Source: an uncultured Acidimicrobiia bacterium
Lineage (GTDB): Bacteria; Acidobacteriota; Terriglobia; Versatilivoradales; Versatilivoraceae
DNA: 64,000 nt
Assembly: GCA_963786955.1 (NCBI GenBank)
Contig: CAWBAT010000005.1
Location: 864,001 to 928,000 of the forward strand
Direction of reading: 5' to 3'
Every line of letters starts with the position of its first letter. Positions within the stretch are counted from its first letter, which is position 1. The translations under genes and the position numbers were made by a program. The notes under the pieces were generated by a model. That model did not search any database. It worked only from the letters and a program-made list of their open reading frames with translations, and was not told the origin of the DNA. Shown here one piece after another: positions 1 to 64,000 of this stretch.

Positions 1-87
1 CAGATCCGCCGCAACTTCCCCTCGGTTGCCTTGAGTCCTGGCCACGCGTGCCACTGAGATTCGGGGGCCGTCTGTCAAAACCTTCAC
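1..87 (-). CDS. rimM: 16S rRNA processing protein RimM, N-terminal part (runs off window)
   Basis: Manual translation from GTG overlapping the khpA stop gives [29 protein letters not shown]; canonical rpsP-khpA-rimM order. Confidence 0.85.
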   Translation of the reverse strand, partial: MKVLTDGPRISVARVARTQGNRGEVAADL

Positions 88-317
88 TACTCCAAAATCT
101 CGAGTGTAAATCTCTTCTTGAGCTTCATCCCGGCTGCACCTAGGATCGTGCGAATCGAACGAGCCGTCCTGCCCTGTTTGCCAATGACCTTCCCAAGATC
201 GCTAGGCGCAACTCTTAACTCGAGCACTGTAGTCTGCTCACCCTCAATTGGATTCACCGAAACTTGATCGGGATTATCCACCAAAGCCTTTGCGATTTGC
301 TCAATCAGCTCTTTCAT
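87..317 (-). CDS. khpA: KH-domain RNA-binding protein KhpA/YlqC
   Basis: [19 protein letters not shown] motif; directly downstream of rpsP. Confidence 0.95.
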
Positions 318-393
318 GGCAGCCTCCTAGTGTGGACGAGTGTATCAAATGGATGCCTCGAATCAGTATTTTCAGGATCGACAGCAGACTCGG

Positions 394-627
394 CTACCCA
401 ACTTTTTTGATGAAACTCTTGACCGTATTACTTGGCTGTGCCCCTTTCGATATCCAATAAGTATATTTCTCTTTGTCGAGATTAATGGCCGCCGGGTTCT
501 TTCTAGGATCATACTGTCCCAGCACATCAATGTAACGTCCATTTCTTGCTCGAGATTTCTCAATGACTACAATCCGGTACTTGGGTTTCTTCTTTGAACC
601 CATTAAGGTTAATCTGATCGTTAGCAA
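394..627 (-). CDS. rpsP: 30S ribosomal protein S16
   Basis: LTIRLTLMGSKKKPKYRIVV...GRYIDVLGQYDP; start moved to TTG at 627 behind a GAAGGAG RBS. Confidence 0.95.
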   Translation of the reverse strand: MLTIRLTLMGSKKKPKYRIVVIEKSRARNGRYIDVLGQYDPRKNPAAINLDKEKYTYWISKGAQPSNTVKSFIKKVG

Positions 628-1140
628 AAAAATTTCTCCTTCATTCTTATAAATTAAAAGCACAACCGGCAGGTCGGGGGAAATATCCTGAACAATCATT
701 AACCTGCATCAGTCAGTTGTAGAATCATCCACGCCGGACAACTTATATCCGCTAAATATAGCAGATCCGGGAAAATCCTCTAAGGAGAAAACTTACCCTA
801 TCATGGCGGGGGGAGTTGGGGGTGGGTTACCCCTGGGTGGAGAAGGCTCTACGGAAGTCTTTAACGGGGAGTGGGTTACTGAAGGGGAGAATGTGAAAAA
901 ATTGGAAAATGTCGCGTCCGGTTCAGGCTTCGAGAGCGCCTGAAGCCTACCGCGATTCCAAAGGGCTTGTCGCCATGTCGTCGGGCGGGTCCTCGATCCG
1001 GTGGAATTCTCTCCATCCCTCAGAACTCAAGCGGGGAAGGATGATGAGAGAGAAACCAGGAAATTTCAGGCGGAGCAACACATCCTGACGGACTCATCAC
1101 CCCCAGGGTCATGATTCTGCCGATCGCAGCGGCCCAGGAA

Positions 1141-2469
1141 TCAAAGCTCAAGGAGTTTGATAATCTCGTCCTTGTTTGGTTTGATCCTTAGAGGCGCATT
1201 GGCGAAAGTCGACTGAATCTTGTCTTTCCGTTCAATCAATTCGTGACGGTAGCTCGCCAGTTCATACAAATTGTTCTGGTGATAATTGATGGTGTAGTCT
1301 GGATCTTTGAGCAAGTTACCCGTCAAGACCGCGACGACATCTTCGTCCTTATCGATTTCCCCGGTTTGAATGAGCCGCTTAATTCCGGCAACCGTTGTGG
1401 CAGACGCTGGCTCGCAACCGATTCCGTCCCGGCCGATCATGGCTTTCGCATCGGCTATTTCCTGTTCACTCACGACGTCGCACCAACCTCGGGTCCACTC
1501 CATGGCTCTGACCGCCTTTTTCCAGGAAACCGGATTGCCAATTTTGATCGCCGTGGCCAGAGTATGGGCCTCAACCCGAATCAGCCGAGGGGAGTGATCA
1601 ATGAGGGTCCGGTACAAAGGATTGGCCCTTTGCGCCTGAATAATCGTTACCATCGGCATCTTCCGGATGAAGCCGAGATCGTAAAGTTCTTTGATGGCTT
1701 TCCCGAAGGAGGCGCTATTCCCAAGATTACCTCCCGGGACAACAACCCTGTCTGGAACAACCCAATCACGTTGGGCCAGCATTTCAACGACAATGGTCTT
1801 TTGCCCTTCGAGGCGATAAGGATTAATAGAGTTGAGAAGATAGATTGGCGTCTCTTCCGTGAGTTCCTTGACCAGACGCATGGCCTCGTCGAAATCGCCT
1901 TCAATTTGGAGCGTTAGAGCGCCGTAATCCAGACTTTGAGAGAGCTTGCCGAACGCGATCTGTTGGTCAGGAATGAAGATGACTGCCTTCATGTTGGCCC
2001 GGGCTGCATAGGCCGCCATGGAAGCCGAAGTGTTCCCGGTGCTGGCACAGGCAACCACTTTGGAATTCGTCTGCCGCGCCTGAGTAATCCCAGACGTCAT
2101 TCCATTGTCTTTAAAGGAACCGGTGGGGTTGAGCCCCTGATGCTTCAGAAAGAGTCTTTTTAGCCCGGTATACTCCGCGCAACGTGGCGCTGTATAAATC
2201 GGCGTGTTCCCTTCCTGCATCGTCACGACTTGTGACAGGTCATTACAGAAGGGGATCAACTCCCGGTAACGCCAGACACCGCTTAAGTCGAGGGGATCGT
2301 TAGACAACCGGCGTTGGTAGAATGTGCGTTTTAAGGCTTCGGGATCGGGGATTTGAAAATCGTATTTGACATCCAGCAGTCCGCCGCATTTCGGGCAAAC
2401 ATAGGCTTTCGATCCCGCTGGAAGAATATTCTGACACGGATCTTCGATGCACTGCAAATAGGCGCTCAT
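1141..2469 (-). CDS. thrC: Threonine synthase (PLP-dependent)
   Basis: NPTGSFKD PLP lysine motif, CASTGNTSAS, PGGNLGN, EPASA. Confidence 0.93.
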   Translation of the reverse strand: MSAYLQCIEDPCQNILPAGSKAYVCPKCGGLLDVKYDFQIPDPEALKRTFYQRRLSNDPLDLSGVWRYRELIPFCNDLSQVVTMQEGNTPIYTAPRCAEYTGLKRLFLKHQGLNPTGSFKDNGMTSGITQARQTNSKVVACASTGNTSASMAAYAARANMKAVIFIPDQQIAFGKLSQSLDYGALTLQIEGDFDEAMRLVKELTEETPIYLLNSINPYRLEGQKTIVVEMLAQRDWVVPDRVVVPGGNLGNSASFGKAIKELYDLGFIRKMPMVTIIQAQRANPLYRTLIDHSPRLIRVEAHTLATAIKIGNPVSWKKAVRAMEWTRGWCDVVSEQEIADAKAMIGRDGIGCEPASATTVAGIKRLIQTGEIDKDEDVVAVLTGNLLKDPDYTINYHQNNLYELASYRHELIERKDKIQSTFANAPLRIKPNKDEIIKLLEL

Positions 2470-2646
2470 GCCGGTAATCTACTGGAATTCCCTGGAAATC
2501 TCAATCATTCCGCGTGGGCCTCTTGCTGACTACGAAGGGAAGATGTATTCAGTAATTTATCCAGGAGACACGTAGACGTCAGGGGCAGGCAGAAAATTGA
2601 GCGAAACAATCGACAGCTTGGCGAGACCTAATAGATTGACCGATGA

Positions 2647-3300
2647 TCAAGACGTCAGGGATCGATCCATGAGCATGGGCCCCCCATGTTCAGCGATTGA
2701 CGCAAACATGGCGCGGCCGTTGAAACGATGCGTCTGGTAAGACCGCTCGACGCGCTTCACGAATCCGAGCTTGCGGAAGATGTGTTGAGATACCTTGTTC
2801 GTCGCCTCGGTGACTGCCATCCGGTAACCTCTTTTTGCGCCGTGATCGAGACAGGTCATGATGAGTTGCTGGGCCACTCCCTTTCCGGCAACTTTTTCGG
2901 ATACTCCCAAAAGGAAAAGGTGGAGTGACTCACCCGGACATATAACCCTGTCGCCTCGGTACTCGGTTTCCAACTGGCCCAGGATGTCGAAGACTGGATC
3001 GAACTTGGCGCCCAGTCGATCCACCCCGTCAGGCATTTCCGCTGCGCTATCCTCCGTCAGCAGCGCGCCAACAAGTTCCCCCGTACCAGAATGCCGGGCC
3101 ACGATGGTCAGGCCCTCGGCCTCCGCTTTTGGACAGAATAGTCGGGCGAAGGCCTCGAACTCGAAATCGGTTAGCCCGACTGCGACGGCGGGCGGATCGC
3201 GACGACTGAACACCTCGGCCAGGAGTTTCGCCATTGCGTCCGCGTCGGAAGCGGCATAGAGGCGGTACTCTATCGGCATGATTTCAGGTAAATCTGTCAT
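2647..3300 (-). CDS. GNAT family N-acetyltransferase
   Basis: LGVSEKVAGKGVA acetyl-CoA motif A; EATNKVSQHIFRKLGF. Confidence 0.8.
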   Translation of the reverse strand: MTDLPEIMPIEYRLYAASDADAMAKLLAEVFSRRDPPAVAVGLTDFEFEAFARLFCPKAEAEGLTIVARHSGTGELVGALLTEDSAAEMPDGVDRLGAKFDPVFDILGQLETEYRGDRVICPGESLHLFLLGVSEKVAGKGVAQQLIMTCLDHGAKRGYRMAVTEATNKVSQHIFRKLGFVKRVERSYQTHRFNGRAMFASIAEHGGPMLMDRSLTS

Positions 3301-3537
3301 TGACAGTCTTCCCTCAATTGCTTTCCATATGGGAACTCACTTTAGGCTCAATCTCAACGCCCATCGGTGCGGCTTTTCGAGTCCACAGAATCTCATGGTG
3401 GCTGTTCAACCTGAGTCTAGTTGGAGTTTCTCTCCCTCAAAAGTGAAAATATCCTTTGCTGCTCTGTGACAGCAGAATTGTTCCGGAAGTCAAAAGCCCA
3501 CGCCTTGGACTCAAAATACGGGGAAATTGCATCGCTA

Positions 3538-4672
3538 GTGGTATGCGTCATAAATAACTTTACTTATATTACTGACTTGGCTATGATGTCGAGTCATGAG
3601 AATAGCCCCGATGATTTTCCTTTCGACCGAAGAACACTCTATTTTGGAAACCTGGGCACGGAGTCGAAGCATGCCTCTGCGAGTCGTTCAGCGGGCGCAG
3701 ATCATTCAGATGGCGGCTGAGGGTATGCAGAGTCAGGCTATCGCGCAGGCGCTGCGAGTATCTCGCCCTACGGTACAACTCTGGCGCCAGCGGTTTCTGG
3801 CGCTTCGGCTGGAAGGTCTGGAGAAGGATGCGCCGCGCCCCGGACGCTTTCCGAAAATTCCTGACCCAAAGATTCGAGCCGTCATAGAAGCAACGTTGCA
3901 TAGCAAACCGCCGAATGCGACGCACTGGAGCACCCGCACGATGGCAGCGGCTCAGGGGCTTAGTGAAGCCACCATCCGGCGGGTCTGGAAACAACATAAT
4001 CTGAAGCCCCACCTGACGAAGACCTTTAAGCTCAGCCGAGACAAACGGTTTATCGAGAAACTGCGTGACATTGTGGGCTTGTACCTGAATCCTCCCGATA
4101 AGTCGCTGGTGCTGTGCGTCGACGAGAAATCGCAGATTCAAGCCCTGGATCGAACTCAGCCGGGGTTGCCTTTGAAGAAGGGGCGTTGTGGCACCCTGAC
4201 TCACGATTACAAACGCCACGGCACCACGACGCTGTATGCCGCCCTGAGCCTGCTGGACGGCCGCGTGATCGGCGATTGTATGCCGAGGCATCGCCACCAG
4301 GAGTTCATTCGGTTTTTGAAGCGGATCGACTGCCAGACTCCCGATGAGCTGAACCTGCATCTGATCGTCGACAATTACGGAACACACAAACATCCCCGCG
4401 TAGTGTCCTGGCTTCGACGCCACCCCAGGTTTCATTTGCACTTTACTCCGACCTCGAGCTCTTGGCTGAATCTGGTAGAACGCTGGTTTCGCAATCTCAC
4501 GGAGAAACGCATTCGCCGCGGTTCTTTTGCCAGTGTTCCTGATTTGGTAGCCGTCATCGAAGACTACTTGCGGAAGCATAACGAAAAACCTCAGGTTTTC
4601 GTTTGGACAGCAACAGCTGACCAAATACTGGCCAAAGTCATCAAATGTAAAGAAGCGTTAGACGCACTACAC
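3538..4672 (+). mobile_element. IS630-family insertion sequence (about 1135 bp), TA target duplication
   Basis: Imperfect TIRs: left GTGGTATGCGTCATAAATAACTTTAC, right (reverse complement) GTGTAGTGCGTCTAACGCTTCTTTAC; TA at 3536-3537 and 4673-4674, both within CTAG. Confidence 0.92.
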
Positions 4673-4675
4673 TAG
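3596..4675 (+). CDS. IS630-family DDE transposase
   Basis: N-terminal HTH (RPGR), VDEKSQIQAL, DYKRHGTTTL, IVDNYGTHK, TPTSSSWLNLVERWF; the stop codon uses the target TA. Confidence 0.95.
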   Translation: MRIAPMIFLSTEEHSILETWARSRSMPLRVVQRAQIIQMAAEGMQSQAIAQALRVSRPTVQLWRQRFLALRLEGLEKDAPRPGRFPKIPDPKIRAVIEATLHSKPPNATHWSTRTMAAAQGLSEATIRRVWKQHNLKPHLTKTFKLSRDKRFIEKLRDIVGLYLNPPDKSLVLCVDEKSQIQALDRTQPGLPLKKGRCGTLTHDYKRHGTTTLYAALSLLDGRVIGDCMPRHRHQEFIRFLKRIDCQTPDELNLHLIVDNYGTHKHPRVVSWLRRHPRFHLHFTPTSSSWLNLVERWFRNLTEKRIRRGSFASVPDLVAVIEDYLRKHNEKPQVFVWTATADQILAKVIKCKEALDALH

Positions 4676-5111
4676 TGAACACAAGCAGCGAGGAATCCTT
4701 TGACCATTGGATGTGTTCATTCCAGTCGATTGTCGGATCCGTGTTGTAGTCGGGTGAGAAGAAGAGAGTTGAGGTTTTCCATCCTGACTTGACCTGAATC
4801 AGAAAATTGAGATCGTATCCCTTACGCTTGATGAGAATTCCCGTCTTGGTGTGGTCTGGAGGCTCAAGGCGCTTTGAAACATCACGAATAATGGGCCCAA
4901 ACGGCCCTAAATAAGAAATGTAGAAGTAACCAAAAAGCAGGAGCCACGAAATGACAAAAGCCCCTCTCAATAGCCAAAGCAATATACGTTTCATTCTTAC
5001 ATCCTACAAACAGATGACTGACAGAGAAGTTCGCCCTGAAATCACGATTACGATCATGTTCGGCGGCGACACACGCTGGTCGGCTTCCGATGCAGCGAAA
5101 GAGCAGGTGTA

Positions 5112-5870
5112 TCAAGAACTGCGTTTATTGGCCGCGAAACGAAGACGGACATAATCGGCCGTCCATTGCCCATCTTCCCCGCACAACTCAGCGCATAAGG
5201 CTTCCTGCACTTCCATGATAAATTTCAGCCTCTCCGTCGGGGCCAGTGCAGAAGTAAAAGATTCGGCAAAGGTTTCCAGCCAGCCCGTGATGTTCCCGGG
5301 TAATGGGGTCGGGCGCGGGAAAAGGGCAATGGACGTTACTTCAAAGCCGCCGCATTCCAGACGCTCTTGATACTCTGCCACGGTCGGGAAATACCAAGGA
5401 TTCAGCTCATCAGCCTTGATTCCACGGCGCGACAGGGCCGCATCCAAGGCCGAGACGATCTTTGCCACGCAGCCGTGCCCGCCCATTTCGGCGACGAAAC
5501 GGCCCCCTGGTTTAAGTGTCCGCCGAACACCGGCGATCATAAGGTCTGTTCTTTTTATCCAATGAAGGACGGCGTTGCTGAAAACAGCGTCAAACTCCTG
5601 ATCGAACGGCAGAGCCTCCGCATCCATGACGAATGCCTGGATGCCCATTTGTCGGACAGCCTCCACCTGGGCCGCGCTGCTGTCGATCCCGACAACGTGG
5701 CAGCCCATCGAAGCTATCTTCTGGGTCAATACACCGTCCCCGCAACCAAAGTCGAGTATGCGTTCGCCCGGCTTGGGGTTCAGTAATTCGACCACGGGCA
5801 TGCCGAAATCCGAGACGAAACGAGCATTTTTGGAATAGCGTTCCGGATCCCACGTCTGGAAACTGGACAT
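5112..5870 (-). CDS. Class I SAM-dependent methyltransferase (Tam-like)
   Basis: ILDFGCGDG motif I, FDAVFSNAVLHW, LKPGGRF; start set at MSSFQTWDPERY. Confidence 0.88.
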   Translation of the reverse strand: MSSFQTWDPERYSKNARFVSDFGMPVVELLNPKPGERILDFGCGDGVLTQKIASMGCHVVGIDSSAAQVEAVRQMGIQAFVMDAEALPFDQEFDAVFSNAVLHWIKRTDLMIAGVRRTLKPGGRFVAEMGGHGCVAKIVSALDAALSRRGIKADELNPWYFPTVAEYQERLECGGFEVTSIALFPRPTPLPGNITGWLETFAESFTSALAPTERLKFIMEVQEALCAELCGEDGQWTADYVRLRFAANKRSS

Positions 5871-5902
5871 ACAAATCACCTTGAGAGCGCAATTGTTGCA
5901 CA

Positions 5903-6694
5903 CTATAAGCGAATACCGGGGCTGAGTAAACCGATGAAGAGTAGTGCGACGATAGTGCCGGCCACACAACAACCAAAGCTGAAAGGCAGAGTATGACCGG
6001 CACAGGGTTCTTGCCTCGTTTGCTTCTCCACGAGTGATAGAAGAAAAGCCTGCCCAGCCATGGCCCCAAATCCGCTGCTTGCCCCTGAGCTGAGGATCAG
6101 TGAGGGGCCGATAGGGTTCAGAGCAGAGCCGAGAACAAACAACAATCCGCCAGCGATGTAGGTAGGAAGGAGTACGTGGGCTGATTCGTACTGTGAGATA
6201 AGGCCTCGTCGAACTAGAGAAACGATTTGACGGCTTGCACTCCAGATGACCAGCACGTAAAGCAAGATTCCCAGAAGACTCAGGAGCGTGCGCCAAAGCC
6301 AAGCGGGTTCCGTACCAGGAAAGACTACAGCCCAGTCTCACATGTTCAAGAGGCCTGAGAGTAGCAAGTATCCCGTTCCGTTGAACAAGTTCGTCGCGGC
6401 AAACACCCCAAGGAAGACACTCCAGGCGTTCCAAGCGTTGCGGCGACGAAATAAGATGTCCGCCATTACGCCGGCAACAATGTTAGCTACAGAACCTGCC
6501 GCCGCGACGAACCGACTGTTCGTATCCGTCTGCAGTGCGACGGTGCTCAAGGACAGGGCACGGACGTCGGGGGAGAGTGCACAGGCGAGCCCATGGCCAA
6601 GAAGCTCATGGACCATGTCACAGCCGGCATACGCTACGACCGCATTGGAAACCACAGTCGCCAAGCTGGAGGTTGAAGGTGTGGAGTCCGTCAT
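5903..6694 (-). pseudogene. Polytopic membrane protein with HExxGH (M50-like) motif; in-frame TGA at 6338-6340
   Basis: ORFs 6338-6694 and 5903-6265 share a frame; read-through gives SGLLNM*DWAVVFPG, where G-D-W is the expected motif. Confidence 0.7.
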
Positions 6695-7107
6695 CGATTC
6701 TCATCAATTCCAAGCCTGTCCATACCACGGAATTTTGCTCCCATAATGGGAGCAAAGAGCATGAATAATAAGCCAAAGCCCATCAGTCCACCATGCGCGA
6801 GATTGAAATCCGAGAGCAGACGTTCTCGGGTGTAACCGAGGGAGACGCCCAGCCCAATCTCAAAAATGACTATGAGAACGACCCAGAGCCCGCCAACTTT
6901 AAATTGCTCTTTTCTGGTTTTTGCACCCATCCATCGCGCAGTGCGCCAGGAGATAACCAGAATTAAGCCCGAGCCGAAGAAGACACCGATCTGTCGTGCC
7001 AATAGATCTCCGATTACGGGTGCGATGAAGAGTTGCCGGACAGTCCCATTGACTGACTCAACGACGACGATCAAAAGCCAGACCGCAATCGCTCTGCGCC
7101 ACAACAT
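6691..7107 (-). CDS. Hypothetical membrane protein (about 4 TM)
   Basis: Hydrophobic segments; AGGAG RBS; overlaps the next gene (ATGA). Confidence 0.75.
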   Translation of the reverse strand: MLWRRAIAVWLLIVVVESVNGTVRQLFIAPVIGDLLARQIGVFFGSGLILVISWRTARWMGAKTRKEQFKVGGLWVVLIVIFEIGLGVSLGYTRERLLSDFNLAHGGLMGFGLLFMLFAPIMGAKFRGMDRLGIDENR

Positions 7108-7224
7108 CGGGAACTCCTAATGTTGCGAAAGATGCGCGAACTAAGTAAAAGCCTGGGCGCGTCAGTCTGATCATGACTCCCCAGATTCTCAGACGCGACA
7201 TGAAAAATCTGGAAACTTAACCGG

Positions 7225-7425
7225 TATTTACAGGTCGCTCCTCCGGAGCTTTCAAAACCGATAGGACTTATTTACTACAAACGGGAGGCTCCTAACGGAG
7301 CCAACTGCTTGCTCACAGAGAAGGACAACCTAAATCCCCCTTGATAAAGCCGCGGCGCGGCGACCTGTTTATAGAAACCGAGATACATAAGGTTATTGAA
7401 CTCTACCAGGAGCGGCCCGTTTGCG
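7225..7425. repeat. Cluster of four REP-like palindromic units (two forward, two reverse)
   Basis: TATTTACAGGTCGCTCCTCCGGAGC (7225); CTACAAACGGGAGGCTCCTAACGGAGCC (7275); reverse CTATAAACAGGTCGCCGCGCCGCGGC (7349-7374); reverse CAAACGGGCCGCTCCTGG (about 7406-7423). Confidence 0.7.
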
Positions 7426-7659
7426 AGTGTGCTGCGCCCAATCAACACACAAAGCGGAAAGAGGGCACATGGCATCGCTAGTCACAGTCGCCGTCGTTCG
7501 TCAGACAGAGGATTCCGCCCTCCACCACGACGCGTTGGCAGGCCGTTAGTCGATCTATGAATGCCTATCCCGGCTGTGATACAGTCCTGTATAGAGGCAG
7601 AGCATCTACCCGATCTCAGCGGCAAATGGCTACTTCTATGAAAAATTGTAGATTCCTTC

Positions 7660-8247
7660 TTAGGTCTTCAAAATGGCGATGGCTTCAATTTCAACTAAGA
7701 GATCCTCGCGACAGAGCCTCGCCTGGATGCCAGTGCTCGCTGGCAGGGGATCCAGCCCCAACCACCTGAAAAAAGCCGTTCGGACTTGGTTGAATTCCTT
7801 ATAATCCCGTTCAATATCTCGCAAATAGCAGCTGCAGCGCACGATATCCTTCCAGGTAGCCCCTTCGGATCTTAGCAACGTCGTAATATTGCGGTACGTT
7901 CTCCAGCATTGAGCCCGGAAGTCACCTGCATGAACCGTTCGGCCCAGCTCATCCACACTGGCTGTGCCGGAAATAAGCAACATGGAAAACCCGTTCAAAT
8001 CGACTCGCATGCCTCGTGTGAAGGAGGACGGGATAGGATAGTCGTAAGCCTCATTGAGTACGCTAGGCGCCTGTATTGCGCGTTTCGGCACCAGATCCGC
8101 TTCGGCTCGCCTTAGAGAAAGAGGAGGCGGTTGTAGTTCGCCCGTTGGAGAAAGGATACCGAGGGCGTTGAGTTCTTCCCGTTGCGCAGGGGAGAGTATT
8201 TCTGGGGCAAAGACGTCATCCACGACTTCCTTGATATTTTGAATCAT
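7660..8247 (-). CDS. Rid (YjgF/YER057c) family protein with chorismatase-like (FkbO/Hyg5) motifs
   Basis: SSFTRG, ISGTAS, TVHAGD..Q, YKEFNQVR, PASTGI, LCREDLLVEIE. Confidence 0.8.
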   Translation of the reverse strand: MIQNIKEVVDDVFAPEILSPAQREELNALGILSPTGELQPPPLSLRRAEADLVPKRAIQAPSVLNEAYDYPIPSSFTRGMRVDLNGFSMLLISGTASVDELGRTVHAGDFRAQCWRTYRNITTLLRSEGATWKDIVRCSCYLRDIERDYKEFNQVRTAFFRWLGLDPLPASTGIQARLCREDLLVEIEAIAILKT

Positions 8248-8410
8248 TGTGACACTCCTGATTGATAATTTAGAATGCAGTGACCGAGAATGATATTTCC
8301 TACTGCCTATGAAAAATGAAAAAGCCTGCGGATATTTAAAATGCGATGCTCGTAATTTCGATTGGTTAATAGGCCCTCATGACGATAAGTTTTTGGCTCC
8401 ATGTGCGGTT

Positions 8411-9301
8411 TCAGGCTAAGGCGGCCGAGGTTTTTCGCTCCATAAGATCCTCTTCTTCGGTCTTTCCCATTTTGTGAATCTTATTCATCAATTTCTGAAA
8501 GGTAGCCGGACGGATCGCCTGGTCGGGGTCGCATCGCAGCTGTGACCTGGGAGTGCGAGCACCCATGACCTCAATGAGCAGGCCATCCGCTCCAAACCCG
8601 AGAGCTGCTTGGGCGGCCCACGGCACCATGTCCGCACGGCCGGTAGCGTGACTCGGATCTACAATGACCGGGAGATAAGTGGCTTCACGAACCGCTTTGA
8701 CAACACTCAAATCCAAACAGAACCGGGAATACTCCCCTGCCCCGAAAGAACGGATTCCTCGCTCACACAGTACGATCTGCGTGTTCCCTTCCTTGGCGAT
8801 GTATTCAGCAGCGCAAAGCCATTCTTGCAGTGTTGCCGCCATGCCTCTCTTCAACAACACAGGCTTGCCGAGCTTTCCTAACTCCGTTAACAGTGGGAAA
8901 CACTGCATGTTGCGGGAACCTACTTGCAGCATATCCACATAGCGACCAACAAGCTCTACCAGCCTGACGTCGAGGACTTCTGTGACAACGGGCAACCCAG
9001 TTTGTTCCCGCACTGCAGCAAGGATTTTCAGTCCTTCTTCACCAAGCCCTTGAAAATCGTAAGGCGAGGTCCGTGGCTTGAAGGCGCCCCCACGCAGCAT
9101 CTGCGCCCCACAGCTCTTTACCTCCAAGGCGATTTCCAGAGTCTGTTCGAGACTTTCCACCGTACAAGGGCCGGCAATGACTGCGGGTTGGCGGCCTCCA
9201 AAAGCCACCCCGGCGACAGACACAACTTTGCTCGCAGTCCCTATGGAGTACTTGCAGTCCCCGTTGCGACTGACGATTCGGTAAGCATTATGATTAGCCA
9301 T
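8411..9301 (-). CDS. aroF: DAHP synthase type I-beta, no N-terminal regulatory domain
   Basis: [53 protein letters not shown]. Confidence 0.92.
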
Positions 9302-9408
9302 TTGCTTTTTAGCGCCCTATCCGAGTAGTACGTGCAGTTACTGGTTCTATTACTTACATCTTCGTAATCCAAGAAGTGTCACAGTAATGTCAACAAGACA
9401 CCGATCTA

Positions 9409-9437
9409 TTGACCAGGATGTAAATATTCTCTAGACT
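9409..9437 (+). promoter_or_regulatory. Sigma70-like promoter for the XRE regulator
   Basis: TTGACC-17 bp-TAGACT. Confidence 0.55.
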
Positions 9438-9599
9438 TGAGCAATATTGGAGGCATCGGAGGAGTTGTAGATTGGGACCCCGTTTAAGACCCTCGAAGTC
9501 TGACGAAGCAAGGATCAAAAGGGATGCAGAAGGATGCTCCGTAGGCAGCTCGACACCAATTGATCCGACTTGCTTTAATCGATAGGAGAGAAAAATACA

Positions 9600-10079
9600 A
9601 TGAGTTTTGGCAAGCAGATCCTAAGGCTACGAATTCAGTCAAAGAAAACCCAGCAGGAAATTTCCCAGTTGACAGGGTTGGCCGTTTCATATCTGTCTAG
9701 ATTAGAAAACAACCACGTGACTCCTTCCATTCGAACTCTCTCCAAGATCTCAAAAGCGTTGAGTGTGCCGACATCAGTCTTCTTCGATTCCGAACCGGTA
9801 CTGGAAGAAAGCGACCGCTGTCCTGTCAGTACCTCAGGACAGTGTATCCTCGATCAAATGTTGGTCGCTCGCGGACGAAAACCCAATGGACACGGGGAGG
9901 GTTATTCACCTCATCAGCTGGAAGTCCTTCGTCAATGCAATTTTTTGCTCCACGAAGGAGACCGAGAAATCGTCGCTTCTCTCTCTACGATGATTAAGTC
10001 TTTGCTCGCACTCTCGATCTCCAAGAGCCGGAAACATAAATCCCTCGGGGCAAAGTATTCGCCGACACAAGGAAGATAA
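9600..10079 (+). CDS. XRE-family HTH regulator with a Cys-containing C-terminal domain
   Basis: TQQEISQLTGLAVSYLSRLENNHVTPSI HTH; CPVSTSGQC; AGGAG RBS. Confidence 0.88.
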   Translation: MSFGKQILRLRIQSKKTQQEISQLTGLAVSYLSRLENNHVTPSIRTLSKISKALSVPTSVFFDSEPVLEESDRCPVSTSGQCILDQMLVARGRKPNGHGEGYSPHQLEVLRQCNFLLHEGDREIVASLSTMIKSLLALSISKSRKHKSLGAKYSPTQGR

Positions 10080-10460
10080 TGACAGAGGCGTATCATTGCT
10101 CAAGACGTAAGATGTCATCCTACGTTTTCCACCGCAAATACCTCGCACCCACCTTGACTCAGGGATTTGCAAAAATTGCGATTCTGCGATTTAGCTGCTG
10201 CGATTCTATCGCAGACCTCTTGTGATCCTCGATGGACCAGCTTAACGCGCCTATCAATCGAGACTGCCCGTTTGGTAATGCAGACGCGAGAAAAAGCGCA
10301 TCAACCGGCGTCTCAGAACTTTGCATCTCAACCTAAGAGTATCAATCTGGACTGGAGAATATTTCGCGACCGCTGCGTCAATTGAGCCAGTCCCTCCCTT
10401 CGGTATCTCGCACGATACATTAGTGTGACATTCAGAATTCAAACTGAAGGACTTAGCCAT

Positions 10461-10486
10461 GCATTCAGCGTGGCAATCTGAATGCT
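10461..10486 (+). promoter_or_regulatory. Inverted repeat overlapping a sigma54-like -24/-12 motif
   Basis: GCATTCAG-N9-CTGAATGC; contains TGGCAATCTGAATGCT (GG-N10-GC). Confidence 0.4.
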
Positions 10487-10597
10487 CATTAGGAATTCGA
10501 ATATTGGATTGAAGGGATTGGTGTGTTGAAGGACACGAAGAGATTGACCGGATCCTAGGGGGTCTTATGGTAGTGCCGGTCGTATACTAGAATTGGC

Positions 10598-10627
10598 GGC
10601 ATGAGTGGGCCAATATGCCCTTTTTTT
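10598..10627 (+). terminator. Possible weak terminator/attenuator hairpin in the operon leader
   Basis: GGCAT...ATGCC or GGGC...GCCC stem followed by T7. Confidence 0.35.
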
Positions 10628-10785
10628 ATGTCCACCTGTCGCGATCAAAGACGTCCACATCACCACCGATTGCTGGATTTCTTGATGGTTCTTCCACCGT
10701 ATAGGGGTCTGTCCAAATAACATTCTGGAACCTTTTCTCTTCGATCCTCAGCCTTCGGCCGAATTGCGTCAGGGGGCAATCTGCC

Positions 10786-12423
10786 ATGAAATCACAACTT
10801 TTGCTTGCCCTCGGTCTGGCATTCTGTGTCCTTTTGGCCGCAGGGACTTCCCAGCTTCCTGTCTATTTGGATGTCACCAAACAGGCCGGAATTGAATTTG
10901 ACCATTGCCTGGGCGCCAAGAAGATCAGCAACATTGTGGAGGCCACAGGGTCCGGCGCCGCATGGGTAGACTTTGACAAGGACGGGTGGCTGGACCTTTA
11001 TCTCGTCAACGGGTGTTACCTCGAAGGGGTCAGCGATCCGCGATCCCCATACAAAGGGAAAAAAATCACGGACCATTTGTACCGGAATAATGGGAATGGG
11101 ACCTTTTCCGATGTCACCGAGAAAGCCGGCCTCGGTGGCAAAGAGGATGGTTACGGGATGGCCGTTCAGGTCGGCGACTATGACAATGATGGATACCCGG
11201 ACTTGTATGTGACCAACTTTGGAGGCAATGTTCTCTATCACAACAATGGCAATGGTACTTTTACTGACGTGACCGAAAGAGCGGGAGTCGCTTGCAAGGG
11301 CCACTGGACCACGGGGGCAGCGTTCCTGGACTATGATAAGGACGGACTCTTGGACCTCTTTGTGGGAATCTATATCAAATTTGATGCCAGCTACCGACTC
11401 TACTATGAAGCCGACGTTTATCCCGGCCCGCTGGCGTATCCGGCGCAAAAGAGTTTTCTCTTCCACAACAATGGCAACGGAACTTTCACCGACGTCACCC
11501 AAAAAGCCAAAGTAGACAAGGAAGGCCGCGCAATGGGGGCTCTCACGGTTGACTACGATGACGATGGTTACCCCGATTTTTTTGTAGCCAACGACGCCAC
11601 CCCCAATCATCTCTTTCACAATGATCACGACGGAACATTTTCTGAAGTGGGCTTGCATGCAGCCGTCGCTTTCGGCCAAAACGGTAATGCGGCTGCTTCC
11701 ATGGGGGGAGACTGGGGCGATTTCGATCGGGATGGCCGGCTCGATCTGATCGTTCCAGCCATGAGTTACAACGCCCTCTACCGAAACCTGGGCAGGGGGC
11801 TCTTTGAAGATGTCGCCGTAGAAGCCGGGTTGGCCATCATCAGCGGCCAGTATTGGTCATGGGGAGGCAAATTCATTGATTACGACAATGACGGATACCT
11901 GGATGTCATGGTGGTCAATGGTGATGGGCACCGACTCACTGATACTCAGGAAGCCATTCTGGCGAGGAATGTAGCCGGCAGTGGCGGGAGTCGTGTCTTT
12001 CAAGATGTAGCCGCGGATTCAGGAGAATTCTTCCATCAAAAAATGGTCGCCCGAGGACTCGCGCTCGGTGACTATGACAATGATGGGGACATCGACGCCT
12101 TGATCTGTAATATCAACCAACCCGTGATTCTGCTTCGCAACGAGGGAGGGAACAGGAACAACTGGCTGCAGCTCAGCCTACAGGGTCGTAAAAGTAATCG
12201 CGATGCATTAGGTACCAAGGTGACCGTTAGAGCTGGAACCCTGCTGCAGTACGATGAAATGAAGAATGGCACGAGCTATCTTTCCGCCAACGACCCACGC
12301 ATGCACTTCGGCCTCGGGCAGGCCACGAAGGTAGACGAGGTAACCGTAAAATGGCCAAGTGGGGTGACCCAAAAATTCAAGGATGTGAAAATCAATCAAG
12401 TGCTCAAGTTCGTCGAACCCTAA
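10786..12423 (+). CDS. CRTAC1-like FG-GAP/VCBS repeat protein with ASPIC/UnbV domain, secreted
   Basis: Signal peptide; about 7 D[YF]DxDGxxD repeats; C-terminal SYLSANDPRMHFGLG...VKWPSG. Confidence 0.92.
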   Translation: MKSQLLLALGLAFCVLLAAGTSQLPVYLDVTKQAGIEFDHCLGAKKISNIVEATGSGAAWVDFDKDGWLDLYLVNGCYLEGVSDPRSPYKGKKITDHLYRNNGNGTFSDVTEKAGLGGKEDGYGMAVQVGDYDNDGYPDLYVTNFGGNVLYHNNGNGTFTDVTERAGVACKGHWTTGAAFLDYDKDGLLDLFVGIYIKFDASYRLYYEADVYPGPLAYPAQKSFLFHNNGNGTFTDVTQKAKVDKEGRAMGALTVDYDDDGYPDFFVANDATPNHLFHNDHDGTFSEVGLHAAVAFGQNGNAAASMGGDWGDFDRDGRLDLIVPAMSYNALYRNLGRGLFEDVAVEAGLAIISGQYWSWGGKFIDYDNDGYLDVMVVNGDGHRLTDTQEAILARNVAGSGGSRVFQDVAADSGEFFHQKMVARGLALGDYDNDGDIDALICNINQPVILLRNEGGNRNNWLQLSLQGRKSNRDALGTKVTVRAGTLLQYDEMKNGTSYLSANDPRMHFGLGQATKVDEVTVKWPSGVTQKFKDVKINQVLKFVEP

Positions 12424-13916
12424 AGATTGTGCTGTCGGTCGTTCTTGGGTCGGGCCTCTTGTTTTTTCAGGCGTTGCGTTCAGCGGTTTCTGAACCGCAA
12501 CGTTTCCCTTTGATCTTTACCCAGTTCGCTCATCGGACCGGAGTATCGACTCCTTCCAATCACCCCTTTCAAGGGCAGCTCTCACGCCCCGAGGGCAGTC
12601 GCTTGGTATTGATGTCATCCTCCGGCAAGCTCAAAGTTCTCACCCCTGAATTGGCGGCAGCCGCAGAAGCTTCGATTTCCTTCGACGGCAAGAAGGTGTT
12701 GTTTTCCGGGAAACGACTTGCTCAGGACAACTGGGACATCTGGGAAATGGAAGTGGATGGGCAGAACAAACATCAGATTACCCACCAGCTTAAAGACTGC
12801 GGAGAACCTCATTATCTGGCCATGAGCGCTCTCAATTATCCCGAATATGACGAAAAGGTCCGTTGGATCACATTTACCTCGACCGCCGCAGGGACCTACG
12901 AAGAATGGGGACCCGCCCTGGCTACGTCCCTCTATGTGCAGAATCTTGATCCCATCATGGGGCGCGGGGTTGTCACTTGGCGAATTACTTTCAATCTGTC
13001 GAGCGATTTTTCTCCCACTGTTCTCCATGATGGGCGAACCCTCTTTACCAGCCATCAGATGGGGGACCGCAAACAAAATTCAGTGGGTCGCTTTCTGTTG
13101 CTGGCTTCCAATTGGGACGGCACCGGATTGAACCTGTTTTGCGGGGATGAGCAGGGTCATCGCATGAAGACCATGGCGTGCGAGATGCCCGACCGGACAT
13201 TGGTTTTCGTGGATTCCGATGGGAATACACCGGATGGCAGCGGGGAGTTAGCTCGCGTCTCATTTCGTCGCCCTTTGCACAGCTATGAGCCACTCAGCAA
13301 AGGAGAGGGGCGCTATCGTAATCCCCAAAGTCTGCCCGACGGTTCTCTGCTTGTTTCCTACGCCACGGGAGAAAATGCCTACGGGCTCTACTTTTTCGAT
13401 TTCGACAAGAAGTGCCCGGGCCGGAAAATTTTTGGTGATTCGAAGTGGGAAGCTGTCCAAGCAGTTCCTGTGTTGCCCACCGTTGAGCCGACAGGCTTGA
13501 TCAGTGCTGTTTATGACGAGCAGACTGCCGGAGACCTGCAGTGCCTGAACGTTTATGATTCTGACCGACCCGAGGCGTCTGACATCCGAAAAGGGGAGGT
13601 GAAACAAGTCCGCTTGGTCCAAGGGATTCCATCCCTGACAGCTTCCTCATCCCCGGAAACGCGTATCCTGGGGGAAGCCCCGGTGGAATCGGATGGTTCT
13701 TTTTTTGTGCGGGTTCCGGCTGACATCCCGTTTTACATCCAAACCCTAAACGCCCAAGGGCAGCCACTACAGACGATGCACCGATGGATATGGGTCCGCA
13801 AGGGGACGAGCCGAAGCTGCATCGGCTGCCATGAGGATAAGGAACTGGCTCCCGAAAACAGGATCACCGAGGCACTTCTCAAGGCGAAGCCCCATCCGGT
13901 GGGGTTAAAGCGTTGA
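12351..13916 (+). CDS. Hydrazine-synthase-alpha-like protein (TolB/PD40 propeller, middle domain, one CxxCH)
   Basis: SFDGKKVLFS..WDIWEM, RITFNLSSDFSPTVLHDGR, LGEAPVESDGSFFVRVPADIPFYIQTL, SCIGCHE (13818-13832); the true start may be GTG 12429. Confidence 0.78.
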   Translation: MAKWGDPKIQGCENQSSAQVRRTLKIVLSVVLGSGLLFFQALRSAVSEPQRFPLIFTQFAHRTGVSTPSNHPFQGQLSRPEGSRLVLMSSSGKLKVLTPELAAAAEASISFDGKKVLFSGKRLAQDNWDIWEMEVDGQNKHQITHQLKDCGEPHYLAMSALNYPEYDEKVRWITFTSTAAGTYEEWGPALATSLYVQNLDPIMGRGVVTWRITFNLSSDFSPTVLHDGRTLFTSHQMGDRKQNSVGRFLLLASNWDGTGLNLFCGDEQGHRMKTMACEMPDRTLVFVDSDGNTPDGSGELARVSFRRPLHSYEPLSKGEGRYRNPQSLPDGSLLVSYATGENAYGLYFFDFDKKCPGRKIFGDSKWEAVQAVPVLPTVEPTGLISAVYDEQTAGDLQCLNVYDSDRPEASDIRKGEVKQVRLVQGIPSLTASSSPETRILGEAPVESDGSFFVRVPADIPFYIQTLNAQGQPLQTMHRWIWVRKGTSRSCIGCHEDKELAPENRITEALLKAKPHPVGLKR

Positions 13917-13992
13917 GTTGGAGGATTTGGAGAGCAATGTTGCTGCTTGTCAAGAGAGAACAGATTTTCAGTAAGGGTGGAGGAGTAATTCA

Positions 13993-16548
13993 TTGGCAGC
14001 TCACAAAATGCAGAACCTGGCCGTGATTGCAGGCATCCTCGTTCTGCTCACTTCACTCAGCTTGTCCATGAACTCTGGGCAGTGCGCCTTGGATGGCGGC
14101 AAGCGCAGCCTGTACGCCGTGCCTGAAGATGATCAATATAAATCGCCGATTCAATTGGCCATAAGTAAAGATGGGCAGCGTCTTTTTGTCGCTTGCGAAA
14201 ACAGTAACGAAGTCCTTGTGATCGATATCCGGCAGAACCGGGTTATTCAAAACATCAAGGTGGGGAAACACCCCTTCGGCGTGACGCTCGATCCTGACGA
14301 GAAGAAACTCTATGTCAGCAACCGATGGGATAATTCCTTGACCGTGATTAGCCTGACTTTGCTCGTTGCGGAAAAGACAGTTCCCATCGGGAATGACCCT
14401 CATCAAATGCGGACCGATGCCTCCGGGAAAGTCCTATACGTCAGTAATCTGACCACTCGTGATATCTCGGTGGTGGACACAGCCACGATGCAGGAGACTA
14501 AACGACTGGATGCAGGAGTCTCGCCCTTCGGTATCAGCTTGTCTCCTGACGGAAAATTTCTCTATGCCACCAATCAGTTGTCGAGCCCCGTACCTTTCCG
14601 TAGCGCTCCAGTAACGGAGCTGACGATCGTGGATACAGCCAGCCAGCTCGTAACGGGACGACTGCGGCTGGTATCCACCGTCATTGCCCAGGATGTGGCA
14701 GTCACTCCAGACAGCCAGTTTGCCGTGATCGCCGTCGAAATGCCCAAGAATCTGCTGCCTGAGACTCAGATTTATCAGGGCTGGATGGTCACCCATGGTT
14801 TCGCAATAGCGGAAGCGGGGCCCCGTGGCCGGCTGGCCTACTTCCTGCTTGACGAACCGAATCTTTATTATGCTGATGCTTACGGAGTGGCCATCTCGCC
14901 GGATGGACATCGTCTTTACATCTCATCGAGCGGCGTGGATGTGATTTCCGTCGTCAATCTGGACAAAATTTATGAGCTGCTCAAAGTCAAAGACGGCAAG
15001 ATTGGAATCCCCGATGAAACCATTAAGCTGTATGCCCGGCATCTGGCGCTAAGTTCCGAGTATGTTCAAGCAAGGATTCCAACTGGCAGTAATCCCAAGG
15101 ATATCATCCTCTCCCCGGATGGGAGCCGTCTCTACGTAGCCAACCGTCTATCCGACACTATCCTCATTGTGGACACCAAGTCGAATAAGCCGGCCGGGAC
15201 CATTGAACTGGGTGGCCCTCGTCTGGAGACCGAGCTTCGCAAGGGAGAGAAGCTTTTCAATTACAGCAGCATCAGCTTTCAGAAACAGTTGAGCTGCAAC
15301 ACGTGCCACCCCGAGTATCATCTGGACGGGTTGACCTATGACATTGTCGCGCCAAGCGATCCCATCGGGCAAAACCTGGTCGACAACCGGACGATGCGCG
15401 GTATCGCCTACACCGGCCCCTTTAAGTGGAATGGGAAAAACCCCTCTTTAGCGCGGCAAGATGGGCCTCGCGCAGCTCAATTGTTCTTCAGGTCGCATGG
15501 CTTCGATCCCACTCAGTTGCAGCAAATCGTCAAGTTTGTCGAATCGCTGGGTATCCATCCCAGCCGCTTTCTAGCAGCCGCCGGCACCTTTACCGATCAA
15601 CAGGACGAAGGAAGGATTCTATTTGAGAGGGCGTTTGTCAGATCAGGCCCTCTGGCGGGACGGTATATTCCAGTCGGCAATCGTTGTATCAGTTGCCACC
15701 AGCCTCCCTTCTATACAGACCATGATGTGCACAACGTCGGGACCCAATCCTATACCGATGCCGAGGATGTAGTTGACACTCCGCAGCTCAGCAATGTGTA
15801 TGAAAACGCTCCATTCCTGCATGATGGACGTTGTTACAGTCTGGAAGAAATCTGGACCGTCCACAACCCGGATGACATGCATGGAGCCACCAATGGTTCC
15901 ATGGACAAGCGTGAGTTAAATTCTCTGATTGAATTCTTGAAAACCTTGTCGGCCCGTGAGCCTATGCCCGACAAGGAATTCCTGGAAACCACTTTCCCGA
16001 AGGGGACAGAGAAATCGAATCCATTTTATGTGGAGGGTCTGGTCAATCCGGTCAAACCTGATCTGCGATACCTGGGCAACAAAGCCTGTGCCGAATGCCA
16101 TGTGAAGGAGTACAAGGCCTGGCTTGGCAGTGGACATGCCCGGACCTGGGTCATGCTTGGCTCACGAAATGCCACATTGGTTGGCCAGCAACTGGGTATC
16201 AAGAACTCAAACCTTCAATACAACGTCAAGTGTCTGATGTGCCATGGAACAGCTGCCGATGTCGTCACAGATTCCCGGGCCGCTAATTTCCACATCGAGG
16301 AAGGGGTGAAATGCGAGTCTTGCCACGGCCCCGGCGAAGAGCACACATTGTTTATGAAGCAGAATCCCAAGGGGCCCATGGGAAAATTGAAAATGCCAAC
16401 CCCTGAAGATTGCCTAGTCTGTCATAGGCCGAAGCCTTCCCATGCCCAGCTGAAAAAGGACCCCTTCGATCTCGACACTGACATGAAGAAGATCTCGCAT
16501 TGGAAAGAAAAAATAGCGCCGCGATCTGCTCATGGATCGGGCATGTAG
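13993..16548 (+). CDS. YVTN/YncE beta-propeller + di-heme CcP/MauG-like + tetraheme c554-like fusion (6 CxxCH)
   Basis: Signal peptide; SPDGxxLYV repeats; CNTCH 15295, CISCH 15685 (DTPQL..PFLHDGR), CAECH 16087, CLMCH 16231, CESCHGPG 16312, CLVCH 16411. Confidence 0.88.
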   Translation: MAAHKMQNLAVIAGILVLLTSLSLSMNSGQCALDGGKRSLYAVPEDDQYKSPIQLAISKDGQRLFVACENSNEVLVIDIRQNRVIQNIKVGKHPFGVTLDPDEKKLYVSNRWDNSLTVISLTLLVAEKTVPIGNDPHQMRTDASGKVLYVSNLTTRDISVVDTATMQETKRLDAGVSPFGISLSPDGKFLYATNQLSSPVPFRSAPVTELTIVDTASQLVTGRLRLVSTVIAQDVAVTPDSQFAVIAVEMPKNLLPETQIYQGWMVTHGFAIAEAGPRGRLAYFLLDEPNLYYADAYGVAISPDGHRLYISSSGVDVISVVNLDKIYELLKVKDGKIGIPDETIKLYARHLALSSEYVQARIPTGSNPKDIILSPDGSRLYVANRLSDTILIVDTKSNKPAGTIELGGPRLETELRKGEKLFNYSSISFQKQLSCNTCHPEYHLDGLTYDIVAPSDPIGQNLVDNRTMRGIAYTGPFKWNGKNPSLARQDGPRAAQLFFRSHGFDPTQLQQIVKFVESLGIHPSRFLAAAGTFTDQQDEGRILFERAFVRSGPLAGRYIPVGNRCISCHQPPFYTDHDVHNVGTQSYTDAEDVVDTPQLSNVYENAPFLHDGRCYSLEEIWTVHNPDDMHGATNGSMDKRELNSLIEFLKTLSAREPMPDKEFLETTFPKGTEKSNPFYVEGLVNPVKPDLRYLGNKACAECHVKEYKAWLGSGHARTWVMLGSRNATLVGQQLGIKNSNLQYNVKCLMCHGTAADVVTDSRAANFHIEEGVKCESCHGPGEEHTLFMKQNPKGPMGKLKMPTPEDCLVCHRPKPSHAQLKKDPFDLDTDMKKISHWKEKIAPRSAHGSGM

Positions 16549-16652
16549 TCCTTATGCTTCTCATGAGTCTCTATCCTCGGGAGAAGAGGGGACGGTTTTT
16601 ACATCACCGGAAGTAGTTTCTAAATTCTTATTGTTTTCGCTTGGAGGCAATA

Positions 16653-17840
16653 ATGAAAAGCAGGACACGAGTCATATTAATTTCCTTGTTTTGGCTGATC
16701 TCTTCTTTTGGCATTTTGGGGATGCCACCGTCCAATACGGCTGAGCAAGCCCCCGCTAGAGCTGAAAAGGAAGAATGGCCTCGGGTCTACACAGAGTGGC
16801 AATCTTTCCACAGCGAGGATGGTCTTCCTTCCAACAAAGTTTATGCTGTCGCCGTGGATGGTGATCGCGTCTGGTTTGGAACTGATAACGGTTTGGCTTT
16901 GTATGAACAGGGAAAATGGACCACATTTGGCGTTGAGGATGGTTTGGCCTATCCCGCCGTTCTCTGCCTGGCGGTCGATCCGGTTACTCGCGACCTGTGG
17001 GCCGGGACGATGAAAGGATTGTCGCATTTCTCCGCAGGTAAATTCGAAAGCTTCACCCAATTCAACAGCGGACTCCCCAACGATGTGGTGTTTGGGGTTT
17101 GCGTGGAAAACCAGAACGTCTGGATCGCTACGACGGCCGGCACCGCTCGCTTTCATACGCACGAGAAGACCTGGGATGTTTATACACCCGCCAATTCCCC
17201 GCAACATGAGCCCTGGGGCTATTTCGTCACTTACGCAGACGGAAAGGTTTATGCCGCTCTTTGGGGTGGCGGAGTATTGGAATTCGATATCGCAACCCAG
17301 GGATGGAAGGCCTGGCGGGATCCGGACGGCGAGATGGAAGTGGATGTATTTCGAGATGATGGACTCATCCACGTGATTACGACTAGCGTCAGCTACGTGG
17401 AGAAGATTCTCTGGGTGTCTACTTATTTTGGCATGAGCCGCTATGACGGCCGTCATTGGCGGGGATATATTGAAGGTGATTCAGGATTGCCCAGCAATTT
17501 CATCAATATGGTCAAAGCCCGAAATAATGTCGCCTGGGTTTGCACGGATCGTGGCTTGGGCACCGTCAATGGCGATACGAACCGCTGGGTGAGCTACGCC
17601 CCTGTTGATCCGCTCTGGGCAAAGCAAAAAAGTCCCGCAGGGGTTCAAGACCCGATCGAGGGAAACCAAGGTTGGGAAGCAAAGATCTTTAATGACAGCA
17701 AGCTCATTAAAACGGTGAAACTGGAACACGGACTTGCCAACAATCACATCTATGGCGTCGATTTTCAGGGAGAGGATATCTGGGTAGCGACCTCCAAGGG
17801 AGTAAGTCATGCCACTTGGAGAGAAGGAGGTGCTCAGTGA
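16653..17840 (+). CDS. Secreted beta-propeller (two-component-regulator propeller/ligand-binding repeats)
   Basis: GLPSNKV/GLPNDVV/GLPSNFI/GLANNHI...VWxxTxxG repeats; signal peptide; GGAGG RBS before ATG 16653. Confidence 0.82.
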   Translation: MKSRTRVILISLFWLISSFGILGMPPSNTAEQAPARAEKEEWPRVYTEWQSFHSEDGLPSNKVYAVAVDGDRVWFGTDNGLALYEQGKWTTFGVEDGLAYPAVLCLAVDPVTRDLWAGTMKGLSHFSAGKFESFTQFNSGLPNDVVFGVCVENQNVWIATTAGTARFHTHEKTWDVYTPANSPQHEPWGYFVTYADGKVYAALWGGGVLEFDIATQGWKAWRDPDGEMEVDVFRDDGLIHVITTSVSYVEKILWVSTYFGMSRYDGRHWRGYIEGDSGLPSNFINMVKARNNVAWVCTDRGLGTVNGDTNRWVSYAPVDPLWAKQKSPAGVQDPIEGNQGWEAKIFNDSKLIKTVKLEHGLANNHIYGVDFQGEDIWVATSKGVSHATWREGGAQ

Positions 17841-19223
17841 AATCGAAGATCTTGTTCAGCTGGTTCGGTATTGATGGCAGTCATGATTATTGCAGGCCTC
17901 ATTCCGGTTGCCGAAGAAAAAAAATTGCCTTCAAGCGATACTGGAACTGCCGGGAACGCGGCAACCGCTTCCTCCTCGGCCGAACAGTCCCCGGAGCCCA
18001 AGAAAAAGGAACTCTATGGCAACATGCCGGAAGATCTTGAGCCATTTGGCAAATTTGTGAAAGAGCCCTACAAGAAATATTTCGTGCCCAGTGATGCAGC
18101 GATCACTTTTTGGGGACCCGGGCGCGAAAAATCCGAACCTGAAGTGGATACTGTAAAGATTGGGTTGCTGGCCCCGGTAGAGCGTAGCCACGAAACTTAT
18201 ATGGGCCGCTCGATATTGAACGGAATGACCCTTGCGCTTGAAGAAGCCAACGCCGCAGGAGGATATAAAGGAAAGCCATTTGAGGCCGTGGTGAAAAACG
18301 ACTCCGGTTTGTGGGGGGCCTCCGCCAATGAAATCATCAACTTTACTTACGAAGAAAAAGTCTGGGCTGTCATTGGTACTGTGGATGGGGCCAACAGCCA
18401 CATTGCCATTCGTGTGGCTCTGCGCACCGATATCCCGATGATGAACGTGGCTGACCTTGACCCGACCTTGATGGAAACGCGCATCCCCTGGGTTTTTCGC
18501 AATGTCCAGGACGACCGGCAAATGGCCTACACGATTGCCTATTACGTCTACAAACAGTTGGGGTTTAACAAAGTGGCCATTCTGCGCGCCAATAATCGCT
18601 ACGGCCGTTTTGGTGTGGCCCAATTTCGAAAAGCCTCCATCCGGCTGAGCAAACCTGCCCCGATCGAAGTCAATTATGAGATCAACTACGATCAGGTCAA
18701 CCTGGATTTCATCACTCAGATGAGTCGTCTCAAAGAAGCAAATCCGGACGGAATTATCCTCTGGGCGGACCCTGTACCGGCAGGCCTACTCGTAAAGAAG
18801 ATTCGGGAAATGGGAATGAGCATTCCCGTCGTTGCCTGCGAACGGATCCTCAACCCTGCTTTCATCAGGGAAGCCGGGCCAGCCGCCGAAGGGGTGGTGG
18901 CTACGTCGCCATTCAATTCTGAGTCCGGAGAGTCCGAAGTTCGTCGAATTCAAGAAGAAGTACAAGGCACACTTCGCAGCGACCCTGATATGTATGCGGC
19001 TTATTCTTATGATGGAACTAACATGGTCATTGCTGCCATCCATAAAGCCGGCTTGAATCGATATCGCATCCGTGACGAAATGACGTTGCAGCAAGATTGG
19101 GAAGGAGTCACTGGAATCTGCCATTATGACGATGTGTTCACGAATCGTTCACCCGTCACCGTGGCCACCGTAAAAAATGGCAAATGGGTCTATGGCATCC
19201 CCAAATTGGAGCATGTCTTTTGA
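17837..19223 (+). CDS. Type I periplasmic solute-binding protein (LivJ/Peripla_BP_6-like); apparent indels
   Basis: VKIGLLAP, LALEEANAAGG, WAVIG, AAYSYDG. GTG 17837 after AGGAGG is out of frame by one base near 17865; a compensating indel pair lies at about 18925-18980. Confidence 0.82.
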
Positions 19224-19225
19224 TC

Positions 19226-20448
19226 ATGAACAGTTTGTATTCCACATTGGTATGTCTGCTCGTATTGGCGGCCGCGCCGCAGGCACCTTATCTCGATTTT
19301 TCACATGCTGGGGCTGGGTTCTATGGAAGCGGCAGGGAAATCCCAGAACCGATAGACCTCACTTCAGTCAGGATCGGGGTGCTGGGGCCCGAAACGAGTC
19401 CCGAGGGGAGGCAGATGCGGTCCGCTATCCAAATGGCTATCGATGAAGCCAATGCGCGCGGCGGTTACGGGTTAAAAGTCCAGCTCCTTAGAGCATCTCC
19501 ATATGGCGAAAAATCTCCCTGTTCCGAGGAGGCTCGGGTGATTCCGTACGAAATGGTTTTTCGCCCCGACGATGGCCCCTGGGGGACAGCCACCAGCCAG
19601 GTTGTCAAATTCGCCTATGAAGACAGGGTCTGGACGATCATCGGTGGACTCGATGGCCAACGAACACATATCGCCGAATTGGTCGTGACTAAAGCCTGGG
19701 TACCGGTTATCAGCCCCGGGACGACCGATTCCACTGTTGACTACGCCAACGTCCCCTGGGTTTTCCGGGCCGTCCCCGCCGACAGCCGACAGGCCGACGC
19801 TTTGCTGGCCTTTGCCAACAAACAAGGCTATAGCCGACTGGTCGTCCTGTCTGAAATAGAAAGAGAATCCTATGCCAGTTTCAAGCGATTGAGTGAAAGT
19901 GCGCGGCATGGGCATACTACATTTGCGATGCATTTGGATTATCCGCCGGAAAATCCGGTGGCCGTCATTCCTCAACTGCAGGGTATTTCGTTCGATGCCG
20001 CCGTGATTTGGGGAAGGGGAGAGACCGCCATGCCGCTCATCGAAGGGTTGCGCCGAGCCGGCATTCAGGTACCCATCCTGGCTTGTTCGGCATTGGCTAC
20101 GCCGGAAGTGGCAAAGAAACAGCCTGTGTTGGGAAATCTGACAGTCGTGGCCCCGTATGATTTAAGCCGTCACGATTTTGAGCTGGAGAACTTCCAGCGA
20201 CGATATGAATCTCAAACCGGAACCCGGGCAGGGCCGCTGGCGGTTTATTCTTATGATGTGGCTCGGCTCGTCATCGGTGCCATAGAAAAGCAGGGCTCAA
20301 TCGAGCACTCATTCGAGATGAGCTGGCGGGAACTAGGTTTAACGGCCTCGCAGGACCTTATCGGTTCAGTTGCTTGGGAGGCAATGAGGCTGATCCCGTG
20401 CTGATGACACTTCAAGAAAACGGTTGGAGCCGAATTCAGGGCTTCTAA
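19226..20448 (+). CDS. Second LivJ-like solute-binding protein (paralog); frameshift near 20288
   Basis: VRIGVLGP, AIDEANARGG, PWVFRAVP, YSYD; adding one A restores EKAGLNRALIRDEL (paralog HKAGLNRYRIRDEM) to TAA 20446-20448. Confidence 0.8.
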
Positions 20449-20585
20449 ATCCTGCGAAAGCGCCATTTGTCCTCAGGCTAAAAACCAACAGAAACTCCCC
20501 CCAGTAGCCACTTAAGACAAACTTAGCCTGACTCTTCACTCAGCCGAGATTCATTCTCTTTTAAATGGAAGCGGGTACTAGTGGC

Positions 20586-21368
20586 TTAGTGGAGGACCTT
20601 TCCTGTGCGAGACCAACGGGTCTTGGATATGAAGTGAGCCACTACCGATGCATACTCCTGCACGTACTCGGTAATCGACTTTGGACGAGGATCATACGGA
20701 GGCGCTTCATACGACCAATAAATAAAGAGTGGTTTGCCAATGATATTCTTCCCATTGACTACGCCCCAGTATCGACTGTCATTACTATTATCTCGGTTGT
20801 CTCCCATCATGAAATAGCTGTCCGGGGGTATCGCGATCGGGCCGAAGTTATCTCTGACAATATAATCGTCAGGAATACCTGAATCGCGTTCGTAGATCTT
20901 CGAGTCGATAAAGTGTTTGTAGGACTCCTTTAGCTCCGCCCCGTTGATGTAGACCCTTTTGTCTCGAATCTCCAATGTTTCGCCGGGTAATCCAATGACT
21001 CTTTTGATGAACGGAATTTTCGGGTTCTCCGGGGATTTGAATGCCACGATTTCTCCTCGACCGATCGTTCGGGTCGGCAAAATTCTGAGGAGCATTTCCG
21101 GGTAATTTGCAGGGAACGCAAACTTATCCAGGAAAAAATGATCGCCCACCAGAATCGTTGGCTTCATGGATTCCGTGGGAACTTGCGTGGCTTGGGCGAT
21201 GAAATTCGTGAAGAAGAAAACAAAAATTAAGCTAAACACCAGACTTTCCAGCCACTCTCGCGCGGCGCTCTTCCCACGCGGTGGGGATGGCAGAGTCTGG
21301 TTGAGATCTGAGTCGGGATCCAAATTTTGAGTTGGCACTAAATCTTCTTTATTCCTTCTAAGAAACAT
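20586..21368 (-). CDS. lepB: Signal peptidase I
   Basis: VPTESMKPT (Ser), FIKRVIGLPGE (Lys), MGDNRDNSNDSRYWG. Confidence 0.95.
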   Translation of the reverse strand: MFLRRNKEDLVPTQNLDPDSDLNQTLPSPPRGKSAAREWLESLVFSLIFVFFFTNFIAQATQVPTESMKPTILVGDHFFLDKFAFPANYPEMLLRILPTRTIGRGEIVAFKSPENPKIPFIKRVIGLPGETLEIRDKRVYINGAELKESYKHFIDSKIYERDSGIPDDYIVRDNFGPIAIPPDSYFMMGDNRDNSNDSRYWGVVNGKNIIGKPLFIYWSYEAPPYDPRPKSITEYVQEYASVVAHFISKTRWSRTGKVLH

Positions 21369-21762
21369 ATTTACTCCAAGTCCGCAATGGCCGCCACTGC
21401 TCCATTAAGATCTTTTCACCTGGGGAAGTTTCATGCCCAGCCCGATAATTCTAGCATGGTCGTGCAAGATTAGGGAACAGACAGCACGGTTGCACGGGGA
21501 AATAATGTTTTGATTCAAGAGACTTCCCTAAGCAGCCGCTATCCAGTAGCGCTTGGATCGGTTTCGACATCTCAAGCTCTCAAGACTCCTCCATTTCATC
21601 AATTTAATCACTTATTTTCAATCTGTTTGGCAGTCCAATAATGGATCGCGCGTATGGGCTTCCGCTCCCGAGGCGCTCCAGCGTGTGTCGACTCACTCGG
21701 TCCATCTCTCCGCCGGCAGCTCGAAGTTGCATGAATGGAATGATGAAAGGGAGTCCTTAGCA

Positions 21763-22261
21763 TCAAGCTTCATGACATGAGCCGGATCCGACATTCTTTA
21801 ACAAGGTAGAGATCGTATTGCGGAAGGTCGGATGGAGGAGGTCTGGCGCTAGGGTCACCAACGGTTCAAGGACAAAACGACGCAAATGCATGCGCGGATG
21901 GGGGATCTGAACCTCTGGTAAATTCAGGATGATCTGATCATAAAGCAGGACATCGATATCAATCAGGCGCGGACCCCGGGGAATCCGTCGTTCCCTTCCC
22001 AATTCGGATTCTACCTCTAGACAGAAATCGAGCAACTCTTCTGGCCCTGCATGAGCCCCTACCTGCAAGACCTGATTGAGAAACCAATCCTGGTCCTTCA
22101 TAATCCACCGGTTCCGTGTGATACAGGACGGAAGCTTTTTTAATTGGAGTCCCTTTAAGGAAGAGTTTTTCGCGGGCGCGTTTCAGGTTTTCTGCCTTAT
22201 CCCCCAGGTTAGAGCCAAGAGAGAGGAATGCTTGATGTGGAGAAACAAGGACATCACTCAT
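21763..22261 (-). CDS. folK: HPPK; split by a +1 frameshift near 22098
   Basis: LSLGSNLGD...TEPVDY then QDWFLNQV...GPRLIDIDVLLY...PHPRMHLRRFVLEPL in two frames. Confidence 0.9.
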
Positions 22262-22275
22262 CGACTCATCCCTCT

Positions 22276-23300
22276 CTAGAGCAAATGTAATTGTCCGGGA
22301 GGAACTGGCATTCCGAAGTGTTCGTAAGCAAGACGAGTAGCCACGCGACCACGAGGGGTACGATGGAGGTAGCCTTTCTGAATTAGGAAAGGTTCATACA
22401 TGTCTTCGATGGCCTCGACCTCTTCACTGATTGCTGCCGCGATGGTGTTGATCCCCACAGGTCCGCCCGGAATACTTTCTCGATAATGACTTTGAGCAGC
22501 TTTTTGTCCATCTCCTCAAAACCATTATCGTCAATGGACAACATGGCAAGGCAATCCTCGGCGACAGCCCGGGTCACCACCCCATTGGCCTTGACTTGCG
22601 CATAGTCCCGGACTCGTCGAAGAAGCCGATTGGCAATACGCGGCGTGCCGCGAGAACGCCGCGCAATTTCCGCGGCCCCGTCTGGATCGATTTGAATGTC
22701 TAAGATCTCCGCTGACCGTTTAATAATGATGGCAAGATCATCTTCCCCGTAAAAATCCAGCCGATGGACAATGCCGAATCGGGATCGAAGAGGCGCCGTG
22801 ATCGAACCAGCCCGCGTGGTGGCGCCGATCAAGGTAAACTTGGGAATCTCGATAGGATGACTGCGGGCGCTCGGTCCCTGGCCGATGATCAGGTCGAGTT
22901 TGAAATCTTCCATAGCCGGGTAGAGAATTTCTTCGATTTGCGGCTGCAATCGATGGATTTCATCGATAAAGAGAACATCTTGTTCCTTGAGATTGGTGAG
23001 AATCGCAGAGAGGTCTCCCTTGATTTGGATGACTGGACCTGAAGTCGTCTTCAAGCCAACATTCAGTTCATTCGCAATGACACTGGCCAGGGTAGTTTTG
23101 CCCAAGCCCGGCGGGCCATAAAGCAACACATGATCCATGGCTTCCTGGCGAGTTCGGGCGGCGGCAATCGAGATGGCAAGGTTCTCTTTGATTTGCTGTT
23201 GCCCAATGTATTCTCTTAAGAATCTAGGCCGCAGGCTAAGCTCAAAGGTTTGTTCATCCTCAAAACCCCTGCCAGAAACAATCCGTTGTTCTTCGTTCAT
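22276..23300 (-). CDS. ruvB: Holliday junction helicase RuvB; frameshift near 22470
   Basis: [36 protein letters not shown]; C-terminal GPVG..YEPFL..RTPRGR in another frame. Confidence 0.95.
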
Positions 23301-23328
23301 GCGGACCTTATCACCCTACAAAGACTGA

Positions 23329-23931
23329 TCAGCGAGAAAGGTGTTGCAAGACACCTTTCAGCAGGCGTTCAAACCCCTGTTCCGCGCCGTTTGACGAGAG
23401 TACCTTTTGAAGGGCCCTCTCGGCCATGTTCTTAGGATAACCGAGATTGACGAGCGCCGATACAACATCGTCCTGGGCCTGTGACAAAGGGGCCCCTTCG
23501 GCAGTGACGGTCGTTGATAATACTTCGAATTTCGCTAGTTTATCTCGGAGTTCGAGCACAAGCCGTTCTGCCGTTTTTTTACCAACTCCCGGGATAGAGG
23601 TCAATTTGGCCAGGTTCCCTTCCCGAATGGCAGGAATGAGTTCCTCAGAAGGCATCCCCGATAGGATCGTGATACCAAGCTTCGGCCCGATTCCAGATAC
23701 AGAAATCAATTGTTCAAAGAGTGATTTTTCTCGGACCGTCTTGAAGCCAAACAACGCAAGGTTGTCTTCGCGAACATGGGTATAGACTTGGAGCTGGACA
23801 GGACCCCCAGTTTCTCCTGTCTCGTAAAAAGTGGAAAGAGGGATAGTGACCTCATAGCCGACACCGTTCACGTCGACAATCAGTTGATTGGGTTGCTTGC
23901 TGAGAAGTCTACCGGACAAGTAGGCAATCAT
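23329..23931 (-). CDS. ruvA: Holliday junction branch migration protein RuvA
   Basis: MIAYLSG..DVNGVGYEV, VSGIGPK, IPGVGKKTAERL, ALVNLGY. Confidence 0.95.
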   Translation of the reverse strand: MIAYLSGRLLSKQPNQLIVDVNGVGYEVTIPLSTFYETGETGGPVQLQVYTHVREDNLALFGFKTVREKSLFEQLISVSGIGPKLGITILSGMPSEELIPAIREGNLAKLTSIPGVGKKTAERLVLELRDKLAKFEVLSTTVTAEGAPLSQAQDDVVSALVNLGYPKNMAERALQKVLSSNGAEQGFERLLKGVLQHLSR

Positions 23932-24037
23932 GGAGAGGAAAAGGGTACAGTCCAGGAAACAGCCAGATTCTGTGGCTGGAACGACATGGCGAGTCAGCCC
24001 AATCGAAGGGACGGCCAAATCCATTGGCCAGGCGAAA

Positions 24038-24310
24038 TCAGGTTGTCATCTCGATCGAGTCGATGACGCCAATGACCGCCATATCGATTGGAGTAAAAGG
24101 CTTTCCCACGGAAGTCATGGCTGACCAGCCTTCCTGAGTCAGCAGAACCCGGTCACCAACACCGGCGTCAACAGCATCCACAGCCAGAACGGGTGTTCCT
24201 CGCTCCGTCCCATCCAGATTAAGAATTTGGACGTACAGGATCTTCTGGCCCTCGTGGCTGGAATGTTTCCGCGTCGCGACGATGTTGCCAATGACTTTTC
24301 CGATGAGCAT
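24038..24310 (-). CDS. BMC-P pentamer shell protein (EutN/CcmL)
   Basis: MLIGKVIGNIVATRKH..AVDAVDAGVGDRVL..IDMAVIGVID. Confidence 0.92.
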   Translation of the reverse strand: MLIGKVIGNIVATRKHSSHEGQKILYVQILNLDGTERGTPVLAVDAVDAGVGDRVLLTQEGWSAMTSVGKPFTPIDMAVIGVIDSIEMTT

Positions 24311-24392
24311 GATCAATTCGCCTGGAAACCGCCTCCGCAGGTGGGGAGCTAGCCAGAACATCTGCGTGCCCCATTTAAGGATGGATCCCGCG

Positions 24393-24666
24393 TCATTCCT
24401 CTAAATGAATTTCGTCGACAATCCCTACAATCGAAGCCTCAGTTGGCACTTCCTGATCAGGATACCAAGGGAAAGAGGCCTCTCGTCCGCGGCACCAGTA
24501 GATCACTTCTCCGGAACCTGCGCCAACACTGTCAACCGCAACGAGGACTCTCCCGACATCTTTTCCCTTTCTTATCGATCGGCTGGACTAGAAGAAGTTT
24601 TTTTCCTTCCAGCGAATCATTCTTGATGGAGCAGACGACATTGCCGATAACCCTGCCCAACTGCAT
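24393..24666 (-). CDS. BMC-P pentamer shell protein (EutN/CcmL); +1 frameshift at T4 24561-24564
   Basis: MQLGRVIGNVVCSIKN..GKKLLLVQP then VAVDSVGAGSGE..GREAS..SIVGIVDEIHLEE*. Confidence 0.88.
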
Positions 24667-24829
24667 GTGAGACACTCCTGCCCTCAAAAAAAGGGAAAGT
24701 CCAACAAAGGAATAAGCTCGCACGGCATCGACTGAAGTGACATCGAATTCTTCGCAAGTTTAAGGCTTAGGCCGGGTTCAGGAGCTGGTAGATTGAAAGC
24801 GGGCAGCCGGCAAAAAATAGCCGGCATAA

Positions 24830-25096
24830 CTAATTGACTTCGACATGATCAATGATCCCGACAATAGCGGTATCCACTGGACAATCCTTACAACCTCCGG
24901 CCATTCGGGCCGAACTGCCAGAAACAAGAATGACTTTTTCTTTGTAGCCGGCACTGACCGTATCAACCGCAATCAAATAGCCCGCCTCATCGTTTCCAGA
25001 GGGATCAATCGGCTTCACAATCAAGAGCTTCTTACCCTCAAGACGATAATCCTTGCGGGTCGCCACTACTGTCCCGACAACTCGTGCCAGAATCAT
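24830..25096 (-). CDS. BMC-P pentamer shell protein (EutN/CcmL)
   Basis: MILARVVGTVVATRKD..AVDTVSAG..GSSAR..VDTAIVGIID. Confidence 0.93.
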   Translation of the reverse strand: MILARVVGTVVATRKDYRLEGKKLLIVKPIDPSGNDEAGYLIAVDTVSAGYKEKVILVSGSSARMAGGCKDCPVDTAIVGIIDHVEVN

Positions 25097-25182
25097 GATC
25101 GTTGTCTCATCTTCTCACACCGGTTGAAGCTGACCAGAATTGGTTTCCATTCTCTCAAAAACACCTAAGAAGGAAAGGAAGA

Positions 25183-25467
25183 CTATTTGGCGGCTTTTCC
25201 GATGGGAAGTACATCTTCCAGATTGGAGTGAGGTCTTGGGATCACGTGGACCGAAATCAGCTCGCCGATCCGTCGGGCAGCAGCAGCTCCGGCGTCTGTC
25301 GCCGCCTTTACCGCAGCCACATCACCGCGAACGATGGCGGTGACATACCCCGATCCGATCTTTTCCCAGCCCACCAGCGTCACTTTAGCTGCTTTGACCA
25401 TTGCGTCGGAAGCTTCGATCATGGCCACAAGGCCTCGAGTTTCGATCATACCCAGTGCTTCGCCCAT
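25183..25467 (-). CDS. BMC-H hexamer shell protein (PduA/EutM-like)
   Basis: [37 protein letters not shown]. Confidence 0.96.
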
Positions 25468-25531
25468 ATCATTTTCCTTTCCTAGACCAGTTGCCTTAGT
25501 GGTTCACATATCCGAAAAACAAAATGAAATC

Positions 25532-26312
25532 CTACGATGTTTTTTTGGTGAATTCAACCAGTGCCGCCTGGATCATATCGACCAGTTGAGTTTTCGTCAA
25601 CGTAATCGTCGACTCGTTTTCTACCGGTTCGACCCGGGGGCAACTCTCATCGAGCTTGAGAGGAGTCTTGATTCCATATTTTTCTCGTGCAATGACTAGT
25701 TTGCTGACATCCTCCGAACTAAGAAGCGTCTCCCTACCAAGGATCTGGGTCGTTAAGCTGATTCGGGCAAAGTGTTCCACAGTTTCCATCTTGGCGTGGG
25801 CCTGGAAAACGTCCGCCCCGAAAGTCACTACTCCATGATTGGCTAACAAGATCCCATCGTAATGTGGAATAAACGGGCGTATGGCGTCGCTGAGTTCCGA
25901 AGTGCCAGTCGTCCCATAGGGCGCCAAGGGAATACAACCAAAAGTCATGACCACTTCCGCTACGATCGCGCGATTGAGAGGAATTCCTGCCGCCGCAAAC
26001 CCCGTTGCCACAGGGGGGATGGGCATGAACCACGCCGTGGACCTCCGGACGCATCCGGTAGATCAGCAAATGCATGGCAATCTCGGAGGATGCCTTGCGA
26101 TGTCCCCCGATTTTATTCCCCTCTAGGTCTACGACTACCAGATCATCTTCCGACATGTAGCCTTTGCTCATGGCGGTCGGGGTCGCCAACACGCTCCCAT
26201 CTTCCAGCCGTACACTAATATTTCCGTCGTAAGCCGCTACATAGCCCAGGCCGTAGACGCGTCGCCCAATTTCAATAATATCTTTGCGATATTGATCTAA
26301 GGTTTTGTTCAT
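25532..26312 (-). CDS. Class II aldolase/adducin family (FucA-like) with putative encapsulation peptide; +1 frameshift in G6 26013-26018
   Basis: DGNISVR, TPT, SSEIAMHL, VVHAH then ILLANHGV; amphipathic C-terminal tail. Confidence 0.88.
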
Positions 26313-26543
26313 TCAGAAACCAAGGAAACAAGGTAGAATGAGCGGGATCCTCAAGGATCCGCCTGAGGCAGCCAGCATACTCCAGCGAGAGTGATCGATT
26401 CTAACAATATTCTTGTACGGCTTCAATCTGCATTTCCGGGTGCAGACATCGGAAATGGATCCTTACTATCCCACTTAAGGTTCTCAGACAGAGTGGCAGA
26501 AATTGGCGGCGAGGACAATTTTATTTAAAAAGTGAGGGGACTT

Positions 26544-26969
26544 ATGACTCAAGGGATTATTAAGACCGATAAAGGTGACATTCACATTGACTTCTTTGAC
26601 AGCGACGCGCCGATTACCGTGGCTAATTTTGTGAAGCTGGCGGAGTCGGGATTTTATAACGGGCTCAAGTTTCATCGTGTCATCCCAAATTTTGTGATCC
26701 AAGGAGGTTGTCCCAAGGGAGATGGCACCGGGGGTCCTGGGTATTCGATCAATTGTGAGATCAATTCCAATAAGAATTTGGCCGGCTCGCTCTCGATGGC
26801 ACATCGCGGCCGAAACACTGGCGGGAGCCAGTTCTTCATCTGCCATTCACCCCAGCCCCATCTGGATGGTATCCATACCGTATTCGGCCGGACCCAGAAC
26901 ATGGAAGTCGTTAATGCGATCCGCGCCGGGGACAAAATGAATGAAGTGATTATCATCAAAGAAGGGTAG
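26544..26969 (+). CDS. Cyclophilin-type peptidyl-prolyl isomerase
   Basis: [43 protein letters not shown]. Confidence 0.93.
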
Positions 26970-27012
26970 CAGGGTTCTTCTCTTCTCAGGGGGGATTCGG
27001 TAGAATTTCTCT

Positions 27013-27603
27013 TTGATCCTTCCAACCGGATTGGTGTTTCGAGGCATTCCATTGAGTCTGAACATTCTCGATATTGGTTGTGGCAATCATAAATGGCCCG
27101 GGAGTATCGGTCTGGATATAGTCCCTTTGGCTGGGGTAGACATCGTTCACGATCTCAATCAATTTCCCTACCCCTTTTCCAACGACACGTTTGATCTCGT
27201 TCGCGTCATCCATGTCATCGAACACATTCAGTCGATCCCGAAAACCATGGAAGAGATCCACCGCATTACTCGACATGGGGGGGAAGTCATCATTGAGACT
27301 CCTCATTACACGGACATCTCTTCATGGCAGGATCCTTCCCATCTCTGGCATCTCAGCACCCGGTCGTTTCATTTTTTTGGGGCGGAGCATGCGAGCAGTT
27401 ATTACTCCAAGGCCCGTTTCGAAATTATGTCTTCACGTGTCAAGTTGCTCAAACTGTACAAATGGTTGGGACTTGAATTTCTTGTCAACCTGGAAGACCG
27501 CCACGCGCGTTGTCGATTCCTGCGAAGGTTCTGGGAGCAATATCTCAGCTTTGTCATCCGGGGTAAGGTGATGACCATAAGGTTGAAGGCTGTGAAACAA
27601 TAG
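27013..27603 (+). CDS. SAM-dependent methyltransferase (type 11-like)
   Basis: ILDIGCG, HVIEH, QDPSH; start uncertain. Confidence 0.8.
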   Translation: MILPTGLVFRGIPLSLNILDIGCGNHKWPGSIGLDIVPLAGVDIVHDLNQFPYPFSNDTFDLVRVIHVIEHIQSIPKTMEEIHRITRHGGEVIIETPHYTDISSWQDPSHLWHLSTRSFHFFGAEHASSYYSKARFEIMSSRVKLLKLYKWLGLEFLVNLEDRHARCRFLRRFWEQYLSFVIRGKVMTIRLKAVKQ

Positions 27604-27900
27604 GAGGGGCCTCCTCGATGGTAGCCAAAGCAAGGAATTCAGGTTTCAGGGCAGGTTCTTCAGCAATATCAGAGTGCCCATGGAGACTCATGGCCTATCT
27701 CACGGCTTTCCTCTCAGAAGAATTTCCGCTAAAGGGTATAACTTCTGGTGTGGGAAAAGGCCGTTTTCTAAACAACGAACAATGCGGTCAAAGCGAAATA
27801 TTCCCAGAAACTTGGCAAACCCAACGAAACATCGAATCTCAGTGTAGATTCACCTTCTCGCAAGAGGCGCAGCCTTTCAGAAAAACCACTCGCGATTGTT

Positions 27901-28548
27901 TTGGTTAGTGGAGGGATGGACAGTTGTGTTTGCGCTGCCATCGCCCAAGAGAAATACAAATTAGCTTTCCTGCATGTGTCTTATGGGCAGCGGACACAAT
28001 TACGCGAGCAAAAAGCGTTCCATGACATTGCCAGGCACTACGATGTCCAACAGAAGCTCGTTTGTCATCTTGATCATTTGAGCCAGATCGGTGGATCGAG
28101 CCTGACAGACAGAGGAATTCCAGTGGCAGAAGCAAATCTGAAGCAAACCAGAATCCCCACCAGCTATGTTCCGTTTCGAAATGCTCATTTTCTCTCCGTC
28201 GCGACATCCTGGGCAGAAGTCATCGGAGCCCATTTGATTTTCATCGGAGCGGTCGCCGAGGACAGTTCTGGTTACCCCGATTGTCGGCCAGATTATTATA
28301 GGGCCTTTAATCGGCTCATTCGCGTGGGTACAAAGCCAGAAACGGAGATTACAATTGTCACACCCGTCATCCATATGAAAAAGAAGGAAATCGTTAGCAC
28401 AGGCATCAGGCTCGGAGCTCCGCTCCAACTGACTTGGTCGTGTTATCAGAATGAGGTCATGGCATGTGGTCGTTGCGATAGTTGTGCACTCAGGTTGAGA
28501 GGCTTTCAGGAAGCCGGATTCATGGATCCCATCCACTACGTTAAATGA
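27901..28548 (+). CDS. queC: 7-cyano-7-deazaguanine synthase
   Basis: SGGMDS, YGQR, YVPFRN, GYPDCR, TWSCY..CGRCDSC; the coding frame continues upstream (PLAIVL) with no canonical start, so the start is uncertain. Confidence 0.93.
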   Translation: MVSGGMDSCVCAAIAQEKYKLAFLHVSYGQRTQLREQKAFHDIARHYDVQQKLVCHLDHLSQIGGSSLTDRGIPVAEANLKQTRIPTSYVPFRNAHFLSVATSWAEVIGAHLIFIGAVAEDSSGYPDCRPDYYRAFNRLIRVGTKPETEITIVTPVIHMKKKEIVSTGIRLGAPLQLTWSCYQNEVMACGRCDSCALRLRGFQEAGFMDPIHYVK

Positions 28549-28628
28549 AATAAATCTGATTAACCCGATGTTTTTTTTGCGCTATAGTTGACCAAGGAAT
28601 AGTGAATTTTTTATATCCGGAGGTTTAA

Positions 28629-29717
28629 ATGCCTAATCTCAAGAGACTTTTCCCGCAACTAGCCTTGGTTCTGGCTCTTTTTCTGACCCGTTTAAGCTTC
28701 CCTGCTTTTTCTCAATCCACCGGCATGATCGAAGGCACGATCATCGGTAGAGACGGCAACCCGCTAGTCGGTGCTTTGATCGTCATTGAGCGAAAAGATA
28801 TCAAACAACATTTGGAAGTGAAAACCAACAAGAAAGGCCAATATATCCATGCCGGTTTGAACTCCGGCCTTTATCGGGTCTCCGTGAATTGGGAGGGAAA
28901 AGAGATTTATTATTTTGACAACACGAAAGTTTCAATTGGGGAGCCGACCAAATTGGACCTCAATTTGAAGGACAAGGAGAAAGAGGCACGGGAGGCGTCA
29001 ACACCAGAAGATAAGGAAGTTGAGGAGAAGATTGAAGCAGCCAAGGGAAAGCATGAAACAATGAAAGCCCGCTACGAAAAAGGGCGGGAGTATATGCAAG
29101 CTAAGCAGTATGAGCAAGCGCTCGAAGAGTTTAAGGCGGCCGCCGAAATGGATCCCAAGCAGTATGTGATTTTTGCCAGCATGGCTGAAACCTACAAGGG
29201 GCTGCGGAAGTTCGAGGAAGGCATCCAGAGCTATACGCAAGCATTGACTGTCCTGGCAGAAAGATCAAAACCGGACCCACAGATTGAAGCCAGTTATCAC
29301 ATGAACCTGGCCCTGATGTATGCCATGGCCGGGAAAATGGAAAATGCGACTGTAGAAACAAAGAAAGCCGCCGAATTAAACCCTGCTACCGGCTCCAAAG
29401 CCTATTTCAACCTCGGAGCCACTCTCGTTAACGCCGGGAAAGCAGAAGAAGCGATCAGCGCGTTTCAGAAAGCCATCGAAATGGACCCGAGCAACGCTGA
29501 AGCACTATATCAGATGGGAATCTCTCTGATGAGTAAAGCTCAGATCACGCCGGAAGGGAAAACAATTCCCGCCCCCGGCACGGTAGAAGCTTTCCAGAAA
29601 TACCTTCAGCTTCAACCCAACGGCCCTAATGCAGCGACGGCTAAGAATATGATCGAGATGTTGGGGGCAACGATCGAAACAAAGTTCTCAGCGGATAAAG
29701 AGAAGAAAAAGAAATAA
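28629..29717 (+). CDS. Secreted carboxypeptidase-regulatory-like domain + TPR protein
   Basis: Signal peptide, KTNKKGQYIHAGL, TPR repeats. Confidence 0.85.
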   Translation: MPNLKRLFPQLALVLALFLTRLSFPAFSQSTGMIEGTIIGRDGNPLVGALIVIERKDIKQHLEVKTNKKGQYIHAGLNSGLYRVSVNWEGKEIYYFDNTKVSIGEPTKLDLNLKDKEKEAREASTPEDKEVEEKIEAAKGKHETMKARYEKGREYMQAKQYEQALEEFKAAAEMDPKQYVIFASMAETYKGLRKFEEGIQSYTQALTVLAERSKPDPQIEASYHMNLALMYAMAGKMENATVETKKAAELNPATGSKAYFNLGATLVNAGKAEEAISAFQKAIEMDPSNAEALYQMGISLMSKAQITPEGKTIPAPGTVEAFQKYLQLQPNGPNAATAKNMIEMLGATIETKFSADKEKKKK

Positions 29718-29798
29718 GTGAATCGAGCGAATTGGGTGGCTTTTCTGGGCGGTGAGGCATCAAATCCAAGCGCTCTGCGGGTGGAGAATTTTCCATTT

Positions 29799-30629
29799 TT
29801 ATGGCTTTGGTTGGAGAAACTCAAATTCAGAGATGTTCCAGTCTGTTCTCCCTTCTTTGACCGTCAACTTGGCTTCCTGACTCCCTGACCCGCGTTTCCC
29901 TTGGGTGACCCGAAAGATCCTGACCTTGACCTCCATTTCTCCTGGTTCTCTCTGCGTGAGGGTGTTGGGTTCATAGGCGACAAAATGTGGCTCTGAGGGT
30001 CCAAAGAGATACTTTTCCATTTCCTCCGCAGAACTGAAACGGCTTTGAAAATCCTGAGTTAATCGTAGACTTACTTGCTTAGCATTTCGGTTGATAAGAC
30101 CCTTCATAAACAATTTGGCTACTGAAAGGGCCTCTTTCCCGCGTTTTTCGCTGGCAACATTAAAAGGGAGGACTCGAGGGCGGGGAACAGTTTTTATGAA
30201 ATCAATCTCATCTGCAAGCCATTCGTCTTTTACTTTCACAAATTTAATCTTTTCGACCTGGGTGGCATACACGATCTCATTGAGATCGGCCCACAAACTT
30301 TCAACCTCAATTCGAAACTCCTTTTCTCCGGAATTGGAGATAGAAGAGGGTTCGAAGTTATAAGCGACAAGTCGGCCGCTTTTCACCCTGACGGAGAGAC
30401 GTTTATTGTGGAGGTATTGATTTTCCAAGTGGGCGGTCATCAACTTTCTTGCTTCTACATCGCTTTCTAATGTCCGGGCTTGAAAGAAGAGATCGACTGC
30501 AGCGCTCTGAGGGTCATTTCCCTTCTTTTCGCTCGCAGCAGTTGCGAGTCCACTGAGATAAAGAACAAAGGAAATGCCAGAGACGACCAAAATCAACCCG
30601 AACCTTGCCCAGTAATTCTTGATAATCAC
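29799..30629 (-). CDS. Hypothetical exported protein, possibly two NTF2-like repeats
   Basis: 276-aa ORF, N-terminal hydrophobic segment, GGAGG RBS, two ...W(L/N)xxE(I/F)xF ends. Confidence 0.65.
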   Translation of the reverse strand: MIIKNYWARFGLILVVSGISFVLYLSGLATAASEKKGNDPQSAAVDLFFQARTLESDVEARKLMTAHLENQYLHNKRLSVRVKSGRLVAYNFEPSSISNSGEKEFRIEVESLWADLNEIVYATQVEKIKFVKVKDEWLADEIDFIKTVPRPRVLPFNVASEKRGKEALSVAKLFMKGLINRNAKQVSLRLTQDFQSRFSSAEEMEKYLFGPSEPHFVAYEPNTLTQREPGEMEVKVRIFRVTQGKRGSGSQEAKLTVKEGRTDWNISEFEFLQPKP

Positions 30630-31110
30630 TTCAGACCTCCCTTGCCTGCCTAAGCCAATTCTGGCCTCGTTAATGAGCTAGCATAACATTGAACAGCCAC
30701 TGCTCCGAGCGGCAATTTGCTTGAGTACTGAGTACAGAAACGCTCACCGAAATCACTATCGTGCGCCGTGAAAACGTCCCAAACAAAACCTAAAGCGCGA
30801 AACTTGAAAGATCGTTTTTTTCTCAAAGTCATATCTCCAGTTCCAAGGACAAGGCTCAGAAGACATTGGGGCGAGTTTCCGGAACAATTGATGGCCTAAA
30901 GACAAACGTAAAGGATACTGTGGGGTAGCGGAGTCAGTTTCCGGAAATCCTATCTCGAGGGAGGATGGCAAGCAGTCACCGATACCGGACGGTTCGCCCT
31001 TCTTATGGGACCAAATTGACAGGCCTCCTGGTTTTAGTTAGAGTGTGTAGTCGTATTCATGCTCCGAGCTGGCTGCCAATCATCGATGGGCTTGGGTTTT
31101 CAAGGAATTC

Positions 31111-31719
31111 ATGCGAAAAATTAACGTCAGGCGTCTCTCCGAAGCATCGCTCCCAACTAAGTATGGGAAATTTCGAATATTGGGATATGAAACTCGATTT
31201 AACCATCATGAGACCCCTTATGTCGTGTTAGTCAAAGGGGATCTTAGCGCAGCGGCTGCCCCACTCGTCCGGATCCATTCCCAGTGCCTTACGGGAGATG
31301 TTTTCTCTTCGACCCGTTGCGACTGTGGCGAACAGCTAAAGCATGCGCTGCGGGCCATCAACCAGTCGGGTGAAGGGGTCGTGATTTACCATCCAGAAGA
31401 GGGGCGTGGAATTGGGTTGCTCAACAAGTTGATTGCTTACGAATTGCAAGATAAGGGGGCAGATACCGTGGAAGCAAACAGTGAATTAGGTTTTGGAGCC
31501 GATGAACGCGATTATGCAGCCTGTGCCGAAATTCTCAAAGATTTGGGCATTCAGAGGATTCGCCTTCTTTCGAATAACCCGGCTAAAGTCAAGTCACTCA
31601 GAGATTCTGGACTTGTCGTGGTGAAGCGTGTTTCGATTGAAGTTGCCCCGCACCGTTCAACGGCTCGCTATTTGAAAACCAAGAAGGAGAAGCTGGGACA
31701 CATCCTGACAAGAGTCTAA
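31111..31719 (+). CDS. ribA: GTP cyclohydrolase II
   Basis: VRIHSQCLTGDVF.S.RCDCG.QL, EGRGIGL.NK, LLSNNP.K. Confidence 0.95.
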   Translation: MRKINVRRLSEASLPTKYGKFRILGYETRFNHHETPYVVLVKGDLSAAAAPLVRIHSQCLTGDVFSSTRCDCGEQLKHALRAINQSGEGVVIYHPEEGRGIGLLNKLIAYELQDKGADTVEANSELGFGADERDYAACAEILKDLGIQRIRLLSNNPAKVKSLRDSGLVVVKRVSIEVAPHRSTARYLKTKKEKLGHILTRV

Positions 31720-31800
31720 ACCCCAGTCACTCCAACCATTCTCCAGTCTAGATTCCATTCACCCTCTTGACCCTATATGGCTGTTTGACCATTCCGACCT

Positions 31801-33246
31801 ATGAAAAAATGGTTGGTTCACTTTAGATTCAAGACCGTTGTGCTGATCACGCTCTTTGCGTCACTACTTGTATTTCTTCCATTGCTTTCCGAAACAAGCC
31901 ATCGAGTTGGGGGGAGCGATTTCCCCCGTGAACCCTCCCCCGTAGCCGCTCAAACCGGCAGCCCACAAGAAAACTCCTCACCCACTTCAAACCATACTGG
32001 ACAGGCAGCACTGATATTGCTTTCCCTGGTCGTGATTCTAATGGGGGCCAAGCTGGGGGGCGATGCCTTTGAGCGACTTCGCCAGCCCGCCGTCCTTGGT
32101 GAGCTTCTCTTTGGAGTCATTCTCGGCAATCTCTCGATCCTGGGGTTTCACGGGATGGATTACCTTAAAACCAACGAAGTCATCAGTACGTTAGCTGAAA
32201 TCGGAGTCATCTTCTTACTCTTCGAGGTCGGTTTGGAGTCCAATATCAAAGAGATGTTGGAAGTGGGAGCATCCTCCTTTTTGGTGGCCACGGTCGGTGT
32301 CATTTGCCCGATGATTTTGGGTTGGTGGATCAGCTCTATTTTTCTCCCCGAATCTGGCACTTTGGTTCATATATTTATTGGGGCTACGCTCTGTGCAACC
32401 AGTGTCGGGATTACCGCCAGAGTCCTAAAAGATCTCGGAAAGTCAAACCAGAAGGAAGCTCGGATCATCCTGGGGGCTGCGGTAATTGACGACGTCATGG
32501 GGTTGGTCGTATTGGCTGCTGTGAGCGGCATTATTAAGGCGGCCGACCGGGGTACTTTCGGAGTCTCTCCAGTCGAAATTGGAATCATCATCCTTAAAGC
32601 CACCTTATTTTTTGTAGCCTCTATTTGGTTGGGATCGAAGATCGCGCCGCAGTTGTTCAGACTCGCGTCGTTGCCCAGAATTCGCGGCATGCTTCTGATT
32701 ACGAGCATCAGTTTTTGCTTCTTTCTCTCATATCTTGCAAGCCTGATCGATCTCGCTCCGATTGTCGGGGCCTTTGCAGCCGGTTTAATACTTGATCCCG
32801 TTCATTACCAGGATTTACAGCGTCGTGAAAATAAAGGGATTGAGGAACTCATTCATCCCATTGTGTCATTTCTTGTTCCGATATTCTTCGTTCTGATGGG
32901 AGTTCGGGTCGAACTTCGGACATTTGCCGACCCCAGTATCTTGACCTTCGCCGTGATCTTGACGACCGTTGCCATTGTCGGAAAACAAGCATGTTCTTTG
33001 GGGGTATTGGAAAAGGGGCTCGACCGGCTTTCTGTTGGTATCGGAATGATTCCCCGAGGAGAGGTGGGATTGATTTTTGCCAGCATAGGGTCAACCCTGT
33101 TACTCAAGGGGAAACCGGTCATCATCAACTCGACCTACTCTGCCGTTGTGATCATGGTGATCTTGACGACTTTGGTGACACCACCGGTATTGAAGATATC
33201 CCTAGAACGTGGCGAGAAAATTAAAAAGAAAAAGGGAATTCAATAG
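31801..33246 (+). CDS. CPA2-family cation:proton antiporter
   Basis: QPAVLGEL, LFEVGLE, ATSVGIT, GAAVIDD, GMIPRGEVGL. Confidence 0.92.
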   Translation: MKKWLVHFRFKTVVLITLFASLLVFLPLLSETSHRVGGSDFPREPSPVAAQTGSPQENSSPTSNHTGQAALILLSLVVILMGAKLGGDAFERLRQPAVLGELLFGVILGNLSILGFHGMDYLKTNEVISTLAEIGVIFLLFEVGLESNIKEMLEVGASSFLVATVGVICPMILGWWISSIFLPESGTLVHIFIGATLCATSVGITARVLKDLGKSNQKEARIILGAAVIDDVMGLVVLAAVSGIIKAADRGTFGVSPVEIGIIILKATLFFVASIWLGSKIAPQLFRLASLPRIRGMLLITSISFCFFLSYLASLIDLAPIVGAFAAGLILDPVHYQDLQRRENKGIEELIHPIVSFLVPIFFVLMGVRVELRTFADPSILTFAVILTTVAIVGKQACSLGVLEKGLDRLSVGIGMIPRGEVGLIFASIGSTLLLKGKPVIINSTYSAVVIMVILTTLVTPPVLKISLERGEKIKKKKGIQ

Positions 33247-33255
33247 CCGCCTAAT

Positions 33256-33828
33256 TTGGCCGGTGGGACATTGACATCAGAGATTGCCCCTATGCAAGGA
33301 TGGTCAGCATCAAGAATTCTGTTTGCCGTTGGTTTGTTCACCGCTTGCTGCCTGTCTTTCTCTTGCTCTTCAACCCCTTCCCAGGGACCTGTTGCTCGTG
33401 GAGATATCGCCCCCGATTTCACTTGCAGCGACCAAGCGGGCAAGCAGCAGTGGCTTTCCGCCCTCCGCGGAAAGGTCGTGCTGGTCAATTTCTGGGCAAC
33501 TTGGTGTTCTCCCTGTCGTGAAGAGCTACCCTCCTTACAGGCGCTCCAAAAGAAATTCCCTTCGAACGATCTCGTAATTCTGGCGCTTAGCGTCGATGAT
33601 TCCTGGGGACCCATCAACAGGTTCATGGCACAAAATCAGTTCACGATCCCGGTGTATGCGGACTTTGACAAAAAGATCTCGAGTCGTTACGGGACAGTTA
33701 TGTATCCGGAGACCTATGTGGTCGACAAACAAGGTAGGGTTGCCTACAAAGTCGTAGGCGCGATCGACTGGACTTCATCGGAAATGTTAAAGTTTCTCAA
33801 CGTGCTGATCCTAGAAGGTAAACCATAA
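33256..33828 (+). CDS. TlpA/ResA-like thiol-disulfide oxidoreductase
   Basis: VNFWATWCSPCREE, YPETY; start may be ATG 33292. Confidence 0.9.
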   Translation: MAGGTLTSEIAPMQGWSASRILFAVGLFTACCLSFSCSSTPSQGPVARGDIAPDFTCSDQAGKQQWLSALRGKVVLVNFWATWCSPCREELPSLQALQKKFPSNDLVILALSVDDSWGPINRFMAQNQFTIPVYADFDKKISSRYGTVMYPETYVVDKQGRVAYKVVGAIDWTSSEMLKFLNVLILEGKP

Positions 33829-33845
33829 ACGGAACCCGGCAGTTC

Positions 33846-35282
33846 TCATCGGTCCCGGACGACCCCAAGTCCCGGTCCATTGAGTCCTCCGGTCTCAAAT
33901 CGCCCTTGGGACACCTTGAATATCCCCGGGAATTTGGCAACCCACTCCTGGTTGGCGGAGGGCACATATTGGCGACTGTTGGCTTCAATGGTTGAGACTC
34001 CGGGAATACGGGCTGCCATCCCTACGGAATGAACCAAGGATGCCCCCGGACAAGTGAGGTCCTGAACACACAGAAAAGACTTGGCCCTCTGCGCAACAGC
34101 AGCCATCAGAAGCGCATTGCTTTGGCCTTTGCAGACCTTTAGAGCAACGCCGCTGTAGCCGAGTTGGCGTGAAAGGTGAAAGCTTTCCAGATCAATCAGG
34201 GACTCATCGATGACCACGGGCATAATTGCCGCAACTTGATGCATATCGTTTTGCATATTCGATTTCAAGTCTCTGGCCGTCGGCTGCTCAATATACTGGA
34301 GACGCTGCAGGAATCCCGGGGATTGTCTTTTTACAGCATCCAGAAAGGCAAGTAAATAGTCCACATCCTTGCAGTGCTCATTAAAATCGCAGCAATACTT
34401 CCACTCCTTGCCCCCCCGCCGTGCCTCCGCCTCGGCAACTATTTTCTCTATGCTCACTACTCTTTCAACGTCTGCAGTCAAGTCGGCACCATTCAGTTTG
34501 ATCTTGAAATGAGTGATGGCCTCTTTCTCGATCCATTCGGCAAGGGTCTCGGGTAAATCGTCGTGAATTCGAAAGCGAAGATCCAGATCACTGAGGGGGT
34601 CTAAAGCCCCGACAGAGTGATATAGGGAGACGAAAGGTGTCGGAGTGCTCGAGATATACTTATCCAGATACTCTCCCGCAAATTCCGGTCCCAGATAGTG
34701 GCCGAGGTCATGGGCCATGAAGGCCGGTCCATAGCCAAGATAGCAGTTGATGGAGTTCGCTTTGCCAAAGGCATCATGAATGGCCGCATCAAAAGGGCTG
34801 GCCGTGACCAAAGTGCATAAGGCAGGGATGGGCTCAGCCAGATTCATTTCTGAAGACACGCAACGGGCCTCTTGAAGGTAGCTGGATTCGGATTCCCGTT
34901 GGATATCGATGGGGTGAGAATATTTCCGGTAATCAGAGAGCAACCCTTCAATCTTGGCAGCCAACTTTTTCATTGCTTCCAGCGACGCATCGTAGCTAAC
35001 CTCCTGCGAAGGGAAAGACCACAGATTCCCCAGGGGCATTGAGCCAAATCCAGAGGCCTCTTTTCCTGAGCCTGAGACGACCCGAACGGTGACGTTGAGC
35101 AGAGTGACCCGGTCAACCGTTCTACCCCCAAATTGAAAAGGAGAGCGGTACTTGTAGTCATCGAATTGGTGCTGGACGTCCAGAATGCGAATATGACCGG
35201 GGTGGAGTCGATTCGGGTCGGAGAAAACTTTCATGGAATCCGTTGCCAAGCTTGCAGCCTTTAGCGGCAGGGATATCTCCAA
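33846..35282 (-). CDS. Enolase/mandelate racemase superfamily protein
   Basis: FKIKL, DFNE, IEQP, IDES, ALK.CK metal/catalytic motifs. Confidence 0.8.
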   Translation of the reverse strand: MEISLPLKAASLATDSMKVFSDPNRLHPGHIRILDVQHQFDDYKYRSPFQFGGRTVDRVTLLNVTVRVVSGSGKEASGFGSMPLGNLWSFPSQEVSYDASLEAMKKLAAKIEGLLSDYRKYSHPIDIQRESESSYLQEARCVSSEMNLAEPIPALCTLVTASPFDAAIHDAFGKANSINCYLGYGPAFMAHDLGHYLGPEFAGEYLDKYISSTPTPFVSLYHSVGALDPLSDLDLRFRIHDDLPETLAEWIEKEAITHFKIKLNGADLTADVERVVSIEKIVAEAEARRGGKEWKYCCDFNEHCKDVDYLLAFLDAVKRQSPGFLQRLQYIEQPTARDLKSNMQNDMHQVAAIMPVVIDESLIDLESFHLSRQLGYSGVALKVCKGQSNALLMAAVAQRAKSFLCVQDLTCPGASLVHSVGMAARIPGVSTIEANSRQYVPSANQEWVAKFPGIFKVSQGRFETGGLNGPGLGVVRDR

Positions 35283-35330
35283 CGCTCCCTCACGGAGACA
35301 GTCCTTGCAGTTTATCCAATGATTCCGCTT

Positions 35331-36230
35331 TCAGTGAGCGATATCACGATGGCTAACCTTCGTTTTTAGACCCCGAGAGGATAGCATTCCATTCAATTCG
35401 TTGGCGATCATGACCGAACGGTGCTTGCCCCCAGTGCAGCCCACCGAGATGGTCAAATAGCTTTTGCCTTCGATCATGTAATTCGGGATCAAAAATAGCA
35501 AAAGCTCGGAAAGGCGGCGGATCAATTCAATTGATTGGGAAAAAGACCTGATATAGTCGATGACTTCTTTGTCTTGCCCAGTTTTACTTTTCAAGCGTCT
35601 CACAAAATTGGGATTGGGAAGAAAACGGACATCAAACATCAGATCTGATTCCAGAGGGATACCATACTTGAAGCCGAAGCTAATGAGAGAAATCAACAGA
35701 GGAGAAGCTGAGGTTTTTCGATGAAATTTATCTGCGATAAAACGTCGCAGTTCATGGACATTGAATTGGCTAGTATCAATGACGGTATCCGCCAATTTCT
35801 TGAGGGGCCGTAAGCGTCGTCGTTCTTCGCGGAGGGCTATCCCGATCGGTTTGTCGTGGGTCAGAGGGTGTGGGCGTCGTGTTTCACTGTAGCGCCGGAT
35901 GAGGGAGTCATTCGAGGACTCCAGAAAAATCAAATTCACTTGCAGTTCCGATTTCTTGAGCTTTTGAAACACTTTGGGAAATCTGAGGAGTTCCTTCCCT
36001 TCGCGAACATCAATGACAATGGCTGCCGGTCTCGTTTTGGTCCCGGCTCCCTGTGAGAACTCGGCAAATTTTGAGACAAAATCTAACGGAAGGTTGTCGA
36101 CACAAAAATAACCCATATCCTCAAAGGCATTGAGAACGGTCCCTTTGCCCGACCCACTGAGGCCCGTGATAATGGCAAACGGCGTCTTGTCCGATTCCAA
36201 TTCCTCTTTCATAAATTCATGAGGGCTCAA
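35331..36230 (-). CDS. rapZ: RNase adapter RapZ/YvcJ
   Basis: [42 protein letters not shown]. Confidence 0.95.
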   Translation of the reverse strand: MSPHEFMKEELESDKTPFAIITGLSGSGKGTVLNAFEDMGYFCVDNLPLDFVSKFAEFSQGAGTKTRPAAIVIDVREGKELLRFPKVFQKLKKSELQVNLIFLESSNDSLIRRYSETRRPHPLTHDKPIGIALREERRRLRPLKKLADTVIDTSQFNVHELRRFIADKFHRKTSASPLLISLISFGFKYGIPLESDLMFDVRFLPNPNFVRRLKSKTGQDKEVIDYIRSFSQSIELIRRLSELLLFLIPNYMIEGKSYLTISVGCTGGKHRSVMIANELNGMLSSRGLKTKVSHRDIAH

Positions 36231-36753
36231 TCAGGCCAAAATTTCCGTCTTTCCGCTTATAGACGACACTGACCTTGTCGGATTCCGCATCTCGAAAAAC
36301 CAGAAAATCGGATTTTGAACTGGTGACCTCGAGCACGGCTTCCTCGACGGTCATGGGTTTGGGCGCATACGATTCGGATCGGATGATCCTCGGCTGCTCG
36401 GGATTGGCGCGATTGCGTTCGATAACACCGAGTGGGCGACCACTATTTCCTGAAGATAATTTCCTTTTTTTGGCGATTTTCCGGTCTTTGGCTTTGAGGG
36501 CTTGGCGCTCGATCTTTACTAGAACGGCATTAATCGAAGAATACATGTCATTGGTTTCTTCCAACCCGTTGAGCTTAAAAGAAGTCGATTTTAAATTGAT
36601 CTCAGCAATATGTCTGTATTTCTCCACCGTTAAAATCGCATGAACCTCGATGCTTTCACCCAGGAGTTTCCTTATTTTTTTCAGATGATCTTCTGTGAAC
36701 TTCTGGATGGCTGGCGTGACCTCTATCTGTCTGCCGGTATATTCAACTCGCAT
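36217..36753 (-). CDS. hpf: Ribosome hibernation promoting factor (long HPF)
   Basis: MRVEYTGRQIEVT, DMYSSI, KPMTVEEA, VYKRKDGNFGLI; downstream of rpoN. Confidence 0.92.
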   Translation of the reverse strand: MRVEYTGRQIEVTPAIQKFTEDHLKKIRKLLGESIEVHAILTVEKYRHIAEINLKSTSFKLNGLEETNDMYSSINAVLVKIERQALKAKDRKIAKKRKLSSGNSGRPLGVIERNRANPEQPRIIRSESYAPKPMTVEEAVLEVTSSKSDFLVFRDAESDKVSVVYKRKDGNFGLIEPS

Positions 36754-36863
36754 GAGAACCCTCCATGACGTTGAAGATGACAAAACCCATTCGGTAAGGA
36801 AAAAGAACTGCTGCTCATTCTCAAAGAAAAGATGATCTTCCGGTAAGCCTGGCTATCGGATGG

Positions 36864-38366
36864 TTATGGATCAACGGGGGGACTACACAACGGCTGTACA
36901 TTCTTGATTTTGACCCTTCGCTGGTGAGTGCTGGGGATCTTCATATCTTCACGATACTTGGCTACGGTTCGACGGGTGACCATGATTCCCTCGTCATTTA
37001 AAAGTTTCGTGATTTGCTCGTCGGTCAATGGTTTCGCTGGATCCTCATTCTCAATGAGCTTTCTCACTTTCCGTTTGGCTGTGAGCAAGGGGATATCCGT
37101 TCCCGCCGGACCCTGGACGGCTTCCGAGAAGAAATATCTGAGTTCATAGACCCCCTGGGGTGTATGCGCATATTTATTGGCCACGGCTCGACTGACGGTT
37201 GAGGGATGGACCCCGACTTCTTCCGCTATGTCTTTGATCATCATCGGGCGCAAATGATCAATCCCTCTGTCCAGAAAATCTTTCTGGCGAATCACAATCG
37301 ATTCGCAAACTTTTAGAATAGTTTGCTTGCGCTGCTCAATGTTCTTGATGAACTGCAGGGCTGAGGAGTACCGCTCTTTGACATAATCTCTGACTTCCCG
37401 AGAGGCTCCATCTTTATCAATCATCTTCTTATAGGACCCATTCAACCGCAATTGAGGGACATCATCTTCGTTCATCACCACGGAATAACCCTCATCATTT
37501 TTCACAATGTGAATATCTAACTCGATCTGGCGCGTTTCCGCCTTGTTGTAACGTTGCCCGGGGCGAGGATCCAATTTCTTGATGATATCGAGTTGAGCCA
37601 GGATGACATTCAGGGGGCGTCCTAGAATCCGGGCGATCTCCTGATATTGCTTATTCTGCAAATGCTTCAAATGATGCTTGACGATCTCTGCGGCAATCGT
37701 CTCTTCCCCCTCCAGATGTTTCAACTGGATGAGAAGGCACTCGCTCAAATCCCGTGCGGCAATCCCAGACGGGTCAAAAGTCTGAACCAGGCTCAATGCT
37801 TCGCTGACATCTTCAAGAGTATGCCCACCGGTCGTCGCAATCTCCTCCAATAGGGCGGTTAGATAACCATCTTCATTGAGATTGCCAATGATTGAGATGG
37901 CGGCCTCTTTGATTTCCGGATGAATCAAACAGAGATTGAGTTGCCATTGCAAATGGTCATAGAGGGTTGTCTTCTTTGCCAGAAAACTTTCAAAAGACGG
38001 CCGTTCAATTTCTTCGCTCGGCATTTGGGTCCGGAAACCAGGATCCAAGTACTCGTCGAAAAAGTTGTGATAGTCGATTTGTTCAAAAGGATCATCGTGC
38101 TTGCCGATCGCTTCTTTGCCAACATCGATGATTTCCTTGTCCGCTGGTTCTCCGACACGTTCCTCTTTGCTGTGAGCTTCTTCAGCGGCGGTTGGGGTAG
38201 GTTCGGCGACTTCTTCAAGAACAGGGTTCTCCATCAACTCTTGAGAGATCATTTCGGAGAGTTCCAACTTATTTAAAGCCAATACACTGACCATCTGGAC
38301 CAAGCCAGGAGTCAGGATTTGCTTTTGTGACAACTTAACATTGAGTCGCTGTTCCAAAAATGCCAT
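36864..38366 (-). CDS. rpoN: RNA polymerase sigma-54
   Basis: Region I, DPSGIAARDL.ECL, HPSTVSRA, RpoN box RRTVAKYR. Confidence 0.96.
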   Translation of the reverse strand: MAFLEQRLNVKLSQKQILTPGLVQMVSVLALNKLELSEMISQELMENPVLEEVAEPTPTAAEEAHSKEERVGEPADKEIIDVGKEAIGKHDDPFEQIDYHNFFDEYLDPGFRTQMPSEEIERPSFESFLAKKTTLYDHLQWQLNLCLIHPEIKEAAISIIGNLNEDGYLTALLEEIATTGGHTLEDVSEALSLVQTFDPSGIAARDLSECLLIQLKHLEGEETIAAEIVKHHLKHLQNKQYQEIARILGRPLNVILAQLDIIKKLDPRPGQRYNKAETRQIELDIHIVKNDEGYSVVMNEDDVPQLRLNGSYKKMIDKDGASREVRDYVKERYSSALQFIKNIEQRKQTILKVCESIVIRQKDFLDRGIDHLRPMMIKDIAEEVGVHPSTVSRAVANKYAHTPQGVYELRYFFSEAVQGPAGTDIPLLTAKRKVRKLIENEDPAKPLTDEQITKLLNDEGIMVTRRTVAKYREDMKIPSTHQRRVKIKNVQPLCSPPVDP

Positions 38367-38374
38367 GGAAATCC

Positions 38375-39106
38375 CTACTCCAATCGAAAACCTTCACCTA
38401 GGTAAAGCTTCCTCACTTCAACGTCGGCGGCAAGCTCTGCCGGGCTGCCAGAGCGAAAGATTTGCCCTTCATTGATAATGTACGCAGTATCGGTCACTTT
38501 AAGTGTTTCACGCACATTGTGGTCCGTAATCAAGATTCCAATCTGCTTTGACTTGAGGTGGTTGATAATCCGCTGAATGTCCAGGACAGCGATCGGGTCA
38601 ATCCCGGCAAATGGTTCATCCAGTAAAATAAAAGAGGGGGAAATGACCAGCGAACGTGCAATCTCGACCCTCCGTCTTTCGCCCCCCGAGAGCATAAATC
38701 CTTGATTCTTGCAAACATGCCGCAACCCCAGTTCTTCAATCAGTTCGTCCAGTCGTTCTCTCCGCTGTTTTCCATTGAGTGGCAACGTCTGCAGAATTGC
38801 CAGGATGTTTTCTTCGACAGATAACTTTCGGAAAATCGATGGCTCTTGAGGGAGATAACTGATCCCGCTTCTCGCCCGGAGGAACATGGGCAAATACGTA
38901 ATGTCTCGCTCATCAAGGTAAACTCTACCTTTCTCCGGCGCCGTCAACCCGACAATAATATAAAAGGTCGTCGTTTTTCCGGCTCCATTTGGACCTAAAA
39001 GTCCGACAACTTCGCCTTGTCGAATCCCGAGACTGACCTCATTGACAACTCTGCGCCCCCGATACGTCTTGACTAAATTCTCCGTTTTCAAGATCTGCAT
39101 CATCAC
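38375..39106 (-). CDS. lptB: LPS export ABC ATPase
   Basis: [44 protein letters not shown]. Confidence 0.95.
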
Positions 39107-41434
39107 TCATCTGGTTACGCGTTGCGTTGTAAACGATCGTTTCTCGGGGTCACCCTCAACAAAAATGCTACCATCATCAATGAACAAAGTCAACCGAGCC
39201 CCAGCCGTGGAACCCCGCGCCGAATCTGCAATCCTGGGCGATCCGCCTTCAAGAATCACCTTCCTATCCGAGGGGAAATATTCCGCTGATTCCGACGATG
39301 AGTCCCTTCCCGGTTGATGAATCTTGACATCACCTTGTGCCCACATTCTTTGAACCGTTTTTTTCCCGTCCTCAGATATAAAATAAACATCCAGCTGTTT
39401 CGACCTCATCGTTCCCATCTCATCCCAAACCTGAACATTGCCCGTGTACGTTGCCTGCTGCTGTAAATCTTCATACTGGAAATGGTCGGCAGTGACCGAG
39501 ATCGGCTTCTTTTCTTTCCGGGACCTGCCTGATTCCCCGGAATCCTTCTCGGAGTAAAACGTACTCTTGACAGATTTATCGGCAAACATCTTTCTTTCCT
39601 TACGATACAACAGGATGGTATCAGCTCGAATCACCTGGTCCCCTTGCCAGAGTTTCGCCTTCTTTTGGTAAGAGGCGGTGCCATCTAAGGTCTGAACCTC
39701 TAGGTAGTCCGAGGACGCAAATACTGGTGAATGGGTTCGAAAAGGGCCCGTTTCACCCGTCGACTCTCGATTCTCATAGGTTGATCGGACATTGCCCCAG
39801 GCTTTCACCAGATTCTCAGTCTGAAAAAATTCGACCCGGTCCGCCGTTGTCCTCAGCTTGGAGTCTTTAATCTGGGGCTCCCCCTCCATGACGAGCCTTT
39901 TCTCTGCGGCATAATAGGTGGCCTTAGAGGAGGTCGCAATCCGATCCAACTCTACATATTTGAAGTGACCCTTCTGGTTAAGCTGCGACATCTGCCTCGT
40001 TTCTTTATCAAATAAGGCTTCGAGCGTGTCGCTGGTTGTTACTTTAACCGGAGCTGCCGACGGAAACACTTCCACTCTTACTTGACGTTCTGCATAGAAT
40101 TTCTCCGGACGATTTGTGTTCGGGTCAAAGGTCAAGGTGAACAGCTTTGCCGTGAGGACTCGCTTTTCATCATTCCCTTCTAAAGGGAATTCCTCCAATA
40201 CACTTGCCCCGTGGGTCTTAATCACCGAAAACTCTTTCCCGTTTTCCCTGAGATAGGCCACCATTTCGGGGGACGTCAACCGTTTATCACCTGGCTCACA
40301 GCAATGGAGTGGCTCCACTGGCGAGCCTGGAGCGGCAGGCATAGCGGGAGTCGTCCGCGTGGCCTGCGTCGTATCACGAATGGTGAGGACAACATTCCCG
40401 TTGGCTTGCACGGTATGGATGATATTCGTTTTGGAATTAAATGCGATTTCAGAGCGATCGGAAGTCAGCAAACGTTTGAGGTCTGGGTCAAGTGAACGGA
40501 TCATTACCGCCCCCTGCAAGAAGATTCTATCCAGCCATCGCCCGGTTGTATCAAATACGTAGGTCCCGTGATCGGAAGAGGATTGAAGTAATACTTTCGG
40601 ATCCAGTGAGGTTGTGTTGACATGTCCGCTGGCCTCAATCCTGCTGACCGATGAATCCTCCGGTCGCAAGAAGGTCTCTATAAGATCTGCATGGAGCAAA
40701 TTCGGCCCTCGTTTCACAATCACTTTTGAACGAAGGATCAGCTGACTGGAGGTTTTTTCATAGTCGGCTTGATCGGATTGGATCTCGATGGGCGCCTCGC
40801 CTGGCTTAACCGGCTCGACGAAGATTACGACGCCTGCCTTGAGCCGCAGCGATTGACGGTTCGAATCATAAGAAAGCCCCCGGCTTTTCCCGTGGATTTT
40901 GCCCCGTGCAAAAACGAGGTCTTCTTCGGTTTCTATCAAACCGTTTGATTTAAGGTACTTGATCTTCTCAACCTGGATAGTGGTTAGTTTCTCTTCTGGA
41001 GGGGGTGCCGTCTTACGCTCGGTTGATTTTGTGACTAATTCACTGACCTTGATGACGACGTTGCCTAGAAACGTTATTTCTTCCTTCGTTTGATCGTATT
41101 CACAATGTCGACTCGTGACCGTGTCAAAAAAAAGTCCGTCTTTCCCAAAGATTTTGACCGTCACCTCTTCAAAGAAGTTTTTATTGTCCTTGAGCCCAAG
41201 ATTTACTCTGGCGTTAATTTCAAACTTCGGTTTTCCTTGTTCCGTCTGGACGTAAGTGAAGCCTTCGGTGGATGCTGAGACATTTTCGGGGAGCAATTTT
41301 CTCCCTTTTCCCTCCGGCCCTTGAATGGAGAAGGATCGCTTGTAAACGCTGACCCCGACAGCTCCCAAGACAGCAATCAGAATCAAGGCTGGGATGATTC
41401 GTCCTAATTTGATGAAAGGGGTTTCCAAGGCCAT
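39107..41434 (-). CDS. lptC: LptC/LptA(OstA)-repeat LPS transport protein (long fusion)
   Basis: N-terminal TM then repeated beta-jellyroll motifs (A.G.V, ITFLGNV, YTGNV); immediately upstream of lptB. Confidence 0.78.
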   Translation of the reverse strand: MALETPFIKLGRIIPALILIAVLGAVGVSVYKRSFSIQGPEGKGRKLLPENVSASTEGFTYVQTEQGKPKFEINARVNLGLKDNKNFFEEVTVKIFGKDGLFFDTVTSRHCEYDQTKEEITFLGNVVIKVSELVTKSTERKTAPPPEEKLTTIQVEKIKYLKSNGLIETEEDLVFARGKIHGKSRGLSYDSNRQSLRLKAGVVIFVEPVKPGEAPIEIQSDQADYEKTSSQLILRSKVIVKRGPNLLHADLIETFLRPEDSSVSRIEASGHVNTTSLDPKVLLQSSSDHGTYVFDTTGRWLDRIFLQGAVMIRSLDPDLKRLLTSDRSEIAFNSKTNIIHTVQANGNVVLTIRDTTQATRTTPAMPAAPGSPVEPLHCCEPGDKRLTSPEMVAYLRENGKEFSVIKTHGASVLEEFPLEGNDEKRVLTAKLFTLTFDPNTNRPEKFYAERQVRVEVFPSAAPVKVTTSDTLEALFDKETRQMSQLNQKGHFKYVELDRIATSSKATYYAAEKRLVMEGEPQIKDSKLRTTADRVEFFQTENLVKAWGNVRSTYENRESTGETGPFRTHSPVFASSDYLEVQTLDGTASYQKKAKLWQGDQVIRADTILLYRKERKMFADKSVKSTFYSEKDSGESGRSRKEKKPISVTADHFQYEDLQQQATYTGNVQVWDEMGTMRSKQLDVYFISEDGKKTVQRMWAQGDVKIHQPGRDSSSESAEYFPSDRKVILEGGSPRIADSARGSTAGARLTLFIDDGSIFVEGDPEKRSFTTQRVTR

Positions 41435-41440
41435 TTGCCC

Positions 41441-43131
41441 TCACTGGGCATGAATGTCTTTAAGGTTCAACTGGAGTGCCGTCATGCCCTGGTACGCATT
41501 AGAGGTGAGTGCGAACGCAAGAGAAACTCTACTCTTGTTCTGCAAGATCTGCGGATGACTCTCTGCGAAGTTCCAGCCTACGGCATCAAAGGACTTTCCA
41601 TCCTGTTCGACTCGAAATTTGAGGTGTTTCCCTTTCAAAACTCTTGGTTCTGCGATCACGGTGATGTCTCGAGCAGCCAAGATTGGCTGAGGGTTGGCGG
41701 TTCCGAAGGGTGAAAGGCATTCCATCTGCCGATAGATTTCATCGTCCAGATCTGAAAAGCGTAATTCCACATCAACGTCTAGCCGCGGCTGCAAATTCTT
41801 CTCATCGAGTACCTGCCTGGCGTATGCAGAAAGACGCTGACGCAGTTCGACGATGTGGTGCGTGGGTAACTGAAATCCTGCGGCTTGAGCATGTCCTCCA
41901 TACCGATCAAACAATTCGCGACAACTCTCTAACGCATTCAACAAATGAAATCCTTTGGGCGAACGCCCCGACCCATAACCCACGCCATTTTCCCGCGCAA
42001 TGACGATAGCAGGACGAGTATACCGTTCAGAAATCTTCGTGGCGACGATTCCAAGGACCCCCCGGTGCCAGGAGTCACCATCGATCACGATCATCCATTC
42101 CTTCGTCAGGTCCGGGGTTGCGTTGAACCGGTCATCAACCTCTTTGAGAATCTGTAATTCAATTTGTTGCCGGTCCCGATTGAGCCGATCCATTTCTCCG
42201 GCTAAATGCCTACTTCGTTCGGCATCCGTGCTGGAGAAAAGTTCAACGACCTGCCCCCCCCTCCCATCCGCCCAACGGCGTTAATGCGAGGGGCCAAACG
42301 ATATCCCACATCAAAACTCGTGATTGAGCGACAATCCAATCCGCAGACTTTAATCAAAGATTTCAATCCAAAATTCACCGGCGACCGCAATCCTTCTAAT
42401 CCGATCTTGGCAAAGACCCGATTCTCGCCAACCAAGGGAACCACATCAGCGATGGTTCCGAGAGCGACGATTTTTAGGAATGAGAGGAGATGCCTATCCA
42501 AGCCAGCCTTCATGAACAAGGCTTGCACAAGCTTAAACGCCACACCGACGCCGCAGAGGTTCTTGTCGGGATACCCGCAATCAACCCGATTGGGATTAAG
42601 AACCGCCAGGGCTCTGGGTAATCCATGATCCGGAAGATGATGGTCCGTAATGATACAGTCGATCCCAAGGGCATTGGCAGTCTCCACGACTTCAAAGGCT
42701 TTGATCCCGGTATCCACACTAATAATGAGTCGAACCCCATCGAGCGCAGCTTGTCTGACAACTTGCGAATTCATCCCGTAGCCATCCAGGAATCGTCGTG
42801 GAATGTGGTAGGAAATCTCCGCACCCAGCATTTCCAACGCTTTTCTTAATATGACCACGGCTGTCGTCCCATCGACGTCATAATCGCCATAGATGAGAAT
42901 TTTCTCTTTTGCTTCCTTTCCAGCGAAAATACGGTCCACCGCCACCGACATATCCCGCATCAAAAAAGGATCTCCAAGGAACTCCATCTTAGGGTGGAGA
43001 AAGCGGAATCCCTCTTCCGAATCCCTAATTCCCCGGTTGGCCAGGAGGGTCGCAATCGTTCCTGAAATATCAAGAGAGCGAGCCAGGTCCCTCACTAGTG
43101 CCGGGTCTGGCTTGGCGATTATCCAGTCCAT
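41441..43131 (-). CDS. recJ: ssDNA exonuclease RecJ; frameshift in C8 run 42254-42261
   Basis: YGDYDVDG, ITDHH, GTIADVVPL, PRINAVGR then HRGVLGIVA, GSGRS, GGHAQAAG. Confidence 0.93.
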
Positions 43132-43385
43132 AGGTCTATTATTCCGCTCTCGTTCTCAAGAAATCCCGTCCAATCTTCTAATCTATAACCATGGAACCTC
43201 TCTATTCAACTGCAAATCAGTAAGTTTAACGTTTACTTAGCCGATACACTAAGTGTAAATGGGATGAATTCCTCCGTAGCGAGTCGATGAGGCAGTACAA
43301 TAGGGGTGGAAATCTTCGTCCCGAAATCTCCAATTGAATGATGACTATGTACTTGAAAGATAATTTTGATTAATATCTGCAGAAA

Positions 43386-44423
43386 ATGATAACGCAAGAT
43401 CAGATCAAGGAATTAGAAAAGAAAATAGAGGAGCTCTCTATTTTCCAGCAGGTCGGCAAAGCTTTGACCTCGACTCTTGACCTGCAAGAAGTCCTCAGTT
43501 TAATCATGGGGAAAATCAGCGAATTGCTGAAACCGAGTAATTGGTCTTTGCTGTTGATCGATGACAAGAAGAAAGAACTTCAACTCCAGATTGCTATTGG
43601 TAAGGATTCCAGTAAAATTACGGATTTTCGGATCCGAATTGGGGAAGGACTCACTGGATGGGTCGCACAGGTCGGTGAGTCTGTCATCGTTCCAGATGTA
43701 ACCCAAGATCCGCGATTTTCTCCCGAAATCGATGGGGCGATATACAGCAATGTGCGGTCCATTGCCTGCGTTCCGCTCAAAAGCAAGGAAAGAACCTTGG
43801 GCGTCATTCAACTAGTCAATTGCTTTGAAGACACTTTCCCCAACGAAGATCTTTCGATACTAAAATCGCTGGCGGATTATGCGGCCATCGCCATCGAAAA
43901 TGCCATGTACGTGAAGCGTATTCAGGAACTCACGATTACGGACGACTGTACAAATCTTTATAACTCACGTTATTTTAATTACATGATTGATGCGGAACTG
44001 AGCCGCTCGAAGCGCTATAATTATGAGTTTGCGGTGGTTTTTTTTGACCTGGATCGTTTTAAGGCAGTCAACGACACTTATGGACACTTATGCGGAAGTC
44101 GCTTGTTAAGGGAAATTGGCGATCTGGCTAAACAGAATCTTAGAGACATTGATACGGCCTATCGGTACGGGGGTGACGAATTCATCATACTCTTGCCGCA
44201 GACCTCGAAGGATGCCGCGATACTCGTGGCAAAACGCCTCTGCGCTCTCCTGAACCGCACGTCCTTTCAAATTGAAGCAAGTATATCGGTGACGGTAACG
44301 GCGAGCTTTGGGGTGGCTTCATTCCCCATGGATGCCGCGTCGAAGGTTGAACTCGTGCAACTTGCCGATCAGGCGATGTATCGAGTAAAAAATGCCACCC
44401 GCAACGGCGTGGAAGCCTCGTAG
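43386..44423 (+). CDS. GAF-GGDEF diguanylate cyclase
   Basis: GAF domain; DLDRFK.VND.YGH, RDID I-site, RYGGDEF. Confidence 0.92.
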   Translation: MITQDQIKELEKKIEELSIFQQVGKALTSTLDLQEVLSLIMGKISELLKPSNWSLLLIDDKKKELQLQIAIGKDSSKITDFRIRIGEGLTGWVAQVGESVIVPDVTQDPRFSPEIDGAIYSNVRSIACVPLKSKERTLGVIQLVNCFEDTFPNEDLSILKSLADYAAIAIENAMYVKRIQELTITDDCTNLYNSRYFNYMIDAELSRSKRYNYEFAVVFFDLDRFKAVNDTYGHLCGSRLLREIGDLAKQNLRDIDTAYRYGGDEFIILLPQTSKDAAILVAKRLCALLNRTSFQIEASISVTVTASFGVASFPMDAASKVELVQLADQAMYRVKNATRNGVEAS

Positions 44424-44500
44424 GACTCCAGCCAACTGCCAATTCTTGTGCTCAGCCCATCCCGCTTTAGAGATTGTACTGACAGGCCCCGAGATCTCAA

Positions 44501-45406
44501 ATGAGCAACAGACACGCAAATTCTGAAAACTGTCACCACCAAGCCCAGCGCTCTTCCCTACAGATTGCACTCATCCTGACCGGGGTTTTCATGATCGTGG
44601 AGTTTCTGGGGGGACTGCTGACCAATAGTTTGGCACTTCTGGCGGATGCGGGTCATATGCTTACCGATGTCGCCGCCTTGGGTCTGAGCCTCTTTGCGCT
44701 GGAATTTTCAAAACGGCCGGCTACAGCAGCCAAGACCTACGGTTTTCACCGGGTCGAGATTCTTGCGGCCCTGTTAAATGGCGTTACTCTCCTCGTGATC
44801 TCTTTGTGGATCGTTTACAAGGCCTACTTCCGCCTCTTCAACCCTCCCGAAATCGATAGTGGGGTGATGTTAATTGTAGCGGTAACCGGCTTAGCCGTGA
44901 ATTTGGCGAGTGCCCATTTCCTTCACCAATCTCAGACCTCAAACTTAAACATCAGTGGAGCGCTTTTCCATGTGCTGGGAGACGCTTTAGGATCGGTCGC
45001 AGCCATCATTGCGGGTGTGTTGATGCTGGCAAAACATTGGTATCTTGCGGACCCCGTCATCAGCATTCTAGTGGCGATTCTCATCCTTTATAGTTCTTGG
45101 CTGCTCTTGCGGGATTCTGTCGATATCCTGCTCGAAGGAACACCGGTCCATATCAACTTAAAAGAAATCCATGAATCTCTCTGTAACGTAGACGGTGTCG
45201 ACTCCATTCACGATCTGCATGTTTGGACCTTGACGTCAGGGTTACATGCCATGAGCTGCCATGCAGTCCTATGTGGGCATCCAGATCATCATGAAGTCTT
45301 AGAGAAACTCAGCCAAATCGTCCGACATCAATTTAAAATCGAACACACCACGATTCAGCTGGAAGTGGTAAACCTTCAACATCAGGAGCTACACAATTGT
45401 CACTGA
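44501..45406 (+). CDS. CDF metal efflux transporter (CzcD/ZitB-like)
   Basis: SLALLADAGHMLTD, HVLGD, HDLHVW, HTTIQ. Confidence 0.92.
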   Translation: MSNRHANSENCHHQAQRSSLQIALILTGVFMIVEFLGGLLTNSLALLADAGHMLTDVAALGLSLFALEFSKRPATAAKTYGFHRVEILAALLNGVTLLVISLWIVYKAYFRLFNPPEIDSGVMLIVAVTGLAVNLASAHFLHQSQTSNLNISGALFHVLGDALGSVAAIIAGVLMLAKHWYLADPVISILVAILILYSSWLLLRDSVDILLEGTPVHINLKEIHESLCNVDGVDSIHDLHVWTLTSGLHAMSCHAVLCGHPDHHEVLEKLSQIVRHQFKIEHTTIQLEVVNLQHQELHNCH

Positions 45407-45506
45407 GATTGACGAGAATTGATTAAGTCTAACAATATCTGCATTTTGTGACGCAACGAAGCACCCCCTCCGTTTGATCTCCCACGCTAGGTCCTAAAGA
45501 TAATGG

Positions 45507-45536
45507 TTGACTCAAGTTGCCATTGGGTTTTATATT
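45507..45536 (+). promoter_or_regulatory. Sigma70-like promoter upstream of mutS2
   Basis: TTGACT-18 bp-TATATT. Confidence 0.45.
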
Positions 45537-45575
45537 AAGAGGTTTCCGAATTCTTCCGCCTGAACCCCGCCCGAG

Positions 45576-47978
45576 ATGAACTTAGCAGATCTGGAAATTC
45601 TTGATTACTCCGCTTTGAAACAGCATCTATGTCGGCTGGCGGACTCACCATGCGGGAGCCTGCAGATAGAGCGATTGCTACCCTTCGGCAGCCAACCAGA
45701 AATCGTTCGAGAATACGAGACTGTGCAGGAATACCTTCATCTGTTTGATAAAGGCTTGAGTTTCAATTTCAAAGGACTGACACGATCCGAAGCGATTTTC
45801 GAGAAGCTCCTGATAGAAGATCTGATCCTTTCTCCGGCGGAGATTCTTGAAATATTGAATCAGTTGAACCATATTCAATCGACAAGAAATTTACTTCATT
45901 CACTCGACCAGGAAACTCCCTGGCTCGCTGCCATTGGCAAAAACATGGCAGACTTGTCGGATCTGTTCAAGTTCTTACAAGGAAAGATCAGCGCAGAGGG
46001 TCAACTGGAAGACAACGCCAGCGCTGGACTGAAGAAGATTCGCAATGATTTGATCCGAGTTCGAAGTCGCCTTACTCGATCGCTCGAACAGTTGCTTAAG
46101 AGACTCCACTCAGAACGCACGATTCAGGATGATGTGATCACGATCCGAAATGAGCGTTTTGTCATCCCCGTCCGGGTTGAAAGTCGTAAGGAAATAGCTG
46201 GAGTCGTGCATGGCACGAGTTCCAGTGGGGCCACTCTTTTTCTGGAACCCTTAGAAACCCTCGACCTGAATAATGAGTTCGTAGGGCTGAGAGACCAGGA
46301 GCAGGAAGAGATCCGAAAGGTTCTCCATTATTTGACTCAATGCATTCGGCAAAGGCTGGAAGAACTTCGTTCGGCGGTTGAACAGCTTGGCTACTTGGAC
46401 TTCGTTGCGGCAAAGGGCCGGTTTGCCCGGCGATTCCAGGCGGTGATTCCGGAAATAAATGAAGAAGGCGTGCTGAGAATTGACAATGGACGACATCCGA
46501 TCTTAGAGATGACCTTAACGGGCACATCCAGCAGCGTTGTTCCCATTACTGTAAACTTGGACTCGAGTAAGCGGGTCCTGGTGATTAGTGGACCGAACAC
46601 GGGCGGGAAATCGGTCGCTCTCAAAACCGTTGGATTGCTCACTTTGATGGCGCTATCGGCAATCCCGGTTCCAGCAACCGCTGCAAACATATGCGTTTTT
46701 AAGCAGGTCTGCGCGGACATCGGCGACCGGCAGTCCATCTCGGAGAGCCTGAGCACTTTTTCATCGCATTTGCTCAACATTCGGGGGATCCTCGAGCAGG
46801 CTTGTGCCCCTGCACTAGTCCTTCTGGATGAGTTAGGAACAGGGACCGATCCCGCCGAGGGGTCCGCTCTGGGGGTTGCGATTGTCGAACGTCTTAGAGA
46901 AAATGGAATCACGACCATTGTCACCACTCACCACAATGGCCTCAAGATGTACGCCGCAATGACCTCTGGAGTCAGCAATGCCTGTATGGAGTTCGATCCA
47001 AAGACGTTGCGACCGACCTATCATTTGATTCAAGGAATTCCGGGAAACAGCAGTGGGATTGATATTGCGGACAATTTGGGATTGGACCCCTCTCTTGTCG
47101 CGCATGCCCGTAGACTCATCACAGATAAGGAAAGGCAGATCACTCTGTATTCGCAACATCTGATGGAGGAAATTAGCCGATCATCGAGAATCGGATTATC
47201 GCTCCAGAAAGAGCGCGAAAGTCTTGCGATTGCGAAGAAAATGCTTGAGGCCGAACACCGTCAGATCGAAGAGCAACAACGACGGGAACTCGAAATGATC
47301 AAAGAAAGTGCCCTCGCTCAATTTGAAAAAGAGACCCATAAACTCCTGGTCGATATCCAGGATAAGTACGTTGCTGTTCGAGCGCGACGAGAGCTTGAGA
47401 ACAAGGGTTCGAAAGTGCGAAGAAATCTAGAGAGCACATTAGAAACTTATCATGAACAAAAACCTACAGCCTCTGCAGCCCGCACCACGACTCTGCTGGC
47501 TGAAGCGTCGATGAGTTTTCAAGCTGGTGACAAAGTACGGGTGGCAAGATATGGCCAACCGGGCGTGGTTCTGGCTGCGGCTGGAAACGCCAAATGGGAA
47601 GTGGTGATCGGTAATTTCAAATGTTTGCTCGATCCATCGGAAATGGAAATTCTCGAATCATCCAGCAAAAGTTTAACAAAGCAACCAGTCGTTGACCCCC
47701 AGATACGGTTAAATCTTCAGAGTTCGGAGTTGTGCTCGAATGAGATTAATGTGATCGGCTGTTCAGTGGACGAAGCTATTCAGCGGGTAGACAAATTCTT
47801 GGACAACGCATTTTTGTCATCAATTCCGGAAGTCCGTCTTATCCATGGGGCCGGAATGGGAGTTCTTCGCCGGGCATTATCGGAATGGCTCCCGAAACAG
47901 GCCTATGTGAATGAGATTCACCCCGCCACCGCCAGCCAAGGGGGAACCGGCGTGACGATTGTCACCCTTAAAATTTGA
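45576..47978 (+). CDS. mutS2: MutS2 endonuclease
   Basis: SSSGATLFLEP, GPNTGGK, LSTFSSH, LDELGTGTDP.EG, Smr IHG.G.G. Confidence 0.95.
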   Translation: MNLADLEILDYSALKQHLCRLADSPCGSLQIERLLPFGSQPEIVREYETVQEYLHLFDKGLSFNFKGLTRSEAIFEKLLIEDLILSPAEILEILNQLNHIQSTRNLLHSLDQETPWLAAIGKNMADLSDLFKFLQGKISAEGQLEDNASAGLKKIRNDLIRVRSRLTRSLEQLLKRLHSERTIQDDVITIRNERFVIPVRVESRKEIAGVVHGTSSSGATLFLEPLETLDLNNEFVGLRDQEQEEIRKVLHYLTQCIRQRLEELRSAVEQLGYLDFVAAKGRFARRFQAVIPEINEEGVLRIDNGRHPILEMTLTGTSSSVVPITVNLDSSKRVLVISGPNTGGKSVALKTVGLLTLMALSAIPVPATAANICVFKQVCADIGDRQSISESLSTFSSHLLNIRGILEQACAPALVLLDELGTGTDPAEGSALGVAIVERLRENGITTIVTTHHNGLKMYAAMTSGVSNACMEFDPKTLRPTYHLIQGIPGNSSGIDIADNLGLDPSLVAHARRLITDKERQITLYSQHLMEEISRSSRIGLSLQKERESLAIAKKMLEAEHRQIEEQQRRELEMIKESALAQFEKETHKLLVDIQDKYVAVRARRELENKGSKVRRNLESTLETYHEQKPTASAARTTTLLAEASMSFQAGDKVRVARYGQPGVVLAAAGNAKWEVVIGNFKCLLDPSEMEILESSSKSLTKQPVVDPQIRLNLQSSELCSNEINVIGCSVDEAIQRVDKFLDNAFLSSIPEVRLIHGAGMGVLRRALSEWLPKQAYVNEIHPATASQGGTGVTIVTLKI

Positions 47979-49735
47979 GCCAAATGAATCCAAATAGCGA
48001 ATTCCTCGACCAAGTCAAGCGCGCTGCAGACATCGTGCAAGTCATCCAGGGATACGTCCGTTTGAAAAAATCAGGGGCAAACTTTCTGGGACTGTGTCCT
48101 TTCCATTCGGAAAAGACGCCTTCGTTTCATGTGCGACAAAATCCCCCCTACTATTATTGTTTTGGTTGTCAGGCCAAGGGTGACGTCATCAACTTCATCC
48201 AGGTCATAGAAAGGGCCACTTTCCCGGAAGCCCTCAGACTTCTGGCGGAGAAATTTGGGATCCCGATTCCCCAGCGAGAGTTTCCCGGGCAAATAGACGA
48301 GAGGGTCAAAGAGAAGAACCTCCTCCTCGAGATCCATGAAAAGGCAGCCAAACTTTTTCGCGAACAATTGCATCACGGGCAGGATGGCAAAAAGGCGCTG
48401 AACTATTTGGTTCAACGAGGGCTCCAGGAAAAGACGTTGAATCAGTTCCTTCTTGGCTATTCGTCCAGTACAGCAAACACGCTGTATCGTAAACTCGGTC
48501 CGCATTTTTCGAAGAAATCCCTCCTGGAGAGTGGTTTGATACAGGAAAGTGATTCCGACAACCGCTCTTTCGACAGGTTCCGGCGTCGAATCATTTTTCC
48601 CATCTGCAATGAATCGGGAAAAGTCATTGCGTTTGGCGGAAGGATATTAGGAGAAGGGCAACCTAAATATTTGAACTCTCCGGAAACCCCGATATATTCA
48701 AAGAGTAGAACCCTCTACGCAATGGATCAGGCTCGTGAGTCTATTCGGCGCAAAGGCTTTGCGGTTTTGGTAGAAGGATATATGGATTGCATTGCCTTGC
48801 ATCAAGGGGGGATACAGAACGGGATCGCCTCGTGTGGCACTAGCCTAACAGAACAACAGGCGAAACTACTGCTTCGATTCACCGACCGAATCGTTGTCAA
48901 TTTCGACCCCGATTTGGCGGGTGCCAATGCAGCGGTTCGCTCCTTGGGGATTTTGGTAGAGAATGGATTTAACATAAGAGTTTTAACGCTTCCAGGAGGA
49001 GATGACCCGGATTCCTTCATAAATACAAAGGGCGTTGAGAGCTATGTGAAGCTATTAGACGGGGCTCCCAACTATATGGACTATCTCATCAATAAGGCCC
49101 GAAGCGAGCATGACGTAAGTACGGTTGAAGGAAAAATTGCCGCTGTAAACCGAATTTTGCCGTTCGTCTCGCTGATTTCAAACCGTTTGGAGCGGGCGGA
49201 GCAGGCAAAACATGTGGCTGAAAGTTTTCAGGTAGAAGAATCGGTCATAAGGGAGGAACTAAAAAAGGGGATCAATTCAAGAAGTGCAAAATTCGAAATT
49301 AAGCCATCAAGACTTGGAACAGCTCCTTCCCCATCAGAGAAAAATCTGATAAAAGCCATTGTAAGCAATGAGAGGAATGCAGGGGATATTATTCGGGAGC
49401 TTTCTGCTACTCAAAATCATATCGGCCTTCAGTCTGAAGGCATCTTTAGGGAGGCAATTGCACTCTTTAGTGAAGAGGGGAAGATTGATCCGAACCGTCT
49501 TCAAGAGCGTCTACTCAGCGAGCGGGACAGGAATATACTTAATCAAGCCCTTTTTAATGATTTAGATACAGACCAATCTCTCGAGTCTTTAGAGGGAATT
49601 CGGCGCCAACAAATGCGTCAACAGATTGACGAACTTCAGATGAAGATAAGGCAGGCCGAACTTTCCCAGAATTTCGATTTGTTGACGAAATTACACACCG
49701 AGAAATTGGCTCTCAAACGGCAGATTGCAAGCTGA
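47975..49735 (+). CDS. dnaG: DNA primase
   Basis: CPFHSEKTPSF..CFGC, FGGR, KYLNSPET, VEGYMD, FDPD.AG. Confidence 0.96.
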   Translation: MSQMNPNSEFLDQVKRAADIVQVIQGYVRLKKSGANFLGLCPFHSEKTPSFHVRQNPPYYYCFGCQAKGDVINFIQVIERATFPEALRLLAEKFGIPIPQREFPGQIDERVKEKNLLLEIHEKAAKLFREQLHHGQDGKKALNYLVQRGLQEKTLNQFLLGYSSSTANTLYRKLGPHFSKKSLLESGLIQESDSDNRSFDRFRRRIIFPICNESGKVIAFGGRILGEGQPKYLNSPETPIYSKSRTLYAMDQARESIRRKGFAVLVEGYMDCIALHQGGIQNGIASCGTSLTEQQAKLLLRFTDRIVVNFDPDLAGANAAVRSLGILVENGFNIRVLTLPGGDDPDSFINTKGVESYVKLLDGAPNYMDYLINKARSEHDVSTVEGKIAAVNRILPFVSLISNRLERAEQAKHVAESFQVEESVIREELKKGINSRSAKFEIKPSRLGTAPSPSEKNLIKAIVSNERNAGDIIRELSATQNHIGLQSEGIFREAIALFSEEGKIDPNRLQERLLSERDRNILNQALFNDLDTDQSLESLEGIRRQQMRQQIDELQMKIRQAELSQNFDLLTKLHTEKLALKRQIAS

Positions 49736-49821
49736 TCTTTTTTCGGCCATTCGAAAGAGCTTGCGCAGCCTCAAAATTAATTTAAGTTTCTTATTTCTAA
49801 CAAGATAAAGAAGGATAAATC

Positions 49822-51564
49822 ATGTCAAATATTGATGATAATGATGGATTGGAAAATTTGGACAGCCCTCTGAGTTTAACCCTTGACGACAAGTACGATG
49901 AAGTGAAGCAACTGATCGACATCGGCAAGGAAAAGGGATACCTGCTCTATGACGAGGTCAACGATTTGCTCCCCGGAGACGTGACTTCGGCGGATGACAT
50001 GGATGACATGTTCTCCATTTTTCGGCGGCAGGGCATTGATGTCCTCGAGGGTGAGCCCAAGGTTGCTGGACCCGAAAAAACTAATCTCGAAAAGGAAACT
50101 CCGGAAGACGTCGAACTCGATTTGACTCCCGGCGCGCTGGATAAAACCAATGACCCCGTACGCCTCTATCTCCGCGAAATGGGAACGGTTCCATTGTTGA
50201 CTCGTGAGGGGGAAGTTGAAATCGCGAAACGGATTGAACGGGGACAGTTAAATGTGCTTAAAGCAATGTCACGCTCTCCCATTGTGATTAAGGAGATTAT
50301 CAACCTGGGTGCGCAATTACAGCGAGGCGAGCGGTCCATCAACGATGTCATTGTCTTCAGTGAGGATCTGGTAGCCGAAGAAAAAGTGGAGGATCGTCTG
50401 AAGGAAACAGTGCAAACTATCGAAGAGATCCAGAAGATGTTCAAAAAGCACAGTCAGTTGCTGCACAAGTTTCTTGCCACTCCGAGAACCAAGCAACCTC
50501 GGATTCACCGCAAATTGAAATTCTCCGTGGCCAGACAACGAATCATGATCTCGCGTGCGATTCGGGCCATGGATTTTACCTATTCAGAGCGGAACAGGCT
50601 GATCGATCAAATCCGGCGTCAGTATGAGGCGTATCGTCCACTGGAGCGAGAGTGGAACCGTTTGGAGAAGAAGATTGAACACTCCAAAGGTAAGAATGTG
50701 AACTTGTTGAGACGCGACCTTCGCACAATTAGAGAAAAGATTACCACTATCGAGGGAGAATCCCAGACCAAAGGGATCGACTTGAAGAGAACACTTCAAA
50801 CGATAGACCGCGGAGATACTGAAGCCAAAGAGGCCAAGCGGGAGCTGGTGGAAGCCAATCTTCGATTAGTCGTCTCGATCGCCAAAAAGTACACGAACCG
50901 GGGGCTGCAATTTTTGGACTTGATTCAAGAGGGGAACATCGGATTAATGAAGGCGGTGGACAAATTCGAATATCGCCGGGGGTATAAATTTTCTACTTAC
51001 GCAACCTGGTGGATTCGTCAGGCCATCACACGAGCCATTGCTGATCAGGCGCGGACCATCCGAATCCCGGTTCATATGATTGAAACCATCAACAAGCTGA
51101 TTCGCACCTCCCGCAGCCTCGTTCAGGAATTGGGTCGCGAGCCCACTTCAGAGGAAATCGCGGTCCGAATGGATATTCCAGTTCAAAAGGTACGCAAAGT
51201 TTTCAAAATTGCTCAAGAACCCATCTCTCTGGAAACCCCCATCGGCGAAGAGGAAGATTCTCATCTCGGGGATTTCATCGAGGATCGCCAAGTGGTTTCA
51301 CCGGCCGAAGCAGTCATTAACATTAACCTCAAGGAGATGACGGAATCTGTTTTGAAAACCTTGACGCCGCGCGAAGAGAAGGTAATTAAGATGCGATTCG
51401 GTCTTGACAACGGCAGTGATCACACCTTGGAAGAAGTCGGGCAGAACTTCGCTGTAACCCGAGAGCGTATTCGCCAAATTGAAGCCAAAGCTTTGCGCAA
51501 GCTTCGTCATCCTTCCCGAAGCCGCAAGTTGCGGCCGTTTCTGGATGGCACGACACAAGACTGA
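49822..51564 (+). CDS. rpoD: Primary sigma factor sigma-70
   Basis: [43 protein letters not shown]. Confidence 0.97.
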
Positions 51565-51811
51565 AATAACAGTTTGGCGCTCTCACATGCGGACGATGGA
51601 GAATTCCCGGGGGTGAGGGCGCTGGGCTGCAGTGGAAGCCCTTTCCTCCATCCTCAATCTGTTCTCCCCGTTTGGTATCCTTTCGAAACAGCATCCCCCT
51701 TAGAAGAGACCTCTACCAGAGGAAGTCTTCAGGAGAACAACTTTTGACTGAACTGAAAAAGCAGGCGAGAGAGGGGCTGAAGTCGAATCGTCTAGGAAGA
51801 TCCAGGAAGAA

Positions 51812-53161
51812 ATGATTATGGCGTCCGCCCACAAATTACCGTCAGTTGCTATCATTGGTCGTCCCAACGTCGGGAAATCGACTTTGTTTAACCGGATCTG
51901 TGAAAAACACAAAGCTCTGGTGGGTAACGAAGCGGGTATGACCAGGGATCGAATTATGGAGGTGGCTAATTGGAAAGGCCGGCATTTCGAGATTATTGAT
52001 ACGGGGGGAATCATCCCTTCAGATGACGAACTGATCCCCCAAAACATATTGATCCAGGCGAAGAAAGCCATCGAGAAAGCATCCGTTATCTTGTTCGTTG
52101 TGGACTGCCAAACCGGGATCGTGCCTGCAGACCAGGAACTGGCGAAATTCTTGATGCAGTCTTCAAAACCTGTTTTTTTGACCGTCAACAAGCTTGACAG
52201 CCCTAAGTCCTGGAATGACGCCCAGCAATTCTACGAATTAGGATTCGGCGAGATATTCCTTGTTTCCGCGGAGCACGGTTTGAACATTGGAGACCTGTTG
52301 GATGGAGTGGTCGATGTTCTGCCACTGGAGGGGCCTTCTCCAGAGCCGGGTGAGCCGGAAATACGAGTGGCCATTGTGGGAAAACCCAATGTCGGGAAGT
52401 CCACGTTGCTGAATCGGATTCTTGGTGAGGAACGTTCCATTGTTTCTTCCATTCCTGGAACGACTCGCGATGCGGTTGACTCCCTCGCCATTCGAAATGG
52501 CCGCTTATACCGATTCATTGATACGGCAGGCATCCGAAAAAAAACCCAAACGGAACGCATGGCTGAAAAATTGAGCGTCATCATGGCCCGCAAGAACCTG
52601 GAACGTTGCGATGTAGCTTTGGTGGTAGTGGATGCCTGTGAAGGGATCTCTTCTCTGGACGCGACCATTGCTGGCTATGCCAAGGAGGCCGGTAGTTCAG
52701 TCATCCTTGTGATCAATAAGTGGGATAAGATTCCCAAAGATACTTTTACGATGCACACGTTTGAAGAAGGGATCCGTGCTAAGATAAAATATTTAGATTA
52801 TGCGCCAATCATTTTCATTTCTGCCCAGAGCGGGCAGAGGGTAATCAAGTTATTTACTCTCATTGACCAGGTTTTTGAAGCTCGCCGGTTCCGAGTGACA
52901 ACGGGAGAATTAAATTCTTTTCTGCAAAACGTGGCGCTCTCCAAGGCTCCTGTTCCTTTTACGGATCAGGTGAAGGTACACTATATGACCCAGGTGGGTG
53001 TGGCCCCACCGATTTTTGCGCTTTTTACAAACCGGCGCAGCAAGATCCATTTTTCGTTGGAGCGCTATCTCGTGAACCAGATCCGAGCACGTTTCGGATT
53101 CCTCGGGACACCGATCCAGGTCAAGCAGAAGCTGGAGACTAGACGGCGCCAGAGGGCTTGA
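51812..53161 (+). CDS. der: Ribosome biogenesis GTPase Der/EngA
   Basis: Two G domains (GRPNVGKS, GKPNVGKS; DTGG/DTAG; NKxD). Confidence 0.96.
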   Translation: MIMASAHKLPSVAIIGRPNVGKSTLFNRICEKHKALVGNEAGMTRDRIMEVANWKGRHFEIIDTGGIIPSDDELIPQNILIQAKKAIEKASVILFVVDCQTGIVPADQELAKFLMQSSKPVFLTVNKLDSPKSWNDAQQFYELGFGEIFLVSAEHGLNIGDLLDGVVDVLPLEGPSPEPGEPEIRVAIVGKPNVGKSTLLNRILGEERSIVSSIPGTTRDAVDSLAIRNGRLYRFIDTAGIRKKTQTERMAEKLSVIMARKNLERCDVALVVVDACEGISSLDATIAGYAKEAGSSVILVINKWDKIPKDTFTMHTFEEGIRAKIKYLDYAPIIFISAQSGQRVIKLFTLIDQVFEARRFRVTTGELNSFLQNVALSKAPVPFTDQVKVHYMTQVGVAPPIFALFTNRRSKIHFSLERYLVNQIRARFGFLGTPIQVKQKLETRRRQRA

Positions 53162-53195
53162 ATGACTCCTCTGCAGTCAAATTAGGAGGGGAACA

Positions 53196-53654
53196 ATGGG
53201 TCAAAAGGATCCGGCACAACGATCGGTTCGGAAAAGAGAATCCGGCAAAATGATTGAGATTCCCAACAAGCTTTTTTTCCGCATCGGTGAAGTCTGCAAA
53301 TTGATACAACTGGAACCCTATGTGTTGCGCTTTTGGGAAACCGAATTCCCGACGCTCTCTCCAGCCAAAGGGGCAAACGGGAGACGCATGTACCGGAAGA
53401 AGGACGTCGAGCTGCTCTTCCAAATCAAAGACTTGCTTTATAAACAGGGTTTTACGATCGCTGGTGCTAAAAAAGTATTGGGAGAGTTACGCAGAGGCGA
53501 TGCAAATCCGCACGCTTCTCATCCTGTTCAGGAAGTTCTGGGAACCGGCGATTCGAGTCGTGAAACTGCCCGATCAAAAATTCCTTCCGAAACGCTCCAT
53601 CAGCTGAAATCCCAGCTGCGCGATATCTTGACAATATTAAATCGAAGGTGTTAG
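53196..53654 (+). CDS. MerR-family HTH regulator
   Basis: [33 protein letters not shown]; start may be 53250. Confidence 0.9.
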
Positions 53655-53657
53655 AGT
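53628..53657 (+). promoter_or_regulatory. Sigma70 promoter for tRNA-Pro, inside the 3' end of the merR gene
   Basis: TTGACA-18 bp-TAGAGT with a TG extended -10, 11 nt before the tRNA. Confidence 0.6.
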
Positions 53658-53668
53658 CCGTCTGGTTC

Positions 53669-53745
53669 CGGGACGTAGCGCAGCCTGGTAGCGCACACGC
53701 TTGGGGTGCGTGGGGTCGGAGGTTCAAATCCTCTCGTCCCGACCA
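53669..53745 (+). tRNA. tRNA-Pro (GGG)
   Basis: CGGGACG/CGTCCCG acceptor stem, anticodon arm CACGC-TTGGGGT-GCGTG, GGTTCAAATCC, CCA end. Confidence 0.97.
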
Positions 53746-53767
53746 TTCTTCTTTAGAGACCTCACAA

Positions 53768-54541
53768 TTGGCAAGAGTACTTCTCACGAATGATGATGGG
53801 ATTCACTCTCCAGGCATTATTGCCCTGGAAAACGCCTTCTCACAACTGGCAGAGGTCACCGTAGTGGCACCCAACCGGGAAATGAGTGCCACCAGTCATT
53901 CATTGACGATTCACCGGCCCGTCCGTTACGAGGAAGTGGGCTCCCATAAGTTCGCCGTTGATGGAACTCCGGCCGACTGCGTTCTTCTAGCGTTGAACTA
54001 TCTTCTGCCTGCGAAACCGGATCTCGTTGTATCCGGGATCAACAAAGGTCCTAACTTAGGACGTGATATCGGCTATTCCGGCACTGTCGCCGCAGCAATT
54101 GAGGCCGCCTATCACGATATTCCTGCTTTTGCCATTTCGCTTGCGACACGCACGGAATTGCGATTTGAGGAAGCCGCTCAATTTGCGGTGTCGTTGGCAT
54201 CGAAGATGCAAAATGAGCCCCTGGCTGCGGGAATATTGTTGAATGTCAATGTCCCCCCGGGAGAAATCCGAGGAATGCGGATCACGCATCAGGGTAGGCG
54301 GAATATTCAAAATTTGGTCATCGAAGAACGGGATCCGCGAGGTCGCAAATATTTCTGGTTTGATCAGAGGTTTGATTCTTCCCAAACAGACGATGATCCG
54401 GCGTCTGACTATGCGGCGATTGCGGCCCATTATGTTTCCATAACACCGATCGAAGTAGACCGCACAGGCTACGGCTTGGCTGAAAACATCGCGCATTGGC
54501 CGGATAGCCTATCGAAAGAAAAAGTCGAACAAGTATCATAA
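53768..54541 (+). CDS. surE: 5'/3'-nucleotidase SurE
   Basis: [33 protein letters not shown]; TTG start after the tRNA. Confidence 0.95.
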
Positions 54542-54618
<77 letters not shown>

Positions 54619-54640
54619 ATCTTTTTAAAGGACCTTGCAA

Positions 54641-55162
54641 ATGGAGCAATTTAAGAAGCTAATCCGAAATGTGCCGGATTTTCCAAAGAAAGGCATTCTT
54701 TTTTACGACATCACCACTTTACTGAAGAATGCAAAGGCCTTCCGGGAGGTCATGGACTTGCTCACAGAGCGGTACAAAAATCAGAAGATAGATCTCGTGC
54801 TCGGCGTGGAATCACGCGGTTTTATCTTTGCACCCATCCTGGCTTACCAGTTGGGCGCAGGCTTCGTACCGGTTCGTAAGCCGGGCAAGCTCCCCGCAGA
54901 AAGTGTCAAAGTCTCTTATGACTTGGAGTACGGTAAAGATTCTTTGGAGATCCATAAAGACGCGATTCAGCCGCAACAACGAGTACTCATTGTCGACGAT
55001 TTACTAGCCACGGGTGGAACAGCGGCGGCGGTCACTCAAATGGTTGGGCAGATGGGAGGGCAGGTTGTCGCACTAGCGTTTCTTGTGGAACTCGCGTTCT
55101 TGGATGGGCGGAAAAAGCTCAGCGGATTTGAGGTCTTTTCTCTACTGCAGTATCAGAACTAA
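54641..55162 (+). CDS. apt: Adenine phosphoribosyltransferase
   Basis: [43 protein letters not shown]. Confidence 0.96.
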
Positions 55163-56695
55163 CTAGTTTTCATGACCGAACTGCTTCAAAATTCGTAAGA
55201 AGTCTCCTTCCCGCGATAGAAAAGCATCAACCACATTAGGATCAAAGTGTTTTCCTCGGTCCAGTAAGAGACGGCGCTTGGATTCCCCCGGTTCCACGAT
55301 GTCTTTGTAAACTCGTTTCGAGGTAAGCGCATCATAAGCATCCGCAAAAGCTACGATGCGGGCGGAGAGAGGGATGGAGTAGCCTGAGAATTTGAACGGA
55401 TATCCAGTTCCGTCAAATTTCTCGTGATGGTGATAGGCGATTTCTTTACCCAATGTCAGAAAGGACTTCGCCGGGAGTCGCTTTTCCGCAGCCCGCAAGG
55501 CATCGCCCCCGATGACGGTATGAGTCTTCATGATTTCGTACTCTTCGACAGTCAATTTACCGGGTTTGAGCAAGATGCTGTCGGGAATTCCGACTTTGCC
55601 GACGTCGTGCAGCGGACTTGATTTATACAACGAATCAATGAAGGCGTCGTTCACTTCGTTTTTGTATTTGGGCAAGGAGCCTAATTGGTCAGCAAGGATG
55701 CGGCAGTACTCACGCATTCTTTCCAAGTGGACCCCGGTCTCGGGATCACGACATTCGGCCAACTTCGCAAATCCGATAATGGCAGCATCCTGAGCCGATT
55801 GAACCTCACTCAGACGCTCGATCAGCTGTTGCTCCATAAGCTTCTTATCGGTAATGTCCCGCACGATAAAAACATCCGCAAAGGCTTTCCCGCGCGAGTC
55901 TTTGACGCGGGAAATGGTCAAATTCGCAAACCATTCAAGGCCGCCCTTCCGTTGATCTACGACCTCGCCCGACCAGCTTCCAGTGGTAAGAAGAGAATGG
56001 GCTACCTCTCGACCGAAATCCTTGACCCCGCTTCCACCCGTCAAAATGCTTGGAATGGTGCCGAGTAATTCATGGCGGCTGAAACCCGTTATCTTCTCGT
56101 AGGCTGGGTTAATCATAATGACCCGGTTTTCCAAGTCTGTGATCATGACTCCATCGATGGTACTTCGGACAATATCCTCAAAGAGAATCGATTCGACCAT
56201 TCCGAGTTCGGCTCTTTCCCGTAAACTTTGTTTGTCGCTCTGTTCTTTGAGAATTGTCTCGCGCCTTTTTAAGGCACCATGAACCGTTGTCAGGATTTCA
56301 GTTGCGGTTAAAGGCTTGACAATGTAGTCGAAGGCACCGTTCTTGAGTGCCTTTCGGACCATGCCGGAATCATTTTGTCCGCTGACGAGAATGACAGCGA
56401 TCTCAGGGTATCGAGTTATGATTTCTCGAAGGAGGTCCATGCCGGACTTTTCAGGCATGATCAGGTCTGTTAAGACACAGGCGTAGGCTTGTTTTTCAAG
56501 GTAGAGAAGCGCCTCAGCAGCACAACTGGCTTGGTCACATTCATATCCGCCGTGGGCCAGGATATCCGCAATGGCCTTTCTTACGGCATGATCATCATCA
56601 ACGACGAGTAAGCGATGAGCGTGGCAAGAGGTCTCCTCGACTTTATGAATCGACGGGGAAGAGGCGGCCTGATCATTGGGGGAGACTGATGGCAT
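55163..56695 (-). CDS. REC-PAS-HD-GYP response regulator (c-di-GMP phosphodiesterase)
   Basis: LLVVDD..TDLIMP..KP receiver; PAS; LHDVGKVGIPD..HHEKFDGTGYP. Confidence 0.92.
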   Translation of the reverse strand: MPSVSPNDQAASSPSIHKVEETSCHAHRLLVVDDDHAVRKAIADILAHGGYECDQASCAAEALLYLEKQAYACVLTDLIMPEKSGMDLLREIITRYPEIAVILVSGQNDSGMVRKALKNGAFDYIVKPLTATEILTTVHGALKRRETILKEQSDKQSLRERAELGMVESILFEDIVRSTIDGVMITDLENRVIMINPAYEKITGFSRHELLGTIPSILTGGSGVKDFGREVAHSLLTTGSWSGEVVDQRKGGLEWFANLTISRVKDSRGKAFADVFIVRDITDKKLMEQQLIERLSEVQSAQDAAIIGFAKLAECRDPETGVHLERMREYCRILADQLGSLPKYKNEVNDAFIDSLYKSSPLHDVGKVGIPDSILLKPGKLTVEEYEIMKTHTVIGGDALRAAEKRLPAKSFLTLGKEIAYHHHEKFDGTGYPFKFSGYSIPLSARIVAFADAYDALTSKRVYKDIVEPGESKRRLLLDRGKHFDPNVVDAFLSREGDFLRILKQFGHEN

Positions 56696-56978
56696 AACGC
56701 CTACGTGAGCCTCAGCTCATTTGATTCTCGACGACCTAAAATTCCTTTTTGCATCATGAGAGGATCCAATATTTCTCTGCAAATGCCTAATCAGCTAAAG
56801 ATCTCTCGGTAAGTCTCATTAACAAACTTCCTATCGGGCTGAATTCACCATGACTTTAGGCACTTTTTGGCACTACGAGCCGCGATTCCAGGGAACTTTA
56901 GGCGGATAGACCCGAAATCAAACCAGAAAATGGCCTGGTTCCTAGGTCGATTGAATGCTGGAGGTCGAGAAGAAACAA

Positions 56979-57812
56979 TTAATGGGAGGCTGACTTCTCA
57001 ATAGCTTGCTTGAGTTTTTCTGCCTCGGGGTCAGATGGGAAGTACACTTGAAAGTTATTCAGGAAGTACTTAGCCCGGTCGTATCGCTGCAACATGATCT
57101 CGATTTGGATGAGAGCAACAAAAGTTTGCCGATTCTGTGCTGGATCCAGCCGGGTAACAGCTTCCAATTGAATTTCTGCCCTCCCATAGTCACGTTTCGC
57201 CAGATAGATCTTGCCCAGAGCAAGGTGGGCCCTTAAGTTTCCGTCTTCGAGTTCCAGCACGGACTGGAAGGCTTTCAACGCTGAATCCAGCTCCCCTCTC
57301 TCCAGGTAGATATTTCCAAGATTCAGATAAGGCATGGGAGAGTTGCTATTGATCTCAATAGCCTGTTTGTAGGCCTCAATGGCCTGATTCCATTCTTTCT
57401 GTTTCTGATATTGCGCTCCGAGGTTGTTGTAGGCCTCGAGGAAATTTGGGTCTTCTTTAATGGCTTTTTGAAGGTGCTCGATGGCCTTGAGATAATTCCC
57501 GCGGGCCGTTTCCTCAGAAGCTTGTCGAAAGGCTTTCAATGCCTTTTTTGACACAGAGCTGGAAAGCTCACCGCCAGTACTGGAGCCCTTATGAAAGCTT
57601 TCTTTGGTGCTTTCACGGACCGTCGTCGAATCGCCCGAGATTCTGACCTCCCAAGTAAAGGTTTTCACAGAAGTGTTTTTAATCTCTAGAGGACGAGCAA
57701 TGGTCGCTTGGTATTCACGCTCAATCGTTACCAGGTATTGACCGGGGGCCAGTTGGTCGAAAATAGCCGTCCCTTCATACCCCAGTTCCCTTTCCCCCAT
57801 GATAGCTCCCAT
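56979..57812 (-). CDS. TPR repeat protein
   Basis: EAYNNLG, PYLNLG TPR repeats; N-terminus uncertain. Confidence 0.75.
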   Translation of the reverse strand: MGAIMGERELGYEGTAIFDQLAPGQYLVTIEREYQATIARPLEIKNTSVKTFTWEVRISGDSTTVRESTKESFHKGSSTGGELSSSVSKKALKAFRQASEETARGNYLKAIEHLQKAIKEDPNFLEAYNNLGAQYQKQKEWNQAIEAYKQAIEINSNSPMPYLNLGNIYLERGELDSALKAFQSVLELEDGNLRAHLALGKIYLAKRDYGRAEIQLEAVTRLDPAQNRQTFVALIQIEIMLQRYDRAKYFLNNFQVYFPSDPEAEKLKQAIEKSASH

Positions 57813-57968
57813 CGTTGCGGGATCAACTTCACTTTAATGGCTAATTCTGTAGCTCTTTTCGGCAACGAGTACCCTTACTCTAAAGGTGTAGTGAGCTAGG
57901 TCTGAAGTTCCTTGCCCTCGCAGATCCGAGAAATAATGAATGAAAATACAGCACAATGCCGATAAGAA

Positions 57969-58475
57969 GTGAAGCCAGAGATAATTTTGGTAAACCGGAA
58001 TGATGGTTTGGCTTTTTTCGATGAAACTTTATTATTGATCATTCTTAGCTGGAAGCCTTTTTGCACACTAGGTAACCTTATGGAGCATCCAATGGTATCC
58101 CTTCAATCCTATTCCGAATCCAGCAGGTGTTTATGGCAGATAAACGAAATATCAACGAATCTGAAAGATACCGGGGCCGAAAGAAGAAACTTCGCGCGTG
58201 AGCGCATCCACATTGAAGTAGAGATTTGGAAGGACTTCAAGCGGGCCAAAGGGGTGATGGAATACCTCAGCTTTGGCGGGGCATTAGTGAGTCTTCATAG
58301 TCCATTCCTAACCGATAGTTTAGTAAACATCCGCTTTGATTTACCCGGGCAATACCTAGCTTTCGAGGGTCAGGCAAAGGTGGTCTGGGTTCAGAAAGAC
58401 AAGGCCATGGGAATTCAGTTTGTGGACCTTGCCAACACCGAACGAACTAAGTTGGAACAACTTCTTGTCCGCTGA
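57969..58475 (+). CDS. PilZ domain protein
   Basis: ERRNFAR..LSFGGA..AKVVW..MGIQF; start probably later (58080). Confidence 0.8.
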   Translation: MKPEIILVNRNDGLAFFDETLLLIILSWKPFCTLGNLMEHPMVSLQSYSESSRCLWQINEISTNLKDTGAERRNFARERIHIEVEIWKDFKRAKGVMEYLSFGGALVSLHSPFLTDSLVNIRFDLPGQYLAFEGQAKVVWVQKDKAMGIQFVDLANTERTKLEQLLVR

Positions 58476-58545
58476 GAAGCGATTTCTACCGCAAAGATAC
58501 TTTCCGATTTCTTCGTCGGCTGCCCGAAGTTCACGCCAGCTCTGG

Positions 58546-59878
58546 CTAAGGGTGGATCCAGGGCTGGCGGTAGGGTCGACGTAGCAGCTGATTCGCTTCC
58601 GCATCCCCCAAAACTATTTGCTTCTCCGCATCCCAGGTCAGACTCCGACCCAACTGGAGCGATACATTAGCCAAGATACAGCTTGCCGTTGAGATATGAC
58701 CTTCTTCGATATCGGCGACGGGTCGACCTCGCGTGGCACTAGCCCGCAAGAAATCCTGCATGTGATATCGAATAGCCGGGGCCACATGGAGTTCTATTCG
58801 CTTCTCGGCCTTGATCTTCGGGATACTGCTCCAACTCAAAAGCCACGTCACGATGCACCGGCTGGCCCTCCCCTAACGGAGTATAGTCAAAGCTGTACAC
58901 ACTCACCTTGAGTGTGCCTTTATCCCCATAAATTGTAGCGCTCCAGGGGTATTTCGGATCCACGGGAGGCCCCCAGTTTCGGAATTGCCAAACAACGGAG
59001 AAATTGCCGAAGTCAAAGGTGGCCGTTTGTGTGTCTGGGATATTCGATTTACTGCCTTTATCGATGAGAATCCCTCCGCTCGAGTCAATTCGTTTTGGCC
59101 AGCCCAGATCGAGCAGCCAGCGAACCATGTCGAGCATATGGATGCCCATATCGCCCATCACTCCATTCCCGTATTCCTTGAAAGCGCGCCATCCGCCCGG
59201 ATGGACGAGTTTGTTGTAGGGTCGCATCGGGGCAGGCCCGGTCCACATTTCATAGTCCAAGTAGGCCGGAGGCGCTGTGTCGGGGGGATTTTCGCTGGTT
59301 CGCATGTGATGGTAACAACAAATCTCAACCAGTCCGACGGTACCGAGCTTGCCTTCTCGGACAATGGTATTGCGCGCTTCGACAATGTGCGGCGTACTGC
59401 GCCGTTGAGTACCCACCTGGACAACCCGTTTGTGCTTTCGGGCGGCGGCAACCATCGCCTCTCCCTCCACTACATCGACGCTGATCGGTTTCTGGACATA
59501 GACGTCAGCTCCAGCCTCAACAGCGGCTATCATGGGCAAGGCATGCCAATGGTCTGGGGTATCGATAAGGACGACGTCGAGGTCCTTTTCTTTAAGCATT
59601 GCGCGATAGTCCCCGTAAGTCCGTGGCTTCTTCTTTGAGGCTTGGCGCACGGCAACCAATTCGGCTGCTTCAGCCAGCATATCCCTGTCCACGTCGCAGA
59701 GCGAGACGACTTCTACGGGCGCCACCTGGATCAATCGATATAAGTCCAGTTTGCCATACCAGCCACTGCCAATCAGGCCGACCCGCAGCTTGCGATCTGC
59801 AGCAAACTCCGCACCGTACCCTGCCCTCGCAGACAAAACCAAACCCGCACTGGCCTGTAAGAATTTTCGACGATTCAT
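58546..59878 (-). CDS. Tat-exported Gfo/Idh/MocA oxidoreductase; +1 frameshift near 58813
   Basis: MNRRKFL Tat motif, GLIGSGWYG, TPDHWH, YVQKP, QVGTQRRS then ADIEEGH..RRPYRQPW. Confidence 0.88.
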
Positions 59879-60228
59879 AACTTAAGTCCCCCGATGAAAG
59901 AGAATTGCAAGCGTGAAAGAAAACAAACCATAAGGAACGAAGTCTCGGTCATTAATTTGCGCCCGATTCATCTTAAGAATACCCTTCTTATATGAAATGC
60001 GCAGCATGTCCGGAAGATGAATTTCTCGCTGCCTCCATCCTCCAATCGTTAATGGTACCTAAAAAATTCTGTTCCCTGGACTGAATTCTTGTCAGCGAGC
60101 GAATGGCGTCACAGTTTCTTAGACCCTATTTCAGCTGGGTTGATTTGTATCCATTTGAGGCCAATCCTCTCAAACTTGCCGCTGCCTCAAATCACTCACT
60201 CCACTCCCCGGCCGAACTACCAATCCCC

Positions 60229-60258
60229 TTGACGCTTTTTCGACCCTAAGTCTAATAT
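60229..60258 (+). promoter_or_regulatory. Sigma70-like promoter for uvrA
   Basis: TTGACG-18 bp-TAATAT; GGAG upstream of the ATG. Confidence 0.45.
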
Positions 60259-60310
60259 ATAAGGTTTGGTCTAAGGCCTGGATAGTTCAAGGAGTGGGTA
60301 GGACAGAGAA

Positions 60311-63124
60311 ATGGCAATTGACAAGATTGTGGTCAGAGGGGCTCGGCAGCATAACCTCAAGAATATTAACGTCGAGATCCCGCGCAACCGGCTTACGGTG
60401 ATTACTGGATTGAGTGGTTCAGGCAAGTCGAGCCTGGCTTTCGACACGATCTATGCGGAAGGGCAACGGCGGTACGTTGAATCCCTTTCGGCCTATGCAC
60501 GCCAGTTCCTGGATCAGCTCGAACGGCCCGATGTTGATTCCATCGAGGGGCTGAGCCCTGCCATATCGATTGAACAGAAAACAACCAGCCGTAGCCCGCG
60601 CTCTACCGTCGGCACCATCACCGAGATTTACGACTATCTGCGGTTACTTTACTCCTCCATCGGTGTGCCCCACTGTTATCGTTGCGGCCGGTTAATTGCT
60701 CGCCAATCGACAAAACAAATACTGGAAAACATCCGCTTGCTGCCCGAAGGCGAGCGAATCATGATTCTGGCTCCTTTCGTCCGCGGACGTAAAGGCGAAT
60801 TCAAGCAGGTGCTGGATGATCTGGCGCGAGATGGATTTGTGCGGGCGCGAATCGATGGTACCCTTCACAATCTCGAGGAGAAAATCAAGCTCGATAAGGC
60901 CAAGCACCATACGGTTGAAATTGTTGTGGATCGCCTGCTGATCAAACCGGGAATCGAAAAACGAATAGAGAACTCAATCGAACTTGCGATGAAGCTCGCA
61001 AAAGGCATCGTTCTAGTAGCCGTAATCAATGGTGAGGAGAGGCTTTACTCTGAAAAGCTGGCCTGTGTGGATTGCGGAATTTCCTTACCGGCCATTGAGC
61101 CTCGAACGTTTTCTTTCAACAGCCCTTACGGAGCCTGTTCGGCATGTACGGGTCTTGGGTATAAATTTGCATTGGACCCGGGTCGGATCACTGCAGATCC
61201 CACCAAAACAATCCTCAATGGGGGGCTAGCCATCTGGGCCGATGGCTTCCCTCTACCGGTCAAGAATTTTCTGACTGGGCTCGAGAAGTATTTCGGAGAG
61301 GATGTGCTTAATCGGCCGATCAAATCCTTGCCATCAAAGATTCAGAACGCCATCTGGTCTGGAGTCAGCCAGCACCGGAAACTAGGAGAAGGCATTCTAG
61401 GATTTCTTCGTCATGAACAGGCCTTGGAAGATGGAGAAGGCCAGAGTTACGATGCCTTCCTGGTCGCCACGCCTTGTTCAAGTTGTGATGGCAAACGTTT
61501 GCGACCTGAAAGTTTGGCGGTTCGCGTGGCAGACCATTCGATTGCTCACCTCACCGAACTGTCTGTAACAGAAACTCTCGAGACGATTCGCCAGATCCAA
61601 TTGTCAGAGCGAGATAAGATCATTGCCGGCCGGATCGTTGAGGAGGTGATCCAGCGCCTGGAATTCCTGGAATCGGTAGGGCTAGGGTATTTAAGCTTGG
61701 CGCGGCCGGCCACAACTCTCTCGGGCGGCGAAGGACAGCGCATCCGGCTGGCAACTCAGATTGGCTCCCGGCTCAGGGGAGTGCTCTATGTTCTCGACGA
61801 GCCCTCGATTGGCCTGCATCCAAGAGACAATCAGCGCCTCCTGGGGATGTTGGAACAGTTGAGAGACTTAGGCAATACGGTCATTGTGGTGGAGCACGAT
61901 GAAGAGACCATTCGCCGAGCCGATGCTGTAATCGACCTCGGTCCTGGAGCCGGCCGGCATGGGGGAGAACTGATCGCTTGCGGGACAGCTGCCGAAGTGT
62001 CCATTCAGCAGTACTCGTTGACAGGACGTTATCTGGCAGGCGACCTGACTATTCAAACCCCGTTGATCCGCAGGAAGCCAAATGGGAATTTCCTCATCGT
62101 CAAAGGTGCTGCCGAGAACAATCTGAAGAATATCGACGTCAAGTTTCCTCTTGGGCTGATGATCCTGGTGACAGGCGTGTCTGGATCCGGGAAGTCTTCA
62201 TTGGTAAATGACATTCTCTATCGTGCCTTGGCCCGGAAACTCTACCGTTCGGTCGAAACGCCTGGAAAACATAAAGAGATCCTCGGGATGGAACTTATCG
62301 ATAAGGTGATTGAAATTGATCAATCCCCTATCGGACGCACTCCTCGCTCAAATCCAGCAACGTACACCGGATTGTTTGGACTCATTCGGGATCTGTTTGC
62401 AGCTCTTCCAGAATCTCGGGAACGGGGCTACAAGGCGGGTCGATTCAGCTTTAACGTTAAAGGAGGCCGCTGCGAGGCCTGCCAGGGCGATGGGCTACGG
62501 CGAATCGCAATGAATTTTCTTCCTGACGTTTATGTTCAATGCGAAGTGTGCCAGGGACTTCGTTATAACCGGGAAACATTACTCGTGAAATACAAAGGAT
62601 ACTCTATTGCCGAAATACTCGAATCCACAGTCAGTGAGGCCCTTCATGTTCTGGAGAATATCCCCACGATCCGTACCAAGCTCCAAACTCTGTTGGACGT
62701 TGGGCTCAGTTATATTCACCTTGGCCAGCAAGCCACGACACTTTCGGGGGGAGAGGCGCAGCGGGTCAAACTGGCAAAAGAGTTGAGCCGGCGTGCCACT
62801 GGAAGAACTCTCTACATCCTCGATGAACCCACTACCGGCTTGCACTTTGACGATGTCAGAAAATTATTGGAAGTCTTGAACCGCCTTACGGATCTGGGAA
62901 ACACGGTAATCATCATTGAACACAACATGGATGTGATTAAGACGGCGGACTGGATTATTGACCTCGGGCCCGAGGGGGGCGAAGGGGGTGGGAGAATCGT
63001 CGCACAGGGAACCCCGGAACATATTGTGACAGTCGAGAGGTCCTATACGGGGCAGGCACTACGGAACGTCATCGGCAGCCGATTCCTTAAGGTCGCGGAA
63101 AGTTCTCCCGTTTATTCAAGCTGA
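60311..63124 (+). CDS. uvrA: Excinuclease ABC subunit A
   Basis: GARQHNLKN, two Walker A ([16 protein letters not shown]), Zn fingers, two LSGGE motifs. Confidence 0.97.
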
Positions 63125-63213
63125 TTTCCACCTGACTTTGGTCACTCCGAAGAAGGGAACGTGGGCCGCACCCTGTAACTCTCACAAAAAAAACCAGTCC
63201 GGCGGACGGTCCT

Positions 63214-64000
63214 TTATTGGGTTGCGCTGAAGGGAGTCCAAGGGAAGGAATCGAGATCCCTTAACAAAGGCTTCTGCCAATCAAATTCTGGATGTGCCGC
63301 GAGATGTTCCGCAGCTCGGAATCGCATACCGCAGGGGTGACCCGTAGCAGCTAGAATAGTCATCTGTTCGGCCAGCGTGGAATCGGTTATTTTGGCTTGG
63401 ACAGCTCCGGCGGGACCGAATGGGGGCTGCCAAGGAAGAGACCCCCGCGGCGAGAGATCAATGTGTCCGCAAAGAGTCCTCTCATTGGGATGGATTCTCC
63501 CTTCGAAAGTATCGAAATGATCGGCTAGGAAGCGTTGCCCAGCAGCGAGATCAATTTTGCCTTTGTTGCCCTCCATCAGCTGTTCCCAACGAATCCGCCG
63601 AGCCGTGGCGCTCTGACTGTTGTCATTACTGTCGAATGTCGTCTCTTCTCGGAGGAGTCTCTCATTGACAGGGAAGTTCGCACCACTGAAATACCCATCA
63701 CCGGTGCGTCGAAGACTCACATGCCTCAAACCGAGTTCAAGGCTCGCAATTTCATTGACCTTCCGGTCCGCCAAGAGCCAATTGTTCGCATATCCCCCAT
63801 TGTTTCCTTCCATCATGATTCGGACAAAATCATCGATCGAAGCTGAATATTGCATGGCCTTGCGCGCCCTGACGAATTCCGGAATGCCGTCGGGATCCCA
63901 GCCTTGAAAACGAGTGATCGTCGTCTCCGTAATCATGATCCCCCGCGAATTAATCCCGAAGTCGTCCGCACTATGAATGAATCCGGCAATACCATCCATC
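63214..64000 (-). CDS. Ntn-hydrolase (peptidase C45/phospholipase B-like), C-terminal part
   Basis: HSADDF.INS.GIMITETTI, PEFVRARKAMQY, NNGGYANNW; 5' end lies outside the window. Confidence 0.7.
   Translation of the reverse strand, partial: MDGIAGFIHSADDFGINSRGIMITETTITRFQGWDPDGIPEFVRARKAMQYSASIDDFVRIMMEGNNGGYANNWLLADRKVNEIASLELGLRHVSLRRTGDGYFSGANFPVNERLLREETTFDSNDNSQSATARRIRWEQLMEGNKGKIDLAAGQRFLADHFDTFEGRIHPNERTLCGHIDLSPRGSLPWQPPFGPAGAVQAKITDSTLAEQMTILAATGHPCGMRFRAAEHLAAHPEFDWQKPLLRDLDSFPWTPFSATQ

Follow-up and report, generated by a model that had tools for sequence, protein, structure and literature searches.

A hydrazine synthase-like gene cluster of non-anammox bacteria, with a putative exported multi-haem complex, in an acidobacterial genome

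In the hydrazine synthase (HZS) of Scalindua, the beta and gamma subunits have been reported to be fused. The HZS-alpha/beta/gamma of Kuenenia stuttgartiensis (PDB 5C2V, EC 1.7.2.7) is the anammox enzyme with which we compare the locus described here. Clusters of HZS homologues in non-anammox bacteria were described as clades I-IV by Hagglund et al. (2025, Genome Biol Evol, PMC12758564), "hzs-like" genes are named in PMC10732223, and PMC11828985 takes such genes as genuine HZS in ten phyla, including Acidobacteriota, i.e., the core idea of HZS-like clusters outside anammox is already published. Our analysis adds the co-occurrence of the two core genes in 65 of 66 informative loci, the fusion and the binding model of a Reg_prop propeller and a binding protein (SBP), the DAHP synthase and Rid-like neighbours, and the grouping of the clade of this alpha-like protein with anammox HzsA in the alpha tree.

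The cluster analyzed here resembles those described in PMC12758564 in its gene content, i.e., adjoining genes for an alpha-like protein and a beta-gamma-like fusion, accompanied by a CRTAC1-type FG-GAP gene and, downstream, two genes for binding proteins, and in that it has the two-residue gap at alphaSer590/Tyr591, a Trp at gammaHis144, and no alphaII domain, this domain also being lost in clades II and III. It differs from them in that the tetrahaem c554 domain is C-terminal on the beta-gamma protein; the text of that paper gives eight or four N-terminal motifs for clade I, none for clade II, and one extra for clade III. Its main text does not mention the Reg_prop gene, its binding-protein fusion, or DAHP synthase and Rid-like neighbours.

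The window, i.e., the whole stretch of 64,000 nucleotides that was analyzed, comes from a sediment acidobacterium. The initial annotation had proposed an acidobacterial host, and this is supported, since among the matches listed only loci titled Acidobacteriota or Terriglobia reach 57-64% identity, and orthologues are present in four genomes of the same family (G003, G011, G012, and G017). Six co-oriented genes occupy 10786-20404 on the + strand (Table 1), and the open reading frames first described for them were all found at the given coordinates, the second frame running from 12351 to 13916. The true start of this second gene is probably 12429 or 12408 instead of 12351, and that of the sixth gene (SBP2) is probably an internal ATG at 19226. 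Export-like N-termini had been claimed for all six proteins; judged by eye, this is plausible for five of them, with SBP1, as called from 17871, carrying a weak signal. In translation, gene 2 has a single CxxCH motif (CIGCH), and gene 3 has six, of which two lie in the di-haem part and four in the C-terminal part. We consider it likely that this region is an HZS-like cluster of non-anammox bacteria encoding a putative exported multi-haem complex, in which the alpha-like and beta-gamma-like proteins would assemble as they do in HZS.

Table 1. Features of the cluster and its upstream neighbours (positions in the window)
Feature	Length or residues	Position (strand)	Remarks
Rid/YjgF-fold protein	195 aa	7660..8247 (-)	no signal-like N-terminus
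DAHP synthase, type I-beta	296 aa	8411..9301 (-)	extra copy
Gene 1, CRTAC1-like FG-GAP/ASPIC-UnbV propeller protein	545 aa	10786..12423 (+)	signal-like N-terminus
Gene 2, HZS-alpha-like protein	495 aa	12429..13916 (+)	start uncertain: 12351, 12408 or 12429
Haem-c motif CIGCH of gene 2		13818..13832 (+)	sole one in the protein; followed by family-invariant E..E.APEN
Gene 3, HZS-beta-gamma-like fusion with C-terminal tetrahaem domain	851 aa	13993..16548 (+)	signal-like N-terminus
HzsB-like seven-bladed YVTN propeller	residues ~45-405	14125..15207 (+)
HzsC-like CCP/MauG-type di-haem domain	residues ~406-665	15208..15987 (+)
Di-haem motif CNTCH		15295-15309 (+)
Di-haem motif CISCH		15685-15699 (+)
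Tetrahaem cytochrome c554-type domain		16060..16548 (+)	CAECH/CLMCH/CESCH/CLVCH
Gene 4, Reg_prop beta-propeller protein	399 aa	16641..17840 (+)	signal-like N-terminus; predicted SBP1 partner
Gene 5, SBP1, type-I periplasmic binding protein (Leu/Ile/Val / aromatic-acid family)	450 aa	17871..19223 (+)
Gene 6, SBP2, second type-I binding protein	406 aa	19184..20404 (+)

The product of gene 2 is homologous to HZS-alpha, with a similarity that is significant and not due to chance. It matches the Pfam HZS_alpha middle domain (PF18582) at 4e-22 (79 bits; cut-off, 26.6), and PDB 5c2v_A at 3.8e-47, and its predicted structure (pLDDT 69.9) has 5c2v_D as the top Foldseek match (E 1.7e-28, TMq 0.76), with TolB second at 1e-8. 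The protein consists of a TolB-type six-bladed propeller and the haem middle domain without an alphaII domain, the chain stopping about 25 residues past the CxxCH motif. Around this motif C464, G466, C467, H468, E469, E472, A474, P475, E476, and N477 are invariant in 22/22 sequences; the anammox references read CHDGSY where this family reads CHE[DN]KE, with Tyr absent at His+4, a position that an invariant Glu occupies in an ungapped reading.

Gene 3 is a homologue of fused HZS-beta-gamma, extended by a tetrahaem c554-type domain. Pfam identifies a YVTN/lactonase propeller, a CCP_MauG domain (9.4e-9, 36.5 bits versus a cut-off of 25.6), and, in the tetrahaem domain, Cytochrome_C554 (1.4e-13; PDB 1bvb at 3.5e-4), and the protein matches 5c2v_B at 1.4e-40 and 5c2v_C at 5.1e-13. 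The propeller part of the model (pLDDT > 90) has 5c2v_B as its top Foldseek match (E 3.3e-29, TMt 0.90, rmsd 3.0 over 358 columns). Sequence comparison with the Kuenenia enzyme shows clear similarity to HzsA, HzsB, and HzsC, and fold comparison to HzsA and HzsB, which bears out the initial annotation in its proposal that an alpha protein and a beta-gamma fusion are encoded side by side in a non-anammox context. The tetrahaem part is found in other lineages as a separate gene, or N-terminally with four or eight haems.

When aligned with two anammox HzsC sequences, the di-haem domain has Trp479 at the gammaHis144 position, Asp490 at gammaCys165, and Ala at gammaAsp168, with W479 invariant in 27/27 sequences. 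The domain shares with di-haem cytochrome c peroxidases and MauG (PF03150) two CxxCH motifs at the same positions and a conserved inter-haem Trp, but, unlike them, is joined in one chain to a propeller and a tetrahaem domain and is accompanied by a second haem protein; its match to this family is modest, and the MauG and MbnH equivalogs score far under their cut-offs. In the mechanism we propose, the tetrahaem domain, presumed to be an electron wire, would pass electrons to the gammaII-like haem, from which the invariant Trp would relay them to the gammaI-like haem, in a step like that of peroxidases and MauG; since the model is poor in its di-haem and c554 parts (pLDDT 30-60), this path is drawn from homology. 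The gammaI-like haem would turn over a small oxidant (H2O2- or NO-like), and the alpha-like haem would handle a second substrate.

The inter-haem Trp of this CCP/MauG-family domain, typical of CCP and MauG (as also stated in PMC12758564), together with several conserved partner proteins without a catalytic motif of their own, would also suit a MauG-like maturation machine, in which the di-haem domain, with H2O2 or O2 as the oxidant, acts on residues of a partner (the CRTAC1-like protein, the alpha-like protein, or Reg_prop/SBP), and the modified partner, with its protein-derived cofactor, is the true catalyst. We regard this as improbable, since the invariant haem site in the alpha-like protein would be needless in a mere substrate protein, the presence of a tetrahaem wire in the same chain speaks for a continuous flow of electrons rather than for one-time maturation, and no target motif was identified.

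Relatives are present in large numbers, with at least 551 in species-representative genomes and 770 clusters (50% identity) scoring E<=1e-30. The alpha-like and beta-gamma-like genes travel together: the beta/gamma gene adjoins alpha in 65 of 81 loci, and the remaining 16 comprise 15 with <4.5 kb downstream and a single locus with room where beta/gamma is absent. This joint conservation, on which the initial annotation had made its reading depend, extends over at least 11 phylum-level groups named in the records of these loci, and separate alpha, beta, and gamma trees each recover the same five monophyletic groups. Contigs from RNA libraries that carry family members are a weak sign of transcription.

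The remaining genes of the operon are also widely conserved. Of the 65 loci holding alpha and beta-gamma, 52 have the CRTAC1-like gene (FG-GAP_3 1.3e-52, UnbV_ASPIC 2e-24) in synteny, with the 13 loci that lack it being mostly Phycisphaerae or contig ends, and the product of this gene may be an additional conserved subunit of the putative complex. The Reg_prop gene (Pfam Reg_prop 5.5e-14; PDB 4a2l sensor propeller 1.4e-18) is absent from just six of these 65 loci. Both binding proteins belong to Peripla_BP_6 (SBP1 4.1e-38, SBP2 6.2e-24), SBP1 matching PDB 4gnr at 4.7e-23 and also aromatic-acid binders, e.g., 4evq, and a syntenic second binding protein is found in related loci as well. Reg_prop and a binding protein form a single ORF in 10 loci, confirmed by Pfam in 4/4 ORFs tested. 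A model of the Reg_prop-SBP1 complex, made with custom alignments, reached an ipSAE of 0.86 (best of three controls, 0.00), a mark reached by 58/80 solved complexes and 2/110 mismatched pairs, with >=64% contact agreement between runs, a partner pLDDT of >=79, and an interface that contains eight family-invariant residues per side. To our knowledge, there is no solved Reg_prop/SBP complex. Based on the natural fusions and this model, we propose that the binding proteins, together with the Reg_prop protein, form a substrate-capture subcomplex and not an ABC importer.

The likeness of SBP1 to Leu/Ile/Val binding proteins, and the combination of a CCP_MauG domain with an electron-wire cytochrome, could instead point to an ordinary periplasmic peroxidase detoxifying peroxide or NO, with unrelated neighbours and SBPs that serve an amino-acid ABC importer whose genes lie elsewhere. 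This explanation is slightly less probable still than a maturation machine, since the whole set is syntenic across phyla, with 41/65 loci holding every part tested and most others cut by contig ends; Reg_prop and binding protein are fused in 10 loci and are modelled to bind each other; and no ABC permease or ATPase gene was found among the genes flanking the cluster in the window or among the 40/88 flanking ORFs scanned in 14 related loci.

The multi-haem complex that we favour may also be linked to chorismate metabolism, as the initial annotation had suggested. A DAHP synthase paralogue (NF006421, 376 bits versus a cut-off of 335; TIGR01361, 341 versus 268), the genome having three DAHP_synth_1 genes in all, and a Rid-like gene (7660-9301) lie upstream of the operon in divergent orientation, and recur with the cluster in other phyla. 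The DAHP synthase adjoins or sits inside the cluster in 17/81 loci (10/32 informative loci), and is placed between the two binding-protein genes in Bacteroidota loci; the Rid-like gene is beside or inside the cluster in 27/81 loci (18/32 informative loci by tblastn), while two other window neighbours taken as controls recur in 0/81. Both genes belong to the conserved neighbourhood, but are not obligatory given these counts. The Rid-like protein (Ribonuc_L-PSP 1.2e-16; TIGR00004 4e-13 and TIGR04444 chorismatase 2e-9, both under cut-offs) is distantly related to RidA and to FkbO/Hyg5 chorismatases alike. From these neighbours, an aromatic compound derived from chorismate may be suspected as the organic substrate or as a cofactor.

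Compared with anammox HZS, the subunit folds and domain order are alike, and beta and gamma are fused as in Scalindua, but the order of the window genes is alpha then beta-gamma, a tetrahaem domain is added, and the proteins are predicted to be periplasmic. NCBIfam equivalog scores are 4-11x below curated cut-offs (NF052339, 193.6 bits versus 800 for gene 2; NF052340, 168.2 versus 560, NF052342, 163.3 versus 1250, and NF052341, 56.5 versus 625 for gene 3), and true anammox HzsA reaches >=1518 bits in 14/301 Planctomycetota genomes, a gap of >1300 bits. The genome (93.3% complete) has no HAO/HDH-family gene, with 0 HAO-family matches versus 14 in an anammox control genome (G201), and searches for nirK, NrfA, and Hcp gave nothing over the cut-offs. 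Several defining features of HZS are either substituted or lost here, namely the alphaI Tyr ligand (alphaTyr591), the alphaII domain, the third Cys link of gammaI (gammaCys165), gammaHis144, and gammaAsp168. Because of this, and because the genome has no HAO-type enzyme to use hydrazine, we predict that the complex does not make hydrazine; the initial annotation had proposed a haem enzyme complex not yet characterised, and had made no claim of hydrazine synthesis. A genuine but divergent HZS in a cryptic anammox bacterium would fit the adjacent presence of all three HZS subunit folds, the grouping of the window's clade with anammox HzsA in the alpha tree (support 100/97), and a Cys that may persist at alphaCys303 (paired by HMMER but not by MAFFT), yet it is very improbable given these scores, replacements, and absences, and PMC12758564 likewise concludes that such proteins are not HZS. 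Judged from their sequences, these proteins appear to be a large family of true but catalytically altered relatives of anammox HZS, and HZS-like clusters should be kept out of counts of anammox genes.

Six ORFs on the + strand lie within positions 10786-20404 of the window, overlapping or separated by short gaps, and their coordinates and Pfam domains confirm the operon of CRTAC1, propeller-haem and solute-binding genes described in the initial annotation. [quoted passage not shown] The di-haem domain of the fused gene belongs to PF03150, scoring 36.5 bits against a gathering score of 25.6, with two CxxCH motifs (CNTCH and CISCH) and an inter-haem Trp, W479, which all 27 sequences compared share. 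Scanning positions 9500-21000 for promoters and terminators gave counts at chance level (7 vs 8.2 expected, and 15 vs 12.5), so we make no statement on transcription units. No radical-SAM/AsnB-like gene pair is present in the window. Elsewhere in the window, at some 3 kb from the conserved neighbourhood, there is a transposase gene that probably belongs to an insertion sequence. The recJ gene occurs as two adjacent ORFs, for which a true split, a frameshift and an assembly error are all possible causes. A class II aldolase ORF, matching the first half of its profile only, has near it a gene for a EutN/CcmL microcompartment vertex protein; this region may represent a remnant, or else belong to a microcompartment locus.

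Features of the haem gene cluster, of its surroundings and of related loci (positions are those of the window unless a locus, L, or a contig, C, of the window's genome G000 is named; the window itself is C5:864001-928000)
Feature	Location	Strand	Domains or evidence
Gene 1, CRTAC1-like		+	FG-GAP/ASPIC-UnbV (Pfam)
Gene 2, HZS-alpha-like	12429-13916	+	HZS_alpha middle domain, PF18582 4e-22 (Pfam)
Gene 3, HZS-beta-gamma-like fusion, 851 residues	13993-16548	+	YVTN-type propeller, CCP_MauG di-haem and cytochrome c554 domains (Pfam)
Gene 4		+	Reg_prop propeller (Pfam)
Genes 5 and 6, binding proteins SBP1 and SBP2		+	Peripla_BP_6 (Pfam)
Regulator gene	9600-10079	+	HTH_3 (XRE-type)
Transposase gene	3596-4675	+	DDE_3 with HTH domains
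recJ, two adjacent ORFs	41441-43131	-	DHH, 42202-43131; DHHA1 and RecJ_OB, 41441-42193
EutN/CcmL and class II aldolase region	24038-24361; 25734-26312	-	
Extra proteins beside related clusters	L015:17839-21306; L066:18627-21149; L080:18679-21300; L042:2238-9538; L048:2613-9727		TPR, FG-GAP and ASPIC
Multihaem ORFs of G000	C4:838059-840893; C5:655564-658737; C3:190742-196077		

In NCBIfam, genes 2 and 3 match the models of the hydrazine synthase subunits best, with scores of 193.6 for NF052339 (alpha), 168.2 for NF052340 (beta), 56.5 for NF052341 (gamma) and 163.3 for NF052342 (beta-gamma) against equivalog cut-offs of 800, 560, 625 and 1250, none of which is reached by the window proteins. Among solved structures, the sole significant match of gene 2 was chain A of 5C2V, the HZS of Kuenenia stuttgartiensis (3.8e-47), and gene 3 matched chains B (1.4e-40) and C (5.1e-13) of the same structure. 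For the alpha-like protein, modelled with AlphaFold at pLDDT 69.9, the top match is 5c2v_D (E 1.7e-28, TMq 0.76), followed by TolB at 1e-8, and for the gene 3 propeller (pLDDT >90) it is 5c2v_B (E 3.3e-29, TMt 0.90), this comparison being confined to the propeller part, with the di-haem and c554 parts modelled at pLDDT 30-60. Together with the significant profile match to the HZS alpha middle domain, these results bear out the earlier claim that an alpha plus beta-gamma architecture occurs side by side outside anammox bacteria.

It is very unlikely that the window system synthesizes hydrazine. Our reference hzs genes came from two anammox genomes, whose HzsA proteins score at least 1518 bits. 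In these references the fourth residue after the CxxCH His is Tyr (CHDGSY), i.e., Tyr591, the proximal ligand of haem alphaI. This Tyr is absent from the window alpha-like protein, which reads CHEDKE, the window and 21 relatives sharing CHE[DN]KELAPEN; MAFFT places a two-residue gap at Ser590/Tyr591, and an ungapped reading gives an invariant Glu. In HZS, alphaHis587 and alphaCys303 form a zinc site; the alphaCys303 position is Glu by MAFFT column and Cys (NLFCGDEQG) by HMMER pairwise alignment, in which this Cys, which is not invariant in the family, pairs with 5c2v_A chain residue 276 (alphaCys303). Since the alpha-like protein stops about 25 residues past its sole CxxCH, it has no alphaII bis-His haem domain; the longer relatives P0012 and P0019 retain a second CxxCH. 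In the gamma part, alignment puts Trp479 at gammaHis144, Asp490 at gammaCys165 and Ala at gammaAsp168, so that gene 3 keeps neither of these His and Asp residues nor the third covalent haem link through gammaCys165, the equivalent Cys being retained in the Planctomycetota and Verrucomicrobiota forms.

The genomic partners of HZS are a hydrazine dehydrogenase of the HAO family and a nitrite reductase that forms NO; neither was found on searching the window's genome (93.3% complete). For the HAO family (PF13447) there were 0 matches, vs 14 in the anammox control genome; the 17 multihaem ORFs scanned included no HAO and no NrfA; nirK scored 26.6 bits vs a cut-off of 296; cytochrome d1 gave weak matches only; and nothing exceeded the cut-offs for NrfA or Hcp (TIGR01703). 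HzsA-like genes are already counted as anammox markers, and PMC11828985 concludes from such genes that ten phyla, including Acidobacteriota (n = 10), have a potential for anammox. Applied to the window, this reading fails, with catalytic residues replaced and no hydrazine-oxidising enzyme in the genome, and the window is thus a concrete counter-case to that extension of anammox. The genome also has many MtrC- and c7-type multihaem cytochromes. Its 24 ORFs with at least four CxxCH motifs include decahaem proteins resembling MtrC/MtrF and a protein of 19 haems, part of which is of cytochrome b561 type, a richness that suggests extracellular electron transfer.

A single-protein query returned two related loci, and an alignment query was used for the wide search. 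A pattern scan of species-representative genomes located at least 551 alpha-like relatives, and the family comprises 770 clusters at 50% identity (E<=1e-30), with at least 11 phylum-level groups named in record titles. Of the 81 loci that we examined, 65 have beta/gamma-like genes adjoining the alpha-like gene and 15 have <4.5 kb of downstream DNA; the alpha-like and beta-gamma-like genes are therefore paired in 65 of 66 informative loci, and the conservation of these genes together, raised as a check in the initial annotation, is upheld. The exception, L016 (an uncultured bacterium, 17.8 kb), has an alpha-like gene with two CxxCH motifs and >9 kb of downstream DNA, yet no beta-gamma-like gene; it is the sole such case with downstream room among the 81, and also has no CRTAC1-like or binding-protein genes. 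In 41 of the 81 loci, CRTAC1-like, Reg_prop and binding-protein genes are all present as well. Large extra proteins with TPR, FG-GAP and ASPIC domains are encoded beside the cluster in several phyla, and glycoside hydrolase genes (GH95, GH3, GH127, GH38) flank four other related loci (L037, L039, L041 and L072).

Closer to the window, 57-64% identical alpha-like genes were seen, among the matches listed, only in Acidobacteriota- or Terriglobia-titled records. Orthologues occur in four genomes of the same family (G003, G011, G012 and G017); of two genomes of the same genus, G001 contains a divergent paralogue only and G002 contains none. In an even sample from the window's phylum, 13 of 401 genomes, the window's included, contain an alpha-like gene (E<=1e-40), one of the 13 being close. 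This frequency and the same-genus gaps mark the cluster as a patchy accessory trait. G003 contains two full copies of the cluster on different contigs (L008 and L009) and a third, more distant alpha-like gene. DNA nearly identical to the stretch is present in sediment metagenomes, where 20 runs from 18 studies contain part of the stretch (best share 0.52). Contigs from two RNA libraries (X19 and X20) match parts of several genes, the uncovered parts being uninformative, and a third library (X21) gave no matching contig; two of the X20 contigs, at 12451-12601 and 13598-13845, show zero differences within the alpha-like gene, a weak sign that the cluster genes are transcribed.

The position of the c554 part varies between lineages. 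It is C-terminal with four haems in Acidobacteriota forms like that of the window, and a separate gene in Latescibacterota and Gemmatimonadota forms. Planctomycetota and Verrucomicrobiota have it at the N-terminus, where it contains four or eight haems; the Bacteroidota have one extra CxxCH instead. Separate alpha, beta and gamma trees each recovered the same five monophyletic groups (W, which contains the window, Bact, PV, Phy and X), which fits co-inheritance of the alpha and beta-gamma genes. A careful alpha tree, with which a quick tree agrees, places anammox HzsA and group W on one side of a branch with support 100/97, the anammox rows in the trees being flagged for odd composition. In the beta tree, anammox HzsB sits on a very long branch at an unresolved three-way fork, and in the gamma tree the branch uniting anammox and group W has support 54/78; the sister relation is therefore a result of the alpha tree only.

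The core idea, that HZS-homologue clusters occur in non-anammox bacteria, is already in print, and the window member has a variant domain order. PMC12758564 describes non-anammox alpha-like genes adjoining fused beta-gamma-like genes, accompanied by an FG-GAP gene of CRTAC1 type and by genes for two binding proteins. It reports that the alpha-like proteins have a gap of two residues at alphaSer590/Tyr591 and that clades II and III lack alphaII; in the gamma part, it reports Trp at gammaHis144 and, for clade I, a retained gammaCys165. It proposes no function and concludes that these are not hydrazine synthases. Cultured carriers named there are Opitutus terrae, Paludibaculum fermentans and Syntrophobacter fumaroxidans. 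The window shares with those clusters the adjacency of an alpha-like and a fused beta-gamma-like gene, and with clade III (section 7 of that text) the placing of an FG-GAP gene upstream and two binding-protein genes downstream. In a comparison by architecture alone, group PV resembles clade I as described there, group Bact clade III and group Phy clade IV, and group W contains both clade-II-like and clade-III-like gene orders. In two further sources, 'hzs-like' genes in Phycisphaerae are taken to suggest a broader enzyme family (PMC10732223), and the current view on HZS haems is set out (PMC12607021). Relative to these texts, the Reg_prop/SBP fusion and predicted complex, the chorismate-gene linkage and the alpha-tree grouping with anammox HzsA go beyond print.

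In 10 loci, a single ORF comprises both the Reg_prop and the binding-protein gene; four of these fused ORFs were analysed with Pfam, and each has Reg_prop together with one Peripla_BP_6 domain or two. When the window Reg_prop protein was modelled in complex with SBP1, the ipSAE was 0.86, and the best of three controls gave 0.00; of 80 solved complexes 58 attain the mark of 0.86, as do 2 of 110 mismatched pairs. Custom alignments served as input, contact agreement between runs was at least 64% and partner pLDDT at least 79, and the modelled interface contains eight family-invariant residues per side, among them W192, Y194, W208 and D303 of the Reg_prop protein and W148, H177 and R181 of SBP1. 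The model supports binding of the Reg_prop protein to SBP1. A Leu/Ile/Val-type ABC importer is unlikely, since positions 7660-24000 contain neither a permease nor an ATPase gene and related loci have the propeller and the binding protein as one fusion; the fusions, the complex model and this absence make the binding proteins look like parts of a machine, not of an importer.

The divergent neighbours on the - strand (7660-9301) encode a DAHP synthase that exceeds curated cut-offs (376 vs 335 bits) and a Rid-fold protein with weak matches to both RidA and FkbO/Hyg5 chorismatases. Inside the cluster or next to it, relatives of the DAHP synthase occur in 17 of 81 loci (10 of 32 informative loci) and those of the Rid-fold protein in 27 of 81 (18 of 32), vs 0 of 81 for two control neighbours, the window's HTH_3 regulator and signal peptidase. 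On these counts the pair is not taken for mere housekeeping neighbours, and the suggested link to the chorismate module stands as a conserved neighbourhood. In Bacteroidota loci these genes are placed between the Reg_prop and binding-protein genes, and G000 has three DAHP_synth_1 genes, making the cluster-side DAHP synthase an extra copy. The HTH_3 regulator gene lies between the divergent pair and the haem operon and, being found in none of the related loci, may locally regulate the window's copy.

The system is real and well conserved, and its initial interpretation is correct. Beyond the demonstrated homology, co-occurrence and residue changes, we envisage an exported alpha/beta-gamma complex with an HZS-like build, in which electrons would pass from the tetrahaem domain to the gammaII-like haem, the invariant Trp and the gammaI-like haem, as in peroxidases and MauG, and a second reaction would take place at the alpha-like haem. 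The Reg_prop/binding-protein subcomplex would capture the substrate, and this substrate, or a cofactor, is possibly aromatic and chorismate-derived. A bolder reading is a new extracytoplasmic haem enzyme system, in which the subcomplex would take a chorismate-derived aromatic or amino-acid-like molecule, supplied by the cell's DAHP synthase paralogue and chorismatase-like enzyme, and pass it to an HZS-type core with two haem sites that would perform oxidative coupling or N-O, N-N or C-N chemistry, with the W clade (Acidobacteriota, Latescibacterota, KSB1 and Gemmatimonadota type) as the closest living relative of HZS alpha. We consider this bolder reading unlikely; if true, the W clade would be the best model of a precursor of anammox chemistry. 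The W-HzsA grouping itself bears on the origin of HZS, and the predicted subcomplex and the recurrent DAHP synthase and chorismatase-like genes are possible routes to the substrate. Given its number of clusters and of phylum-level groups, the family ranks, for soil and sediment bacteria, among the larger periplasmic haem systems that await characterisation.
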